A DNA stretch of 64,000 nucleotides. Source: an uncultured Bacilli bacterium (GTDB lineage: Bacteria > Bacillota_I > Bacilli_A > RF39 > UBA660). The stretch covers positions 5,513 to 69,512 of the forward strand of contig CANPVU010000001.1 in NCBI GenBank assembly GCA_947581765.1, in the 5' to 3' direction. The notes beneath the pieces are model-generated. The model was not told where the DNA came from, did not search any database, and saw only the letters and a list, made by a program, of their open reading frames with translations. This document shows positions 1 through 64,000 of the stretch, piece after piece; the first letter of the stretch is position 1; every line of letters starts with the position of its first letter. The translations under genes were made by a program, and so were the position numbers.

Positions 1-462
1 GATGCTAGAATCTAATACACAACAAATAGAAGTACAAACATCATTTTTACCCCAAAATTTTCTACAGAACATATCCTTTACTTTATTTTCATATACTCGT
101 CTATAACCGCAAATTGACATATCAATTTTACTATCTAAATTAATATTATTAATTAAAATTTTTAAAAAATCTTTTTCAAGATAATCATCTGAATCAATAA
201 AAGAAATAAAAATTCCTTTTGAAACCTTTAATCCATAATTTCTAGCACTTGATACACCACCATTTTTTTTGTAAAAATATTTAAATCTCAAATCTTTTTT
301 ACAATATTTATTACAAATATTAGAAGAATTGTCAGTCGAACCATCATCTATTATAATAACCTCAAAATTTTTGTACGTTTGTTCAATAATACTCTTCAAA
401 CAACGTTCAATATAATTTTGCGAATTGTAAACTGGAATTATAATTGAGACATCTATTTTCAA
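1..462 (-). CDS. Glycosyltransferase family 2, N-terminal part; gene runs off the window start
   Basis: Reverse-strand translation gives ...DVSIIIPVYNSQNYIERCLKSIIEQTYKNFEVIIIDDGSTDNS...IDSDD, a classic GT2 DxD fold. A TTG/GTG start at about 462-471 overlaps the upstream stop (GTGA), with GAGG as ribosome-binding site. Not in the ORF track because it has no stop inside the window. Confidence 0.6.
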   Translation of the reverse strand, partial: MKIDVSIIIPVYNSQNYIERCLKSIIEQTYKNFEVIIIDDGSTDNSSNICNKYCKKDLRFKYFYKKNGGVSSARNYGLKVSKGIFISFIDSDDYLEKDFLKILINNINLDSKIDMSICGYRRVYENKVKDMFCRKFWGKNDVCTSICCVLDSSI

Positions 463-467
463 GTAAA

Positions 468-1961
468 TCACCTCTGAATTTTTTCTATTCGATAAAACCT
501 TGATATTATACCAAATATAATCATAATAGTTGCATACATTCTAATTCTTACAATAAAATTATAGTACACAAATATTGGAAACAAATAAATAACAAACATT
601 AGCCCACCATAACCAATAATTGAATGAATTTCATTTTTACTCTTTAATAATTTAAATGATCTATAAAATATAATAAAAAAAATTATAATAAAACAGCTAA
701 TTCCTAAAATACCAGATTCTAAAAAAACAGTTCCAAATCCTGTGTTATGATATCCCAAGTTATATGAATATTTTTCATATAAACTAGTATTATAAAATGA
801 CAAATAATTATTGTTTCTTCCAAGTAAATTGTCTCTAAAATCAAACAGAAAATATTGAGGTGGCATAGCGCTTCCAATCCCTAATCCAAAAAATTTCTTT
901 TTTACTGACGTTAAAATATTATTGTACGAATAAATTATTACATCAAATCTACTCATATCCGAATGATTAGTAGCACCAGTGGCATAATAAAAAATATAAT
1001 TTAATAATCCAACACTATTTATTCTACTTTTCCATTTTTGATTAAAAAACAAAAAAGTATAAAATGCAATAATTGAGATTAACGGAACAAAAACAAGTAT
1101 TGCAACCTTTTTATAAGTAATTTCTATGCGTTTTTTTAATTTTTTATTTTTTATTAATATTAATAAAATTTCCAAAATTGGAGCAAGAAGAATTGCAAAC
1201 TTTACTTCACCAAGTATCCAAAACATATAAAATAAAATGTTAAAAAAAAGAAATTTAAAGAAAGAAAATTTATTGTTAATATAAGCCCCTACTACTATTC
1301 CGAATAAGAAAATTGTAATCAAGGAAAAAGGGGTTACACCAAATATTCCAAATATTCCTCCAAAATCATCTACAGAATATTTCCAAAGGAGAATTGGCGC
1401 TGGAATAGCACACTGAATAAGAAATAATTTTATATCCAATTTTTTAAAAAAATTTTTATTAAAAGTTATTATAAAGTATATTGGTAAAGTTCTAAAATAA
1501 ATAAAAGCAACAGAAATTATATTTGAAATGCTATTTCCATTTAGCAATGATATAAATGAAAATAATAAAATAAATAAAACGTAAATATGCAATATTGAAT
1601 CATTTATTTTATTATGAGAACTAAGTCTTGATATTATGAATTTTATTGTTAAAATTAATAGTAATACATCTATAAAATTTAACCAATTTATTGCATTTAT
1701 ACCTATCAATTTTCTATATGTTAAGGTAATAATAAAATACATATATAACATATTATAATAAAAGCAAATTACACTATCAAATAAATTTAATAAAATAAAA
1801 AAAATTATATACAATCCTAAAAGTATGAAACACATTATCATTCCATTAAATCCTAAATTACACTGTATAATTATCCACAAAAAAACAGAAAAAAGAAAAT
1901 TAATTAATGGAATTATAATATAGTTATTTTTTTTACTATTTAGAGTTAAAAAATTTTTCAT
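468..1961 (-). CDS. Polytopic membrane protein, Wzy-like O-antigen/oligosaccharide polymerase
   Basis: 497 aa with more than 10 predicted transmembrane helices and a large extracytoplasmic loop. Sits inside a glycosyltransferase operon. Confidence 0.6.
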   Translation of the reverse strand: MKNFLTLNSKKNNYIIIPLINFLFSVFLWIIIQCNLGFNGMIMCFILLGLYIIFFILLNLFDSVICFYYNMLYMYFIITLTYRKLIGINAINWLNFIDVLLLILTIKFIISRLSSHNKINDSILHIYVLFILLFSFISLLNGNSISNIISVAFIYFRTLPIYFIITFNKNFFKKLDIKLFLIQCAIPAPILLWKYSVDDFGGIFGIFGVTPFSLITIFLFGIVVGAYINNKFSFFKFLFFNILFYMFWILGEVKFAILLAPILEILLILIKNKKLKKRIEITYKKVAILVFVPLISIIAFYTFLFFNQKWKSRINSVGLLNYIFYYATGATNHSDMSRFDVIIYSYNNILTSVKKKFFGLGIGSAMPPQYFLFDFRDNLLGRNNNYLSFYNTSLYEKYSYNLGYHNTGFGTVFLESGILGISCFIIIFFIIFYRSFKLLKSKNEIHSIIGYGGLMFVIYLFPIFVYYNFIVRIRMYATIMIIFGIISRFYRIEKIQR

Positions 1962-1971
1962 ACATACACTC

Positions 1972-2490
1972 CTATTTATAATTTTTTATTACAGATTCTT
2001 TTTTTTGAACTATTAAACTATTTGCTTCATAACTTCCTTTCAAAATTGTACCTGCTCCTACAACTGAATTATCTCCTATAATAGTGTCACGCATAATTAC
2101 GCAATTGGCTCCTATCCAAACGTTATTTCCAATATACACATTACCATTTTTATACCCAACTAAATCATTTTTATAATCGTGATCATGATCAACTATTACA
2201 ACGTTATTAGCAATCTTAACATTATTACCAATTCTTATATTATTTCTAGAAGTTATTGAAACATTAGTATTCAAAAAAACATTTTTTCCAATGATTAAAC
2301 GTCCTTCATCACATACCCGTAATTGAACATTTTTTCTGAAATTACAGTAACTTCCAATTAATAATTTCCCTTTTTTAGAAATTTTTATTTTTAAACAGGA
2401 TTCCCACCTTCTTTGTGGTAATTTCACATCTAAATTTCTATAAATAAATCTCAATATAAAAGGTTTTATTGAATTTATCATTTTTTTCAA
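1972..2490 (-). CDS. Sugar O-acetyltransferase, hexapeptide-repeat left-handed beta-helix family
   Basis: Repeated [LIV]GxxxxI hexapeptides (IGNNVKIANNVVIVDHDHD, IGNNVWIGANCVIM) typical of WbbJ/maltose O-acetyltransferase-like enzymes. Confidence 0.7.
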   Translation of the reverse strand: MKKMINSIKPFILRFIYRNLDVKLPQRRWESCLKIKISKKGKLLIGSYCNFRKNVQLRVCDEGRLIIGKNVFLNTNVSITSRNNIRIGNNVKIANNVVIVDHDHDYKNDLVGYKNGNVYIGNNVWIGANCVIMRDTIIGDNSVVGAGTILKGSYEANSLIVQKKESVIKNYK

Positions 2491-2501
2491 AAAATCACCA
2501 T

Positions 2502-3620
2502 CTATCCTAAAATTTTTATATATATTTTTTCTAATTCAGATACAGTAATCTTTATATCATAACCGGACACTTTTACTTTATCACTCATATTTACACGTTC
2601 ATTTTTACTTGCTTCTAATAATGAATTAACCCATACCGATATTGGTTCTTTTAAAGAAATACGTATTGTTGAACCAGTAACATTCGCCTCATCTGGTATA
2701 GAATCTGATACAACGCATATTAACCCAGATGATTGCGCTTCAATATTAACAATTCCAAATCCCTCATACAAACTTGGTAAAAAGAATACATCCATTGCTT
2801 GATACATATCATTAACATCTTTACGTTGACCTAAAAACAAAACGCTATCCTCTAAGTTTTTTTCAGAAACTAGTCTTTTTATATTGTTTTCCAGTTCACC
2901 TTGACCAATTAAGACTAGAACTGCAGCATTACATTTTTTTTTCAATTCTTCAAAAACATTAATCATAAAAGTATGATTCTTCTGTGAAGTGAATCTACCA
3001 ACATTTCCTATAACAAGTTTGTTTTCTAATTTTAATTCTTTTCTTTTTTTATCTCTTATTTGTTCGTTATAAGAAAATTTATTTGTATTGATTCCATTTT
3101 TTATAATTTTAACTCTTTTCATTCCTTTTTTAGTATACATATATCTAGATGCCAAATTTGAACAAGATAACAACATATCTGATTTATGTTCCAAAATTTT
3201 TTTTATTGGATAAGAAAAAATTTTTTTTATAAATGACCTTCTACCAGCGTTGTGTGAATGAACTATAATTTTTGAATTACTGTATTTTTTAGAAGTATAA
3301 GCAACAATCATATTAAATAATAAAATTCCAGAATTGATATGAATAATATCATATTTATTTTCAAGCAAAAATTTTTTTAATCTTCTGCATAACTTTACTT
3401 TTCCAAATAATGTACTGTTATTAATATTAAATTCATAAACGTTTCCGCCAATATTTATTATCTCGTCAATATATTCAGAGTATGTAGTTTTATTGGGAGT
3501 AAGAAAATCAAATTCAATAATATCTTTATTTATATTTCTATATATATTCAGTAGCATTGCGGACACTCCGCCAAAATTTCTTGAACCAGCGTTAATTTGC
3601 AAAACTCTAATTTTTTTCAC
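2502..3620 (-). CDS. Glycosyltransferase family 4 (GT-B)
   Basis: C-terminal EGFGIVNIEAQSSGLICVVSD motif (E-x7-E donor-binding region). Confidence 0.75.
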   Translation of the reverse strand: MKKIRVLQINAGSRNFGGVSAMLLNIYRNINKDIIEFDFLTPNKTTYSEYIDEIINIGGNVYEFNINNSTLFGKVKLCRRLKKFLLENKYDIIHINSGILLFNMIVAYTSKKYSNSKIIVHSHNAGRRSFIKKIFSYPIKKILEHKSDMLLSCSNLASRYMYTKKGMKRVKIIKNGINTNKFSYNEQIRDKKRKELKLENKLVIGNVGRFTSQKNHTFMINVFEELKKKCNAAVLVLIGQGELENNIKRLVSEKNLEDSVLFLGQRKDVNDMYQAMDVFFLPSLYEGFGIVNIEAQSSGLICVVSDSIPDEANVTGSTIRISLKEPISVWVNSLLEASKNERVNMSDKVKVSGYDIKITVSELEKIYIKILG

Positions 3621-3638
3621 TACTATTCCTCCTAATAA

Positions 3639-4472
3639 TTAATCTTGTTTAACAAATATTATTTCTACGGAATGATTATTTCTTTTATCTATTGGTGGTA
3701 ATTCCATATAATTTCCATATAAGTGTTTCAAGAACTCGTCATAATTTTGAGGGCCATTAAAAAATAAATTCTCAAATTCGTATAGAGCACCTTTTCCATA
3801 CACACTTTTAGGCATCATATCTTTAAATTTATACATTCCCATAAAATTTATAATATACTGCGATTTTTTTATACTACATTTTTTCATCACTTTATCAAGT
3901 TTATACCACATTTTTTCATATGAAAATTTTTTTTGAATTGATGTATGTCTTACAATCCATATTATAATATTTTCATACCAATGTCTCTTTTTATTCAAAG
4001 TAACAATTTCGTCGAATACGGAAATTTGCAACATCATTCTGCGATACAGTAAATGAATTTTTCTTAATCCGATTTTTATCTTATTCTTTGGCATGCCATC
4101 TAGTGGAAATACATCAAGCCAAGCATCACAAAACTCTCCATTTTTATTGTGAGTTCTATATAATTTAATTGAAGGATTTGTTATTCTCAAATAGTATCTA
4201 TGAACATTTTTATCATATAAGAAATGTTTTGCAATATATGGATTATTTAACTCATTTGGTAATACTTCTAATAATTTTTCATAGTCTTCCCTAGGCATTC
4301 TTATATCAGCATCATCATCCCATGGGATAAATCCTTTATGCCTTACAGCACCGAGAAAAGTACCTGCACTTAAATAATATGTAAGATTATTTTTAGAGCA
4401 AATTCTAACAATTTCCTTAAGCATTTCTAACTCAACTAATTGAAGTTGCCTTATGTTATCTACATTATTCAT
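3639..4472 (-). CDS. LicD-family phosphotransferase (phosphocholine/polyol-phosphate transferase)
   Basis: [31 protein letters not shown], the LicD/fukutin-like nucleotidyltransferase-fold signature. Confidence 0.8.
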   Translation of the reverse strand: MNNVDNIRQLQLVELEMLKEIVRICSKNNLTYYLSAGTFLGAVRHKGFIPWDDDADIRMPREDYEKLLEVLPNELNNPYIAKHFLYDKNVHRYYLRITNPSIKLYRTHNKNGEFCDAWLDVFPLDGMPKNKIKIGLRKIHLLYRRMMLQISVFDEIVTLNKKRHWYENIIIWIVRHTSIQKKFSYEKMWYKLDKVMKKCSIKKSQYIINFMGMYKFKDMMPKSVYGKGALYEFENLFFNGPQNYDEFLKHLYGNYMELPPIDKRNNHSVEIIFVKQD

Positions 4473-4488
4473 TTTTTTCCTTTCATAG

Positions 4489-5328
4489 TTACTCGTCTAA
4501 AATAGTAACATGGGCATTTTTTTCGCTATCTTTTGGAGGAATCATATAATCACCATACATTTGTCTCAACACACCATTATAATTTTCTGGCCCAAATAAC
4601 ATATAGTTTTCAAATTTATACTTTTTTCCATTACCATAGTAACATTTTGGAAACATTTCTTTGAATTTATATTGACCCATAAAATTCACAATATAATTTG
4701 AGTTTTCATATGAATATTTTTTTAATAATTTGTCAATTTTATTTAACCACTTGTAAGTATTTTGTTTTCTACCAAAGCCAGTAATCATAACAAATTTTAT
4801 TATTACTCTTTCAGATAAAGGTCGATTAGGTCTTTTTAAATTAACTTTTTCAAAACACGAAATATGATACATAGCTCTAGCAACCAACAATTTTAGCATA
4901 TGAATTTTTCTAATAATAAAATTGTTAGGCATTCCATCTAATGGAAAAATATCAACCCAAACACATTCATTTCTTTCTTTTATACTTCCTAATCGTTTTA
5001 AATTATGTCGTGTATCAACTATTCTTGAAAAATAATAATGGTGTGATTCACTATTCAAATATGTTTGTAACTTTAAATATTCAGGCAAATCTTCAACTAT
5101 CTTTTCTAAAAAAATTTCATACTGTTTTCTTGGTATACCAATATCAATATCATCATCCCATGGGATAAAACCTTCATGCCTTATTGCCCCTAATAAAGTT
5201 CCTCCCAACATATAATATTCAACGTTATTTTTTTCAAGATAATTATATATATAATCAAAAATTTCTATAATCATTTTTTGTATATTTGTTAGGTTGCTAT
5301 TTGACATATTGTTCTCCTTTTTAACCAT
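4489..5328 (-). CDS. LicD-family phosphotransferase, paralog
   Basis: [31 protein letters not shown]. About 35% identical to the preceding gene. Confidence 0.8.
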   Translation of the reverse strand: MVKKENNMSNSNLTNIQKMIIEIFDYIYNYLEKNNVEYYMLGGTLLGAIRHEGFIPWDDDIDIGIPRKQYEIFLEKIVEDLPEYLKLQTYLNSESHHYYFSRIVDTRHNLKRLGSIKERNECVWVDIFPLDGMPNNFIIRKIHMLKLLVARAMYHISCFEKVNLKRPNRPLSERVIIKFVMITGFGRKQNTYKWLNKIDKLLKKYSYENSNYIVNFMGQYKFKEMFPKCYYGNGKKYKFENYMLFGPENYNGVLRQMYGDYMIPPKDSEKNAHVTILDE

Positions 5329-5764
5329 CTATTTTATTATCTATATCATTTCTTAGCATAGTGCTACTTATACCATCAGTATGTTTTATATATATTAAAT
5401 CTACATTGTATGCAGATAATTCTCTTTCTGTTTTTTTCCACCTAGAATTACCTTTCCAATCATCTCCAATGAAAATAACATTATACTTTAATTGATTCAT
5501 TAATTTTACTTTATCTAATGTATCCACAATTATTGCTTTATCAACTGCCTTAATATTTTCTACAATAGTACATCTATTATATTGATTTATTACAGGAGTT
5601 TTATGTTTATATTCTTGAACAAGCTTATCAGAATTAACACCAACAATTAAATAATCGCAATATTTTTTAGCATTATTTATAAGATTTAAATGACCAATAT
5701 GAAACATATCATATACTCCTTGTGTATATCCTATCCTATATTTTTTCATAATTTTTTCTCCCAC
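5321..5764 (-). CDS. Cytidylyltransferase, TagD/CTP:glycerol-3-phosphate cytidylyltransferase family
   Basis: GYTQGVYDMFHIGHLNLI carries the HxGH motif. About 140 aa. Translationally coupled to the upstream gene. Confidence 0.75.
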   Translation of the reverse strand: MGEKIMKKYRIGYTQGVYDMFHIGHLNLINNAKKYCDYLIVGVNSDKLVQEYKHKTPVINQYNRCTIVENIKAVDKAIIVDTLDKVKLMNQLKYNVIFIGDDWKGNSRWKKTERELSAYNVDLIYIKHTDGISSTMLRNDIDNKIDG

Positions 5765-6162
5765 TACTTAGACTTTTTTAAATCTCTTTTAATCTGTGTT
5801 GTACTTATTTCTGGTGTTCTCTTGAGATACACGACTTCAACACCCTCAGACTCTAAAAAATCAAATTTTCCTTTCCAATCATCTCCTATAACAAAAGTAT
5901 CAATATGATACTCATGAGCATCAGTTTTTTTCTGTTCCCAAGAATTTTCTGGAATAACTAAGTCTACATAACGAATTGATTCTAAAAGTGCTTTGCGCTG
6001 TTCATAATTAAAGTAACATTTTTTTTGTTTCATATTCCAATTAAATTCATCTGTTGAAAGAGCAACAACTAGATAGTCCCCTAAAGCCTTAGCTCGTTTC
6101 AAAAGATTTATGTGACCATAATGTAATAAATCAAAAGTCCCATAGGTAATAATTCTTTTCAT
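5764..6162 (-). CDS. tagD: Glycerol-3-phosphate cytidylyltransferase (TagD/TarD-like)
   Basis: ITYGTFDLLHYGHINLLKRAKALGDYLVVALSTDEFN is near-canonical TagD sequence. 132 aa. Confidence 0.8.
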   Translation of the reverse strand: MKRIITYGTFDLLHYGHINLLKRAKALGDYLVVALSTDEFNWNMKQKKCYFNYEQRKALLESIRYVDLVIPENSWEQKKTDAHEYHIDTFVIGDDWKGKFDFLESEGVEVVYLKRTPEISTTQIKRDLKKSK

Positions 6163-6421
6163 TTAATCCCCTCTATTTAATTTTGAATAAAATTCACAAA
6201 GTGAACCCCTTTGTGAACCCCCCCTGTCAATGTGTATATAATACCACAAATTCGACAAAAGTCAAATCGTTTTTTTTGATTTTTTTTTAAGTTTACATTA
6301 ATTGATATTTTTTATTATATAAAGGCTAATTTAATGAATTCATAAATGGGTTCACTCAATGAGATAATTATTTTTAAAAAATCACTAAAAAAATTGCCTC
6401 TTAGTCGTTTATTAATTAGAT
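6163..6421. promoter_or_regulatory. Divergent promoter region between two cassettes
   Basis: AT-rich 259-bp gap between divergent operons. Palindrome TTCACAAAG-N7-CTTTGTGAA at 6193-6217. GTGAACCC appears twice (6201-6208, 6213-6220), which reads GGGTTCAC on the minus strand. ATAAAT-GGGTTCACT at 6342-6356 sits upstream of the plus-strand operon. Confidence 0.5.
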
Positions 6422-6940
6422 ATGGTGAAAAAAATGAAAAAAAATTTTAGAATTGAGTTTCATGTTCACACAATTGCATCTAAAGATAGTTTGCTTACAA
6501 AATGGTTTATGCTTTTTATGTTAAAAATTAAAAAGATAAATGCTATTGCTATAACAGATCATAATGAGATTAAAGGTGCACTTAAATATAAAGATTTCTT
6601 CAAAAAGAAGAATATTGATGTCATTGTTGGCGAAGAGATTTTTACAGCTGATGGAGAAATAATTGGTCTATTTTTGAAAAGAAAAATTCAAGAAGGAATG
6701 AGTGCAATTGATACTGTGAAAGAAATAATTAATCAAAATGGATTTGTTTATATTCCACATCCATATGATGAAAAAAGAAAAGATACTGTATTAACAAAAA
6801 AAGCATTACAAGAAATATATAAATATGTTGACTTTATTGAAGTCCACAATGGTAGAAACATATCTTACGAATTTTCAGAAAAACAAAATGAAATCGCAAA
6901 TGATTTTACTTTAAGAAAAGTTGTTGGAAATTTTTTTTAA
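6422..6940 (+). CDS. PHP-domain metal-dependent phosphoesterase (short form)
   Basis: N-terminal FHVHTIASKDS and ITDHNEI His/Asp metal-binding motifs of the PHP family. Could be a CpsB-like phosphatase. 172 aa is short for the family. Confidence 0.5.
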   Translation: MVKKMKKNFRIEFHVHTIASKDSLLTKWFMLFMLKIKKINAIAITDHNEIKGALKYKDFFKKKNIDVIVGEEIFTADGEIIGLFLKRKIQEGMSAIDTVKEIINQNGFVYIPHPYDEKRKDTVLTKKALQEIYKYVDFIEVHNGRNISYEFSEKQNEIANDFTLRKVVGNFF

Positions 6941-8070
6941 TAATTAGATTAATTACATTGTAAAGAGGTACATAAATGAAAATAGCAATGATAGGTCATA
7001 AGAGAATACCCTCACGTGAAGGTGGAGTTGAAATTGTTGTAGAAGAATTATCAACTAGAATGGTTCAACTTGGTAACGAAGTTACTTGCTACAATAGACG
7101 TGGTAAACATGTATTAGATAAAAATGAGAAGATTAAAAAATTAAAAGAATATAAAGGTATAAAAATAAAAGAAGTATTAACAATTGATAAAAAAGGTTTA
7201 GCAGCTATGACATCTTCTTTTTTTGGAACATTTAAAATACTTTTTTCTAATGCAGAAATAGTACATTACCATGCCGAAGGTCCATGTGCCATGATTCCAA
7301 TAATTAAACTTTTCTCTAGAAAAAAAGTAATTGCAACAATTCATGGATTAGATTGGCAAAGAGCTAAATGGAAAAATGGCTTTGCCTCCAAATATATAAA
7401 ATTTGGTGAAAAAATGGCTGCTAAGTATGCAGATGAAATAATTGTACTTAGTGAAAACGTAAAAAAATATTTCAAAGAAACATACAACAGGGATACAAAC
7501 TTTATACCTAATGGAGTTTCTAAACCAGAAATAAAAGAAGCAAAAATCATAAATGAGAAATATGGATTAAGAAAAAATGACTACATACTTTTTTTGGGAA
7601 GAATTGTTCCAGAAAAAGGAATTCATTATTTAATTGATGCATTTAACAAAATTAAAACAAACAAAAAATTAGTTATTGCTGGCGGTGCTAGTGATACTAA
7701 TGAATATTATTCCGAGTTAAAAGAAAAATCAGAAAATAATAAAAACATTATATTTACCGGTTTTATTCAAGGGCAAGAATTGGAAGAACTATATAGCAAT
7801 GCATACATATATGTTTTACCAAGTGATTTAGAAGGTATGCCTCTTTCACTACTTGAAGCAATGAGTTATGGAAATTGTTGCCTAACTTCTGATATAGAGG
7901 AATGTGCTACTGTAATAAAAGATAATGGATTAACATTTAAAAAATCAAATATTGAAGATTTAAAAAATAAACTTCAAAAATTATTAGATAAAGAAGACAT
8001 TGTTATTAAGTATAAAACTAATGCTCAAGATTATATTCTAAATAAATATAACTGGGATGACGTTGTTATT
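6901..8070. repeat. Inverted repeat A, left copy (about 1.17 kb, near-identical)
   Basis: By-eye alignment: 6901-8070 matches the reverse complement of about 28365-29535. The match covers the last ~40 nt of the PHP gene, the intergenic RBS and about 1085 nt of the GT4 gene. One indel was seen in the T-run. Confidence 0.8.
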
Positions 8071-8100
8071 AAAACTTTAAAGATTTATGAAAATAAATAA
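6976..8100 (+). CDS. Glycosyltransferase family 4, copy 1 of a duplicated gene
   Basis: EGMPLSLLEAMSYGNCCLTSD motif. Residues 1 to about 362 are identical to the gene at 28335-29456 on the opposite strand. Only the last 12 aa differ. Confidence 0.8.
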   Translation: MKIAMIGHKRIPSREGGVEIVVEELSTRMVQLGNEVTCYNRRGKHVLDKNEKIKKLKEYKGIKIKEVLTIDKKGLAAMTSSFFGTFKILFSNAEIVHYHAEGPCAMIPIIKLFSRKKVIATIHGLDWQRAKWKNGFASKYIKFGEKMAAKYADEIIVLSENVKKYFKETYNRDTNFIPNGVSKPEIKEAKIINEKYGLRKNDYILFLGRIVPEKGIHYLIDAFNKIKTNKKLVIAGGASDTNEYYSELKEKSENNKNIIFTGFIQGQELEELYSNAYIYVLPSDLEGMPLSLLEAMSYGNCCLTSDIEECATVIKDNGLTFKKSNIEDLKNKLQKLLDKEDIVIKYKTNAQDYILNKYNWDDVVIKTLKIYENK

Positions 8101-8109
8101 TATTTTGAA

Positions 8110-9195
8110 AGGAAGATTCTCATGGCAGAGAAAAAATTAAACGGAACCGTAATAGTTACTTATAGATGTAATGCTAGATGTACTATGTGTAATAGATATA
8201 AATGTCCTTCAAAACCTGAAGAAGAACTTAGTGTTGAAACAATAAAAAAATTACCTAAAATGTATTTTACAAACATAACAGGTGGAGAACCATTCATAAG
8301 AGAAGATTTACCAGATATAGTACGAGAATTATATAAAAAATCTGATCGTATTGTTATATCAACTAATGGTTTTTTTACAGATAGAATTATTAAATTATGT
8401 GAAGAATTTCCTAATGTTGGAATTAGAATATCAATTGAAGGATTAGAAGAAACAAATAATAAAATTAGAGGATTAGATGATGGATTTAATAAAGGATATT
8501 CAACACTAAAAAAACTTGTTGAAATGAAACATCCAGATGTAGGATTTGGAATGACTGTACAAGATGCTAATGCAAAAGATTTAGTTGAACTATATAAATT
8601 ATCTGATGAATTAAATATGGAATTTGCAACAGCATCCTTACATAATAGTTTCTATTTTGTAGAGGCAAAAAACATTATTCATGATAGACCAATGGTAGCA
8701 AAAGAATTTGAAAAATTAATTAATGAACTTTTAAAGTCTAACTCTCCAAAAAAATGGTTTAGAGCATACTTTAATCATGGATTAATTAATTATATTTATG
8801 GTCAAAAACGTTTGTTACCATGTGATATGGCATTTGATACATTTTTCATAGACCCATATGGTGATGTAATGCCTTGTAATGGAACTAAAGACAAAGAAAT
8901 AATGGGAAATTTAAATGAACAAACTTGGGAAGAACTTTGGAATTCAGAGAAAGCAGAAAGAGTAAGAAATAAAGTACGACATTGTGATAGGCAATGTTGG
9001 ATGATTGGATCTGTTTCTCCAGCAATGCACAAATATATATGGAAACCAGCATGGTGGGTATTTAGACATAAGTTTTTAAAATTTTTTAAACAAAATAAAT
9101 ATTCAATGTATGAAAACAAAATTGTTAGAGATTTTAAAGATGGAAAAGTTAGCAAGGAACAATTGGATAAATGTAGTACATGTGATATGAATTGT
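8110..9195. repeat. Inverted repeat B, left copy (about 1.09 kb, a few percent diverged)
   Basis: Matches the reverse complement of about 24855-25912. A few substitutions (K/R, S/T, Q/E) and differing upstream RBS context. Confidence 0.75.
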
Positions 9196-9309
9196 GTAGT
9201 AAATAATGGATTATCTACTGCTTCACTTGAACAATTAAAAAATAAAACTGGTGAAGAAATTGTTAATGCAGATATAGAAAAACAATTTAAGAATTTTGGT
9301 GATAATTAA
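8122..9309 (+). CDS. Radical SAM / SPASM-domain protein, copy 1
   Basis: CNARCTMC (Cx3Cx2C) at residues 16-23. C-terminal Cys-rich region (CDRQCW...CSTCDMNC) consistent with an auxiliary Fe-S (SPASM/twitch) cluster. Residues 1 to about 355 are near-identical to 24786-25889 (-). Confidence 0.8.
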   Translation: MAEKKLNGTVIVTYRCNARCTMCNRYKCPSKPEEELSVETIKKLPKMYFTNITGGEPFIREDLPDIVRELYKKSDRIVISTNGFFTDRIIKLCEEFPNVGIRISIEGLEETNNKIRGLDDGFNKGYSTLKKLVEMKHPDVGFGMTVQDANAKDLVELYKLSDELNMEFATASLHNSFYFVEAKNIIHDRPMVAKEFEKLINELLKSNSPKKWFRAYFNHGLINYIYGQKRLLPCDMAFDTFFIDPYGDVMPCNGTKDKEIMGNLNEQTWEELWNSEKAERVRNKVRHCDRQCWMIGSVSPAMHKYIWKPAWWVFRHKFLKFFKQNKYSMYENKIVRDFKDGKVSKEQLDKCSTCDMNCVVNNGLSTASLEQLKNKTGEEIVNADIEKQFKNFGDN

Positions 9310-11147
9310 TGAATGTATTTAAGAAATTAAATTATGAGTATTTTTCTTTTGATATATTTGACACATTATTATATAGGAAAATATCACCTAATGAAATACA
9401 TAATTTAGTAGAAAAAAAGCTTATTAAAATTGATAAAAAATTTTTAAATCATGCATCAAAAAGATTAGTCGCAGAAAAAAAAGCACAAAAATCTGAAAAA
9501 ATTGAAGCGACAATATATGAGATTTATGACTATATATCTGATTATAGTAAAGATGAAAAACAAATTGCAATAAAGTTGGAAATTGAAACTGAAATTGAAA
9601 ATTTGTATCCAAATCTAAAATTGAAACAAAAAATTAATAATCTAAAAAAAGATGGCAAAAAAATAATTATAATTTCGGATATGTATTATACAAAAGAGAT
9701 ATTAGAAAAAATCTTAAAGTTTTTTAATTTTGAATTTGATTATCTATTTGTTTCATCTGATATACAACTTAGAAAACATAATGGTAAGATTTTTAAATAT
9801 ATTATTAAAAAACTGGCTATACCCAAAAACAAAATGATTCATATTGGTGATAATAAAATTAGTGATTATATTATGCCGAAATTAAATGGAATAAAAAGTA
9901 TTTTATGGAAAAATAAACAGGATAAACATTTAAAAAAGTTGATAAATTTTAAAGGAGATTATAAAAAATTATATCAATTTATTTCTGATAAGAAAGTTGA
10001 TACCTATTTTGAATATATTGGATATGCTTATTTTGGGCCATTATTATTTGGCTTTTGTAATTGGATACATAGTAAAATAGAACTGGAAAAATTGGATAGT
10101 ATTTGTTTTTTATCAAGAGATGGGCAAATAGTAAAAAAAGCTTATTCATTAATCTATGATGAGGATTATCCTTATTTCTTGGCATCAAGAAGATCGTTAA
10201 CTGTTCCACTATTAGAAAACGCAAAAGAAATGAAAGATATATTATCAATAGTTCCATATATAAAAAAATATGAGGAAATATCTGATTTTTTAAAAAAAAT
10301 TGGAATTGAAAATAAAGAAATAGAAAATATTCTTATTAACAAATATGGAAAAACAATTAATCGAAATTTATTATGTTCTGATGAAGGAAATGATATTTTT
10401 AATATTGTGAAAAGCGAAATGTACAAAAATGCAGCCAATGAACAGATGCAAGCAAGAAAATATATTGAGAAAAACATGAAAAAAGGATTAATCGGGTTAG
10501 TTGATATTGGTTGGTATGGAACAATGCAAAAATCACTAACTGATTTATGCAATTTATTTGATTTAAAAATTGATTTCTATGGATTGTATTTAGGATTACT
10601 TAAAAAAGACAATTATGATTCAAACAAAGCGGACGGTTATATTTACTCATATAATAAAAATAAAAAATATGATTCTAATTTAATATATGGATTTAATGGA
10701 TTGATTGAATTGATGTTTACAGCAGACCATGGTTCTGCAAAAAAATATTTTTCAAAAAATGAAAATGTAATGTGTGAGCTTGAACCAGAAAAAGGAGAAT
10801 ATAGTACTTTCGTTCAGCAAGTTCAGAGTGGTGCTTTGCAATTTATTGAAGAATATAAAAAATCAAAATTAAATTTTAATATCAATTGGATAAAATGTTA
10901 TGCATGTATGGAGGATTTACTTACAAATCCTACTATTTCAGAATGTTATTTATTAGGTGATTTAAAATTTTATGATGCATACTTTGAAAAAATAATTCAA
11001 TATAATGGTTTATTAGATTTTGTAAAACATCCAAGAAAAAATATAAAATTATTTTTAAAATCAAATTGGAAGATTGGATATTTAAAAGAAATGTTTGTTT
11101 TTTTAAACTCTAAAGAAATATATAAAATTATTAATAAATTGAAATGA
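9309..11147 (+). CDS. HAD-like hydrolase domain protein with large C-terminal domain of unknown function
   Basis: N-terminal FDIFDTLL (motif I-like), IIISDMY (motif II), HIGDNKISD (GDxxxD motif IV). The C-terminal ~400 aa are not recognised. ATG overlaps the rSAM stop (TAATG). Confidence 0.5.
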   Translation: MNVFKKLNYEYFSFDIFDTLLYRKISPNEIHNLVEKKLIKIDKKFLNHASKRLVAEKKAQKSEKIEATIYEIYDYISDYSKDEKQIAIKLEIETEIENLYPNLKLKQKINNLKKDGKKIIIISDMYYTKEILEKILKFFNFEFDYLFVSSDIQLRKHNGKIFKYIIKKLAIPKNKMIHIGDNKISDYIMPKLNGIKSILWKNKQDKHLKKLINFKGDYKKLYQFISDKKVDTYFEYIGYAYFGPLLFGFCNWIHSKIELEKLDSICFLSRDGQIVKKAYSLIYDEDYPYFLASRRSLTVPLLENAKEMKDILSIVPYIKKYEEISDFLKKIGIENKEIENILINKYGKTINRNLLCSDEGNDIFNIVKSEMYKNAANEQMQARKYIEKNMKKGLIGLVDIGWYGTMQKSLTDLCNLFDLKIDFYGLYLGLLKKDNYDSNKADGYIYSYNKNKKYDSNLIYGFNGLIELMFTADHGSAKKYFSKNENVMCELEPEKGEYSTFVQQVQSGALQFIEEYKKSKLNFNINWIKCYACMEDLLTNPTISECYLLGDLKFYDAYFEKIIQYNGLLDFVKHPRKNIKLFLKSNWKIGYLKEMFVFLNSKEIYKIINKLK

Positions 11148-11164
11148 GGTAGGTGCTTTGATAT

Positions 11165-12358
11165 ATGAATTTAACAAATATGTCAGATAGAACAAGAAAT
11201 TTTATTATTTTTTTAATTACATTTCTTTTATTATTTTCTAGTTTTACCTCGCCTTTTTTTCAAAGTATAAAACATTTTGATTCAATATATGTTTTATTAC
11301 AGTGCTGTTGCTTTTTTATATCAATTTTTCATTTTAAAAGATTTGATAAAATGCTTATACTTATAACTTTATATTACCTAATATATTTAATCTCTACAGT
11401 AATTAATGGAGGAACACAATTAATGGGTGTTGTAAGGGCATATATAGTAGCATTTAATCTTTTAGTTATCACAAAATATTATATGTATAATAATCCTCAA
11501 GTTTATTTTAAAATAGCATCTTTCTTTTTTTATATTATTTTATTTATTGAAATAATAAGTATGATTTTTTATCCAAATGGATTGTATGATGCAAACAATA
11601 TTAACCCTCATTATTTTTTAGGTCATAGAAATAATACAATTGAATATTTATATCCAGCAATCTCTATAGTTTTTATATCTCATTTTATTAATTACAAAAA
11701 AAATATTAGCCATTATCTTTTTTTGTTCATATGCTTATTTTGCGTAATTGCAACTTGGTCAGCTAATTCTATCATTGCATTATTATTTACTATATTTTAT
11801 ATAAAATTAAATAATAATAATACAATCAAGCGTTTTTTTAATTATTGGCATATGTTTTATATAACAATTATAATGTTTTTTTCTTTTATAATATTTAAGA
11901 TTCAAAATTTATTTAAATGGTTTATTGAAGGTATTTTACATAAAAGTTTAACTTTTACAGGAAGAAGCTTAATATGGGATAAATCAATAGAATGGATAAA
12001 AAAATCTTCAATATATGGATATGGTAATGAGCAACAATTGCTAAAAAAATCAAAAATAGGACATATAAATTCATGCCATAACTATTTCTTAGATTTCATG
12101 TATACTGGCGGAATCATTATGCTATCCGTAATACTTTTTATTGTATATTTTGTTGGAAAAGAACTTAGCAAAAATTTAAAAAGTAATAATGACGTAATAA
12201 AAAAAATTGCATACGTTTTATCGGGAATTTCAGGAGGATATTTTATTATCTGGTTTGCTACTCCTGTTCATTTAAATAGCATTTCATATATGTTTCTAGT
12301 TTTTTATATAATTTACAATTTAAAAAATTTAAAGTTAGGGGTATTTAATTATGAGTGA
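11165..12358 (+). CDS. Wzy-like polymerase / O-antigen ligase family membrane protein
   Basis: About 10 transmembrane helices. GHINSCHNYFLDFMYTGG resembles the Wzy_C (O-antigen ligase) motif. Confidence 0.65.
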   Translation: MNLTNMSDRTRNFIIFLITFLLLFSSFTSPFFQSIKHFDSIYVLLQCCCFFISIFHFKRFDKMLILITLYYLIYLISTVINGGTQLMGVVRAYIVAFNLLVITKYYMYNNPQVYFKIASFFFYIILFIEIISMIFYPNGLYDANNINPHYFLGHRNNTIEYLYPAISIVFISHFINYKKNISHYLFLFICLFCVIATWSANSIIALLFTIFYIKLNNNNTIKRFFNYWHMFYITIIMFFSFIIFKIQNLFKWFIEGILHKSLTFTGRSLIWDKSIEWIKKSSIYGYGNEQQLLKKSKIGHINSCHNYFLDFMYTGGIIMLSVILFIVYFVGKELSKNLKSNNDVIKKIAYVLSGISGGYFIIWFATPVHLNSISYMFLVFYIIYNLKNLKLGVFNYE

Positions 12359-13499
12359 CATTTTATCTATAATTAGGCAAAAATTAATAAAGTTTTTTTT
12401 CCATTGTTTTTTTATCTTTAAAATTAAAAATAATAGAATTTTCCTTATGAACTATAATGGAAAAGGTTATGGTGACAGTCAAAAATACATAAGTGAAGAG
12501 TTGTTAAAAGATGATTATTATGAAATTGTTTGGGCTGTTAATAATATAGAATCTCCTTTTCCAAAAGAAATAATCAAAGTTAAACGAAATTCAATAAAAT
12601 ATTTTTATTATTTGTCAACATCTAAGGTACTTATAAATAATTGTAGATTTCCATTATTTTTTACAAAAAGAAAAGAACAGTATTATATTCAAACTTGGCA
12701 TAGTCCATTAAGATTAAAAAAAATTGAAATGGATGCAAAATCTAATTTTTCTAAATATTATATTTTGACTATGAAAAATGATTCAAAATACATTGATGAA
12801 ATATTGAGTGGTTGTAAATTTAGTTATGATATCTATTCTAGAGCATTTTTATATTCTGGAAAAATATCGAAGACTGGTACACCTAGATGTGATGTTTTTT
12901 TTGATGAAAAAAATAAAGTATCGTTAAAAAAAAGATTAACAAGAGAATTAAATTTGGACTCGAGAAAAAAAATAATTTTATATGCACCAACTTATAGAAA
13001 AAATTGCAGTATGAATGATGTTATGATGAATATAAAAAAGGTATACAGAAAAATAAGTAATAATTATGAACTATTAGTTAGATTTCATCCATTAACTAAG
13101 AAAATAGATTTACAGAAAAATATAAAAAATGTTACATGTTATCCTGATATACAAGAATTATTAACAATTTCAGACATTTTAATTACCGATTATTCAAGTT
13201 GCTTATTTGATATGTTAATTGCAGAAAAAAAATGTATTTTACTACTAAAAGATATAAAAAATTATTTACAAAAAGAGAGAGATTTGTATTTTGATATAAA
13301 TGAGTTACCTTTTCCAAAAGCATATACTGATGATGAATTAATATGTATAATTGAAAACTATGATAAATATTACAATAAAAATCAAATGAATAAATTTAAA
13401 AGAAAAATTGGTTTATATGAACACGGAAATGCGGCTTTTCTTGTAAAAAAAAGAATTGATTCAATTGTGAAAGAAGGAAAAAAATATGAAAAAATATAA
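12351..13499 (+). CDS. CDP-glycerol glycerophosphotransferase (TagF/TagB family)
   Basis: TagF-family C-terminal features: YAPTYRKN, HPL, ITDYSSCLFDMLIAEKK. 382 aa with no transmembrane segment. Confidence 0.7.
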   Translation: MSDILSIIRQKLIKFFFHCFFIFKIKNNRIFLMNYNGKGYGDSQKYISEELLKDDYYEIVWAVNNIESPFPKEIIKVKRNSIKYFYYLSTSKVLINNCRFPLFFTKRKEQYYIQTWHSPLRLKKIEMDAKSNFSKYYILTMKNDSKYIDEILSGCKFSYDIYSRAFLYSGKISKTGTPRCDVFFDEKNKVSLKKRLTRELNLDSRKKIILYAPTYRKNCSMNDVMMNIKKVYRKISNNYELLVRFHPLTKKIDLQKNIKNVTCYPDIQELLTISDILITDYSSCLFDMLIAEKKCILLLKDIKNYLQKERDLYFDINELPFPKAYTDDELICIIENYDKYYNKNQMNKFKRKIGLYEHGNAAFLVKKRIDSIVKEGKKYEKI

Positions 13500-13914
13500 A
13501 ATAGGATATACATCAGGCGTATTTGATATGTTTCATATAGGCCATTTAAATATTTTAAAAAAAGCTAAAGAAAATTGCGATTATTTAATTGTTGGAGTAA
13601 CAACAGATGAACTAGCACTATATAAAAATAAGGTACCAATTATTCCATTTTCAGAACGAAGACAAATTGTTGAAGCAATTAGATATGTTGATATGGTTAT
13701 TCCACAAGAAAATATGAACAAGAAAATAGTTTGCCAAAAATATAATGTAGATGCTATATTTGTTGGTGATGATTGGAAGGGAACCGAAAAGTGGAATAAT
13801 ATAGAATCAGAGCTTAATCAAATTGGAACAGATGTAGTATATTTTCCATATACAAAAGGAACTTCTTCTACAATATTAAGAGAAAAATTATTAAATAAAA
13901 ATAATGGTGAATAA
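13486..13914 (+). CDS. Cytidylyltransferase, TagD family
   Basis: KIGYTSGVFDMFHIGHLNILKKAKENCDYLIVGVTTDE. Confidence 0.75.
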   Translation: MKKYKIGYTSGVFDMFHIGHLNILKKAKENCDYLIVGVTTDELALYKNKVPIIPFSERRQIVEAIRYVDMVIPQENMNKKIVCQKYNVDAIFVGDDWKGTEKWNNIESELNQIGTDVVYFPYTKGTSSTILREKLLNKNNGE

Positions 13915-15318
13915 ATGTCTAGAAATAAAGATTTTATAATGAACACAATAATAATATTTATTGGTAAATTCGCAACTCAATTCATGTCTCTTTTACTTTT
14001 ACCTTTATTTACAAGATATTTGTTGTCAGAAGATTATGGATTAGTTGATTTATTTCAAACATATATCTCTTTATTTACTCCTATTCTTACTTTTAGAATA
14101 GATAGTGCACTATTTAGATTTTTGGTTGATAAGAGAAATAATTACAAAGAAATAAGTAAAACGATAAGTAACTCAATTTTAATTTTATCAATAAGTCTGA
14201 TTATAACAACATCAATCGGACTCGTCTTATTTAAATTTATAAATATAAAGTATTTTGGATATGTAATATTAAATTTGATTGTTTTAATGATAAGCAGTAG
14301 TTTACTCCATGTATTAAGAGGATTAGGAAAAACTAAAGATTATTCAATTGCCAGTATCATTACTGGAATTATTACATTAATAACAAATATTATTTTAATA
14401 ATTGTTGTTCATATGGATGCTAAAAGTATTTTAATATCATCATCTATTGCAAATTCCTTTTGTATAATTTATATCATAATTAGAAGTAATCTATTCAAAT
14501 ATATAAAATTAAACTTAATTAATTTATCAACATTAAAAGAAATATTAAAATATACTCTTCCTATGATTCCTAACTCACTATCATGGTGGATTGTTAATGT
14601 ATCTGATAGAACAATTATATCATTATTTATAGGAATTGCTTACAATGGAATATATACAGTATCATGTAAGTTTTCTAATATACTAAATAGTATATATTCG
14701 ATTTTTCATTTATCATGGCAAGAAACAGTTATATTACACATTGACGATGAAGATAGTGATAAATATTTATCAACCATGATTAACAAATTATTAAATTTAT
14801 TTTCATCTATGTCAATATTAATAGTAGTAGTTTTACCATTTTTATATGATATATTAGTAGGAAAAGAATATTTAACATCATATAATTATATACCAATTTT
14901 ATTATATTCAAACTCTTGGAATGTACTTATAAGCTTAATAGGTGCAATATATGTAGCGCGGAAGGAAACAAAAAAAGTTGCAAATACTACAATAATATCA
15001 GCAATAATAAATTTAATAATACATTTTTGTTTAATTAAATTTATAGGATTATATGCAGCTTGTATCTCTACATTAATATCATATATGGTAATGGCAATAT
15101 ATAGATATATTGATAGTAAAAAGTATGCAAATTATAAATTGGACATCAAAAATATAATTATATTTACAATTATATTTATATTAAGTTATATTATGTATTT
15201 GATAAACAATATATTCATTAATACAATTAATTTAATAATAGCTTTAGTATATATCTTTATAGTTAATAAATATATTTTTAAGTATAAAGATATATTTATA
15301 AATAAAAATAAATATTAA
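13915..15318 (+). CDS. Wzx-type oligosaccharide flippase (MOP superfamily)
   Basis: 467 aa, 12-14 transmembrane helices, polysaccharide biosynthesis protein architecture. Confidence 0.7.
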   Translation: MSRNKDFIMNTIIIFIGKFATQFMSLLLLPLFTRYLLSEDYGLVDLFQTYISLFTPILTFRIDSALFRFLVDKRNNYKEISKTISNSILILSISLIITTSIGLVLFKFINIKYFGYVILNLIVLMISSSLLHVLRGLGKTKDYSIASIITGIITLITNIILIIVVHMDAKSILISSSIANSFCIIYIIIRSNLFKYIKLNLINLSTLKEILKYTLPMIPNSLSWWIVNVSDRTIISLFIGIAYNGIYTVSCKFSNILNSIYSIFHLSWQETVILHIDDEDSDKYLSTMINKLLNLFSSMSILIVVVLPFLYDILVGKEYLTSYNYIPILLYSNSWNVLISLIGAIYVARKETKKVANTTIISAIINLIIHFCLIKFIGLYAACISTLISYMVMAIYRYIDSKKYANYKLDIKNIIIFTIIFILSYIMYLINNIFINTINLIIALVYIFIVNKYIFKYKDIFINKNKY

Positions 15319-15353
15319 ATTTTAACTATTTTTAGTTTTTTAGACCAAATAAT

Positions 15354-15382
15354 AAAGTTGTATTTTTACAACTTTTTATTAT
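15354..15382. terminator. Bidirectional rho-independent terminator between convergent operons
   Basis: AAAGTTGTA-TTTTT-ACAACTTT hairpin flanked by A-run and T-run. Lies between the Wzx stop (15318) and the minus-strand gene stop (15388). Confidence 0.6.
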
Positions 15383-15387
15383 GTTTA

Positions 15388-16104
15388 TTATTTAATTTTT
15401 TTCTTAACCAACAGATATCCTTCAAATAATTCTAAATCTTCTTTAGTAGTTATTTTTATATTTGTTTGACTTCCTTTAGAGAAGTATATTGGAATACCTA
15501 ATTTATACATCAATGTAGTAGTATGGGGTTCTACTTTGTCTATAATGCCTGTTTTAATAGCCTCTTCATATATATTTTTTATTACTTCAAACTTAAAGGC
15601 ATGTGGGGAATTCATACAAACTATTGTTTCTCTATCTATATAATTTGTAGATTTTTCACCATCAGAATCTCTATATCCAGATAATAGATAGAATGGAGTT
15701 GTTGATATTGCATTGCCTTTTTTATTACATACTTTAATTGAATCTAAAATTATTTCTTCACTTACAAATGGAGAAGCACCAAAATGAATTATTACATTGT
15801 CATTTTCATTAATTTTTCCAATTAAATTATTTACTCCATTTAATACAGAATGTTGGAAGTCTTTTCCTCCTGGTGTAATCCATTTTACCTTAGTATATTT
15901 GTTTTCTGTTACTATCTTTGATAAATAATCTATATAATCTTTATGACATACAATTTCTATTTTATCGATTTCGTTGCTATTTTGAAATGCTTCAATTGTG
16001 TAAGCTAATACAGGCTTTCCAAAAATTTCAATAAATTGCTTTGGGATATCTGCACCTAATCTTGTACCAACTCCACCTGCTAAGATTATTGCTATATTAC
16101 TCAT
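15388..16104 (-). CDS. IspD/TarI-family cytidylyltransferase (CDP-polyol, e.g. CDP-ribitol, synthase)
   Basis: MSNIAIILAGGVGTRLGADIPKQFIEIFGKPVLAYTIEAF, the N-terminal signature of 2-C-methyl-D-erythritol-4-P / ribitol-5-P cytidylyltransferases. Confidence 0.75.
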   Translation of the reverse strand: MSNIAIILAGGVGTRLGADIPKQFIEIFGKPVLAYTIEAFQNSNEIDKIEIVCHKDYIDYLSKIVTENKYTKVKWITPGGKDFQHSVLNGVNNLIGKINENDNVIIHFGASPFVSEEIILDSIKVCNKKGNAISTTPFYLLSGYRDSDGEKSTNYIDRETIVCMNSPHAFKFEVIKNIYEEAIKTGIIDKVEPHTTTLMYKLGIPIYFSKGSQTNIKITTKEDLELFEGYLLVKKKIK

Positions 16105-16106
16105 AA

Positions 16107-17702
16107 TTACATCTCCTTGTAACTTTCAATAACTTTATCAATGTTATTTACTAAATATCTATATGAAGGTAATAGAAAGAATCCATCTTCTTCACCTAAA
16201 CTACCTTTATACATTCCCCAAGATACCCAATAAAATGCATTTATTATTGATTGTCCCATTACATGTCTATGCTCTAAATCAGTTAAATCTCTACCGTAAT
16301 ATTCTTTGATTAATTTTTCTTTTATTTCTTCATTATATTCGTATCTAGTTATAATACTACATATATCATTTGCAGGATCCATTATACCAGCATATTCCCA
16401 ATCAATTAAATATAAATCACCGTTCTTTGTTGCAATAAAATTTGGTTCATACACATCATTATGACTTACAACCATTTGTATATTATATTTTTTTCTTTCT
16501 TCCTTTAGATATTCATTTACCATATCTACTTTATCAATTAAATCTTTAAATTCTTTAAATATATTTCCTTTTGTAGAAGATGCTATTTTCCATAATTTTT
16601 TTCCTTCTTCTACATTGTCAAATATTTTTACATCATCACTTATAGGTATTGTATGTGTTTTTCTTAGATATTCCATTCCTTTCTTTAGTTGAGAATGATT
16701 ATTTATAAAATCACATTTAACTATATCTTGAACATAATAAGATAATTTCCAACCAGAAGGATCCATATAAATAAAAGATTTGTCAAGTCCCATTTCTTTT
16801 GCTTTATTTTGAGTATAAAGTTCAGTTTTTCTATCTATTAAATTTCCTGCAGTTCCTCCAGGATGCCTATAAACATACTCAGTTCTATCTACTGTAAATT
16901 TAAATGATACATTTGTTAAACCAGCTTGTATAATTGAAATATCATAAATATCATTTGGATGGCAATTTAATTTACTACAAATATTTTCTACTATTTCTGA
17001 ATCAACATTCAATAAAAAGTCGGAATCAAATCTTCTTAATTCATCAATTGAGTCAAATTCTAATATTTTATCATAATCATATTCTTTCATATATAATGTT
17101 AAATCTTTTATATGTATCGCGAAAAATTCTTCCCAAAACATATTAGCAACACCAAAATCATTTATTTCTTTTTCAAGTAAATTTCTTAATTTATTTGAGA
17201 ATCTTTCATTAAAATAAGCGTGTCCTATCATTGCCATTTTATCATGGCCACCAATATAGCATCCTGATATTACCTTAGCATCTGTATAATCTATAGAAAA
17301 TTCTCTAAATTTTTTTGAATAGTATGTAGCTGCTCTGTATGAGATATTATCACTATTATTATCAATAAATGGGTTGCTTATAAAATAATGGTCTGCACAA
17401 CATATAAAAGTATTTTTTAAGTATGCTTTTGCTACATATAATGAGTAAATATTTCCATATTTTCCATATGTATTATTAACTATAAGTTTAACTTGTTTGT
17501 ATTTTTGCTCTAAATAAAAGAATTTTTCTTTCATATATCCAACAACAATTAAAATTTCTTCAATTCCTGCCTCAATTAATTGCTCAATTTGCCTTTCAAT
17601 TAATACTTCACCCTTAACGATGAATAAACCTTTTGGTTTTTCATAAGTAAACGGTGCAAATCTATTAGATTTACCAGCCGCTAAAATTATTGCATTTTTC
17701 AT
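16107..17702 (-). CDS. Bifunctional LicC-like nucleotidyltransferase / LicA-like choline (aminoalcohol) kinase
   Basis: N-terminal AIILAAGKSNRF...KPKGL (LicC-like). C-terminal HNDVYEPNF...IDWEYAG (Brenner and choline-kinase motifs). Confidence 0.75.
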   Translation of the reverse strand: MKNAIILAAGKSNRFAPFTYEKPKGLFIVKGEVLIERQIEQLIEAGIEEILIVVGYMKEKFFYLEQKYKQVKLIVNNTYGKYGNIYSLYVAKAYLKNTFICCADHYFISNPFIDNNSDNISYRAATYYSKKFREFSIDYTDAKVISGCYIGGHDKMAMIGHAYFNERFSNKLRNLLEKEINDFGVANMFWEEFFAIHIKDLTLYMKEYDYDKILEFDSIDELRRFDSDFLLNVDSEIVENICSKLNCHPNDIYDISIIQAGLTNVSFKFTVDRTEYVYRHPGGTAGNLIDRKTELYTQNKAKEMGLDKSFIYMDPSGWKLSYYVQDIVKCDFINNHSQLKKGMEYLRKTHTIPISDDVKIFDNVEEGKKLWKIASSTKGNIFKEFKDLIDKVDMVNEYLKEERKKYNIQMVVSHNDVYEPNFIATKNGDLYLIDWEYAGIMDPANDICSIITRYEYNEEIKEKLIKEYYGRDLTDLEHRHVMGQSIINAFYWVSWGMYKGSLGEEDGFFLLPSYRYLVNNIDKVIESYKEM

Positions 17703-17769
17703 TTTATCACCTCTAACTTAATTAAACATTTACTTATAAAATCATATTTTTTATATGATAAATTTTTAT

Positions 17770-18939
17770 TTATATTTTTATTTTGAGAAAATTTAGTAAT
17801 CTTTCACAATTATTAACTTTATATTTATTTACAAAATTATTAATTTTAGCTCTATCTTGTTTAAATTTATCAAAATTTTTTGAAATATTTTCAATAAATA
17901 AGTAAAATGAATTTATGTCAATAATGAAATCTCCTGGCATATATTCTTTATAATTAGAAATCATATATCCACGTTTTAATTCATAGTCTTCAACATCTTT
18001 CAAGTAAAATCCAATTGGCTTGTCAAGTAATAAATAATCAAAATAAACAGATGAAAGATCAGTTAAAAGGGCATCAGTACAAGATAGAAGTTCATATAAT
18101 TGAATATTATATTTTATTAAATCGTCATCATTAATGAAAATTATATTTTTTAAATTAATATTATTATCATAATTAAAAATTTGGCAATGATGCGGTTTAA
18201 TTATTAATATAACGTTTTCTTTATCTAACTTATTGTTCAATTGTATTAAATCTAATTCATTTTCTACAAAAGGAATTATGTATTTATTAACAACGGATGA
18301 ATCCTTTCTTTCATTTGTTTGATGATATGTAGGCATACATATAATAACTTTTTGATTATTAATTTTTAATATTTTATTTATTTTTTTATGATTATCTATC
18401 ATCAAGTAATCGTTTCTGGGATATCCACAATATATCATTTTATTTCTAGGGGTACCTGTAAACTTTGAAAGCCAAGGCATAACATTAAAAGATGGACAAA
18501 TCATATAATCATATGTATTACCAATTGAGGTGGTAGGATTTTTGAATGTTGTTCCATGCCATAAATTAACTACAACTTGTTCTTTATGAATTTTTTTAAA
18601 CCACCAAGGATGAGTAAAGAAAAAATATTTAGCAGTACATAATATATTTGATTTTCTTTTTATTTCTAGTGGGTTCCAAGTATAATATTGGAAAAATTTT
18701 TCATATTCGTTATTCCTAAATTCTTTTTTGTTTTTTACTATCCAAATCAATTTTATATTGTTTTTTGTCATATTATTTAAAATATAATCAGAAAGTGCTC
18801 TTGCATTATCTGTATAATCGCCTTCGCTTTGAAATACAAAGAAATTATTCTTTACTTTATTTTTTCTATAAATAAAGCAAAAAAATTTTAACAATGAAGA
18901 GTTATATTTTAAATATATTTTATTGATAAATTTTTTCAT
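17770..18939 (-). CDS. CDP-glycerol glycerophosphotransferase (TagF family), second paralog
   Basis: 389 aa. Similar architecture to 12351-13499 (CMPTYHQTNE, DLSSVYFDYLLLDKP). Confidence 0.65.
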   Translation of the reverse strand: MKKFINKIYLKYNSSLLKFFCFIYRKNKVKNNFFVFQSEGDYTDNARALSDYILNNMTKNNIKLIWIVKNKKEFRNNEYEKFFQYYTWNPLEIKRKSNILCTAKYFFFTHPWWFKKIHKEQVVVNLWHGTTFKNPTTSIGNTYDYMICPSFNVMPWLSKFTGTPRNKMIYCGYPRNDYLMIDNHKKINKILKINNQKVIICMPTYHQTNERKDSSVVNKYIIPFVENELDLIQLNNKLDKENVILIIKPHHCQIFNYDNNINLKNIIFINDDDLIKYNIQLYELLSCTDALLTDLSSVYFDYLLLDKPIGFYLKDVEDYELKRGYMISNYKEYMPGDFIIDINSFYLFIENISKNFDKFKQDRAKINNFVNKYKVNNCERLLNFLKIKI

Positions 18940-20359
18940 TTATATCACCATTCTTATTTTTAGATATTTTTTTTAATATTTTCTTTATTTCTTTATGATT
19001 AATAAATAAAATAAAAAGTAACATAAAAATTTCAACTGTATATAAAACAATATTATATTTTATTGTTAAGATTAAAATTATTTGAAGAATTAATATAATA
19101 TAGGAAAAAAAATCTCTTTTTAAATTTAATTTCAAACTCACATATCTTTTTACCTTTATTAACCTCATTAACCATACAATAAAATATGACATAGCTGTTG
19201 ACATAGCAGCTCCCATAACTCCAATTTTGTATATCAAAATTATATTTAGAATAAAATTTGATATCGCCCCAATTACAGTTGTATAACTTAAAAATTTCGA
19301 GTCTTTAGCTGCTTGAAAAACCCCACCTAATACTCCTGCGAGTGCTCCAAATAAAACAGAAATCATTAATAGTGGAACATATCTCCATGCAGAATAGAAA
19401 TCTTTTGAATATAAAATACTTGCAATTATTTTTGTAAAAATTATCATTACTGAGCATGCTACTATCATTATAAAATTATACGTACAATAAATGTTTTTTA
19501 AAAAAATATCTCTATCATTTTTATCATATAATTTAACAATTGATAACTGCCATGCCTGATTAAATATTGTTTGTACTACTGAAAGAATAGATGGAATTTT
19601 GTATGCAACTGAATATATACCATTTATCGACAATCCACACATCCAAGTAACAATATATCGATCTGAAGCATTGTTTATCCACCAACTTAACGAATTAAGG
19701 ACAAGAGGTCTGCTATACATTATCATACTCTTTTCTAATTTCTTATTTATTTTATTTAAACTTAAATATTTAAAAATTCTAATTCTTATTAATAAATAGA
19801 AACAAGAAAAAACATATGAAATTATGCTAGCTAAAAAATATCCATCCAATCCTAATTTCAATACTAATAGAAAATATAAATTTAAAGATATCATTATTAC
19901 AGTATTAATTACACCACTCATTGCTAAATCAAAAATTTTTCCTAAACCTCTTACAAAGTATTGTAAAATTTGAAAAATAGTAGTAGTTACAAAAAGAAAA
20001 ATAAAATAAGCTGAATATTCATTAAGTATATATACAAATTTAAAATAACAATTTATTATAAATAATATTAAAAAAATAATAAACCCAAAAAGAAAATATT
20101 TTATCGATATCATCATGATTTGTGATTTATCATTATTTTCATCCAACGAAAATCTCAAAATAGATTCCGAAATATTTAAAGTTAAAATAGGTGTTAACAA
20201 AGTTACTGTTGTATATATTAAATCATAACTGCCATAATCAGATGTAGATAATACAGCGGTATAAAGCGGTACAAGGAAAAAACTTAATAATTTACTACTG
20301 AAATTGCTAATTGTTAATAGTCCAATATTTTTTAATAAGTATTTGTATTTATTTTTCAT
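18920..20359 (-). CDS. Wzx-type flippase
   Basis: 479 aa polytopic MOP-family protein. Confidence 0.7.
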   Translation of the reverse strand: MKNKYKYLLKNIGLLTISNFSSKLLSFFLVPLYTAVLSTSDYGSYDLIYTTVTLLTPILTLNISESILRFSLDENNDKSQIMMISIKYFLFGFIIFLILFIINCYFKFVYILNEYSAYFIFLFVTTTIFQILQYFVRGLGKIFDLAMSGVINTVIMISLNLYFLLVLKLGLDGYFLASIISYVFSCFYLLIRIRIFKYLSLNKINKKLEKSMIMYSRPLVLNSLSWWINNASDRYIVTWMCGLSINGIYSVAYKIPSILSVVQTIFNQAWQLSIVKLYDKNDRDIFLKNIYCTYNFIMIVACSVMIIFTKIIASILYSKDFYSAWRYVPLLMISVLFGALAGVLGGVFQAAKDSKFLSYTTVIGAISNFILNIILIYKIGVMGAAMSTAMSYFIVWLMRLIKVKRYVSLKLNLKRDFFSYIILILQIILILTIKYNIVLYTVEIFMLLFILFINHKEIKKILKKISKNKNGDINEKIYQ

Positions 20360-21183
20360 TTTTTTCTTCTTCCTTTAAATTTAATCAAATAATAATTTAA
20401 TGTATGATTTAACCCCTGATTTTTTATTTTTAGAAAGAATTTTTGAGGAAAACTAATTACCTTTATAAATTTTTTTGAATTTTTTACTCCAAATATTGGT
20501 TCAAATTTTTGCATTACATAGTGCCATTTTTTATCGTTATCGTCTATCCAAGACATTGAATATCTATGGATACTATATGTATTTTCAGTAATTTGTAACT
20601 TACCATTATAATAATTTAAAGGACAAAAATATTCTGTAGGGAATATTGCTACTCCGTTTATAAATTGAAGTTTTTTACTAATTTTGAGTCCTTTGTTTTT
20701 TAATATTTCAGTCGTTATTTTGGGACAAGTAATAGTATTGAAAGTACCATCATCATTTATAAACCTCAAGTCATTATAATAATCTAAATTTTCTTTAATG
20801 ATTGGATGATGTTTTACTGCACCAAACCCCAAACCTGTATTAATAAAACCACTTACTTCAAATCCCATAAAGCATTCATATGACAGTAATTTATCGAAAT
20901 TTTTTATTACTTCTACATCAGTATCTAAATAAATTCCACCATTATTATAAATAATATCTAAACGCGCATAATCTGAAACAAAAGCCCATTTTTTATGTTC
21001 ATACGCAGATTTAATAAATTCACATTTTCTAATATCAAAATTTTTTTCGTTCCACTCTATTATTTGATAATCAGGCATGTATTTTTTCCAAGATTCTATA
21101 TAATTTTTATATTCTTCTGGTAATGGTTTTCCACCGAACCAACAATAATGAATAACTTTAGGTATTTTTTTCATAAAATTCAC
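20356..21183 (-). CDS. GT32-like glycosyltransferase (sugar-binding region with DXD motif)
   Basis: IPKVIHYCWFGGKPLPEEY ... LDTDVEV, the Gly_transf_sug (Och1-like) pattern. Confidence 0.7.
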   Translation of the reverse strand: MNFMKKIPKVIHYCWFGGKPLPEEYKNYIESWKKYMPDYQIIEWNEKNFDIRKCEFIKSAYEHKKWAFVSDYARLDIIYNNGGIYLDTDVEVIKNFDKLLSYECFMGFEVSGFINTGLGFGAVKHHPIIKENLDYYNDLRFINDDGTFNTITCPKITTEILKNKGLKISKKLQFINGVAIFPTEYFCPLNYYNGKLQITENTYSIHRYSMSWIDDNDKKWHYVMQKFEPIFGVKNSKKFIKVISFPQKFFLKIKNQGLNHTLNYYLIKFKGRRKK

Positions 21184-21184
21184 C

Positions 21185-22366
21185 TTATAATCTATTTTTA
21201 ATTTTAAATTTAATATTACTAAATTTTTTTCTTAATTTCATTTTAATTTCTTGATTTTTTGTACCTCTACAATACATTTTTAAAAATTTTTTCTTTAATT
21301 CACAATAAGCTTTTAATGCATCATCCTTATATGGATAATAGTATAGTTCATCATATCTAACTATGCTATTTCTGTCTGTATCATAATATGTTTCAATTAA
21401 TATGTTATAATTTTCTTCTGGATCATAACTTAAATCATAAAGTTCTTCAACATTTGTTTCTTTATTATATATATATTTAAATCGCTCACCAATAATTGCA
21501 GTTTTTCTATGTGGTTGCATATAGTATGCAGTGTCAACAATTGTAAATTTTCTTTCAATGATTTTATTATTCAATATTAATTCAACTAAATCCAAATGCG
21601 AAGTTAAAAAATCAACACTTTTTATATTATCAATTCTAGGAGTTATCAATGGAATACAAACTATTGGTTCATAAACGTGAAATCCATAACCTACCAGGCC
21701 CTTATGCATGTTCATATGTCCATGATCAGTTGTTAGGTAAATGTTATCATCACCTACCATTTTTCTTACAAAACCAACAATATTATCAAAATCCTCCATA
21801 TCATCCATATAAGAATTTCTACCTTTTAATATATGTGGAAGATGCATCCAAATAAATACAGGCTTAGATAAATCAATAGAATTTAGTTCAGTATAAATTT
21901 TATTATAGGTTTCTTCCATTTTTTTATCATTTCTTATTATTTTTTTCTCTGCATCTTTCTTTTTATGTGAGCCAGCTGGTTGTGCAATATCAATGTTATG
22001 TATAATTGTTTTATTTTCGTCACCAAATTCACGTACATATTTCCATGCCATGTCCATCCAAGTTTTGTCCCATATTAAATGGCATATATATCCCTTTTTT
22101 TGTAATATGTCAAAAATACTATTAAATTCATTTTTCAAAACAGGTTTATAAGTTTTTCTGCTTGAGAACTCATATGGATACTTTCCTGTTAAAAAAGAAC
22201 TCATTGACATAGATGTAGATGATGCTGTTGTGTAATGCCTTTTGAAAACTGTTCCATTATGTGCTAATGTATCGATATTTGGTGTATTAAATAATTTGTT
22301 ACCATATATTGGTAAAGACTCTTTTGACATACAATCTTTTGTTAGCAAAAAAATAATTTTTTTCAT
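21185..22366 (-). CDS. Sulfatase-fold (alkaline phosphatase superfamily) protein, probable phosphotransferase/hydrolase
   Basis: FNTPNIDTLAHNGTVFKRHYT...LTGKYP is the sulfatase N-terminal fold. The C/S-x-P-x-R formylglycine motif is absent (TSMSMSSF). No transmembrane segment. Confidence 0.55.
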   Translation of the reverse strand: MKKIIFLLTKDCMSKESLPIYGNKLFNTPNIDTLAHNGTVFKRHYTTASSTSMSMSSFLTGKYPYEFSSRKTYKPVLKNEFNSIFDILQKKGYICHLIWDKTWMDMAWKYVREFGDENKTIIHNIDIAQPAGSHKKKDAEKKIIRNDKKMEETYNKIYTELNSIDLSKPVFIWMHLPHILKGRNSYMDDMEDFDNIVGFVRKMVGDDNIYLTTDHGHMNMHKGLVGYGFHVYEPIVCIPLITPRIDNIKSVDFLTSHLDLVELILNNKIIERKFTIVDTAYYMQPHRKTAIIGERFKYIYNKETNVEELYDLSYDPEENYNILIETYYDTDRNSIVRYDELYYYPYKDDALKAYCELKKKFLKMYCRGTKNQEIKMKLRKKFSNIKFKIKNRL

Positions 22367-23646
22367 TCTAGTTCATTCATCTCCTTATATGAAATTATTA
22401 TTGGTGAAAAAGATAACAATAAAAATGATAAATAGGAAATATCTCTTCTACTAGTGCTATTATAGAAAATATTAAAAATCAATAAAATTGATATAATTAC
22501 AATACTTTTTAAAATATAACAATCACTTTTTTTTATTCTTCTGCTTGATAAAATTGTGTAAAATATGATTGATATATAAATGAATATGTATGATATTAAT
22601 CCTGTTAAACCTGTTTCTATATAAATCATGGCCGAAGAAAGATTTCTATATTCATATGATGAGTAAGCATTATAAAAATCACTATTTAAAAATGCGAAAT
22701 TGGAAGACATTTCAGCCGATCCAAAGCCATTTCCTATTATTTGTTTAATATTAGAATTATTAAAAAAATTTTTATTTATTTGATAGTAAAATGAACTTCT
22801 ACCAATTATGTATCTATTATTGTCACCAGTTGAATTAGAATATTTCATAATTTCTGTAATGCTTGAAAAAAAATTTTCAAAGTTTGGAAATAATGTTATC
22901 GTTATACGTATTCCCATTATCCCAATTAATATTATAAAAAATATAATAACTAATTTTTTTATTGAAAATTTATAACTGCAAAAACATACTAGTAATATTA
23001 AAAGTAATTCTAAAAAGAATACCTTTAGTTCAGACATTGCAGATATCAATATACTTGTAATAACTATAAAAATAAAATTTAAACCTGTATTGAAATTTTT
23101 TTTACTATCTTTTTTCAAAGAGAGAAATTTGCTTATAGCAAGGCTTGTAGTAATGATTAAAAATATATTCATAAATCCATTACAACCTTGAGATGTACCG
23201 AATATACCGCCAAGATAATCCCCCTTATACTTAAAAATAAAGTATTGAATTAAAACTAATATAAAATTAAAATAGTGAATTTTGTATAGATCATTAATAA
23301 TTCTTCTTATATCTTCAATATTTAAATTTTCTTTACACAAATAAAAGAAGAAAATAAATCTAAAGGAGTTTCTTAAGGCCCAAAAAAACAAAGTAATTTT
23401 TACTGTATTTAAAATTGCTGATAAAATTACAATTATTAGATAACTTATAATAAAAAAATTTATTAAAGAAGTTTTAGTGTGTTTTTTCTTTTTTTTTAAA
23501 CTTAAAAATATGGAAAAAATTATTAAAAAATCAGGAATATATCGTAAAATCGAAAAAGATGGAATTATTTCTATTAATAATGATGAAAACAAAGTTATGT
23601 ATAATATTATATAAATTATTTTTTTATTTATATCTTTTATTATCAT
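22363..23646 (-). CDS. Wzy-like polysaccharide polymerase membrane protein
   Basis: 427 aa polytopic protein inside a glycosyltransferase operon. Confidence 0.55.
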   Translation of the reverse strand: MIIKDINKKIIYIILYITLFSSLLIEIIPSFSILRYIPDFLIIFSIFLSLKKKKKHTKTSLINFFIISYLIIVILSAILNTVKITLFFWALRNSFRFIFFFYLCKENLNIEDIRRIINDLYKIHYFNFILVLIQYFIFKYKGDYLGGIFGTSQGCNGFMNIFLIITTSLAISKFLSLKKDSKKNFNTGLNFIFIVITSILISAMSELKVFFLELLLILLVCFCSYKFSIKKLVIIFFIILIGIMGIRITITLFPNFENFFSSITEIMKYSNSTGDNNRYIIGRSSFYYQINKNFFNNSNIKQIIGNGFGSAEMSSNFAFLNSDFYNAYSSYEYRNLSSAMIYIETGLTGLISYIFIYISIIFYTILSSRRIKKSDCYILKSIVIISILLIFNIFYNSTSRRDISYLSFLLLSFSPIIISYKEMNELE

Positions 23647-24749
23647 CTATAAAATCCTCCAATTCTACAGAAAAGGTAAATTAAGTAAATCATTTTATGT
23701 TTTATCAAAATTGATATTATTTTCTGCTTTGTTGGATTTTGATGGTAAGGATACTTATCTAAAACTTCTTGAATAACATCATTATTACAGATTTTTTTTA
23801 TTTCTTTTATTTTATTTTTAAAGCTTAAATCTGATACTGTAACAATTTGTTTAAAACATACTCTAGTATTTCCAAGTAAAGTACGTTGAATTCTATTATC
23901 AGCATCTTTAAAACCCAGCTCATGTATTAGTTCTAATTCTTTTTTATATAAAATAATATTTTTTTCAAATCTATTTGAATTATATCTTTTTGTTAAAGAG
24001 TTGTAATTTTTTCGGTAATAATAATCACACTTAGAAGACGTACAAACTATTTTTGAATTTCTTAAAAAATAAATATTAAATATTAAATCTTCTGAAATAT
24101 ATTCTCTTTCTGAAAAAAAGCTAAGTCTATTCTTATCAATAATTTCTTTTCTATATATTGCTACACAACTAGAAATTGGAAAGCTTTGGTCTTTCTTTTT
24201 TTTAGGTGTAGAGCCAAGCATATCTAACATTATTCTATCTATTTGATTGTTTTTCAAAACCATATTACCATATGAATTGGGATTTTTTTTTATTTTTCCA
24301 TTTGGAAATAAATCAATTATTCCAGAATATACTGCATCAGCATCTTCTTTTATTGCAATATTGTATAAGTTATATAACATATTTTCACTAATAAAATCGT
24401 CAGAATCTACAAATGAAATATATTCACCCATAGCAATATTAATACCTGAATTTCTTGCTAACCCTAATCCCTCATTTTTTTTGTGAATTACTCTAACTCT
24501 AGAATCTTTTTCTTTATAATAATCGCAAATTTTTGGGCAATTATCTGGTGAATTATCATCTATTAATATAATTTCAATATTTTTTAGTTTTTGATTTAAT
24601 ATTGATTCAATACATTCTTGCAAATATTTTTCTACATTATATATTGGAACAATAACACTAACTTTAGGCTTTTTCATATTAACTCTCCCATTTAAACATT
24701 TATTAAAAATAAACAAAACATTTTTTAATAATCTATATATTTTGTTCAT
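23643..24749 (-). CDS. Glycosyltransferase family 2
   Basis: VSVIVPIYNVEKYLQECIESILNQ...IILIDDNSPDN...VDSDD. Likely true start at the internal MKKPKVS. Confidence 0.75.
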   Translation of the reverse strand: MNKIYRLLKNVLFIFNKCLNGRVNMKKPKVSVIVPIYNVEKYLQECIESILNQKLKNIEIILIDDNSPDNCPKICDYYKEKDSRVRVIHKKNEGLGLARNSGINIAMGEYISFVDSDDFISENMLYNLYNIAIKEDADAVYSGIIDLFPNGKIKKNPNSYGNMVLKNNQIDRIMLDMLGSTPKKKKDQSFPISSCVAIYRKEIIDKNRLSFFSEREYISEDLIFNIYFLRNSKIVCTSSKCDYYYRKNYNSLTKRYNSNRFEKNIILYKKELELIHELGFKDADNRIQRTLLGNTRVCFKQIVTVSDLSFKNKIKEIKKICNNDVIQEVLDKYPYHQNPTKQKIISILIKHKMIYLIYLFCRIGGFYR

Positions 24750-24785
24750 ATGACAATTTTAGTCATATTTTTTCAATTATCATAC

Positions 24786-25889
24786 TTATTCATCAGGCAA
24801 TCCATTTTTTATAACACAATTCATATCACATGTACTACATTTATCTAATTCTTCCTTGGTAACTTTTCCGTCTTTAAAATCTCTAACAATTTTGTTTTCA
24901 TACATTGAATATTTATTTTGTTTAAAAAATCTTAAAAACTTATGTCTAAATACCCACCATGCTGGTTTCCATATATATTTGTGCATTGCTGGAGAAACAG
25001 ATCCAATCATCCAACATTGCCTATCACAATGTCGTACTTTATTTCTTACTCTTTCTGCTTTCTCTGAATTCCAAAGTTCTTCCCAAGTTTGTTCATTTAA
25101 ATTTCCCATTATTTCTTTGTCTTTAGTTCCATTACAAGGCATTACATCACCATATGGGTCTATGAAAAATGTATCAAATGCCATATCACATGGTAACAAA
25201 CGTTTTTGACCATAAATATAATTAATTAATCCATGATTAAAGTATGCTCTAAACCATTTTTTTGGAGAGTTAGACTTTAAAAGTTCATTAATTAATTTTT
25301 CAAATTCTTTTGCTACCATTGGTCTATCATGAATAATGTTTTTTGCCTCTACAAAATAGAAACTATTATGTAAGGATGCTGTTGCAAATTCCATATTTAA
25401 TTCATCAGATAATTTATATAGTTCAACTAAATCTTTTGCATTAGCATCTTGTACAGTCATTCCAAATCCTACATCTGGATGTTTCATTTCAACAAGTTTT
25501 TTTAGTGTTGAATATCCTTTATTAAATCCATCATCTAATCCTCTAATTTTATTATTTGTTTCTTCTAATCCTTCAATTGATATTCTAATTCCAACATTAG
25601 GAAATTCTTCACATAATTTAATAATTCTATCTGTAAAAAAACCATTAGTTGATATAACAATACGATCAGATTTTTTATATAATTCTCGTACTATATCTGG
25701 TAAATCTTCTCTTATGAATGGTTCTCCACCTGTTATGTTTGTAAAATACATTTTAGGTAATTTTTTTATTGTTTCAACACTAAGTTCTTCTTCAGGTTTT
25801 GAAGGACATTTATATCTATTACACATAGTACATCTAGCGTTACATCTATAAGTAACTATTACGGTTCCGTTTAACTTTTTCTCTGCCAT
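24786..25889 (-). CDS. Radical SAM / SPASM-domain protein, copy 2
   Basis: MAEKKLNGTVIVTYRCNARCTMCNRY..., near-identical to 8122-9309 over about 355 aa. Distinct 13-aa C-terminal tail. The ORF-track N-terminal extension MILM is probably not used. Confidence 0.8.
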   Translation of the reverse strand: MAEKKLNGTVIVTYRCNARCTMCNRYKCPSKPEEELSVETIKKLPKMYFTNITGGEPFIREDLPDIVRELYKKSDRIVISTNGFFTDRIIKLCEEFPNVGIRISIEGLEETNNKIRGLDDGFNKGYSTLKKLVEMKHPDVGFGMTVQDANAKDLVELYKLSDELNMEFATASLHNSFYFVEAKNIIHDRPMVAKEFEKLINELLKSNSPKKWFRAYFNHGLINYIYGQKRLLPCDMAFDTFFIDPYGDVMPCNGTKDKEIMGNLNEQTWEELWNSEKAERVRNKVRHCDRQCWMIGSVSPAMHKYIWKPAWWVFRHKFLRFFKQNKYSMYENKIVRDFKDGKVTKEELDKCSTCDMNCVIKNGLPDE

Positions 25890-25912
25890 GAGAATCACCT
25901 TTCTTTTTATTA
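24855..25912. repeat. Inverted repeat B, right copy
   Basis: Reverse complement matches 8110-9195. Confidence 0.75.
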
Positions 25913-25941
25913 ATTTTGTTATAAAAATATATTTACATTAA

Positions 25942-27111
25942 TTAATTATTATTTTTAAATTCATTTAAATACTTATTAGAAATTACATCCCAGCTATATT
26001 TTTTTACAGCAATATCCCTAGATTTTTTACATATTTTTTTTCTTTCTTGTTCATTTAATATGTAATTTTTTATTAAATTATCAAAACTTTCTTGATTTTC
26101 ATAAAATAAAATTACTTTTTTTAAATCATCTGATACTTCTAATATGTTTTTTTTGTTCATTATTACTGGTAATCCGCACGACATCGCCTCTAATATAACT
26201 AAACTAAATGCTTCAGCTGTAGATGGAAAGATAAAAGCTTTAGCACTGTTATAAAATTTATTTATTTGTTCACCAGGTTGTAGTTCTCCAACATACTCAA
26301 CTTTATTTTTAAGATTATTATTATACACATAAGTATCTATTGCATCTTTATACTTACTATCAATAATTCCACCGGCATATAAATATTTATATCTCTCATC
26401 GTCTTGTAGAAGTTTTGTTAAATTTTTAATAGCTCCTAATTGGTTTTTTCGTTCGCATACTGATCCAGATTGAAAAAACACAAACTTTTCTTGATTACTG
26501 TTTATTTCCTTATATATTTCAGTATTAACCCCATTATCAATTTGTACTAACCTTTTTTCATCTATACCTAAATGATTAATAAAATGATTTGCAGTAATAT
26601 TATTTAGGACAAATACTTTATCAGCTTTTTTGATAGAATAAACCTCTTGAAAATATTTTTTTCTTATGATTGAGGAAATTTTTTCCCACTCATTATTCCA
26701 TATATAACTATGAACTGTATAGAATAAATGTACTCTCTTTCTTATTTTTTTAGAAGTCATAATAAGAAAGAAAAACATATTATATTGATTATGAAAATGT
26801 ATATACAAATTTTCTTTTGAAAATTTTATTTCTTTTTTCAAAGATTTTGCTAAAGATAATGAGTATAGTACTCTTTTAAATTTATGTAAAATTCCCAAAG
26901 TTGTATCTTTTTTTCTAAAACATTTTGGAATATTCACTTCTCTAATTTTTAAATTTGTTTTTTTTCTATTTTCGTCTTTAACATCAAATATTTCATAATT
27001 GATTTTTTTGTTTTGAAAAGATTTTGATAACTCTTCTACTACTATTTCAGTAGCAGCTCCCATATTTGCTGGAATTGAGGTGTAACCAGTTCCTACTTCG
27101 ATTATTTTCAT
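25942..27111 (-). CDS. Glycosyltransferase family 4
   Basis: FPSTAEAFSLVILEAMSCGLPVI motif. Confidence 0.7.
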   Translation of the reverse strand: MKIIEVGTGYTSIPANMGAATEIVVEELSKSFQNKKINYEIFDVKDENRKKTNLKIREVNIPKCFRKKDTTLGILHKFKRVLYSLSLAKSLKKEIKFSKENLYIHFHNQYNMFFFLIMTSKKIRKRVHLFYTVHSYIWNNEWEKISSIIRKKYFQEVYSIKKADKVFVLNNITANHFINHLGIDEKRLVQIDNGVNTEIYKEINSNQEKFVFFQSGSVCERKNQLGAIKNLTKLLQDDERYKYLYAGGIIDSKYKDAIDTYVYNNNLKNKVEYVGELQPGEQINKFYNSAKAFIFPSTAEAFSLVILEAMSCGLPVIMNKKNILEVSDDLKKVILFYENQESFDNLIKNYILNEQERKKICKKSRDIAVKKYSWDVISNKYLNEFKNNN

Positions 27112-27126
27112 AAATTTATCACTACC

Positions 27127-28326
27127 TTAAATATTTTTATATAAGCTTATTAATTTTTCCGCATAATTTTTTATTGTAACAACTTTATTATTTTTACAAT
27201 TTTTAGAATATCTTTCTAACTTTTGTTTATCATTCCACAACATTAAAATTTTATTTTTTAATTCTGTTTTATTTTTTGCTTCAAATATTTCTCCATTTAT
27301 ACCTTCATTAATTAATTCTGGAATTCCACCCATATTAGAACCAATAACTGGAGTTCCACACATTATTGATTCAATCACGGAAAATGGGCAATTTTCATAC
27401 CATTCAGAGGGGCAAATACTAATTTTAGCTTCTGCAATTAAGCTTTCAAGCTCCTTTCCACTTTTAAATCCAACAAACTCAGCATTAGTAATTTTTTGAA
27501 TTTTATTTTCTAAAGGTCCATATCCAGCAAAAACAAATTTAATATTTTTTAACTCTTTAGCTACTTCAATTAAAGTTTCTACCCCTTTATCTTTACATAA
27601 TTTTCCAAAATAAATTATATAGTCTTTTTTTTCATAATTATTAGTTTCAATTTTTTTATCAACATAATTATGAATGACAATTGTTTTATTCTTAAATAAA
27701 TCACACGTATCCAATTTACTTTTCATAAAATAACTAGGACATATTATTTTATCAACATAATTATATGTTTTTCTTTTATGCCAATAAAAACTATCAAGCA
27801 TTGCTATTAAACTTTTGATTCTAGAATTTTTCATACACTTACTTTTAAAACAATTTATATATTTTCCATTTAAACATTTTTCACATGGATTGATATTATT
27901 ATCAAATAATCCGTGACTTGGGCAAACTAATTGATAATCATGTGCAACATAAAAAACTTTTATTTTTTTATTCTTTTTTTTGTATATTCCTATAGCATCT
28001 ATAATTGATGGTGTAAGATGATATTCTATATTGTTCAATATAACTAAATTTGGTTCATAAACATTAAGTAATCTAATCATTTTTTTCTTTGCTTCTTTGT
28101 TGTTTATCATGCTTTTTACCTGAAAAATATTTTTAAATGTTTTGGGTGAAAAATCTTTTTCGGAAACATATAAATTATAATCATTCTTTAATATATTTTT
28201 TGAATTTTTCATTCCAAAATATTGAACCTCATGACCTTGTAATTTAAAAAAATTGCCTAGTTTAATTACATAAGTTTCAGCACCACCTTTTTGGTATAGG
28301 AACTTATTAACTAATAAAATTTTCAT
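27127..28326 (-). CDS. Glycosyltransferase family 4
   Basis: ICPSEWYENCPFSVIESIMCGTPVIGSNMGGIPELI. Confidence 0.7.
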   Translation of the reverse strand: MKILLVNKFLYQKGGAETYVIKLGNFFKLQGHEVQYFGMKNSKNILKNDYNLYVSEKDFSPKTFKNIFQVKSMINNKEAKKKMIRLLNVYEPNLVILNNIEYHLTPSIIDAIGIYKKKNKKIKVFYVAHDYQLVCPSHGLFDNNINPCEKCLNGKYINCFKSKCMKNSRIKSLIAMLDSFYWHKRKTYNYVDKIICPSYFMKSKLDTCDLFKNKTIVIHNYVDKKIETNNYEKKDYIIYFGKLCKDKGVETLIEVAKELKNIKFVFAGYGPLENKIQKITNAEFVGFKSGKELESLIAEAKISICPSEWYENCPFSVIESIMCGTPVIGSNMGGIPELINEGINGEIFEAKNKTELKNKILMLWNDKQKLERYSKNCKNNKVVTIKNYAEKLISLYKNI

Positions 28327-28334
28327 ATTAGCAC

Positions 28335-29456
28335 CTACTTTTTATATAAATTTAATGTTATTTGTACAACATCATCCCAGTTATATTTATTTAGAATATA
28401 ATCTTGAGCATTAGTTTTATACTTAATAACAATGTCTTCTTTATCTAATAATTTTTGAAGTTTATTTTTTAAATCTTCAATATTTGATTTTTTAAATGTT
28501 AATCCATTATCTTTTATTACAGTAGCACATTCCTCTATATCAGAAGTTAGGCAACAATTTCCATAACTCATTGCTTCAAGTAGTGAAAGAGGCATACCTT
28601 CTAAATCACTTGGTAAAACATATATGTATGCATTGCTATATAGTTCTTCCAATTCTTGCCCTTGAATAAAACCGGTAAATATAATGTTTTTATTATTTTC
28701 TGATTTTTCTTTTAACTCGGAATAATATTCATTAGTATCACTAGCACCGCCAGCAATAACTAATTTTTTGTTTGTTTTAATTTTGTTAAATGCATCAATT
28801 AAATAATGAATTCCTTTTTCTGGAACAATTCTTCCCAAAAAAAGTATGTAGTCATTTTTTCTTAATCCATATTTCTCATTTATGATTTTTGCTTCTTTTA
28901 TTTCTGGTTTAGAAACTCCATTAGGTATAAAGTTTGTATCCCTGTTGTATGTTTCTTTGAAATATTTTTTTACGTTTTCACTAAGTACAATTATTTCATC
29001 TGCATACTTAGCAGCCATTTTTTCACCAAATTTTATATATTTGGAGGCAAAGCCATTTTTCCATTTAGCTCTTTGCCAATCTAATCCATGAATTGTTGCA
29101 ATTACTTTTTTTCTAGAGAAAAGTTTAATTATTGGAATCATGGCACATGGACCTTCGGCATGGTAATGTACTATTTCTGCATTAGAAAAAAGTATTTTAA
29201 ATGTTCCAAAAAAAGAAGATGTCATAGCTGCTAAACCTTTTTTATCAATTGTTAATACTTCTTTTATTTTTATACCTTTATATTCTTTTAATTTTTTAAT
29301 CTTCTCATTTTTATCTAATACATGTTTACCACGTCTATTGTAGCAAGTAACTTCGTTACCAAGTTGAACCATTCTAGTTGATAATTCTTCTACAACAATT
29401 TCAACTCCACCTTCACGTGAGGGTATTCTCTTATGACCTATCATTGCTATTTTCAT
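28335..29456 (-). CDS. Glycosyltransferase family 4, copy 2 of the duplicated gene
   Basis: Identical to 6976-8100 except the last ~12 aa. Confidence 0.8.
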   Translation of the reverse strand: MKIAMIGHKRIPSREGGVEIVVEELSTRMVQLGNEVTCYNRRGKHVLDKNEKIKKLKEYKGIKIKEVLTIDKKGLAAMTSSFFGTFKILFSNAEIVHYHAEGPCAMIPIIKLFSRKKVIATIHGLDWQRAKWKNGFASKYIKFGEKMAAKYADEIIVLSENVKKYFKETYNRDTNFIPNGVSKPEIKEAKIINEKYGLRKNDYILFLGRIVPEKGIHYLIDAFNKIKTNKKLVIAGGASDTNEYYSELKEKSENNKNIIFTGFIQGQELEELYSNAYIYVLPSDLEGMPLSLLEAMSYGNCCLTSDIEECATVIKDNGLTFKKSNIEDLKNKLQKLLDKEDIVIKYKTNAQDYILNKYNWDDVVQITLNLYKK

Positions 29457-29535
29457 TTATGTACCTCTTTACAATGTAATTAATCTAATTATTAAAAAAA
29501 ATTTCCAACAACTTTTCTTAAAGTAAAATCCTTAG
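28365..29535. repeat. Inverted repeat A, right copy (includes a 40-nt remnant of the PHP gene 3' end)
   Basis: Reverse complement of 29457-29535 reproduces GATTTTACTTTAAGAAAAGTTGTTGGAAATTTTTTTTAATAATTAG...AAGAGGTACATAAATG found at 6901-6978. Confidence 0.8.
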
Positions 29536-29650
29536 TGAAAAATAATTTAAATGATTAATAATAAAAACTCATAGTTTTCTTATGTTTAAGATAAAACTAT
29601 GAGTTTTTTCTATAATGGGTTCACTTTAAGAAAATTTTAAATATCATAAA
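29457..29650. promoter_or_regulatory. Divergent promoter region with 16-bp perfect inverted repeat and TATAAT-GGGTTCACT element
   Basis: AAAAACTCATAGTTTT (29563-29578), 14-nt spacer, AAAACTATGAGTTTTT (29593-29608), then TATAAT (29611-29616) and GGGTTCACT (29617-29625). This is about 26 bp upstream of the 29651 start. Confidence 0.5.
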
Positions 29651-30529
29651 ATGTTTTTACTACAAAAAAAGAACAAATTGAAATGTTATGGAGGAAATAT
29701 GACAAAAAATAACTTATCATCAGTGCAAGCTCATGTGTTAGATATATTACATCAATTGATTGAATTATTTGAAAAAGAAAATATTTCTTATTACATCCTT
29801 GGTGGTACTATGTTAGGTGCTATTCGTCACAAAGGATTTATTCCATGGGATGATGATGTTGACATAGGTATACCCAGGGAAGACTACGAACGATTTTTAA
29901 AAGAATGTAACTCTAAACTATCACAATATTTAAAAATCAGAACATATAATGATGAATCATATCATCATTATTACTATGCAAGAGTAGTAGATACAAGATA
30001 CCATATAAAAAGAAAAGGTAGTATTAAAGAAAGAGAAGAAGAATTATGGGTAGACATTTTTCCTTTAGATGGAATGCCTAATAGCAAAATAAAAACAATA
30101 ATTCATAAAATTAAATTGTTGTTTATAAGACTGTTATATCATATGTCATGCTTTGATAAAGTTAATATAAAACGTCCGGGAAGGCCTGTAATTGATAGGA
30201 TAATAATTAAAGTTCTTATGGTTACCCATATATGCTCCTCTCTTAATAGTACTAAGCTTCTGAATAAAATTGACAAACTTTTAAAAAAATACCCTATTTC
30301 TAGTTCAAAATATGTATTTAATTTTATGGGAAGTACCCATGCATTTCGTGAGATTTTTAATAAAGAGTGTTTCGCAGAAGGTACTAAATATGATTTTGAA
30401 GATATGAGATTAATTGGTCCCAAAAACTATGATTTTTATTTAAAAAAACTGTATGGAGATTATATGAAACTGCCTCCCGAAAACGAAAGAAATATTCATG
30501 CAGATGAATTCGTTGAAAAGGAAGAATAG
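29651..30529 (+). CDS. LicD-family phosphotransferase
   Basis: [31 protein letters not shown]. Confidence 0.8.
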
Positions 30530-30548
30530 TTTTTAGAAAGGAGTAATA

Positions 30549-31433
30549 ATGCGTTTACATGATGTTTCTAAAAGTGCTTCAAATAGTGAAGTTCCTATTC
30601 TTTCTGAAGAGCAATTAAAAAAACTACAAAAATTATTATTATCCATACTAGAAGATATTGATTATATATGTGATAAATATAACCTAAAATATATTCTTAT
30701 AGGTGGTTCTGCAATTGGGGCAATGAGACATAAAGGATTTATTCCATGGGATGATGATATAGACATTGCTATAACCAGAAAAGATTATAATGAATTAGTA
30801 AAAATTATACGTACAGAATATTCAAATAAATATTCGATTTTTGATGCTAATGATGATAAAAATTATGGTAGAATTATTCCAAAAATTAGATTAAAAGGAA
30901 CTACATATAGAACAATACTAGAACCTGATCTTGAAGATTGTGGAATAAGAATTGATATATTTTTAATTGAAAATGTATTCAATAATTTCTTGCTCCGAAA
31001 TATTCAGGGTATCGGTTGTTTATTTTTTGGTTTTGCTTTATCATGCAGAAGACTTTATAGTCATAAAAACGAATTTAAAAATATTGTATCGGGTGTTTCA
31101 TTTAAAATTAAAAAGTTTCTAGGATTTATTTTTAGTTTTGCATCGTTAGAAACATGGGCAAGATGGACTAATAAATGGTATTCAATATGTAAAAAAGATG
31201 ATTCAAAGTATGTATCTGTTCCAACAGATGGAGCTCACTTTTTTGGTGAACTTACTAACAGAACAAATCTTTGTGATAGAAAAGAAATAATATTTGAAGG
31301 AAAAAAAAGATATGTACCAAGTTCGGTTGATTCTTATCTTACAAGAATTTATGGTAATTATATGAAAATTCCACCAATTGAAAAGCAACTTAGAAGTAAA
31401 TATTTAGAATATAATCTTGGTAAATATGAATAA
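30549..31433 (+). CDS. LicD-family phosphotransferase
   Basis: [31 protein letters not shown]. Confidence 0.8.
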   Translation: MRLHDVSKSASNSEVPILSEEQLKKLQKLLLSILEDIDYICDKYNLKYILIGGSAIGAMRHKGFIPWDDDIDIAITRKDYNELVKIIRTEYSNKYSIFDANDDKNYGRIIPKIRLKGTTYRTILEPDLEDCGIRIDIFLIENVFNNFLLRNIQGIGCLFFGFALSCRRLYSHKNEFKNIVSGVSFKIKKFLGFIFSFASLETWARWTNKWYSICKKDDSKYVSVPTDGAHFFGELTNRTNLCDRKEIIFEGKKRYVPSSVDSYLTRIYGNYMKIPPIEKQLRSKYLEYNLGKYE

Positions 31434-31436
31434 TTT

Positions 31437-32528
31437 ATGAGGAGGGATATTATGATTAATTTTACAGTTGGTCCTGTTCAATCAGACGAAAAGGTTCTTG
31501 AAATTGGTTCAAAAAATGTACCATATTTTAGAACACCAGAGTTTTCAGAAATAATGCTTGAAAATGAAAGAATAATGAAAAAATTGACTTTTGCCTCCGA
31601 AAATGATCGAGTTGTATTTATTACTGGATCTGGCACAGCTTCTATGGAAGCAGCTATTATGAATGTTTTTACACAAAACGATAAAGTTTTAGTAATAAAT
31701 GGAGGAAGTTTTGGACAAAGATTTGCGGAAATGTGTGAAATTCACGATATTCCATATACAGAAATTAAGCTTCAAACTGGTAAAACAATTGATGAAGAAT
31801 TATTAAAAAAATATGATAACCAAGGATATACAGGATTCTTAGTAAATATCCATGAGACATCTACTGGGGTTTATTATAATCTAAATATTATAAGTGATTT
31901 TTGTAAAAGAAATAACATTTTCCTTGTTGTTGATGCAATAAGTTCATTTCTAGCTGATTCGTTTAATATGACTGAATTAGGTGTCGATGTCATGATTACT
32001 GGTTCACAAAAAGCATTAGCCTGTCCACCTGGAATTTCAATAATTATACTTTCTGAAAAAGCTATAAATCGTGTAATGAATAATAATGTTAAATCAATGT
32101 ATTTCGATTTAAAACTAGCATTAAAGAATGGTGAACGAGGACAAACTCCTTTTACACCGGCTGTAGGTATTTTATTACAAATTCATGAAAGACTTAAACA
32201 AATTGAAAAAAATGGTGGAATAGCCGTTGAACAAAAGAAAATTTCAAAATTGGCAAACGATTTTAGAAATCGTATTAAGGATTTGCCACTTGATATTTGT
32301 TCGGAATCACTTTCGAATGCAGTTACTCCTCTTTCAACAAGAAATTGTTCAGCATATAATATTTTTACAACACTTAAAGATGAGTACGGAATATGGATTT
32401 GCCCCAATGGTGGTGATTTGAAAGACAAAGTATTTCGTGTTGGGCATATAGGAAATTTAACAATTAATGATAATATTAAACTTTCAGATGCACTTCATGA
32501 TTTATTCAAAAAAGGAATATTAAAATAA
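31437..32528 (+). CDS. Class V (AGAT/SPT-family) pyridoxal-phosphate aminotransferase
   Basis: MINFTVGPV...ITGSGTASMEAAIMNV...SQKAL(A)CPPG follows the layout of serine-pyruvate / 2-aminoethylphosphonate-pyruvate type transaminases. Likely start at MINF (31452). Confidence 0.6.
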   Translation: MRRDIMINFTVGPVQSDEKVLEIGSKNVPYFRTPEFSEIMLENERIMKKLTFASENDRVVFITGSGTASMEAAIMNVFTQNDKVLVINGGSFGQRFAEMCEIHDIPYTEIKLQTGKTIDEELLKKYDNQGYTGFLVNIHETSTGVYYNLNIISDFCKRNNIFLVVDAISSFLADSFNMTELGVDVMITGSQKALACPPGISIIILSEKAINRVMNNNVKSMYFDLKLALKNGERGQTPFTPAVGILLQIHERLKQIEKNGGIAVEQKKISKLANDFRNRIKDLPLDICSESLSNAVTPLSTRNCSAYNIFTTLKDEYGIWICPNGGDLKDKVFRVGHIGNLTINDNIKLSDALHDLFKKGILK

Positions 32529-32548
32529 ATTTATAAGGAGATTAGAAA

Positions 32549-33484
32549 ATGAAAATAATAACACATAAAATGATTGATAATTTAAACCTTGATTCAAATG
32601 TTTGGTACGAATGGGCTGAACATGTAATAAAAAATAAGCATATGTATAATATGCCAGCCAAAACTAGTATCCATTTTGGAAGTTCATACTTTAATACTAT
32701 GCCAAGTATTCTTCCACCCGAAAATGTAATGGGAGTTAAAGTAGTTAATCGTTATCTTGGAAGAATTCCATCTTTAGATAGTCAAATTTTACTATATAAA
32801 TATGATAATGGAGAAAATATTGCACTCATGGATGCAAGTAAGATTACGGCAATGAGAACTGGGGCAGTAGCTGTACATACTATGGAACTTTTTGCTAATG
32901 ATGACTTTTATGAAGTTGGTATTATGGGATTTGGAAATATAGGTATAGCAACAATGGATATTTTAACATCACATTATTCGAATAGAAATATGAAAATAAA
33001 ACTTCTACGTTATAAAGATCATGCAGAAAAAGTCATAGAACGTTATAAAGAATATTCGAATATTTCATTTGAAATTGTAGATTCTGTTAAAGAAATTATT
33101 GTTGGAAGTGATGTAATAATATCATGTATCACATATACAGAAGATTTGCTTGGTGAAGATGAATGGTATAAAGAGGGATGCCTCGTTATACCAGTACATT
33201 TAAGAGGTTTCCAAAATTGTGATTTATTCTTTGATAAAGTATATGGAGATGACTATAATCAAATAAAAGGATTTGAATATTTTGATAAATTTAAATATTT
33301 TGCTGAAACTGCTGAAGTACTTCGTGGAGAAAAAAAAGGTCGTGAAAATAAATCTGAACGTATAATATGTTATAGTGTTGGAATGTCTTTACACGATATA
33401 TATGCAGCATCAAAAATTTATTCATATTTTGATAATATTGATGATACTTTATCACTTTCACCTGATACAAGATATTGGATATAA
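32549..33484 (+). CDS. Ornithine cyclodeaminase / mu-crystallin family NAD(P)-dependent dehydrogenase
   Basis: ITAMRTGAVAVHT and GIMGFGNIG (Rossmann fold) match the OCD/mu-crystallin family (SbnB/alanine dehydrogenase-like). Confidence 0.55.
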   Translation: MKIITHKMIDNLNLDSNVWYEWAEHVIKNKHMYNMPAKTSIHFGSSYFNTMPSILPPENVMGVKVVNRYLGRIPSLDSQILLYKYDNGENIALMDASKITAMRTGAVAVHTMELFANDDFYEVGIMGFGNIGIATMDILTSHYSNRNMKIKLLRYKDHAEKVIERYKEYSNISFEIVDSVKEIIVGSDVIISCITYTEDLLGEDEWYKEGCLVIPVHLRGFQNCDLFFDKVYGDDYNQIKGFEYFDKFKYFAETAEVLRGEKKGRENKSERIICYSVGMSLHDIYAASKIYSYFDNIDDTLSLSPDTRYWI

Positions 33485-34833
33485 AAATTGGAGTTTCCAT
33501 GAAAAAAGTAATTACATACGGAACATACGATTTATTACATTATGGTCATATTCGGTTACTTGAAAGAGCCAAAGCTTTAGGGGATTATTTAATCGTAGCT
33601 GTAACATCCGATGATTATGATAAGTCACGTGGAAAAATCAATGTCAAACAATCGTTAATTGAACGTGTAGAAGCGGTACGTAAAACCGGACTTGCAGATG
33701 AAATAATTGTAGAAGAATATGAAGGTCAAAAAATTGATGATATTAAAAAATTTGATATTGATATATTTACTGTAGGTTCAGATTGGAAAGGTGTATTTGA
33801 TTATCTTTCAGAATATTGTGAGGTTGTTTATTTGGATAGAACTGAAGGAATTTCTAGTTCTGAACTTAGAAAATCAGAATATTTAATCAATTTAGGAATT
33901 GTAGGAGATTCATCATTTTTAAATAGAATTGAAAAAGAAGCTAAATTTGTTAATGGTATTGTATTATCTGGAATTTGTACAAATAAATGTGAAAAAATGT
34001 CTAATGCAATTTTGAAACTTCCTTTGGTAACTGATAACTACAAAACTTTATTAGAACATTCAGATGCTGTTTATATTCATTCAATACCTGAGGAACATTA
34101 TGTCCAAATTAAACAAGCATTACAAATGGGAAAACATGTTCTTTGTGAATCACCTATTGCTATGTCAATGGTTGAGTGGGAGGAACTACAAAAAATTGCA
34201 AAACAAAATAATTGTATCTTGATGGATGCCCTAAGAACTGCATATTCTACTGCATTTTGTAGATTATTACTTTTAGCAAAAACTGGTAAGATTGGGAAAG
34301 TACTATCAGTAGATGCTACTTGTACTAGTTTACGAAAAATTGATAAAAATCAACTATCCAAATCTTGGAATAGTATTTCAGCATGGGGACCCACTGCATT
34401 GTTACCGATATTTCAATTATTTGGTACAGAATATAAAATAAAGCAGATTGTTTCAAATTTTATTGATTCTAATCAAACGTTTGATTCATTTACTAAAATT
34501 TCATTTGTTTATCAAAATTCAGTGGCATCTCTAAAGGTAGGCATGGGGCTAAAATCTGAAGGAGAATTAATTATATCTGGTACAAAAGGATATATATACG
34601 TCCCTTCCCCATGGTGGAAAACTGACTATTTTGAAATTAGATATGAAAATCCATCTGAAAACAAGAGATATTTTTATCAACTTGATGGTGAAGGTATTAG
34701 ACTAGAACTTGTAACTTTTGCAAAATCTATATCTAGTGGAAAAAATCTTTCGTCAATAGACCAAGAAGTGTCTAAAGCAATTTGTAAAATTTTAGAAGAT
34801 TTTAAAAACTGTGAAGATATGATTATTATTTAA
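33475..34833 (+). CDS. Fusion protein: TagD-family cytidylyltransferase (N-terminal) plus Gfo/Idh/MocA-like oxidoreductase (C-terminal)
   Basis: N-terminal VITYGTYDLLHYGHIRLLERAKALGDYLIVAVTSDDYD. The C-terminal ~320 aa start LGIVGDSSF (Rossmann) with the dehydrogenase alpha/beta layout. Confidence 0.65.
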   Translation: MDIKIGVSMKKVITYGTYDLLHYGHIRLLERAKALGDYLIVAVTSDDYDKSRGKINVKQSLIERVEAVRKTGLADEIIVEEYEGQKIDDIKKFDIDIFTVGSDWKGVFDYLSEYCEVVYLDRTEGISSSELRKSEYLINLGIVGDSSFLNRIEKEAKFVNGIVLSGICTNKCEKMSNAILKLPLVTDNYKTLLEHSDAVYIHSIPEEHYVQIKQALQMGKHVLCESPIAMSMVEWEELQKIAKQNNCILMDALRTAYSTAFCRLLLLAKTGKIGKVLSVDATCTSLRKIDKNQLSKSWNSISAWGPTALLPIFQLFGTEYKIKQIVSNFIDSNQTFDSFTKISFVYQNSVASLKVGMGLKSEGELIISGTKGYIYVPSPWWKTDYFEIRYENPSENKRYFYQLDGEGIRLELVTFAKSISSGKNLSSIDQEVSKAICKILEDFKNCEDMIII

Positions 34834-34851
34834 GGAGCTGCGATATAGAAT

Positions 34852-35856
34852 ATGAAAAATAATAAACAAATCGAAAAAATTGATTTTGTAATTATATGGG
34901 TTGATGGAGATGATCCAGAATGGCAAAAAGAATATAATAAGTACAGAAATGTTGATGGTGATAAAAGAAATTCACGTTTTAGAGATATGGAATTATTGCA
35001 ATATTGGTTTAGAGGTGTAGAGAAATTTACTCCATGGGTAAATAAGATATATTTTGTTACATGCGGTCAAAAACCTACATGGTTAAACACTAATCATCCA
35101 AAACTTGTATGTATAAATCATAAAGATTATATACCTAAACAATATCTTCCTACTTTCTCAAGTCATACAATTGAGGACAATTTACATAGAATTAAGGATT
35201 TAAGTGAACGTTTTGTTTATTTTAATGACGATACATTTATAATCAAATCAATGCAACCAGAAGATTTTTTTAAAAATGGTCTTCCATGTGAATCTGCAGT
35301 TATGAACTATTCAGCCCCAAGAAAAGAACCACTCAATCTTGTTCCTTTTGTTAATGTGGCAACAATCAATAGAAATTTTATAAAAAAAGATGTATTAAGG
35401 AAAAATTTAAGAAAGTTTTTTTCCTTTAAATATAATAAATATTTAATAAAGAATTTCCAGTTTATTATTGGTACATGGTTTCCTGGATTTAAATATTTTC
35501 ACTTACCAACGTCATTCTTAAAATCTACCTTTGAAGAAGTGTGGCAAAAAGAATATGACCTACTTGATAAAACCAGTAGTCACAAATTTCGTGTTCTTAC
35601 AGACGTTAATCAATGGCTATTTAAAGATTGGCAAATATGTAGTGGAAAATTTTATCCTAGAAACACAAACATCGGATATTATGCAGTAATCGATAGTGAT
35701 ACTGCTTTGTATAATGCTATTGCAGCTATGAAAAAAAGAAAATATAAACTATTTTGTGCTAATGATGAAGATTATGAAAATTTTGATTTGATGAAATCAG
35801 AACTAAAAAAAGCATTCAATGACTTGCTACCCGAAAAAAGTAAATTTGAAATATAG
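34852..35856 (+). CDS. Stealth-family capsular hexose-1-phosphoryltransferase
   Basis: Stealth conserved regions: IDFVIIWVDGDDPEW (CR1), ELLQYWFRGVEKFTPWVNKIYFVTCGQ (CR2), FVYFNDD (CR3). Confidence 0.7.
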   Translation: MKNNKQIEKIDFVIIWVDGDDPEWQKEYNKYRNVDGDKRNSRFRDMELLQYWFRGVEKFTPWVNKIYFVTCGQKPTWLNTNHPKLVCINHKDYIPKQYLPTFSSHTIEDNLHRIKDLSERFVYFNDDTFIIKSMQPEDFFKNGLPCESAVMNYSAPRKEPLNLVPFVNVATINRNFIKKDVLRKNLRKFFSFKYNKYLIKNFQFIIGTWFPGFKYFHLPTSFLKSTFEEVWQKEYDLLDKTSSHKFRVLTDVNQWLFKDWQICSGKFYPRNTNIGYYAVIDSDTALYNAIAAMKKRKYKLFCANDEDYENFDLMKSELKKAFNDLLPEKSKFEI

Positions 35857-35867
35857 TAAGGTGTTGT

Positions 35868-36959
35868 ATGTTGAAATCAAAAAAAAATATTTTATTTTAT
35901 ATCTCATGGATTCTTTATTCTAGTTCATACTTCTTATTTGTTGCTTCAAGTTTGAAATACATAACTAACATTCATGCATATTATAAATTCTTTCAATATA
36001 TTGTAATTTTTTTACTTGCAATACAATTAATAAAATTAAAATATAATTTAAAAAATTTTTTAATAATTACTCTTTTGATTATTTTAGCATTTTTGGTTAT
36101 GAACATGGAAATTATGATTATAATACTTTTTATACTGTGTGCGAGAAATATCAATATAAAAAAATTTTTAAATTTTGATATTAAATTGAAATTGTTTTGG
36201 ATTATATCTATTATTTTTTTATTTATTATAGGAATATTACCTAATGTAGATGGTATTTTTTATCAAACATATAAACAATCATTTGGATTTCAACACCCAA
36301 ATACGTTAGCAATGAATTCATATCTAGTAATGATAGAATTTCTTAGTATTAAATTTAAAAATTTAAAACGTTTAGATATTATTTTATTATTTATTTTATT
36401 CATATTTGTGAATTCTATTACACATTCACGAACAGCAGGATATTCATTTGTTTTTTTATTTATTTTTACATTGATATCAAAAATATATCCAAAAGTTTTT
36501 AATCTAAAAATTGTAAAAATTGCAATAATTTTTCTTGCCCCGATGTTAGCACTTTTGACTGTATATTTAACTTTACAATATAGCTCTGGAAGTGATTTTA
36601 TTTTATCTTTAAATAAATTACTTTCTGGTAGAATCTTTTTGCAATATATGAATATGAAAAAATATAAAATTACATTATTTGGTCAAGAATTTGATGAATC
36701 TTTTATGTATTTTTTAGATAGTGGATATCTAAGGGCATTACTAGAATTCGGATTATTATTTTTAGTTTTAATGTGTACATTATATATTAGATTGATGCAT
36801 AAATGTTTAAAAAATAAAGAATATGGATTAACAATTCTTATTATATTTTGTGTGCTCTTAGGTTTCACTGAAAGCTCATTTTTGAAAATTGTTGTAAATG
36901 TCTCGTTTATATTATTTTTAAACAATGAATTAAGAAAAAAAATAGATAGTTTTGATTGA
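35868..36959 (+). CDS. Wzy-like polymerase membrane protein
   Basis: 363 aa, about 10 transmembrane helices, sits between Stealth and GT2 genes. Confidence 0.55.
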   Translation: MLKSKKNILFYISWILYSSSYFLFVASSLKYITNIHAYYKFFQYIVIFLLAIQLIKLKYNLKNFLIITLLIILAFLVMNMEIMIIILFILCARNINIKKFLNFDIKLKLFWIISIIFLFIIGILPNVDGIFYQTYKQSFGFQHPNTLAMNSYLVMIEFLSIKFKNLKRLDIILLFILFIFVNSITHSRTAGYSFVFLFIFTLISKIYPKVFNLKIVKIAIIFLAPMLALLTVYLTLQYSSGSDFILSLNKLLSGRIFLQYMNMKKYKITLFGQEFDESFMYFLDSGYLRALLEFGLLFLVLMCTLYIRLMHKCLKNKEYGLTILIIFCVLLGFTESSFLKIVVNVSFILFLNNELRKKIDSFD

Positions 36960-36986
36960 TTTTTTTACTAAATATGAGGTGATAAA

Positions 36987-37970
36987 GTGAACAAATTAGT
37001 ATCAATTATAATCCCTGTTTATAATGTTGAAAAATATTTAAATAGATGTGTTGAAAGTGTTGTAAACCAAATCTATAAAAATATTGAAATTATTTTGGTA
37101 GATGATGGTTCTCCAGATTCTTGCGGGAAAATGTGTGATGAATGGGGTAAAAAAGATTTGAGGATTAAAGTTATTCATAAAAAAAATGGTGGTCTGTCTG
37201 ATGCTAGAAACTTTGGTTTAAAAATAGCAACAGGAGAATACGTGCTATTTGTAGATTCAGATGATTGGATTTCAACTTCAATGGTTAAAGATATGGTCGA
37301 AAATATGGAAAAAAATAACGTCGATATGGTAATTTGCCAATTTTATCTTGCGTATGCAAACGGTAAAAAAATATGCAAATATAACAATATAATTGAAAAT
37401 CAAATATTTGATGTTAGACAGACTATTAAATTATTGCTAGATGATAAAATAATTACAAATCATATTTGGAGAAAATTATATAAAAGAAGGTTATTATATT
37501 CTAATTGTTTTCCAATTGGAATGAATTATGAAGATATTTATGTAATGCCTAAATTAATTTTTTCTTGCAAAAAAATATATTATACTAATAATCCATATTA
37601 TTACTATTTTCAAAATCAAAATAGTATTACGAATACAGCATCTTATAAAAATTCACTTGATCATTTTAAAGCAAAAAAACATAGTTTTGAACAAATTATA
37701 GAAAAATTTCCTGAAATGAAGCAAGAAGTTAAAATTATACAAGAAAAAACAATATTACATATATGCAATAATTTGATTAAGAATGAAAACAATTACAAGT
37801 TAACTAAATTAAAATTGAACATATTTACTGAATTAAGGAAAGAAAGTAAAAATTTAAATGGCTTAGATTTAAAATTCGGGCAAATGATTTTATTTAAAAC
37901 TTTTAAGCATTCTTTTAAAATTTTTCTAATACTTTGTTGGTTAAAAAAAATATATACTAGGAAAGGATAA
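36987..37970 (+). CDS. Glycosyltransferase family 2
   Basis: VSIIIPVYNVEKYLNRCVESVVNQ...ILVDDGSPDS...VDSDD. GTG start. Confidence 0.75.
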   Translation: MNKLVSIIIPVYNVEKYLNRCVESVVNQIYKNIEIILVDDGSPDSCGKMCDEWGKKDLRIKVIHKKNGGLSDARNFGLKIATGEYVLFVDSDDWISTSMVKDMVENMEKNNVDMVICQFYLAYANGKKICKYNNIIENQIFDVRQTIKLLLDDKIITNHIWRKLYKRRLLYSNCFPIGMNYEDIYVMPKLIFSCKKIYYTNNPYYYYFQNQNSITNTASYKNSLDHFKAKKHSFEQIIEKFPEMKQEVKIIQEKTILHICNNLIKNENNYKLTKLKLNIFTELRKESKNLNGLDLKFGQMILFKTFKHSFKIFLILCWLKKIYTRKG

Positions 37971-37974
37971 TAAA

Positions 37975-39051
37975 ATGAATTTAAGCAGAAAAAAATTTTT
38001 TATCAAGAATTTTCTTAAAATGATAATAGGATATTTTTTAAATATTAAGAATTTTAAAAATTATGACGAAAATACTATATTCTTTATAGGCGTGCCAGAG
38101 TATGGAAATTTAGGTGATCAGGCAATTGCTAAAGCTGAAATAAACTTTTTAAAAAAAATTTTACCTGAAAGTGAAATTGTGGTTATTACAGAGAAAAAAA
38201 GTATGGAAAATTTACTATGCATAAAAAAAACAACTAATAAATTTCACAATATTTGTACATTCATTGGTGGTGGAAATATGGGAGATTTATATTTTTTTCA
38301 AGAAAATCTTAGATTAACTGCAATAAAATTATTAAAAAAAGGAAAAATTATTATATTTCCTCAATCTATAGATTATAATGGAACCTCAAAACGATATAAA
38401 AAAGCAAAAAAAATATATGAGTCACATGATAATTTATTTTTATTTACACGTGAAAAAAATAGTGAGAAAAAAAGGAAATTATTATTTCCAATGTGCAAAG
38501 GTGGATTAGTTCCTGACATAGTATTATCATTAGAACCTAAAATTGAAAAAATAACTAGAAATGGAATTTACTTTTGCCTTAGAAATGACATAGAAAAAAA
38601 TGATAAAAGCTTAAAAATTATAACTGAATTAGAAAATTTTTCAAAAAAATTAAATTTTGAAATTAAAAAAATAGATACTAGTTGTTCTAAATATTGTACA
38701 AAATATGAAAAACAAAATATGCAATTAACTAATTTTCTAAAAGAGTTTTCTAAAGCTAATATAATTATAACAGATCGACTACATGGAATGATATTCAGTG
38801 TTATAACAAATACACCCTGTGTGGCTTTCGATAACACTACTGGAAAAAATAAGAGTCTATATAACACATGGCTAAATAAAGAAATGGTTTGTTTTATCGA
38901 TAATATTAATGATATTGAAAAAGCTAAATATTATATAAAAAAACATCAACAAAATAATCAGTATAATAAGAATTATCTGAATGAAATTAATAAATATTAT
39001 AAAATTTTAGAAAAAAGTATATTAGATTTTTACCAAAAAAGTTTTAAATAA
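37975..39051 (+). CDS. Polysaccharide pyruvyl transferase (CsaB/WcaK family)
   Basis: GNLGDQAIAKAE... and C-terminal ITDRLHGMIFSVITNTPCVAFDN, typical of PS_pyruv_trans. Confidence 0.7.
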   Translation: MNLSRKKFFIKNFLKMIIGYFLNIKNFKNYDENTIFFIGVPEYGNLGDQAIAKAEINFLKKILPESEIVVITEKKSMENLLCIKKTTNKFHNICTFIGGGNMGDLYFFQENLRLTAIKLLKKGKIIIFPQSIDYNGTSKRYKKAKKIYESHDNLFLFTREKNSEKKRKLLFPMCKGGLVPDIVLSLEPKIEKITRNGIYFCLRNDIEKNDKSLKIITELENFSKKLNFEIKKIDTSCSKYCTKYEKQNMQLTNFLKEFSKANIIITDRLHGMIFSVITNTPCVAFDNTTGKNKSLYNTWLNKEMVCFIDNINDIEKAKYYIKKHQQNNQYNKNYLNEINKYYKILEKSILDFYQKSFK

Positions 39052-39114
39052 ATTTGATTAAAAATTCATATGCTTATTTACAATCATTTTAGATTGGAGA
39101 TGAAAATCTGAATA

Positions 39115-40623
39115 ATGCGCACAAAAAAGTCAATTACAAACATATTTTTCAACTTCAGCAATCAATTTATTACTTTAATTTTAAGCTTTTTTTCAAGAAA
39201 CATTTTTATCCATACATTAGGTGTTGAATATCTTGGAATAAATGGACTATTTAGTGATGTTTTAGGAATGTTATCACTTGCAGATTTAGGATTTAATACA
39301 GCAATGGTTTATAGCTTTTATAAGCCTATTGCTGAAAACAATCAAGAAAAGATTTCAGCTTTAATAACATTTTATCGAAAAATATATAATTTAATAGCAA
39401 TTGCTATTTCAATTATTGGTCTATGCTTAACACCTTTCATAAAATATATTGTTAATACAGATAAATCAATTTCAAACCTCGAAATTTATTATTTATTTGC
39501 ACTAACAGGTGTAGTAATATCATATTTATTTGTTTATAAAACTTCTATAATAACAGCTGATCAAAAAAATTATATTGTAACAAGAATTACAATTGTTACA
39601 AATATAATAAAAACAATAATTCAAATAATATCATTAATTATATTTAAAAATTTTATTATGTATTTATCTATAAATATATTATTTAATTTGTTAAACAATA
39701 TAATTGCTTCACATAAAGCTGTTACTATGTATCCATATATAAAAAACAAAAGAAATTTACCAAAAAGTGAGATTAAAAACATATTTATAAATTTAAAATC
39801 TGTATTTTTATATAAACTTTCTTCTTTAATGTTAAATGCTACAGACAATATTTTAATCTCTATAATTGTTGGTACTATAGCTGTTGGATATTATTCAAAT
39901 TATTTAATGATTAGTAATAAACTTTCACAAATTATTTCCTTATTTTTTACATCTGTAACTGCAAGTATAGGAAATATTATTGTAAAAGAAAAAGCATCTA
40001 AAAGATATGAAATATTTTCTGTTGAACAATCAATAAGTTTTATTATAAGTGGAATTGTTATACCATGTTTTACAATACTTATAAATGATTTAATTATACT
40101 ATGGTTAGGAAAAGATTATTCATTAGGATATGTTTTAGCAATTGTATTAGCTTTAAACTTATATCTTTCTTGTGTTTTACAACCATTATGGTCATATAGA
40201 GAAGCAACTGGTTTATACCAAAAAACAAAATGGATTATGTTTATATGTGCAATTATTAATATTGTTTTGTCAATTATATTTGGTTTACTATTTGGACTAT
40301 CCGGTATAATATTAGCATCATTCATTGCTAGAATATCAACATATGTGTGGTATGAACCTCATATTTTATTTAAAGAATATTTCGAAAGTCCTCCATATAC
40401 ATACTTTAAAGATTTAATAAAAAATTTTATTACTATAATAATCATTACTGTATTTTTATTTATTATATCTTCTAAATTTACTTCAATATCATTTACTACA
40501 CTTATAATTAAAGGTTTAATTTGTAGCACAGTATCTATTCTTATGATATTAGTAATTTATAAGAATAGTGATGGTATTAAATATTTAAAGAAGAAATTAA
40601 TAAGGAAGAAAAATAAACTTTAA
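39115..40623 (+). CDS. Wzx-type flippase (MOP superfamily)
   Basis: 502 aa, 12-14 transmembrane helices. Confidence 0.7.
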   Translation: MRTKKSITNIFFNFSNQFITLILSFFSRNIFIHTLGVEYLGINGLFSDVLGMLSLADLGFNTAMVYSFYKPIAENNQEKISALITFYRKIYNLIAIAISIIGLCLTPFIKYIVNTDKSISNLEIYYLFALTGVVISYLFVYKTSIITADQKNYIVTRITIVTNIIKTIIQIISLIIFKNFIMYLSINILFNLLNNIIASHKAVTMYPYIKNKRNLPKSEIKNIFINLKSVFLYKLSSLMLNATDNILISIIVGTIAVGYYSNYLMISNKLSQIISLFFTSVTASIGNIIVKEKASKRYEIFSVEQSISFIISGIVIPCFTILINDLIILWLGKDYSLGYVLAIVLALNLYLSCVLQPLWSYREATGLYQKTKWIMFICAIINIVLSIIFGLLFGLSGIILASFIARISTYVWYEPHILFKEYFESPPYTYFKDLIKNFITIIIITVFLFIISSKFTSISFTTLIIKGLICSTVSILMILVIYKNSDGIKYLKKKLIRKKNKL

Positions 40624-40646
40624 AAGGATATAAAATCCTTTTTTTT
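40624..40646 (+). terminator. Rho-independent terminator after the flippase gene
   Basis: AAGGAT-ATAAA-ATCCTT followed by T8. Confidence 0.55.
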
Positions 40647-40673
40647 GTTTATTATATATAACGAAAAGCGAGG

Positions 40674-41597
40674 ATGATTTATATGAGAAAGAAAAAAGAA
40701 AATAAAGAATATTTAGGATATTATATAAATGAATTTATAAATATATCCAAGATAAGGAATAAGGAGTCTACTTATTCAAATTATTTATATACTATTAATT
40801 CTAGAATGATTGTATTATATAATACTAAGATAAAAAATATAGATATTAAGTTTATAAATGAGTATACTAATTATTTATTTGATAAAGGTTTATGTAGTAA
40901 AAGTATTAAAGATACTTTAATACTTTTAAATGAAATATTAAAATTAGCAGATATACATATTAATATACCTATGCCTAAAGTAATTAAAAAAGAAATTTCA
41001 GTATTTAATGAAGATGAACAAATAGAACTTGAAAAATACCTTTTAAATAGTCCTAATAGCGTTAATTTAGGTATATACCTATCACTTTATACTGGAATTA
41101 GAATTGGTGAACTATGCGCCTTAAAATGGGAAAATATAGACCTTATTAATAATAAGATAACTATTAAAAAAACAATGTTAAGAATTAAAGATACAAACCC
41201 TAATAATAGAAACAAAACTAAAGTAATAGTAGATTCACCAAAAAGTACATCATCTATAAGAGATATTCCACTACCACCTTTTATATCATCTATGTTATCT
41301 AAAATAACTAATATATTACCAGAATACTATTTACTTACAAATAGTATATCTTATATAGAACCTAGATTATTATATAAAAAATATAAACAAATACTTAGTG
41401 AATTAAACTTATCTAAATATAACTTTCATACAATGAGACATACATTTGCTACACGTTGTATAAACCAAAACTTCCCTATTAAAATAGTCTCAGAAATATT
41501 AGGACACTCTAGTGTTAAAATAACACTAGATAGATATGTACATCCTAATTATAATGAAAAAGTAAAAATGATGAATAATTTACAAAAATTATATTAA
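40674..41597 (+). CDS. Tyrosine site-specific recombinase (phage integrase / Xer family), stand-alone
   Basis: C-terminal HTMRHTFATRCINQNFPIKIVSEILGHSSVKITLDRYVH (R...HxxR...Y catalytic box) and an N-terminal SAM-like core-binding domain. Probable start at the second ATG (40683), preceded by GAGGA. Confidence 0.8.
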   Translation: MIYMRKKKENKEYLGYYINEFINISKIRNKESTYSNYLYTINSRMIVLYNTKIKNIDIKFINEYTNYLFDKGLCSKSIKDTLILLNEILKLADIHINIPMPKVIKKEISVFNEDEQIELEKYLLNSPNSVNLGIYLSLYTGIRIGELCALKWENIDLINNKITIKKTMLRIKDTNPNNRNKTKVIVDSPKSTSSIRDIPLPPFISSMLSKITNILPEYYLLTNSISYIEPRLLYKKYKQILSELNLSKYNFHTMRHTFATRCINQNFPIKIVSEILGHSSVKITLDRYVHPNYNEKVKMMNNLQKLY

Positions 41598-41598
41598 A

Positions 41599-41621
41599 AG
41601 TGTCTAAAGACACTTTTTTGA
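41599..41621 (+). terminator. Rho-independent terminator after the recombinase gene
   Basis: AAGTGTC-TAAA-GACACTT followed by T6. A second palindrome GATGAT-ATCTC-ATCATC at 41633-41650 lies next to the convergent gene end. Confidence 0.55.
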
Positions 41622-41654
41622 TAAAAAAAAGATGATATCTCATCATCAATATAA

Positions 41655-42338
41655 TTACTTAGATCCCTTACGTGATAATACTACTTTAAATGTCTTAAAA
41701 AATATTTTTACATCCATTTTAAATGATACATGATTAGAATAATACTTTTCTAACTCTAATCTCTTATCAAATGTAGTATCACTTCTTCCAGATACTTGCC
41801 AGTATCCAGTAAGACCAGGTTTAGTTTTAACTATATCATTATAGTAAACACCCATATCAAATTTTTCTCTTGGTAGGTAAGGTCTATTTCCTATTAAGGA
41901 CATATCCCCTTTTAATACATTAATTAATTGTGGTAATTCATCTAAAGATGCTATTCTAAGTATTTTCCCCATCTTAGTTATTCTAGGATCATTTTCCAAC
42001 TTTTTATTTATTTTATATTCTTGTGCCAACTCTTTGTTATTTTTAAGAATTTTTTCTAACTCATCATCAGCATTTACAATCATAGTTCTAAATTTATAAA
42101 ATTTAAATAATACCCCATTTTTCCCAATTCTTTTTTGTGTAAAAAATATCGAATGAAAATCCCCAGATAGCATATACGATATCTTTACAATAATAGAAAT
42201 AGGAATTAAAAGTAAACATCCAATAAATGAAAATATAATATCAAAAATTCTCTTTGATATTAAATATAATCTTTGTTTTGAAATACTAGTTGTTTTTACA
42301 TCCATACCAACAACATCAAACTGTGATATTTCATTCAT
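41655..42338 (-). CDS. Initiating undecaprenyl-phosphate sugar-phosphate transferase (Bac_transf family, small form)
   Basis: KRIFDIIFSFIGCLLL...FYKFRTM...DELPQLINVLKGDMSLIGNRP...PGLTGYWQVSGRS, the canonical bacterial sugar transferase C-terminal domain. Confidence 0.8.
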   Translation of the reverse strand: MNEISQFDVVGMDVKTTSISKQRLYLISKRIFDIIFSFIGCLLLIPISIIVKISYMLSGDFHSIFFTQKRIGKNGVLFKFYKFRTMIVNADDELEKILKNNKELAQEYKINKKLENDPRITKMGKILRIASLDELPQLINVLKGDMSLIGNRPYLPREKFDMGVYYNDIVKTKPGLTGYWQVSGRSDTTFDKRLELEKYYSNHVSFKMDVKIFFKTFKVVLSRKGSK

Positions 42339-42487
42339 AGTCTATACCCCTTTATCTAATTTTAAAACTAGCTTAAAAGCTAATTTTTTCAAGAAAACAG
42401 TCACTATAATACTACAAATTTTATATTTTTGCAACTCTTTATGTATATTTTTATTCAAAGTGATGTATATAATGAGTAATTATAAAA

Positions 42488-44023
42488 TTACTCATTATAT
42501 ACAGATATTATTTTACTTCTTGCTTTGTCTATTTCAGCTTGAGATGGTTCCATAACATATGTCCATGTTTCAGGTATTGTATAAGTATATCCTCTTGAAT
42601 CTTTTCCATCTACACTTTGCTTAACAATTTTCCAAGCACTCATATTATTTAACTGATTTTTTACTAATTTTTGAATAACACTTTTTGGCATATCAGTTAG
42701 ATAAAATGAACTAAATGATTGTAATAATTCATCATATTTTAACAACAATGATTTGTTTTTAAACATTTTATTCATAATAGCTTCTAATACTTGTTGTTGA
42801 TTTAATACTCTATGTCTATCTCCGCCTTTATATGCATATCTTTCTCTTGCATATGCTAAGGCATGTTCACCGTCTAAGTGATTCCATCCTTTAGGAACTA
42901 CCCATCCTTTAATATGGTATGAATTAAATGTTATATCTGAGTATACATCTACTCCCCCTATTAAGTCTACTAATTTAACTACAGAAGTAAATCCTACTTT
43001 AACAGTATAATCAATTTTTATATCAAATATACTCTCTATAGTCTTTTTAGTCATATTCATTCCATACATACCACTATGTGTTAACTTATCTCTTAACCCT
43101 GTTGTACCAGGTAATTGTATATAATAATCTCTTGGTATACTAGTAAGTAATATAGTCCTTGTACTAGGATTTAATGTCATAATCATATTAACATCAGATA
43201 AAGAATTATTTACTATATTAGTAGTTCTACTATCACTACCAGATATTAATATATTTATTCCATTAGCATTACTTTTTTGTTTTACAGTATTAGAATTATT
43301 ACTAGTACTAGTTTTATTACTACTATTACTATTACTTACATCATTACTAGTATTATTACTATTACTGTTACTATTACTATTATTATTGCTTACATCATTA
43401 TTAATAATAATTTTATCTTCATATTCATAAGAATAAATAATTCTAATATTTGAAGCAGAATCACTAACTACTTCCTCTAATAAATCTAAGTAAACACTAT
43501 TAGATACAAATGAATCTATCTTATTATTTTTTAAATCCTTATATAATTGACTTACATCTTTATAACTTTTAAATTGAATATTTATTTTACTTTTAATCTC
43601 ACTTAAATAATCAGGACTAATAGTACTATTATCTATATATCCCATAGTTTTATTATTTAATGATTCAATCTTATCATAATTACTATCCTTTAATACTACT
43701 ACATTATATGCTGATTTCTCAACTTCGTAATTATTAAATCCATTATCTAAAAAATCATTAGTACTATCTACATACTTAATACCTATACCACATAATATAA
43801 TTAATATTACATATATAATACCACTAACTATTTTAGTCCATATCTTCTTAACAAATATACCTATAATACCAATTATATTTAATATAACAATACCTGCTAT
43901 TATTAAGTATAAATATTTATTAGGAATCATATCAAGATCTATTAACTCTTTTACAAGCCAACCAGAAAGAACTAATACTACAAATACTATAATTATTCTT
44001 AATATAGTCCATATCTTCTTCAT
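42488..44023 (-). CDS. LytR-CpsA-Psr (LCP) family glycopolymer-to-peptidoglycan ligase
   Basis: N-terminal transmembrane segments, Asn/Ser-rich linker, then INILISGSDSR...VNMIMTLNPSTRTILLTSIPRDYY LCP core. Confidence 0.75.
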   Translation of the reverse strand: MKKIWTILRIIIVFVVLVLSGWLVKELIDLDMIPNKYLYLIIAGIVILNIIGIIGIFVKKIWTKIVSGIIYVILIILCGIGIKYVDSTNDFLDNGFNNYEVEKSAYNVVVLKDSNYDKIESLNNKTMGYIDNSTISPDYLSEIKSKINIQFKSYKDVSQLYKDLKNNKIDSFVSNSVYLDLLEEVVSDSASNIRIIYSYEYEDKIIINNDVSNNNSNSNSNSNNTSNDVSNSNSSNKTSTSNNSNTVKQKSNANGINILISGSDSRTTNIVNNSLSDVNMIMTLNPSTRTILLTSIPRDYYIQLPGTTGLRDKLTHSGMYGMNMTKKTIESIFDIKIDYTVKVGFTSVVKLVDLIGGVDVYSDITFNSYHIKGWVVPKGWNHLDGEHALAYARERYAYKGGDRHRVLNQQQVLEAIMNKMFKNKSLLLKYDELLQSFSSFYLTDMPKSVIQKLVKNQLNNMSAWKIVKQSVDGKDSRGYTYTIPETWTYVMEPSQAEIDKARSKIISVYNE

Positions 44024-44076
44024 AATAAAATCTCCTCCTCGGACTAATTTATTATAACATACCCTAAGAAAAAATA

Positions 44077-45183
44077 CTAGAATATTTTATCTAGTATTTT
44101 ACTGTTTACAATTTTATTTTTCACATTATCTATCTTTATACTTATTTTATCTACTAATTTAGTATATCTTTTTTCTAATAAATATATTCTTAATAATTCT
44201 ATAACTGAACATACTATAAATATAAAACTAATAACAAATATAGAATAAATAATAAAATAACTTGTATTAAATATAGTATCTACTTTAAATACATTTTGCC
44301 AAATACGTACAAATTTTCTAAGCATTCTAGAATCATGTATTAAATATATACCAAATGTAGTACTAGACACTAAATTAATAAATTTATTATTTTTAATATT
44401 TATATTTTTAAATCCTAAAAACATAATAAGTGCTATTAATAGTACATCTATAGAATACATATCATAATAATAAAATATATAATCACGTAATACTGAATAC
44501 TTAGTACTAGCTACACTTAAAACTATTCCAAAAAAAGCACTAATTAATAATAATACAATAGATATACATATACACATACCACCATTTAACTTTATATCAT
44601 CTTTATACAACTTTATATATCCACCTACTCCATATAAATATATAAGCCATATTAACTGATTAACATATAAATTAACTTTAACAAAAGTAGGAATAATAAC
44701 CCATAATATAGTACATAATATTAATATTTTTTTATATGTTAATTTATCTATTTTGCTAATAAATAAATTTATATATGGTATAAATAAATAAAGTACAAAG
44801 TATGTTGTTGCAAACCACCAACATGAATGTGTAATTGGCATAACAGCATTAATAAATTCTTGCTTATTAAATTTAACAGAAGTAAATAATACTGCTAATA
44901 CATATATAGTTATAGAATAAAAGAATGCTTGTAACCATAACTTTAATAACTTAGATATCTTAATATCTTTTTTATGTATCATAAAATATCCAGTAATTAA
45001 TACAAATACATCTACTCCTACTTTTCCACCTACTCTTAAAAGATAAAGCCAAAATTCATTTAATCCCATAGCATTATAATTACATGTTATACTACTATGT
45101 ACAGATAAGTGATGTCCTATAATCATCACCATACTAATTATTCTTAGTAATTCAATATTAGATTTTCTATTCATAATAACCAT
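44077..45183 (-). CDS. Acyltransferase family 3 membrane O-acyltransferase
   Basis: NIELLRIISMVMIIGHH start and a 10-TM topology typical of acyltransferase family 3 (OatA/WecH-like). No SGNH domain. Confidence 0.7.
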   Translation of the reverse strand: MVIMNRKSNIELLRIISMVMIIGHHLSVHSSITCNYNAMGLNEFWLYLLRVGGKVGVDVFVLITGYFMIHKKDIKISKLLKLWLQAFFYSITIYVLAVLFTSVKFNKQEFINAVMPITHSCWWFATTYFVLYLFIPYINLFISKIDKLTYKKILILCTILWVIIPTFVKVNLYVNQLIWLIYLYGVGGYIKLYKDDIKLNGGMCICISIVLLLISAFFGIVLSVASTKYSVLRDYIFYYYDMYSIDVLLIALIMFLGFKNINIKNNKFINLVSSTTFGIYLIHDSRMLRKFVRIWQNVFKVDTIFNTSYFIIYSIFVISFIFIVCSVIELLRIYLLEKRYTKLVDKISIKIDNVKNKIVNSKILDKIF

Positions 45184-45198
45184 TCCCCCTATAGCAAT

Positions 45199-45981
45199 CT
45201 ACTCTAAATAACTATTACCTGTTTCATAATCAATAACTATCCCCTTTTGTACATTAAATACATATACATTAAATTTTATTCCTTCACCATTATCCTCAAC
45301 AGAATATCCTTCCATTAATACTCCACTTGCTACTAAGTTATTACCATCATATATAGGAGTAACTCTATATAGTACATGGTTTTTAGTCTCCTTTACATAT
45401 TCTGCTACTAAATCTTCAAAATATAACATACCTACATTATTCATATACCTAGTACAAGTAATTAAATTTTTTTCATTAGCATTCTCACCAGTCAATTGAT
45501 ATCCAATTAAATGACATCTATTATATAAATACTTACCCTCTACTATATCATACTTAACAGTATGCCATCCTGATGGCTTAATCATACCAATACTTTCTCT
45601 TTTAGTAGTAGGCATAATATCTATTCCAACAGAAGCAAAAGCTACTCCACATCTACCTAATGAATCTAAATTACTATATTTTTCAAATGACTTAGTAGTA
45701 ATATCACTATCAGTAAAATATGGTTCATTATTATTAATAACTACATAAGGACTACCACTATACTTTGGTATATTATCTAAAGTTATTACCTCATCTATAT
45801 TATTATTTACTTTAGTAGTTACATTAGAACTATTATTACTACCTAATACATAGTTAGCAACATTATCATTATAAATAAGTACTAAGTATACAATAAATAA
45901 AAATAAAACAATATATTCAATTGGATTTAAATTTAATCTTCTTAAAATACTTTTTTTAATTTTTCTACTACGTCTTCTCAT
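45199..45981 (-). CDS. Membrane-anchored DNA/RNA non-specific endonuclease (EndA/NucA DNA-entry nuclease family)
   Basis: KPSGWHTVKY...YLYNRCHLIGYQL...FNVYVFNVQKGIVIDYETGN is colinear with pneumococcal EndA (TPPGWHQVKN...DRGHLLGYAL...NVLVPNVQKGLQLDYRTGE). N-terminal TM anchor. Confidence 0.7.
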   Translation of the reverse strand: MRRRSRKIKKSILRRLNLNPIEYIVLFLFIVYLVLIYNDNVANYVLGSNNSSNVTTKVNNNIDEVITLDNIPKYSGSPYVVINNNEPYFTDSDITTKSFEKYSNLDSLGRCGVAFASVGIDIMPTTKRESIGMIKPSGWHTVKYDIVEGKYLYNRCHLIGYQLTGENANEKNLITCTRYMNNVGMLYFEDLVAEYVKETKNHVLYRVTPIYDGNNLVASGVLMEGYSVEDNGEGIKFNVYVFNVQKGIVIDYETGNSYLE

Positions 45982-46042
45982 ATCTTTCCTACCCTATAAC
46001 AATTATAACACATAATAAAAAAAGATAACAAGTACTGTTATC

Positions 46043-47590
46043 TTAATAAAGTGATTGTGAATACTCAATTGGTTCATATACAGTTCCTGTAAACCATACC
46101 TCACCTGAGTTTTTATCTCTAACTAAGAATAAATATGGTTTATCAAAAGTTAAATCTATACTTTCTATTGGAACTTCATATAAATAATCAAATCCACATT
46201 TAGAAGATCCTAACCCTTCAAGTGTAACTGGATCTGCTTCCTTAATTCCATCATTTGAAAAATCTACATCTACTTTGTGCTCTATACTATCTAAATAAAC
46301 CTTACTATCTATTAAATTAGATAAATTAGCCTTCTTACTATCAAAAACATCAGTTATACCTAATTTATTTAAATCTTCCTCTAAATTAATTCTAGATAAA
46401 ATATCAAATACTGGAATAGTTCCTTCTACTTTTGTAATTACTCCATCTTTAAAGCTATCTAACTCTATACCTTTAAGATTATTAATTAAATTATTTATAT
46501 CTGAAGAATTAATACCATCAATATATTTTTTCAAACTTACCTTTGTTGGCATAATACCTACATATTGTAATGTAATACCATTATACTCTTTTAAATCTTT
46601 AGCAAATACCTTTACGTTATCATCAGTATAAAACATAAAGTCAGTAGAACTAGTCACATCATCATAACCAATATTAATTTCTTGAAGATATTTATCTACA
46701 TATACTTTTGCAGGCATTTCTTTTGTAGGATCACCAGAACATGATTTTGGAGCACCCTCTTCTAACCATTTTTTATACTCATTAATTACATTTTGTCTTA
46801 TATTTTCCATACCTAAAGAATTAATAATATCATACCTATTAGCTACTGCTGATATTTTTACAGCCTTAGCCTCCATTGCATTATCATTAAACTTTAAATT
46901 AGTATAATCTTTTGCATTTAATGGTCCTATATACTCAAGAAACTTTCTATGGTGATAATTAATAAAATATGGTCTATCAGAATCTTGTATCTTATTTTCC
47001 CAATCCATATCTATAGCAAGTGTATTAAGTAAAACAAAATTCTTATCAGATATATCATCAACCATGTTATCAATTAAATTAAATGTTCTATTTCCAACCC
47101 AACTATTTATTTTATCTGATGTATTAAATGAATCATATATAACATCAGCATCATATTTATCTTTTATTGAACTAATATATTTACTCTTTATTTTATCTTT
47201 TAGGGAATCTCTAACAAATAAAGCATTTACAAAAGACATAGTCTCAGTATTTGTATATCTACCATAATCATAAGTACCTATAACATCAGTTATCTGTTTT
47301 TTACTATTACCAACAGATCCTTCCTGTAACATTTTTAGTGCATACTTAATAGCAATTGGACTATATGCCTTATTCTTCTCTTCATTTTCAAGTTTCAAAA
47401 AATATAAATCAAAATCTTGTAAACTATTACCATTTAATCTATATTTGGAACTTTCTTTATTAATCTTAATTGGGAGCAATAAACTTATCCCTAAAGCTAT
47501 AACAATAAACAATAATAATACAATTACTATTCTCATTATACTATTATATTTGTTATTATTAACAGTTTCAACATTTTGATCTTTTTCCAT
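46043..47590 (-). CDS. Serpin (serine protease inhibitor) with N-terminal membrane anchor
   Basis: C-terminal DKPYLFLVRDKNSGEVWFTGTVYEP matches the serpin signature (PFLFxIR...FxGRVxxP). Internal AIKYALKMLQEGSVGNSKKQI and NALFVRDSL resemble serpin helix A and the s3A region. One transmembrane segment near the N-terminus. Confidence 0.65.
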   Translation of the reverse strand: MEKDQNVETVNNNKYNSIMRIVIVLLLFIVIALGISLLLPIKINKESSKYRLNGNSLQDFDLYFLKLENEEKNKAYSPIAIKYALKMLQEGSVGNSKKQITDVIGTYDYGRYTNTETMSFVNALFVRDSLKDKIKSKYISSIKDKYDADVIYDSFNTSDKINSWVGNRTFNLIDNMVDDISDKNFVLLNTLAIDMDWENKIQDSDRPYFINYHHRKFLEYIGPLNAKDYTNLKFNDNAMEAKAVKISAVANRYDIINSLGMENIRQNVINEYKKWLEEGAPKSCSGDPTKEMPAKVYVDKYLQEINIGYDDVTSSTDFMFYTDDNVKVFAKDLKEYNGITLQYVGIMPTKVSLKKYIDGINSSDINNLINNLKGIELDSFKDGVITKVEGTIPVFDILSRINLEEDLNKLGITDVFDSKKANLSNLIDSKVYLDSIEHKVDVDFSNDGIKEADPVTLEGLGSSKCGFDYLYEVPIESIDLTFDKPYLFLVRDKNSGEVWFTGTVYEPIEYSQSLY

Positions 47591-47656
47591 CTAACTACTC
47601 CTCCTATGCTATCAAATTAATTATAAAATTATACAAAAAAAAAGTCAATTAAAAAG

Positions 47657-48598
47657 CTACATATTATGTAACTTTTCTACAAATTCTCTAATTATATGAT
47701 AACTATTAGAATCTACTCTATATGCATAAGCATACTCTCTTTTAGGTAACTTAAAATCAGTTTTAATTGGTATTAATTCTTTATTTTCTAATTCTTTTTT
47801 TACTAAATTAGTAACTACTAATCCTATACCTATACCTAACTTAACATATTCTTCTACTAAATAATTATGTGACAACTGATATGTTGGTAAAAATTTTAAT
47901 CCTGCTTTACTAAATTCATTCTCTAAATTCTTTCTACCAGTTCCACTACCTAATTTACATATAATAGGATAATTATTTAATTCTTTTAACGTTATATAAC
48001 TTGGATACTTATCACAAACCAAACTACTAACAACTAACTCATCTTCAACAGTAATCCATTTTTCAATTACTATATTATCATATGTTTCATTAACTTCCTG
48101 TTTAGTAAAGAATATAATATCATATTTTCCTTCTCTTAATTTTTGAAGTGCTATATCATAGTCATCTGAACTAAGATTAAATTTTATTTTAGGATACTTC
48201 TCATTAAATTTAGCAAGAACTTTTAATATATAACATTTAGTAGTAGAAAAACCTGCATTAATACAAATTTCTTTATCAAATTCATTACTCTTCTTAGCAA
48301 ATGCATTAGAAGTACCATTTAATTTTTCTATAGGTTCTTTTATTTCATTATAAAGTATCATACCATCATGTGTTAACTCTATACCTTTTGTATTCTTAGT
48401 TATAAGTTTTTTTCCAAGTGATTCTTCTAATTTTCTAATACTTTTTGTAATAGCTGGTTGACTAACACATAAAAAGTTAGCAGCTTTTGTAACATTTTTA
48501 AATTCACAAACATAATAAAAAACATTATACCAATCAAAATTTATATTCATAACATCACCGTTACAAGGTATTATATCAAAATAAAAAGAACTATACAA
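47657..48598 (-). CDS. LysR-family transcriptional regulator
   Basis: HTH region VTKAANFLCVSQPAITKSIRKLEESLGKKLITKNTKGIELTHDG, followed by a substrate-binding domain. Likely start at the internal MNINFD. Confidence 0.75.
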   Translation of the reverse strand: MYSSFYFDIIPCNGDVMNINFDWYNVFYYVCEFKNVTKAANFLCVSQPAITKSIRKLEESLGKKLITKNTKGIELTHDGMILYNEIKEPIEKLNGTSNAFAKKSNEFDKEICINAGFSTTKCYILKVLAKFNEKYPKIKFNLSSDDYDIALQKLREGKYDIIFFTKQEVNETYDNIVIEKWITVEDELVVSSLVCDKYPSYITLKELNNYPIICKLGSGTGRKNLENEFSKAGLKFLPTYQLSHNYLVEEYVKLGIGIGLVVTNLVKKELENKELIPIKTDFKLPKREYAYAYRVDSNSYHIIREFVEKLHNM

Positions 48599-48609
48599 TT
48601 TGTATAATT

Positions 48610-49470
48610 CTATTTTTTAGTACAATCATATTGTAATGCTGTTGCTGAAACACTATCAATATAATGAGCTTTTTTACCATCTTTATCTAGTCCAAAAATA
48701 AATCCATAGTTTCCACTATCTAATGCTACCTCTGTACCAGCTGCATTTGCTTTAGCATTCTTAATTTGATATTGAACATATTTAAATCCATCTTTTTTAG
48801 CTGCAGGTTTTACATTAGATGAAAACTTAGAATAATCTCCAGTTAAAGTAACAGTCATTCCACTTTGAGTCATATCCATAGTTACCTTTTTATCAGTGAA
48901 ATTAATTTTTACACTTCCATTTGTTCCTGTACATTCCCAATCACCTTTTACATTAGATGAAGATTTTCCAGATACCATTACAAATACTATAATTCCAACT
49001 ACTACAGCTACAACTATACCAATAATTAAACCTGTTTTATTATTTTTTTGATTTACAGGTTGAGCAATAGCTCCTGGCATACCATTATTATTAATAGGTG
49101 CCGCATTCATATTTATTTGATTTGCATCTGGCATAGGAACTACTTCAGGTTGTGGAACTGGTTCTGGTGTTGGTTCTGGTGTTGACTCAGGTGCTACCTC
49201 TTGTGCTGGTACTTCCTCAGGTGTAGAAACTGGTTCTGGTGCAGAAACTGGTTCTGGTGTTGTTACTTCACTTGAAGTATCCTCTTCTTTTGGTAAACTA
49301 GTATCTTCTGATACCCCTTCAGTACTTTCTGGCGCTACATTTGATACACTTGAATCAACTGTTGAATTTACATCATTATTATTATTTAAGTTTTGACTAT
49401 CACTACTTGAACTATCATAAATATTTTCTTCGTTATTCATATACACTCCTCCTACTATTAAGAGTATCAT
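48610..49470 (-). CDS. Pro/Glu/Thr/Val-rich single-pass membrane protein of unknown function
   Basis: Acidic Pro-rich N-terminal region (PEPVSAPEPVSTPEEVPAQEVAPESTPEPTPEPVP), one transmembrane segment, and a ~110-aa C-terminal domain with two Cys. Likely start at MNNEEN after AGGAGG. Confidence 0.5.
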   Translation of the reverse strand: MILLIVGGVYMNNEENIYDSSSSDSQNLNNNNDVNSTVDSSVSNVAPESTEGVSEDTSLPKEEDTSSEVTTPEPVSAPEPVSTPEEVPAQEVAPESTPEPTPEPVPQPEVVPMPDANQINMNAAPINNNGMPGAIAQPVNQKNNKTGLIIGIVVAVVVGIIVFVMVSGKSSSNVKGDWECTGTNGSVKINFTDKKVTMDMTQSGMTVTLTGDYSKFSSNVKPAAKKDGFKYVQYQIKNAKANAAGTEVALDSGNYGFIFGLDKDGKKAHYIDSVSATALQYDCTKK

Positions 49471-49481
49471 ATTTTTATGAA

Positions 49482-50753
49482 TTAATCAAATACTTTTTGT
49501 AATTCATCTATATTTTTGATATAAAATTCTTTTCCTAATTTCATATCTCTTATCTTAAATTCTTTATTTTCTACTTCTTCACTACCTAATATTATTACAT
49601 ACCTAATATTTTCCTTATTGGCAAACTCTAAGCTTTTCTTAAGTTTTCTATTACTCATCTCTACATCTACACTATATCCTAAATTTCTTAAAAAAGTAGC
49701 TAATTTTAAACTTTCTATATTAGTATCAAGTGGTATTATGTATATATAATCATTATTAACTATATCCTTATCTTTTAATAACTCATATATAGATGTTAAT
49801 CCAAAACTAATACCAACTGCAGGATAGATATTACCATCATTAATAAACTCTGTTATCATATTATCATATCTACCTCCTCCACCAATACTACAACTTATCT
49901 TATTATTCTTTTCATATACTTCAAATACATTACCAGTATAATAATCTTGTCCCCTAGCTAGTGTTGGACTAAACTTGACATAATCATTTAATTTTAATTC
50001 ATTAATATACATATTTAATTCATTTATCTCTTTTAATCCAATACTAAATTCTTCATTATCTATATTTAATTTATTTAACTGTTCTATATTACAATTAAAA
50101 TAATTTAATAACTCTTCTATATTATTTTTATTTAAACCAATACTTATAAATAAATCATTAAGTTCTTTTTTAGATAATTTATCAAATTTATCTACAATAG
50201 TAATAACTTTAGAAACTAAATTATCACTAATACCACAAGATTTAATTAATCCTCTCATTAAATTTCTACTATTATATTTTATTAATATATCAATATTTAA
50301 TTTATTAAATGCACTAACATATAAACTTATTAGTTCTGCTTCTATCATTGAACCCTTTATACCTACTACATCCACATCACATTGTGTAAACTCTCTATCT
50401 CTTCCTAATTTAACTGGTCCATCTCTAAATACCTTAGCTATCTCATATCTTTTAAATGGTAATTTTATACTATTTTTAGAAAGTGCTATTAATTTAGCAA
50501 ATGGTACTGTTAAATCATACCTTAATCCTAGTTTTCTATTTCCTTGATCAGTTAATTTATATATTTCATTTAATAAATCATTATTTTCATCATATTTATC
50601 ACTTAATATATCATAATATGTAAGTATTGGGGTTTCAACTGGTTTATATCCATACTCCTTAAAAGTTTCTATTAAAACATCATTTATATAATTTCTTATT
50701 ACTTGTTCTTTTGGTAAATAATTATTACCACCTTTTACATTTTCAATTTTCAT
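49482..50753 (-). CDS. hisS: Histidine--tRNA ligase
   Basis: Class II aaRS motifs (LRYDLTVPFAKLIA, FRDGPVKLGRDREFTQCDVDVVG) plus a C-terminal anticodon-binding domain (VIILGSEEVEN). True start at MKIENVKG, preceded by AAGAGGAG. The ORF-track extension covers the leader. Confidence 0.75.
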   Translation of the reverse strand: MKIENVKGGNNYLPKEQVIRNYINDVLIETFKEYGYKPVETPILTYYDILSDKYDENNDLLNEIYKLTDQGNRKLGLRYDLTVPFAKLIALSKNSIKLPFKRYEIAKVFRDGPVKLGRDREFTQCDVDVVGIKGSMIEAELISLYVSAFNKLNIDILIKYNSRNLMRGLIKSCGISDNLVSKVITIVDKFDKLSKKELNDLFISIGLNKNNIEELLNYFNCNIEQLNKLNIDNEEFSIGLKEINELNMYINELKLNDYVKFSPTLARGQDYYTGNVFEVYEKNNKISCSIGGGGRYDNMITEFINDGNIYPAVGISFGLTSIYELLKDKDIVNNDYIYIIPLDTNIESLKLATFLRNLGYSVDVEMSNRKLKKSLEFANKENIRYVIILGSEEVENKEFKIRDMKLGKEFYIKNIDELQKVFD

Positions 50754-50971
50754 ATATACTCCTCTTTCTTTTTTATAAAAAAAGCTATACAGAATCCTGT
50801 ATAGCTTTATATTTATACAGGCAAGCACCACAAATAGCACTTGCCTACGATATATTAATGTCGTATTAACAAGTGCAAAGTATTATGATGATGTCTGTTT
50901 AATAACTGTTTCATAAAATACTTCCCTTTCTTAAATACTAGATTAACACAATATATCATTTTAGTCAAATA
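50754..50971 (-). promoter_or_regulatory. Putative T-box-like leader / attenuator upstream of hisS
   Basis: On the transcribed strand: hairpin GGCAAGUGCUAUUUGUGGUGCUUGCC (contains UGGU) followed by the perfect terminator AAAGCUAUACAG-GAUU-CUGUAUAGCUUU plus a U-run just before the RBS. Upstream in the leader is a CAUCAUCAU run (His codons). Confidence 0.4.
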
Positions 50972-51502
50972 TTATTTAGTTTTAATAGTAATATCTTCAT
51001 CTTCTAATAATTCAGCAATTGCTGAATAATCTTCAGCTAATTCTCCTATTGATGGATTTTCCTCTACTTTATGTTTTAATCCACCATCTTTTTGCCTTTC
51101 TTCAATTTTTTTTATGTACCCTTCTATTTCTGCTGTATTATCCAAATTTTCTTTCTTTTTTTCTGTTACTACTTCTTCTTTATCATAAGTTTCTTTTAAA
51201 GAAACATTTTTATCTTCAATATTTTTAGTATTACAACTACAAAATTCATCTTTAATGTTTAATAACTTATTATATTTTGCAATTAATTCTAAAGAACAAT
51301 TACCTGTTCTAATATAATCTTGCAAATTAATTCCCATTAAAGCTTCATTAACAGCACTCTCAAATTGATGTAGTAAAGATTCTCTTATATTACCCGTATT
51401 TTCAAATTTCATTAGAAAATAATCGGCAATATCACTTAATACGGCATTAATATCTGACCATTTTATTTCTTTTATTTTCTCCGTTGAACGATCCAATATC
51501 AT
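50972..51502 (-). CDS. Acidic hypothetical protein
   Basis: 176 aa, highly acidic C-terminal half, no recognisable motif. Confidence 0.35.
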   Translation of the reverse strand: MILDRSTEKIKEIKWSDINAVLSDIADYFLMKFENTGNIRESLLHQFESAVNEALMGINLQDYIRTGNCSLELIAKYNKLLNIKDEFCSCNTKNIEDKNVSLKETYDKEEVVTEKKKENLDNTAEIEGYIKKIEERQKDGGLKHKVEENPSIGELAEDYSAIAELLEDEDITIKTK

Positions 51503-51684
51503 TTTATCACCAACTTAATTCTATCATTATTAAAAACAATTATCAAGGATTAAGGTAAAATTAATAAAAAAAAACAAACCCTAAATTAGAAATTAAGATT
51601 TGTTTTTTTGTGTCTTAGAAAAAATTAAGAAGGAATAATGTTTTCTACTTTATTCATATTCCACATTTTGTAAGAGTATTCAAA

Positions 51685-54600
51685 CTAAAATATAATAAAT
51701 GGTCTTGTTTTACTACCTGTACCACTTCTTATTTCAATATTTTTTCCTAAATAGAATACTGGTCTTATATTAAACCAAGTATCTGCTAAAAAACCTCTTG
51801 CATTCTTGTCTCCAGGATGAATGTAGTATATATAAGCAGAATATATTGTACTATCGTAATCTTTTCTTGTAATTGTCCATTCACTATAAGGTGTTGATAA
51901 ATAACTATCACAATAAATTTTTTGACAATTTTCACTACCCGAACCATCATTATAAGCATAATAATAATCACTTAGATACATTAAGCCAAACTTATCTCTT
52001 ACAATTTTTTCTTTAATCTCTTTTTTATAGACAGCCTCTCCTGTTTTATCATCACTTGTAACACTACCATAATACCACGTTGCAACATCTATTTTTAGTT
52101 TCCAATACTTATCCAAAGTGTTTGAATAAGTTTCATTTAAAACTTTATAAATATCACTTACTGGATATTTGCATCTATCACCATTTTTTCCACAACTTTC
52201 AATAGTATATCTTCTATTCCATTGATATTGACCAAAGGTTTCTGCTTTCATAAGCTTAAATTTACCTCCTTCTGTTACACCAATGATTCTAAAAAGATAT
52301 TTATCAGATTGATTTAAACACTCATCAACATCCTTAGTACCAAAACAGATATAATTTTCTACATCAATACCAGAATAACGATACATACCTGATTTAAGAG
52401 TTTTACTCAATCCTTTTGGTTCATACTCCATTAACTTCTCTGCTTTACCTGTAAAATCCTTTTTTATATAAGAAATAGTATCCTTCGAAACAGAAGAATA
52501 AACACCTTCATCATTCTTTAGATAAGCATAATAAGTATAGGTATTATAAGAATTAAAATTCAATTGTTCCGTAATTTCTTTTTTACCCTGAGTATCTTTC
52601 CAAACACATTTACTCTTATCTTCCTCTGTTACTAAACAGTATTGTGTAACATTATCATCTTTCCAAGAAAGATGATAAGAAACAGTGTTCGAGAAAGTAC
52701 TTTCCGTCTTAGGATCATCACCTAAATAGAATTCTTCTATTACTGGAGCTTTGATTTCATCATACTGAGCATAATAATCAATATCACCAGAACTCAAAGT
52801 AGCTTTCATCTTACCTAACTCGTCTGTAGAAATTTTTCCAGACTCTAGTTCTCCTTCATATTCCCAATTATTATTAAAAATATATTTCTTTTCTGTAGCA
52901 TTATTCAAATACTTATAATTAGAACCATCCTCTTTAAACGAAGTTGGAACAAAATATTGTTCATTATTAATATAAGCAATATTTATATAAGACCTACCCA
53001 TAGTTATATAATCAACAAAGATTAATCTAGAGTTTTTATAGTCTTTATAATAATGAATATAATCTTTAACTTGTTTACTTTCTTCTCCTGTACCATCTTC
53101 TTTTCTTGTTATATTATAAATATATTCTTGTCTATTTCCACCTAAAACATTCATCGTAGCATCACGAGTAGCTAAAACTGTTGGACTACCATAGATCTCA
53201 TCTTGATATGAGATATTGTTAGCATATAAAGTACCCTTTAATAAAATTGCTGCATTTTCATTAATTGTAACTGTACTAGCCATAAGATCTTCATCACTAA
53301 TTTTTAATGTCTTAGTATCAATTGTTTCTTTATTTTTGACATAGAAATTATTTGCCGTCAAAGTAGCACCTTCACCAACTTCTATACCAATTGTATTTTT
53401 ATCAACTTTAGCTTTCCCCGACACTTTATCATATTCAGATGGTTTTAATACATCAATTTTTAATGTTAAATCCTTGATAACAACACTTCCAGATGTAATA
53501 TTAAAGACTGATTTGCTATTACTTATTTCAGATGTTATTTCTGCATTTCTACCATCAATAACAACGTCTCTAGAAATATTCAAAGGTTTAGATATAGTTC
53601 CTTTCCAATCTTTAATAATAATTTCTTTATTACCAGATAAAGCCTTTTCTAGTTCATCTTCATTGCTTACAAAAACAAAGTTTGTCATAAATTTTGCTGT
53701 ATAGTTATCTGTATTTGTGTTTTTTTCATTTTTTACACCATCTGCCAATGTAAAGTTGATAATAAATGATTTTTGATGTAAGTTTTCTAATGTAGCTTTA
53801 TCAAAAGGAGTTGGAGAAAGTAAACTTTTAAATATACTTTCTAGCCCTTCTTCAACTTTTCCACTTGTTAATGGAAGACCACTAATTTGAATACTTTCAA
53901 CATTTTTTACTTCAATAAACTTTTGTAATGCAGATGCCACCTTCTTCAAATTTTCAGATAATGATTGATCTTTCTTTAGTATTGCAATTTCTAATTGTGA
54001 ACCTTCTTTTACATAAGCAGAAATATTATCACTCGTAATTTCAGAAGCAAAACTTTGAATCATTTTATTGGTATAAACAACAGGTTGATATTTTGCTTTT
54101 AAGGTAATATTAGATGTTATTGTTTCTTCATCAAAATTAAACTCTTCATCTTCACAGACATTGTTATCACATTTATACCATCCAATAAATTCGTACCCAT
54201 TATAGTCATCTGTACTAGTTTTTGAAGCATTTCCAGGATTTGCTACTTTTTCTCCATGTTTTACTTGAGCATCTCCGATTTTTATTCCTCCATCTGTATC
54301 AAATTTAACGGTATAAACTTTTGTTTCCCATTTACCAATGACCGTCGTTTCTAATTTTGAAAATTTGTAATTTGTAAGATCAATTTGTTTATCATCTTCT
54401 TGTAAAAACCATCCTTTAAAGTTATACCCCTCTTGTTCTTCTGTTGGAATTTGCTCTTTCGTTAATTGATTTAGAGCATTAGCAAGTTGCGTTTTCTTTC
54501 CTAAAACAAAATTATCATTGGCTTGATTATCAATTTGGCCTTTAAAATTAATTCTTAAAGCGTCTTCCCATTTTGCTTTTAAAGTAATCGTTTTTGAAAG

Positions 54601-55440
54601 CTCATCTTGGCTTAATTCCAATTTTTTCGTAAAATCAAAAGCAGTCGCATCATCTGTTGTAGAATCATACCAATACCTAAAAATGTATCCTTCTTTTGGT
54701 TTTGGTTGAACATTTGCTAAATCATTAGGTGTAATATCTGGATAAGTGTATATCTTCTCTTTCTCACCTTCCTGGATATCTTCTTCAAACTGAATTTTTA
54801 CATTCTTAGCTCCCCACTTTTGCTTCAAAGTAATATCTTTAGTAATATTTTCTTCATCTACATCAAATAATTGATCATCCTCTGTATTATACCAACCTAA
54901 AAATTGATAATTTTGTTTCAAATCAACATTTGGTCTTATTGCTTTATGTCCTTCAATAATTTCATGTCTTTCTAATTCTTTTCCATTTTCATCTTGAAAA
55001 ATAACTGTATAAATATTATTTAATCGATTATAATCAATATATTCTACTTCAAATTTTGTAGCATTATTAATTTTATTTTCCCCGATTAAATTCGCACCAA
55101 CATACCAATCGGTAACATCTCCATAGCTATCGGTATGAGCTAGTATTTGATAAACACTCATTTTCTTATAAGCTTCTGTTCCTCTTACTTTTTTATCTGT
55201 TTCTGAAATATTAATAGAATGAGCTGCAAGCATAAAATCTTCTGTATTCAAATTATTTTTTTCAACATAACTCATGGTAAAAATATACTTTCCAACAACG
55301 TAAAATGATTCGGCTTCTGGATTTTCTTGTAAAACAAGTTCTCCCACTGTCTGTAAATCATACTCTTTTGCAAAAGCATTAATGATACCAATTAAAAATA
55401 CAATGAAACTAAAAATTATATATTTTCCTACTTTTTTCAT
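51685..55440 (-). CDS. Large secreted surface protein with Listeria-Bacteroides (Flg_new) repeats
   Basis: Signal peptide MKKVGKYIIFSFIVFLIGIINAFA. Five or more Flg_new-type units (FLGWYNTEDDQLFD, GYIFRYWYDSTTDD, GYNFKGWFLQEDD, YTVKFDTDGG...GYEFIGWYKCD). The large ~800-aa C-terminal region is unassigned. Confidence 0.6.
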   Translation of the reverse strand: MKKVGKYIIFSFIVFLIGIINAFAKEYDLQTVGELVLQENPEAESFYVVGKYIFTMSYVEKNNLNTEDFMLAAHSINISETDKKVRGTEAYKKMSVYQILAHTDSYGDVTDWYVGANLIGENKINNATKFEVEYIDYNRLNNIYTVIFQDENGKELERHEIIEGHKAIRPNVDLKQNYQFLGWYNTEDDQLFDVDEENITKDITLKQKWGAKNVKIQFEEDIQEGEKEKIYTYPDITPNDLANVQPKPKEGYIFRYWYDSTTDDATAFDFTKKLELSQDELSKTITLKAKWEDALRINFKGQIDNQANDNFVLGKKTQLANALNQLTKEQIPTEEQEGYNFKGWFLQEDDKQIDLTNYKFSKLETTVIGKWETKVYTVKFDTDGGIKIGDAQVKHGEKVANPGNASKTSTDDYNGYEFIGWYKCDNNVCEDEEFNFDEETITSNITLKAKYQPVVYTNKMIQSFASEITSDNISAYVKEGSQLEIAILKKDQSLSENLKKVASALQKFIEVKNVESIQISGLPLTSGKVEEGLESIFKSLLSPTPFDKATLENLHQKSFIINFTLADGVKNEKNTNTDNYTAKFMTNFVFVSNEDELEKALSGNKEIIIKDWKGTISKPLNISRDVVIDGRNAEITSEISNSKSVFNITSGSVVIKDLTLKIDVLKPSEYDKVSGKAKVDKNTIGIEVGEGATLTANNFYVKNKETIDTKTLKISDEDLMASTVTINENAAILLKGTLYANNISYQDEIYGSPTVLATRDATMNVLGGNRQEYIYNITRKEDGTGEESKQVKDYIHYYKDYKNSRLIFVDYITMGRSYINIAYINNEQYFVPTSFKEDGSNYKYLNNATEKKYIFNNNWEYEGELESGKISTDELGKMKATLSSGDIDYYAQYDEIKAPVIEEFYLGDDPKTESTFSNTVSYHLSWKDDNVTQYCLVTEEDKSKCVWKDTQGKKEITEQLNFNSYNTYTYYAYLKNDEGVYSSVSKDTISYIKKDFTGKAEKLMEYEPKGLSKTLKSGMYRYSGIDVENYICFGTKDVDECLNQSDKYLFRIIGVTEGGKFKLMKAETFGQYQWNRRYTIESCGKNGDRCKYPVSDIYKVLNETYSNTLDKYWKLKIDVATWYYGSVTSDDKTGEAVYKKEIKEKIVRDKFGLMYLSDYYYAYNDGSGSENCQKIYCDSYLSTPYSEWTITRKDYDSTIYSAYIYYIHPGDKNARGFLADTWFNIRPVFYLGKNIEIRSGTGSKTRPFIIF

Positions 55441-55459
55441 TTCTATCTCCTAAACTACT

Positions 55460-56839
55460 CTATTGATAAGATACTGTTACCTTATCAATAACGACATCCT
55501 CTATTTTTATCGATGCTGTTTTTACTTTTTCATCAATTTCATCCATTGCTGCAAAGAAATCTGCAAACTTTTTAGTACTACCTCTATAAATAATAGAAGT
55601 AAATCCTGTCCAAACTTTTTTATTTTTATAAACGGTTAAATGATAACCAACAGGAACTTTATAATTGTTATATTTTTTAGCAAATACAAGTTCATAAAGT
55701 GTTGTAACCGTAATTGTTTTTTTATCCGAATAATTTCCATCTTTGGTCGTAACTGTAATCGTTACTTCTCCATCTTGAACTCCAACAACTTTTCCATTTT
55801 GATCGACAGTTGCGATTTTATTATCACTACTTTCCCATCGAACATCCTGGTTTGTTGCATTTTTTGGGTCAATAATTGCAGTTAATTGTAAAGTCTCACT
55901 GACATAAACACTACTTCCTCCGTCAATTTTAACACCTTTAACTGGAATCTTCTTTTCAGGAGCAGGCGTAGGTTTTGATGCTGGTTTAGATTCTGGATTA
56001 GTTTCTGATTCTGAAGAAGAACCTTGATTTTTAGACGGACTCATATCTGCTTTAACTGTGATATTTTTCTTTGCTGTTTTATTTCCATCTTCTGTAGTAA
56101 CTGTAATCGTAACTTTACCTGCCTTAATTCCATGCACACGTCCAAATTCATCTACTGTAGCAATTTTTTCATCACTACTTGTCCAAACAACAACCTTATT
56201 CGATGCATCTTCAGGTTGAATATTAGCACTAAGTTGAATAGTTCTTCCAACAGTAACCTCACTAGCTCCACGAATTGATACACTCATAACACTTACTAAA
56301 TCATCTGTAACTGTGACTTCACAAGTATCTTGATACTTTCCATCTTCTGTCATAACAGTGATGGTAACCACTCCTATTTTTAAAGCTGTAATTTTACCAT
56401 TCTCATCAACACTTACTATACTGCTATCACTACTTGTCCACTTCAATTTTTGTTTCGTATTATTCTCAACATCAAAGGTATGTGTAGAGCCTGGATTTAA
56501 AGATAATTCCTCCAAGTCCAAATGAACTTTCCTTTCTTCTTCTTTTATCCATCTAGCCTTTAAAATAATATCGGAGGTAATTTTCGTTTGAAAATCAAAT
56601 AGCTCATCTTCATAATACCAACCATCAAAGATGTATCCTTCTTTTATAGGATCTTCAGGTTGAGAGACTCGACCATTTTTTCGAACAGTGATGCTATTAA
56701 TAGTACTTCCACCATCCGTATCAAAAGTTACTTCATATTCTTTTGTTTTGCCCCAAAACATAAAAAACAAAATCAAGAGAATAATAAGTATTCCCAAAAT
56801 GATAAGCAAAATATTTCTTTGCTTCTTTGAAATCTCCAT
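55460..56839 (-). CDS. Membrane-anchored surface protein: Flg_new repeat plus three Big_2 (Ig-like) domains
   Basis: N-terminal TM. YEVTFDTDGG...GYIFDGWYYEDELFDF (Flg_new). Three ~85-aa repeats ending VTITVMTEDGKYQD / VTITVTTEDGNKTA / VTITVTTKDGNYSD (Big_2-like). Confidence 0.6.
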   Translation of the reverse strand: MEISKKQRNILLIILGILIILLILFFMFWGKTKEYEVTFDTDGGSTINSITVRKNGRVSQPEDPIKEGYIFDGWYYEDELFDFQTKITSDIILKARWIKEEERKVHLDLEELSLNPGSTHTFDVENNTKQKLKWTSSDSSIVSVDENGKITALKIGVVTITVMTEDGKYQDTCEVTVTDDLVSVMSVSIRGASEVTVGRTIQLSANIQPEDASNKVVVWTSSDEKIATVDEFGRVHGIKAGKVTITVTTEDGNKTAKKNITVKADMSPSKNQGSSSESETNPESKPASKPTPAPEKKIPVKGVKIDGGSSVYVSETLQLTAIIDPKNATNQDVRWESSDNKIATVDQNGKVVGVQDGEVTITVTTKDGNYSDKKTITVTTLYELVFAKKYNNYKVPVGYHLTVYKNKKVWTGFTSIIYRGSTKKFADFFAAMDEIDEKVKTASIKIEDVVIDKVTVSYQ

Positions 56840-57519
56840 ATCTTACTCCTTCCTACTTTATATATACAATATACCATGAATGGGTACTTATTTACAAGGC
56901 AATTTACTACTTTTTTTGGTCTTATAAAGATCTAAATTCAATTGTTCATCATTATGAATATAAAGAAAAACAATTCGAACAATATTATAATTTTCTTTGA
57001 CATTTTAAAGTCAAATTTCATTTTGAACTCCCTGTAATATAACAAGATTATAATTTTTTTCAGTAATAAGGAATATACACATAAACAAAGGTATTAAAAA
57101 GAATTAAGGAACTCTTAGACGAAAGTCAATTAAGATATGTTTTCAAAAATTAAGAGAACTTTTAGACATAAAAAAACAAACAGATAAAAATATATCTATT
57201 TGTTAATTTACCAGATTATATACTTATATATTAAGTATTATAAAATCAACTTAGAAACTGGTTAAGAAACCACTACTATTAACTATCTATATATTCCTGT
57301 TAATAATTAAAGACTCTTATTAGAGTTCAAAATACTTATTATACAAATATTATAATATGATAAAATTCAGGATAAACCTTTCATTTTAAATTTATCATTT
57401 ATTTAAAATAAATGCAAATACATATAATTTATACCACTTATAATTTTTTTTTATAACATTAATGCTCATTGAAAAAAATAACAATTTATGATAGAATTTT
57501 TATGATAGGAGGATAGAAT

Positions 57520-58458
57520 ATGGGGACTGAAAATAACAATAATAATCAAACAAATGAAACAAACCAAACAAATCAAGTAAATGAAACTACTAAAGTAATA
57601 AAAAAGCATCATGGACCGCTTTATTGGGTAATTGTAGTAGCAGGTGTTGCATTCATAGTTGCAGCAAGTATTAATATTGGTGAGAAACTTGGTAAATTAG
57701 CAAGTGGTGAGACTGACTCTAGTACAAAAACTGAATCAAATAGTAATTCAAATTCTAATATAGAAAGTAACAGTAATGTAGAAAATAATGTATCAAATAA
57801 TGAATTAACAGATACTCAAAAAACTGATTTATCAGAAAAATTAGCATTATTAGTTGGTAGTAACTATAATGGAAATAAATTAATTGATAATGCAACTATA
57901 AATTCTTATTTATTTACTACATCATTAGATGAAACACAAAAAGCATATATCATAACTCGTATAACTGGATCTACACTAGCTAATTTAGATAAAAATAATT
58001 TTAAATTTAACGAAGAAATAGAACAAAGCGAAATAGATAGCCAAGATGGTCAATATAGAGTAATAAACAAGGGTGATTATGATACAAATTATAAGAAGAT
58101 TTTTGGAACTTCACCAACTTCATATCCAAGAACCCCTGCTTGTCCAAGTTATGTTTTTGATACTAATTCACAACGTTATATATCTATAGGAGCATGTGAT
58201 GTTGCTATTAATAGTGGATTAGCATATATTGATGATATTAAATTAGAAGGTAATAATGCTATTGTAAGTGTATATGTAGGTTCAAAATTTGATAATAAAA
58301 TATATAATGATTACCTAAGATTTAATGAAACTGATAAAACAGTTGATGCTACTACTATAACAGAAGAAAACAAAACTCAATTTGCTAAATATAATTTCAT
58401 ATTTGAAAAATCAACTGACGGAAATTACTACTATAAATCAACACAAAAAGCAAGCTAA
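57520..58458 (+). CDS. Membrane-anchored hypothetical protein with Asn/Ser-rich linker
   Basis: Asn-rich N-terminus, TM (LYWVIVVAGVAFIVAASI), S/N-rich low-complexity linker, ~200-aa C-terminal domain with Cys residues. Confidence 0.45.
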   Translation: MGTENNNNNQTNETNQTNQVNETTKVIKKHHGPLYWVIVVAGVAFIVAASINIGEKLGKLASGETDSSTKTESNSNSNSNIESNSNVENNVSNNELTDTQKTDLSEKLALLVGSNYNGNKLIDNATINSYLFTTSLDETQKAYIITRITGSTLANLDKNNFKFNEEIEQSEIDSQDGQYRVINKGDYDTNYKKIFGTSPTSYPRTPACPSYVFDTNSQRYISIGACDVAINSGLAYIDDIKLEGNNAIVSVYVGSKFDNKIYNDYLRFNETDKTVDATTITEENKTQFAKYNFIFEKSTDGNYYYKSTQKAS

Positions 58459-58478
58459 AAGAATCGAAAGATTCTTTT

Positions 58479-59326
58479 TTAGTTTAAATAAATCCTTACT
58501 GTTTCACCTTCTAATATCTTAGTTCCTTCTACAGGTGATTGATATATAACTTTACCACTACCTTCACTTTTTACATTATATCCTTTTAATGTTTTTTTAG
58601 CTTCACTTAAATCCATACCTACTACATTAGGAACAGTTAAATATTTTTTATCTAGATATGTATATTCCTTTTCTATACCATTTTTATCTTCTTTTATATC
58701 TAAAACTTCTATTATTGAATTCATTACTGACTTTGCTATAGGTGCTGCTACTGTACCACCATATTGAGTAACACCTTTAGCATTATCAACTGCAACATAA
58801 ACAACTACTTCTGGATTATCTGCTGGTAAAATACCAATAAATGAAGTAATGTAATTTCCAACCATATATTTTCCATCACTTACTTTTTGAGCAGTACCAG
58901 TCTTACCACCAACTCTGTAATCTGCTATATACGCATTATGTCCTGTACCTTTAGCTACAACACTTTCAAGTGCATATCTAACCTTACTACTAGTTTCTCT
59001 ACTAATTACATCCCTAACCTTAGTAGGAGTATTTTGAAGTACTACTTGATTAGTTTCTGGATCATTTACACTTTTTACAATATATGGTTTATATAATGTT
59101 CCTCCATTAACAGCAGCACTAACTGCTGTTACTTGTTGTATAGCAGTAACTGATACACCTTGTCCAAATGCTGTTGTAGCAATTTCTAATTCTCCTATTT
59201 TATCTTCATTAAAAAGTATTCCGTTTTCTTCACCACTTAACTCTATATTAGTTTTTTTACCAAATCCAAAGTTTTTTATATATTTAAACAATTTCTCTTT
59301 ACCTAATTTAAGTCCTATATTTACAA
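58479..59326 (-). pseudogene. 3' fragment of a class B penicillin-binding protein (transpeptidase C-terminus plus single PASTA domain, SpoVD-like), cut at its 5' side
   Basis: NTGFVNIGLKLGKEKLFKYIKNFGFGKKT...ATTAFGQGVSVT...GGKTGTAQK... plus one C-terminal PASTA domain. The frame is open back to an in-frame TGA at 59327-59329. There the PBP similarity stops abruptly, corresponding to the conserved SSN(T/V)G motif region. The N-terminal ~400 aa are missing. Confidence 0.65.
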
Positions 59327-59360
59327 ACCCTGTATTTCAAGGATTAAACCAAGAGATACT

Positions 59361-60950
59361 CTAATCCATATTAAAATTTAATTTTAAATTTTCTCTTTTA
59401 TAATTAAATATTATTTCAAAATTAACATACTTTCTATCATTATTTATTTTACTAACAAATACTTTATCTATAAAAAGATTAAAATACATACCTATATTAT
59501 TTTTAATATTCAATTTTTCATGTAATACAGATTTTATTTTTTTTAATAAATTTTCATTATATTGTTTTTTACAGTCTATACTTAATTTATTTTTTAAATT
59601 TAATATTTCATTTTTTATACTAATATTTTTTTCATTAAATTCATCATATGTAATAATATTTTTTAAAACCATATCAAATATTTTATCTTTATATTTTTCT
59701 TGTTCTTTTATTTTATTTTTTATATCATTTACATCATCATATTCATTAATTAAATTAATATAGTCATTAGAAATTAGATCAATTAATTTTATTTTATGTT
59801 CTATTTCATTTTCTAATATTTCTGAAAAAAAATAATCTAATTTTTTTTCATATAGTCTAGGAGTAATACAACCTTTTAGTCCATGTCTTAAATATTCATT
59901 GCATTGCCATACAGGATTACTTTTTCTTTTACCACTTGCACACCTAATAAATGTTTTATTATGTTCAATACAATATATCTTAGATGTATATTTTTTATTT
60001 TCTATATATATTTCTTTATTTAATACATTTTTATTCCATTTATTACATCTTTTACATAATAAGCTATTAGCCTTATTCCATAATTTTTCATCTACTATTG
60101 ATGGAACATTACCTTTATTATCTTTATATATTATCCACTCTTCTTTTGGTTTCATTACCTTTTTATGAGTTTTATAATCTTTAACCTCACTCATATTAGC
60201 AGTATACCAACCCTTATACCTAGGATTTTTTATCATTTTTTTTAATGTAGTATCACTAAATACATTACCTTTCCTTGTATAATACCCCCTACTGGCTAAT
60301 ATCTCACCAATCTTTCTAAGTCCATATTTTTCAGAAGCATACAATTCATATATAATTTTAACTACCTTAGATTCTTCATTATTAACACTTAATTTGCAAT
60401 CTTTCTTATCATAACCATAAATACCTCCTCCACCAACTTTTCCATCCTTAATACTCCTCTTAATACCAAATTTTACCCTTTCTGATAATTTTCTTACCTC
60501 ATCTTGTGCCATACTAGCCATTAAAGTTAATCTAAACTCACTATCAGGATAAATTGTATTAATATTATCAGATATAAAATAAACAACTACACCATACTTT
60601 AATAAAAGCTCAGTATAACTTATACTATCAACAGTATTACGTGCAAACCTAGATACCTCCTTAGTTAAAATTAAATCTATCTTTCCACATCTAGCATCCT
60701 CTATCATCTTTAAAAATTTTTCTCTTTTATAAACTTGAGTACCACTTATACCATAATCATTATAACCACAAACACAATTCCAACTTTTGACACTAGAAAT
60801 CATATCACAAAAATACTTTTTTTGATTTTCTAATGAATTTAACTGGTCATTCTTATCTGTAGAAACACGTCCATAGTATGCTACATTCAAATTCATATCA
60901 AAAATTGTTTTTCCCAATTTTAATTCTTCACGTGCCTTTGCTATATCCAT
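59361..60950 (-). CDS. Large serine recombinase (resolvase/integrase family)
   Basis: N-terminal VAYYGRVSTDKNDQLNSLENQKKYF (catalytic Ser in the RVST motif), then a recombinase domain, zinc-ribbon-like Cys cluster (CIEHNK...C...CNEY...C) and a C-terminal coiled-coil. 529 aa. Confidence 0.8.
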   Translation of the reverse strand: MDIAKAREELKLGKTIFDMNLNVAYYGRVSTDKNDQLNSLENQKKYFCDMISSVKSWNCVCGYNDYGISGTQVYKREKFLKMIEDARCGKIDLILTKEVSRFARNTVDSISYTELLLKYGVVVYFISDNINTIYPDSEFRLTLMASMAQDEVRKLSERVKFGIKRSIKDGKVGGGGIYGYDKKDCKLSVNNEESKVVKIIYELYASEKYGLRKIGEILASRGYYTRKGNVFSDTTLKKMIKNPRYKGWYTANMSEVKDYKTHKKVMKPKEEWIIYKDNKGNVPSIVDEKLWNKANSLLCKRCNKWNKNVLNKEIYIENKKYTSKIYCIEHNKTFIRCASGKRKSNPVWQCNEYLRHGLKGCITPRLYEKKLDYFFSEILENEIEHKIKLIDLISNDYINLINEYDDVNDIKNKIKEQEKYKDKIFDMVLKNIITYDEFNEKNISIKNEILNLKNKLSIDCKKQYNENLLKKIKSVLHEKLNIKNNIGMYFNLFIDKVFVSKINNDRKYVNFEIIFNYKRENLKLNFNMD

Positions 60951-61129
60951 ATATCTTTCCTTTGTATATCATCCATTTTATTAATTAAAATATTTTGCAT
61001 TTTACTATATATTTCATATGGTATAACTTCTTTTTCATATAACTCATTATTAAATTGCATCCTTAGTTTTAGCATAATATAATCTTTTGGTAATTTTCTT
61101 GAATTAATATATTTATCATTACCATTCAA
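60941..61129 (-). CDS. Small hypothetical protein directly upstream of and overlapping the serine recombinase
   Basis: 62-aa ORF whose stop overlaps the recombinase start. Its position fits a recombination directionality factor or small regulator, but there is no sequence support. Confidence 0.3.
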   Translation of the reverse strand: MNGNDKYINSRKLPKDYIMLKLRMQFNNELYEKEVIPYEIYSKMQNILINKMDDIQRKDIWI

Positions 61130-61268
61130 AATAATCCCTCCAATTAAGAATATTTAATTTAGAAAAAAAAAGAACAATTAATTATTGTTATATATTTGTG
61201 ATTTTTAAATATTTATTATGAAAAAAGAGCTAACGATTAATTCGTTAACTCTAATTCATTTTTTTAGA

Positions 61269-64000
61269 TTAAATAGCTTCGTATACAGCTTCAAATACTT
61301 GTATTGTAACATTTTTTATTTTCTCTTCAGATACTTTCCAACCAACAAATTTATATCCATCTTTAGCTTTTGGAGCTGTCATTTCAATTTCATGAATTTC
61401 TGCTCTTCTACCTTCAGTAATGCTTTCTTGGCCACCATCAAAGCCTTCGCACATATTTAAATCACATTTAAACTTTGCCCACCATATTATAGATGACTCA
61501 GCATTATTATGTTTTTTTAACCATTCTTGAACATTTTTATCATTGCTTACTTTAGCAACTACTTTATTTTCAGTAGAATAATATTCATTAGACTTAATAG
61601 ATGATAATTTAACAACTTGTTTTGGTGTTAACATTTCACCTGTTGATAACTTATTTGATGATTCTTCATCTTTTTCATAATTTGCTTTATAGTATGACCA
61701 AGAGAAACCATCTACAGTTAAGTCATATTTCTTCCATCCAACAAAATGATAACCCTCTCTTGCTTCTGGTGCATCAACTGTAAGTTCTGTTCCACCTCTT
61801 CTACTTTCTGTTAATTTATCAGAACCATTAAATCCTACACACTCGTTTAAATCACAAACAAATTGAGCGAAACTTACATAATGATGACAACCTTCATATT
61901 TAATAGTAAGCTTTCCATTTTCATTTTTTACTATATTAGTCCAAATGCCATCTTCTGGTTTAGAACATTCATGGTCTTTTTTTTCAGTAGACTGGTTTAA
62001 TTCTTTAACATCAGCTAATTTTTCTTTTAATAATAATGTTGAAAATTCAGTTTCTTTATCTTCTTCATAAACAGCTTCATAACCATAAACCTTATATCCA
62101 TCGTCTAAAGCTTTTATAAGATAACGTTTCCATCCTGCAAAGTGATAACCATTTTTTGCCTCTGGTGCTGTAATAGTTATATCAGAATCCCCTCTTCTAC
62201 TCAAAAGAATAGATTCTTGACCATCAAAACCATTACATTTAGTTAAATCACATTTAAATTTTGACCACCAAATTACAGAATAATCATTATATCCTTTATG
62301 TTTAGATAAAAACTCTCCTAAACTATCTTTTGAATCAATAGTAATTTCTTCTTCATCAGAATAATTTTCCTCTTTAACATCAGAAATTTGAGATTCAAAA
62401 GTTAAAATTTCATCTTCAGATAATACAAGACTATCAGATTCAACTACTGAATCATTTACTTTTGGAGTTACCTCCTCTGTCTTTTCATCTTTTTCATAAA
62501 CAGCTTTATAGCTTTGAACAGTTATTTTACCATCTTTATCTATGGCTACTTCACCTAAATATTTCCATCCAACAAATTTATATCCTTCTTTTGCTGCTGG
62601 AGCAGTCATTTTAATTTCAGAAATTTCTGCTCTTCTACCTTCAAGTAAAGTTCCTGTTTTTCCTTTTTCAAGGTGATTATCAAATCCTTCACATTCATTT
62701 AAATCACAACTAAATTGTGCCCACCATATTATAGATGATTCATGACCTGGATTTTTTTCTAGCCACTTTTGTATACGGCTATCATTTTTAACATTTACAG
62801 AAATCTCTTCAGCTTCGATAAGTTTTCCTTCACTTTCTTCTTCATCTGATTCTAATGAATCAAATAATTCAGAACTTAATGTAAATGAATTATCTCTATA
62901 TTCAACGGCTTGATCAAAAATTTGTGGATTTTCAAATGATGGTTCTGATGACTCCTCTGTCTTTTCATCTTCTTCATAAATTGCTTCATAGTTTCTAACA
63001 GTTACTTTGCTAGTTCCAATTGTTGTAGTACTTTTTTTCCATCCAACAAAATGGTAACCGTCTTTCGCTTCTGGAGCAGTCATTTTAATTTCAGAAATTT
63101 CTGCCCTTCTACCTTCTAGTAGCGTATCAGTTTTTCTTGATTCAAGATGATTATCAAATCCTTCACACTTAGTCATATCACAACTAAATTGTACCCACCA
63201 AATTACACTTTGTTTTGGATATTTTGGATGATTCTTGAAAAATTCTTTTAATTCTTCATCGTCATCAACACTTACTGAAATTTCTTTACCTTCAATAAGT
63301 TCCTCATCTTCAGTTTGATCTTCACTTGATTGTGATGAATTAGGTGCTGCTTCTTTTACTGTGAATGAATTGTTATTATACTCAACAACATCATCAAATA
63401 CTTCTGGAACATCAAATGGTAAATTTTCTGATTTTGGAGTTACCTCCTCTGTCTTTTCATCTGCTTCATAAATAGCTTCATAACTTTGAACAGTTACTTC
63501 ACTCTCTCCAATTGTTGTAGTACCTTTTTTCCATCCAACAAAATGGTAACCATCTTTTGCTTTTGGAGCTGTCATTTCAATTTCAGAAATTTCTGCTCTT
63601 CTACCTTCAAGTAATTTATCAGTTTTTCCTTTTCCAAGATGATTATCGAATCCTTCACATTTATCTAGGTCACAACTAAATTGTACCCACCAGATAATAT
63701 TGGCATCACGTCCAGAATGTTCTTTTAACCATTCTTGTACATAGCTATCGCTTTCAACACTTACTGTAACTTTTTCATCTTTAATTGTATCTTCTTCAAC
63801 TGATTTTGAAGAGCTATACAAACTACCATTTAATGTAAATGAGTTAGATTCATACTCAAATGCACCATCAAACATTTCTGGAGTTTGTTCTTTATCTTCT
63901 TCATAAATTGCTTTATAGCTTTGAACAGTTACTCCACTATTTCCAATTGTTGTAGTACCTTTTTCCCATCCAACAAAATGGTAACCTTCTTTTGCTTCTG
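61269..64000 (-). CDS. Giant tandem-repeat surface protein (Flg_new-like repeats with a conserved Cys pair), 5'-partial
   Basis: At least 6 tandem units of ~150-190 aa. Each has (I/V)IWW(V/A)QFSCDLxxCEGFDNHL...LLEGRRAEISEIxMTAPxAKDGYHFVGWKK...YEAIYEEDEKTEE and is separated by acidic linkers. The reading frame continues to the window end. The DNA repeats are also near-identical (e.g. CCATCCAACAAAATGGTAACC recurs). Confidence 0.65.
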   Translation of the reverse strand, partial: EAKEGYHFVGWEKGTTTIGNSGVTVQSYKAIYEEDKEQTPEMFDGAFEYESNSFTLNGSLYSSSKSVEEDTIKDEKVTVSVESDSYVQEWLKEHSGRDANIIWWVQFSCDLDKCEGFDNHLGKGKTDKLLEGRRAEISEIEMTAPKAKDGYHFVGWKKGTTTIGESEVTVQSYEAIYEADEKTEEVTPKSENLPFDVPEVFDDVVEYNNNSFTVKEAAPNSSQSSEDQTEDEELIEGKEISVSVDDDEELKEFFKNHPKYPKQSVIWWVQFSCDMTKCEGFDNHLESRKTDTLLEGRRAEISEIKMTAPEAKDGYHFVGWKKSTTTIGTSKVTVRNYEAIYEEDEKTEESSEPSFENPQIFDQAVEYRDNSFTLSSELFDSLESDEEESEGKLIEAEEISVNVKNDSRIQKWLEKNPGHESSIIWWAQFSCDLNECEGFDNHLEKGKTGTLLEGRRAEISEIKMTAPAAKEGYKFVGWKYLGEVAIDKDGKITVQSYKAVYEKDEKTEEVTPKVNDSVVESDSLVLSEDEILTFESQISDVKEENYSDEEEITIDSKDSLGEFLSKHKGYNDYSVIWWSKFKCDLTKCNGFDGQESILLSRRGDSDITITAPEAKNGYHFAGWKRYLIKALDDGYKVYGYEAVYEEDKETEFSTLLLKEKLADVKELNQSTEKKDHECSKPEDGIWTNIVKNENGKLTIKYEGCHHYVSFAQFVCDLNECVGFNGSDKLTESRRGGTELTVDAPEAREGYHFVGWKKYDLTVDGFSWSYYKANYEKDEESSNKLSTGEMLTPKQVVKLSSIKSNEYYSTENKVVAKVSNDKNVQEWLKKHNNAESSIIWWAKFKCDLNMCEGFDGGQESITEGRRAEIHEIEMTAPKAKDGYKFVGWKVSEEKIKNVTIQVFEAVYEAI

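Follow-up and report, generated by a model that had tools for sequence, protein, structure and literature searches.

The spoVD-type class B penicillin-binding protein (PBP) gene of an uncultured, low-GC RF39-like gut bacterium is split by two recombinase-bearing elements into at least three pieces. We consider it probable (roughly 0.6) that this is regulated excision of the kind known for the skin element, acting on a new target gene with several insertion sites and several elements per gene. A skin-like intervening element in a spoVD-like gene had been proposed by the sequence-only reading, and it is supported here by the recovery of the other end of the element, by the in-frame join of the gene pieces and by the selection acting on them. 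The arrangement shares three features with the gene-intervening elements of sporulation genes (the skin, SPbeta, vfbin, vrin, and gin type): a gene of this class is interrupted within its coding sequence, the interrupting DNA carries its own recombinase, and joining the retrieved pieces restores the conserved frame.

The window (the whole stretch of DNA analyzed, 64,000 nucleotides) holds the last piece of this gene (Table 1). On the minus strand, its frame runs from 59336 down to 58482, with the stop codon at 58479-58481, and translates to NTGFVNIGLKLGKEKLF...RIYLN, spanning the Asn of the SxN motif, the KTG motif, and a single PASTA domain. Pfam aligned it to positions 109-298 of the 299 in the Transpeptidase profile plus one PASTA domain, and NCBIfam to positions 351-634 of the 636 in TIGR02214 spoVD_pbp (337.9 bits); the piece is 84% identical to an uninterrupted relative (P0002). 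The single PASTA domain had earlier suggested a SpoVD-type protein, an assignment borne out by a full-length relative (70% identical) whose TIGR02214 score of 727.9 bits exceeds the cut-off of 688. As had also been noticed, PBP homology is confined to the region downstream of an in-frame stop, the frame 5' of the piece reading SISWFNP-stop without homology to PBPs, and a recombinase adjoins the junction. Three figures needed correction: the stop is a TGA at 59337-59339 and not at 59327-59329 (a 10-base coordinate error), the distance from it to the recombinase stop codon (59361-59363) is 21 bp instead of 35 bp, and the residues missing from the fragment number ca. 350 rather than ca. 400. The fragment and its junction were identical in arrangement and sequence in six independent ENA and Logan contigs and are thus not an assembly artifact.

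Table 1. Coordinates of the features at the interrupted spoVD gene (window positions)
Feature	Position	Strand	Basis or remarks
spoVD-type class B PBP, last piece ("exon 3")	58479..59336	-	285 codons plus stop
attR junction	59312..59360	.	Comparison of attL, attR, and uninterrupted alleles
Large serine recombinase (LSR), 529 aa, site-B (SxN) clade	59361..60950	-	Pfam, PHROG, clustering
62-aa ORF, candidate recombination directionality factor	60941..61129	-	Overlaps recombinase start codon
Terminator-like hairpin and T-run	61226..61252	-	Consensus scan
Cargo surface-protein gene, 3' 2.7 kb	61269..64000	-	Pfam; runs off window end

The other end of the element, sought beyond the window, was found 8.8 kb away, beside more of the same gene, on a metagenome contig (L001) that is 100% identical to the window across 14,640 bp and reaches past its end. 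This 8.8-kb element extends from 59337 to ca. 68156, with the part past 64000 read from L001, and is inserted inside the codons of the SxN motif. Its far end adjoins a middle gene piece of ca. 55 codons (L001 2609-2794), which is flanked by two recombinase elements; the second LSR element, upstream of the middle piece, sits in the codons of the SxxK motif. At attR, the host half-site ends at a common AAT (59334-59336) and the element arm reads AGTATCTCTTGGTTTAATCCTTGAAAT on the minus strand, while the attL arm, on L001 past the window end, reads CTTTCATTAGGACAAGAGATACT. The two arms are imperfect inverted repeats of each other, with the AAT common to both. Joined in silico, the middle and last pieces run in frame (...EVVENSCNTGFVNIGLKLG...) and match the uninterrupted P0002 through the junction, restoring the protein sequence ...VVENSC-N-TGFVNIG...; the predicted rejoined attB is GTAGTAGAAAACTCTTGTAATACAGGGTTTGTAAATATAGG, and the predicted junction of the circular form, attP, is GGTTTAATCCTTGAAATCTTTCATTAGGACAAGAG. 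Neither of these excised forms was observed.

The expectation that the 5' half of the gene lies beyond the window held for the middle piece; the 5' half proved to be itself split by the second element, and its first piece was not recovered. Likewise, the joined halves rebuild the PBP, in frame and matching uninterrupted relatives, over the middle and last pieces, with the first piece of the source genome absent from the join. A look-up of the 868-aa ORF did not find this first piece, and a search with the C terminus of the second recombinase gave no match. The best N-terminal-fragment candidate (P0183) was rejected, as it sits on an unrelated contig, and a scan of JGI metagenomes for the source locus with the 442-aa cargo protein yielded only a single unrelated locus.

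The assignment to spoVD is also consistent with the neighborhood of the gene, with the order mraZ-rsmH-ftsL-pbp2B-spoVD...mraY...spoVE at the locus. The SEDS gene near spoVD in one genome (L004) barely clears the TIGR02615 spoVE model. PBP2B, the vegetative paralog, was uninterrupted in 27/27 loci. Other sporulation genes were not detected among the 27 ORFs scanned for families of the 56 in the window.

We then compared the gene across 80 related RF39-like species-representative genomes of the GTDB, a set that excludes the source species. In this collection, spoVD was intact in 57 genomes and interrupted in 19, which refutes the idea that the clade has no intact homolog. The best 120 matches of the 3' fragment and of the N-terminal query were all short, evidently because fragment queries favor fragment-sized targets. 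In the 19 genomes the interruptions fell only at SxxK, SxN, or FGQG-VSVTP, and five of these genomes carried two elements in one spoVD. In L086, a close relative, elements occupy both the SxN and the FGQG site. All three gene pieces lie within 10 kb in L060, and this genome and L004 rebuild to about 610 to 635 codons with no stops. A split into 205 and 433 aa in another genome (L003), considered as a fourth site or as a natural two-gene arrangement, is due to a run of Ns in the scaffold.

The recombinases of these elements formed three clades, one per site, each with 4 to 8 members that come from different species and are accompanied by different cargo. A site-matched recombinase was present in every completely sequenced element, and element sizes across species ranged from 2.7 to >10 kb. 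In a single case (L083), the site-B recombinase was on the opposite strand. Regulated gene integrity has been recognized by at least two independent elements of a tight integrase clade occupying the same domain at the same position (PMC7192596), and the spoVD elements present this pattern with three clades at three positions. Such recurrence at three sites, in about a quarter of the relatives, suggests that precise excision restores the gene when it is needed.

A different explanation is plain insertional inactivation, in which mobile elements with a preference for conserved PBP motif DNA knocked out spoVD in lineages that were losing the enzyme or did not need it, the pieces appear sound only because the insertions are recent, and the gene is never meaningfully rebuilt. 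We regard this as unlikely, albeit far from negligible. The elements are indeed horizontally mobile, since recombinases of one site are often more alike than the SpoVD proteins of their hosts (82 to 95% identity between hosts whose SpoVD is ca. 70% identical), and an occupied allele (L080) differs from an empty one (L078) by a dS of only 0.077, so that many insertions may be too recent for visible decay. In addition, spoVD can be lost, as a frameshifting deletion of 35 nt has eliminated the SxN codons in L056; sporulation is often lost in gut lineages, RF39 was scored as nonsporulating by one tool, and the regions upstream of the 16 small ORFs that precede the recombinase genes (see below) gave no match to sigma-E or sigma-K promoter consensus patterns.

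However, the interrupted pieces of spoVD remain under purifying selection, which is strong across the clade and equal in interrupted alleles. Although a quarter of the species are interrupted, several of them by two elements, the pieces contained no stops or frameshifts in any interrupted allele. Between the source and L086, both of which carry an SxN element, the omega values of the pieces were 0.076 and 0.137, even though the orthologous SxN module is at least as diverged at synonymous sites (dS of 0.6 for the recombinase) as the host pieces (0.37 to 0.47). Comparisons of interrupted with nearest intact alleles gave omega values of 0.016 to 0.23, the same range as between intact alleles. Furthermore, all the complete recombinase genes examined were full length and accompanied by a conserved small partner ORF, as expected of a maintained excision module.

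The 529-aa protein adjoining the PBP junction is a large serine recombinase, as it had been called from its sequence, with Resolvase (PF00239), Recombinase (PF07508), and Zn_ribbon_recom (PF13408) domains, the last scoring 25.1 bits, slightly below the cut-off of 25.3. Its N-terminal motif YGRVS(30)T includes the nucleophile serine, and these features place it among the large serine recombinases. The recombinase gene lies 24 bp inside attR. The protein matches the integrase family PHROG 95, its catalytic domain has the clostridial transposon recombinases 3g13 and TnpX as the closest solved structures, and it groups with the other recombinases of the SxN site. Compared with its ortholog in L086, its omega value was 0.23.

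Directly upstream of the recombinase gene is the 62-aa ORF, with an omega of 0.19. It belongs to a family of small ORFs (48 to 68 aa) found in this position for 16/16 complete LSR genes examined, and the profile of this family matched solely at recombinase-adjacent positions in 1.44 Mb scanned. Only 27 cluster representatives were found among 1.84 billion proteins, and the window ORF had no significant relatives in Pfam, PHROGs, or PDB profiles, with weak sub-threshold matches to SHOCT and spurious ones to helical repeats. Directionality factors of large serine recombinases are small proteins without a common sequence motif that bind the recombinase and are needed for attL x attR recombination. 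Given its position, its conservation, and a length comparable to those of the established factors CD1234 (72 aa) and SprB, we consider the small ORF a candidate directionality factor for the LSR. In four elements of the SxxK site, this module has the same orientation as the first gene piece and begins 50 to 150 bp past it, so that transcription from the spoVD promoter would extend into it. The terminator-like hairpin of the window lies between the end of the cargo surface-protein gene and the module of small ORF and recombinase, and an equivalent hairpin with a T-run was found 5' of the small ORF in other elements of sites B and C. Matches to sigma-70-like promoters in the window were fewer than in shuffled sequence.

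The gene set of the 8.8-kb element comprises a 206-aa Cys-rich protein, a DUF6512 protein, an 1804-aa surface protein, the small ORF, and the recombinase. The surface protein is rich in repeats, with Flg_new/InlB B-repeat domains according to Pfam; its complete ORF lies at L001 4268-9682 and contains internal repeats of ca. 480 bp. Genes for a relaxase and for type IV secretion or coupling proteins, which define an integrative and conjugative element (ICE), were absent from this element. Of the capsid, terminase, tail, and lysis genes that define a prophage, a PHROG search of the element in the window gave none, matching the integrase alone. The 25 most common of the 87 Pfam families in 131 cargo proteins included no phage or conjugation families, and genes for replication or maintenance were likewise not seen among the cargo.

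It had been offered as an alternative that the element is a prophage or ICE that inactivated a PBP, and large serine recombinases are certainly common in both, with PHROGs assigning this one to an integrase family. This proposal was not supported, given the cargo and the strong purifying selection on the pieces. A phage origin was rejected, since viral contigs had no close recombinase (the nearest being 43% identical) and no spoVD pieces alongside. Two related readings, a decayed PBP paralog adjoined by a prophage or ICE and a chimeric assembly, appear highly improbable: the fragment shows no decay, and the same arrangement recurs in the six independent contigs. Explanations at the RNA level were likewise discarded, as Rfam gave no intron or other family and there were no tRNA genes.

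Named relatives place the source lineage in RF39, for which predictions of sporulation conflict, one study proposing a reduced sporulation program and a machine-learning study giving 0%. This conflict leaves some room for reversible or conditional switching without sporulation, in which the PBP would be vegetative or stress related and the elements would excise and reintegrate, as in Listeria comK, turning the gene on and off in a subpopulation. The complete genomes of the clade measure merely 1.2 to 1.5 Mb, a sporulation-type promoter was not found, and the pieces, being under purifying selection, must be expressed in some way, all of which fit such switching. Nevertheless, we find it doubtful, because the gene passes the SpoVD equivalog threshold, occupies the spoVD position in the division and cell wall cluster, and has a spoVE-scoring SEDS gene nearby; moreover, to rejoin a gene reversibly from two or three elements while retaining their circles is more demanding than an irreversible deletion in a terminal cell, and the cargo lacks genes for replication or maintenance. 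A stronger form, for which we see an equally small chance, is that RF39, which borders the wall-less Mollicutes, does not sporulate and that a peptidoglycan transpeptidase is locked, reversibly or conditionally, by up to three orthogonal pairs of recombinase and small protein. If so, mobile elements would switch a cell wall enzyme on and off in vegetative populations, and regulated gene integrity would have a new form that does not depend on terminal differentiation.

Under the regulated excision that we favor, a developmental cue would lead the small protein to act as directionality factor, allowing the LSR to recombine attL with attR within the common AAT core. The element would be released as a circle and the ...VVENSC-N-TGFVNIG... 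frame rebuilt, and the element in SxxK would be excised likewise. By analogy with skin in sigK and SPbeta in spsM, the setting would be the terminally differentiating mother cell, in which SpoVD is needed for cortex synthesis; the forespore, with the germ-line chromosome, would retain the elements. For the elements, spoVD may provide a safe and highly conserved landing site, with horizontal spread among related species.

A literature search found no natural intervening element in spoVD or in any PBP gene, and the only match for spoVD was a laboratory off-target insertion of ICEBs1. If our interpretation is true, the gene for the cortex transpeptidase would be added to the few mother-cell genes that are rebuilt through DNA rearrangement. 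The layout is also unusual, with three fixed sites that lie in the most conserved motifs, likewise three, of a single gene. Whether RF39, an uncultured group, can sporulate is disputed; relating rejoined attB reads to attL/attR reads in metagenomes would give a culture-free readout of its differentiation in situ. Split genes may partly explain why spoVD has been reported as reduced or absent in this group. For genome engineering, the system provides three related recombinases of distinct site preference, together with candidate directionality factors and defined att sites (attB, attP, attL, and attR).

Among known systems, skin in sigK (SpoIVCA in Bacillus subtilis; CD1231 and the 72-aa CD1234 in Clostridioides difficile) is alike in that an LSR element, with its recombinase gene terminally placed, splits the coding sequence of a mother-cell sporulation gene, an accessory protein of ca. 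50 to 70 aa is present, and a precise join restores the frame. However, its target is a sigma factor instead of a PBP, and spoVD can be entered at three alternative positions, by recombinases of a separate clade in each case, with up to two or three elements per gene and cargo that is not phage-like. The small ORF of skin is placed separately, whereas here it is adjacent to the recombinase gene, which it overlaps in the window. Moreover, excision and its control by sigma-E/SpoIIID have been demonstrated for skin, while we infer them for the spoVD elements. SPbeta in spsM (SprA and SprB) also combines an LSR with a small directionality factor, its excision during sporulation rebuilds a mother-cell gene, and its att sites, short inverted repeats around a 2-nt crossover, resemble those described here. 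SPbeta is a full inducible prophage of ca. 134 kb, in contrast to the spoVD elements, which are far smaller and have no phage genes.

The gin element in gerE of Bacillus cereus ATCC 10987 is, like ours, a nonprophage element inside a sporulation gene and consists mostly of recombinase genes, but it has three of them in one element at one site, whereas the spoVD elements have one recombinase each, at separate sites and in many species. The heterocyst-specific elements in nifD, fdxN, and hupL of cyanobacteria (XisA, XisF, and XisC, respectively) provide a precedent for several independent elements that have to be deleted in a terminally differentiated cell for genes to be rebuilt, although in another phylum, cell type, and set of target genes. 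XisF is itself a large serine recombinase, and the window LSR matches its model weakly (78 bits against a cut-off of 375) and falls outside the XisF equivalog. Finally, the clostridial transposons Tn4451 (TnpX) and Tn5397 (TndX) are, like the spoVD elements, small mobile elements moved by an LSR and carrying accessory cargo. Their target choice is relaxed or different, and they have no known role in rebuilding a host gene, unlike the strict insertion at three fixed positions of spoVD.

The PBP fragment of the window, the last piece of a split gene, matched positions 109 to 298 of the 299 in the Pfam Transpeptidase profile, plus one PASTA domain, and positions 351 to 634 of the 636 in the NCBIfam SpoVD equivalog TIGR02214. 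The frame directly upstream, reading SISWFNP-stop, is without PBP homology, as the sequence-only reading had described; the in-frame stop itself lies ten bases from where that reading had placed it (59327-59329), and its distance from the stop codon of the large serine recombinase (LSR) gene measured 21 bp, not 35. The proposed SpoVD-type identity held for this fragment and for the protein rebuilt from the relative L004, which scored 727.9 against the TIGR02214 threshold of 688. In relatives (L003 and L004) the gene is located within a division and cell-wall cluster, ordered in L003 as mraZ, rsmH, ftsL, a 786-aa PBP2B-like gene, the spoVD-type gene, and mraY. Downstream in L004 there is a SEDS gene barely over the SpoVE model cut-off (452.7 versus 448.8 bits).

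The 529-aa LSR gene expected beside the junction was found with its domains and catalytic motif (see table). The exact LSR protein is present in six assembled contigs, and the ENA contig ERZ27249221 NODE_364 (L001) is 100% identical to window 49361-64000 across 14,640 bp and reaches 6,950 bp beyond, which essentially excludes an assembly artefact. On L001 we found the other element end, anticipated beyond the window, abutting the middle PBP piece. The element arms, CAAGAGATACT and AGTATCTCTTG, are inverted repeats flanking a common AAT. Joining the host halves in silico gave ENSCNTGFVNIG, in frame and in agreement with the uninterrupted protein P0002 of a relative (84% identical to the window fragment), and the joined DNA resembles intact alleles, e.g., that of L008. 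Thus, the expected rebuilding of the PBP from its parts succeeded for the middle and last pieces; the first piece of the source genome was sought by protein look-ups and by searches with second-element proteins and was not found. The middle piece begins at ...GATFK, the SxxK active-site motif, and is preceded on L001 by genes for a 442-aa unknown protein, a UbiA-type prenyltransferase, and the end of a 562-aa LSR that extends past the contig end. Since these genes, an LSR included, are unrelated to the PBP, the source gene is split into three pieces or more, with breaks in its SxxK and SxN codons. An intron or other RNA element would be a different way to account for the split, and an Rfam search for such families found none.

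Features of the split spoVD-type gene, its elements, and their surroundings
Feature	Location	Strand	Details
Last PBP piece	window 59336 to 58482, stop codon 58479-58481	minus	NTGFVNIGLKLGKEKLF...GGKTGTAQ...RIYLN
In-frame stop upstream of last piece	window 59337-59339	minus	
529-aa LSR	window 59361-60950	minus	Resolvase, Recombinase, zinc-ribbon domains; YGRVST catalytic motif
62-aa small ORF	window 60941-61129	minus	overlaps LSR start codon
Conserved upstream stretch	window 61130-61215		equivalents in L086, L083, L018, L039, L077; part is terminator-like hairpin
Terminator-like hairpin	window 61226-61252		
Flagged (site-B) element, 8.8 kb	L001 2795-11614 = window 59337 to about 68156		206-aa cysteine-rich protein; DUF6512 membrane protein; 1804-aa Flg_new repeat surface protein; 62-aa ORF; LSR
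Middle PBP piece	L001 2609-2794		GATFKIITLAAALEEKLIDLDNDHYHDSGSVKVGGATIHCWKHGGHGSQTYLEVVENSCN
attL (left junction)			GAAAACTCTTGTAAT / CTTTCATTAGGACAAGAGATACT
attR (right junction)	inside window		AGTATCTCTTGGTTTAATCCTTGAAAT / ACAGGGTTTGTAAAT
1804-aa surface-protein gene	window 61269-64000		
1251- and 459-aa surface-protein genes	window 51685-56839		
Tyrosine integrase gene	window 40674-41597		307 aa
Serpin-domain gene	window 46043-47590		515 aa
LicD region	window 468-9309		
Deletion in L056	L056 3440-3700		
Site-B LSR and small ORF of L083	L083 6021-7983	opposite	
LSR ORFs crossing right junction	L086 4943-6592; L018 14213-15892; L039 5363-7024; L077 11612-13273; L060 16900-18654		

A survey with a single genome for each species yielded 80 loci, with the gene intact in 57 (about 635 codons), interrupted in 19, cut by a contig end in three, and frameshifted by a 35-nt deletion with loss of the SxN codons in one (L056). 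Among the surveyed loci, interruptions were confined to three sites: site A in TTTAAAAT, at the SxxK motif (8 species), site B in TGT-AAY, at the SxN motif (9 species), and site C in CCAATACA, directly past FGQGVSVTP (7 species). Two elements in one gene occurred in five species. The three gene pieces of L060 all lie inside 10 kb, and in L086, a close relative of the source whose contig starts within the site-B element, sites B and C (those covered) are both filled. The 16 complete LSRs formed three clades, one per site, and the partial 562-aa source LSR clustered with the site-A clade. This is the pattern named by the published operational criterion for regulated gene integrity (PMC7192596), i.e., at least two independent elements with a tight integrase clade, in the same domain and at the same position.

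The notion that the clade holds no intact homolog was an artefact of fragment queries, given the 57 of 80 intact GTDB loci. The best 120 matches to such queries were all fragment-length, despite equally identical intact genes in the genome collection, a listing bias that may mislead when asking about the existence of an intact copy. The L056 deletion, in a species-representative MAG, lies between short GGTT repeats and removes the site-B attachment site; it could reflect real loss of the gene as a pseudogene, a misassembly, or a route to immunity against site-B elements. In L083, the site-B LSR and small ORF are at the left rather than the right junction; given near-palindromic attachment arms, the entire element may have gone in reversed, which would bear on the choice of central dinucleotide. 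LSR ORFs of site C, plus one of site B, cross the right junction 25 to 60 nt into the host gene, and the LSR C terminus would therefore change on excision.

LSR excision requires a directionality factor, and such factors have no common motif. Directly upstream of 16 of 16 recombinase genes, on the same strand, we found a small ORF with a 48- to 68-aa core, of motif roughly h-x-h-E-h-x-h-h-h-N-x-x-L-Y-x-K-x-h-I-x-x-x-x-Y and with an omega of 0.19 between the source and L086. Its family profile matched nothing other than LSR-adjacent ORFs in a 1.44-Mb six-frame translation, and among 1.84 billion proteins the family has just 27 cluster representatives; SHOCT similarity stayed below threshold and a search for a solved relative found none. 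The small ORF is comparable in size to the proven directionality factors of sporulation elements, CD1234 (72 aa) and SprB (tagged, ~8.5 kDa on gel), and we infer that it is a candidate for this role. In four site-A elements (L083, L015, L033, and L072), the small ORF and LSR begin 50 to 150 bp past the first piece, on the same strand, and in L083 and L015 the att arm alone lies between; the spoVD promoter would thus drive the module, favouring coupling to spoVD expression. In the window element, the pair is placed distally and preceded by a terminator-like hairpin, and a scan there for sigma-E or sigma-K consensus found none. Site-B and site-C elements have a conserved GTTCTTTTTT, about 15 nt, ATAA(A/T)CTTAA, and a ribosome-binding site (GGAGG) upstream of the small ORF, a stretch that did not match the sigma-70, sigma-E, or sigma-K consensus.

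The elements range from 2.7 kb to >10 kb, and their genes are nearly all co-oriented with spoVD. Cargo families include Fic, an AbiEii/AbiEi toxin-antitoxin pair, HTH regulators, UbiA, GNAT, response regulators, and Flg_new surface proteins. An origin as prophage or ICE, the alternative offered by the sequence-only reading, is essentially excluded: no phage or conjugation family was among the top 25 of 87 Pfam families (131 cargo proteins), PHROGs matched the integrase of the window element and nothing else, and the viral contigs searched held no spoVD junctions and no LSR closer than 43% identity. LSRs within one site clade are often more alike than the SpoVD proteins of their hosts (site-C LSRs are 82 to 86% identical, and the site-A LSRs of L011 and L060 95%), and dS between L080, an occupied allele, and L078, an empty one, is only 0.077; thus, the elements are passed on horizontally and turn over. 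The 1804-aa surface-protein gene has internal repeats of ~480 bp, 76 to 88% identical. The two Flg_new/Big_2 genes just downstream of the last PBP piece are in apparent host backbone.

No piece of any interrupted allele had internal stops or frameshifts. The source and L086 share an orthologous site-B module (LSR dS 0.6), and between them omega was 0.076 for the last piece (dS 0.37) and 0.137 for the piece before it, versus 0.43 for a neighbouring host gene and 0.23 for the LSR. Across 23 interrupted alleles, each compared with its nearest intact allele, omega was 0.016 to 0.23 and could not be told apart from that of pairs of intact alleles (median pN/pS 0.143). The vegetative paralog PBP2B was uninterrupted in 27 of 27 loci. 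These results are compatible with reassembly and use of the gene; recent insertions would fit them as well. Plain inactivation by newly arrived elements is a less likely reading. Excision of the skin/SPbeta type is the best-supported reading. The LSR and the small protein would together drive attL x attR recombination at the AAT core, releasing the flagged element as a circle and restoring the SxN codons, and the second element would excise likewise at SxxK. In Bacillus subtilis, spoVD is a mother-cell gene, and the mother cell is the sole cell type where irreversible loss of an element is cost-free to the lineage. A reversible switch independent of sporulation seems decidedly improbable.

Elsewhere in the window, the tyrosine integrase gene is at the edge of a long polysaccharide-synthesis region, adjoining a Bac_transf priming transferase and a LytR_cpsA_psr gene, and this capsule-type locus may be on a mobile island. 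The 515-aa protein carries a serpin domain at its C terminus, a rarity in bacteria, and its gene neighbours those for a LysR regulator, a non-specific endonuclease, and an acyltransferase. A surface polymer with phosphocholine- or teichoic-acid-like decoration is suggested by the content of the LicD region, which has two genes each for LicD and cytidylyltransferases, together with glycosyltransferase genes and a radical SAM/SPASM gene.

Named relatives were “Candidatus Faecisoma,” “Coprosoma,” and “Pelethosoma,” and MAGs labelled Bacilli, Tenericutes, or Mollicutes bacterium. “Faecisoma” and “Coprosoma” belong to the GTDB order RF39, which is uncultured, family CAG-822; complete chromosomes of the clade are 1.2 to 1.5 Mb, and GC content is 24.6% in the “Faecisoma” type genome and 24.9% in the window. 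RF39-type cluster contigs (L026, L030, L039, L041, L044, L050, L060, L063, L064, and L066) were deposited under unrelated names (Muribaculaceae, Ignavibacteriales, Oscillospiraceae, and Vescimonas coprocola), which points to mis-binned or mislabelled public MAGs. A comparative study (PMC10868615) predicted a reduced but workable sporulation programme for RF39, with spoVD reduced or absent, and a machine-learning study scored RF39 genomes 0% for sporulation. A split spoVD may be missed by orthology-based annotation, and the reported absence (PMC10868615) could be partly an artefact.

Natural intervening elements are described in sigK, spsM, spoVFB, spoVR, and gerE, with further candidates such as prkA. 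In the literature searched, none was described in spoVD or any PBP, and the sole spoVD insertion was a laboratory off-target ICEBs1 event. The class of mechanism is thus already known; the novelty lies in which gene is targeted, in a layout of three sites where one gene can hold several elements, in the site-specific LSR clades with a common small partner, and in the uncultured host lineage.
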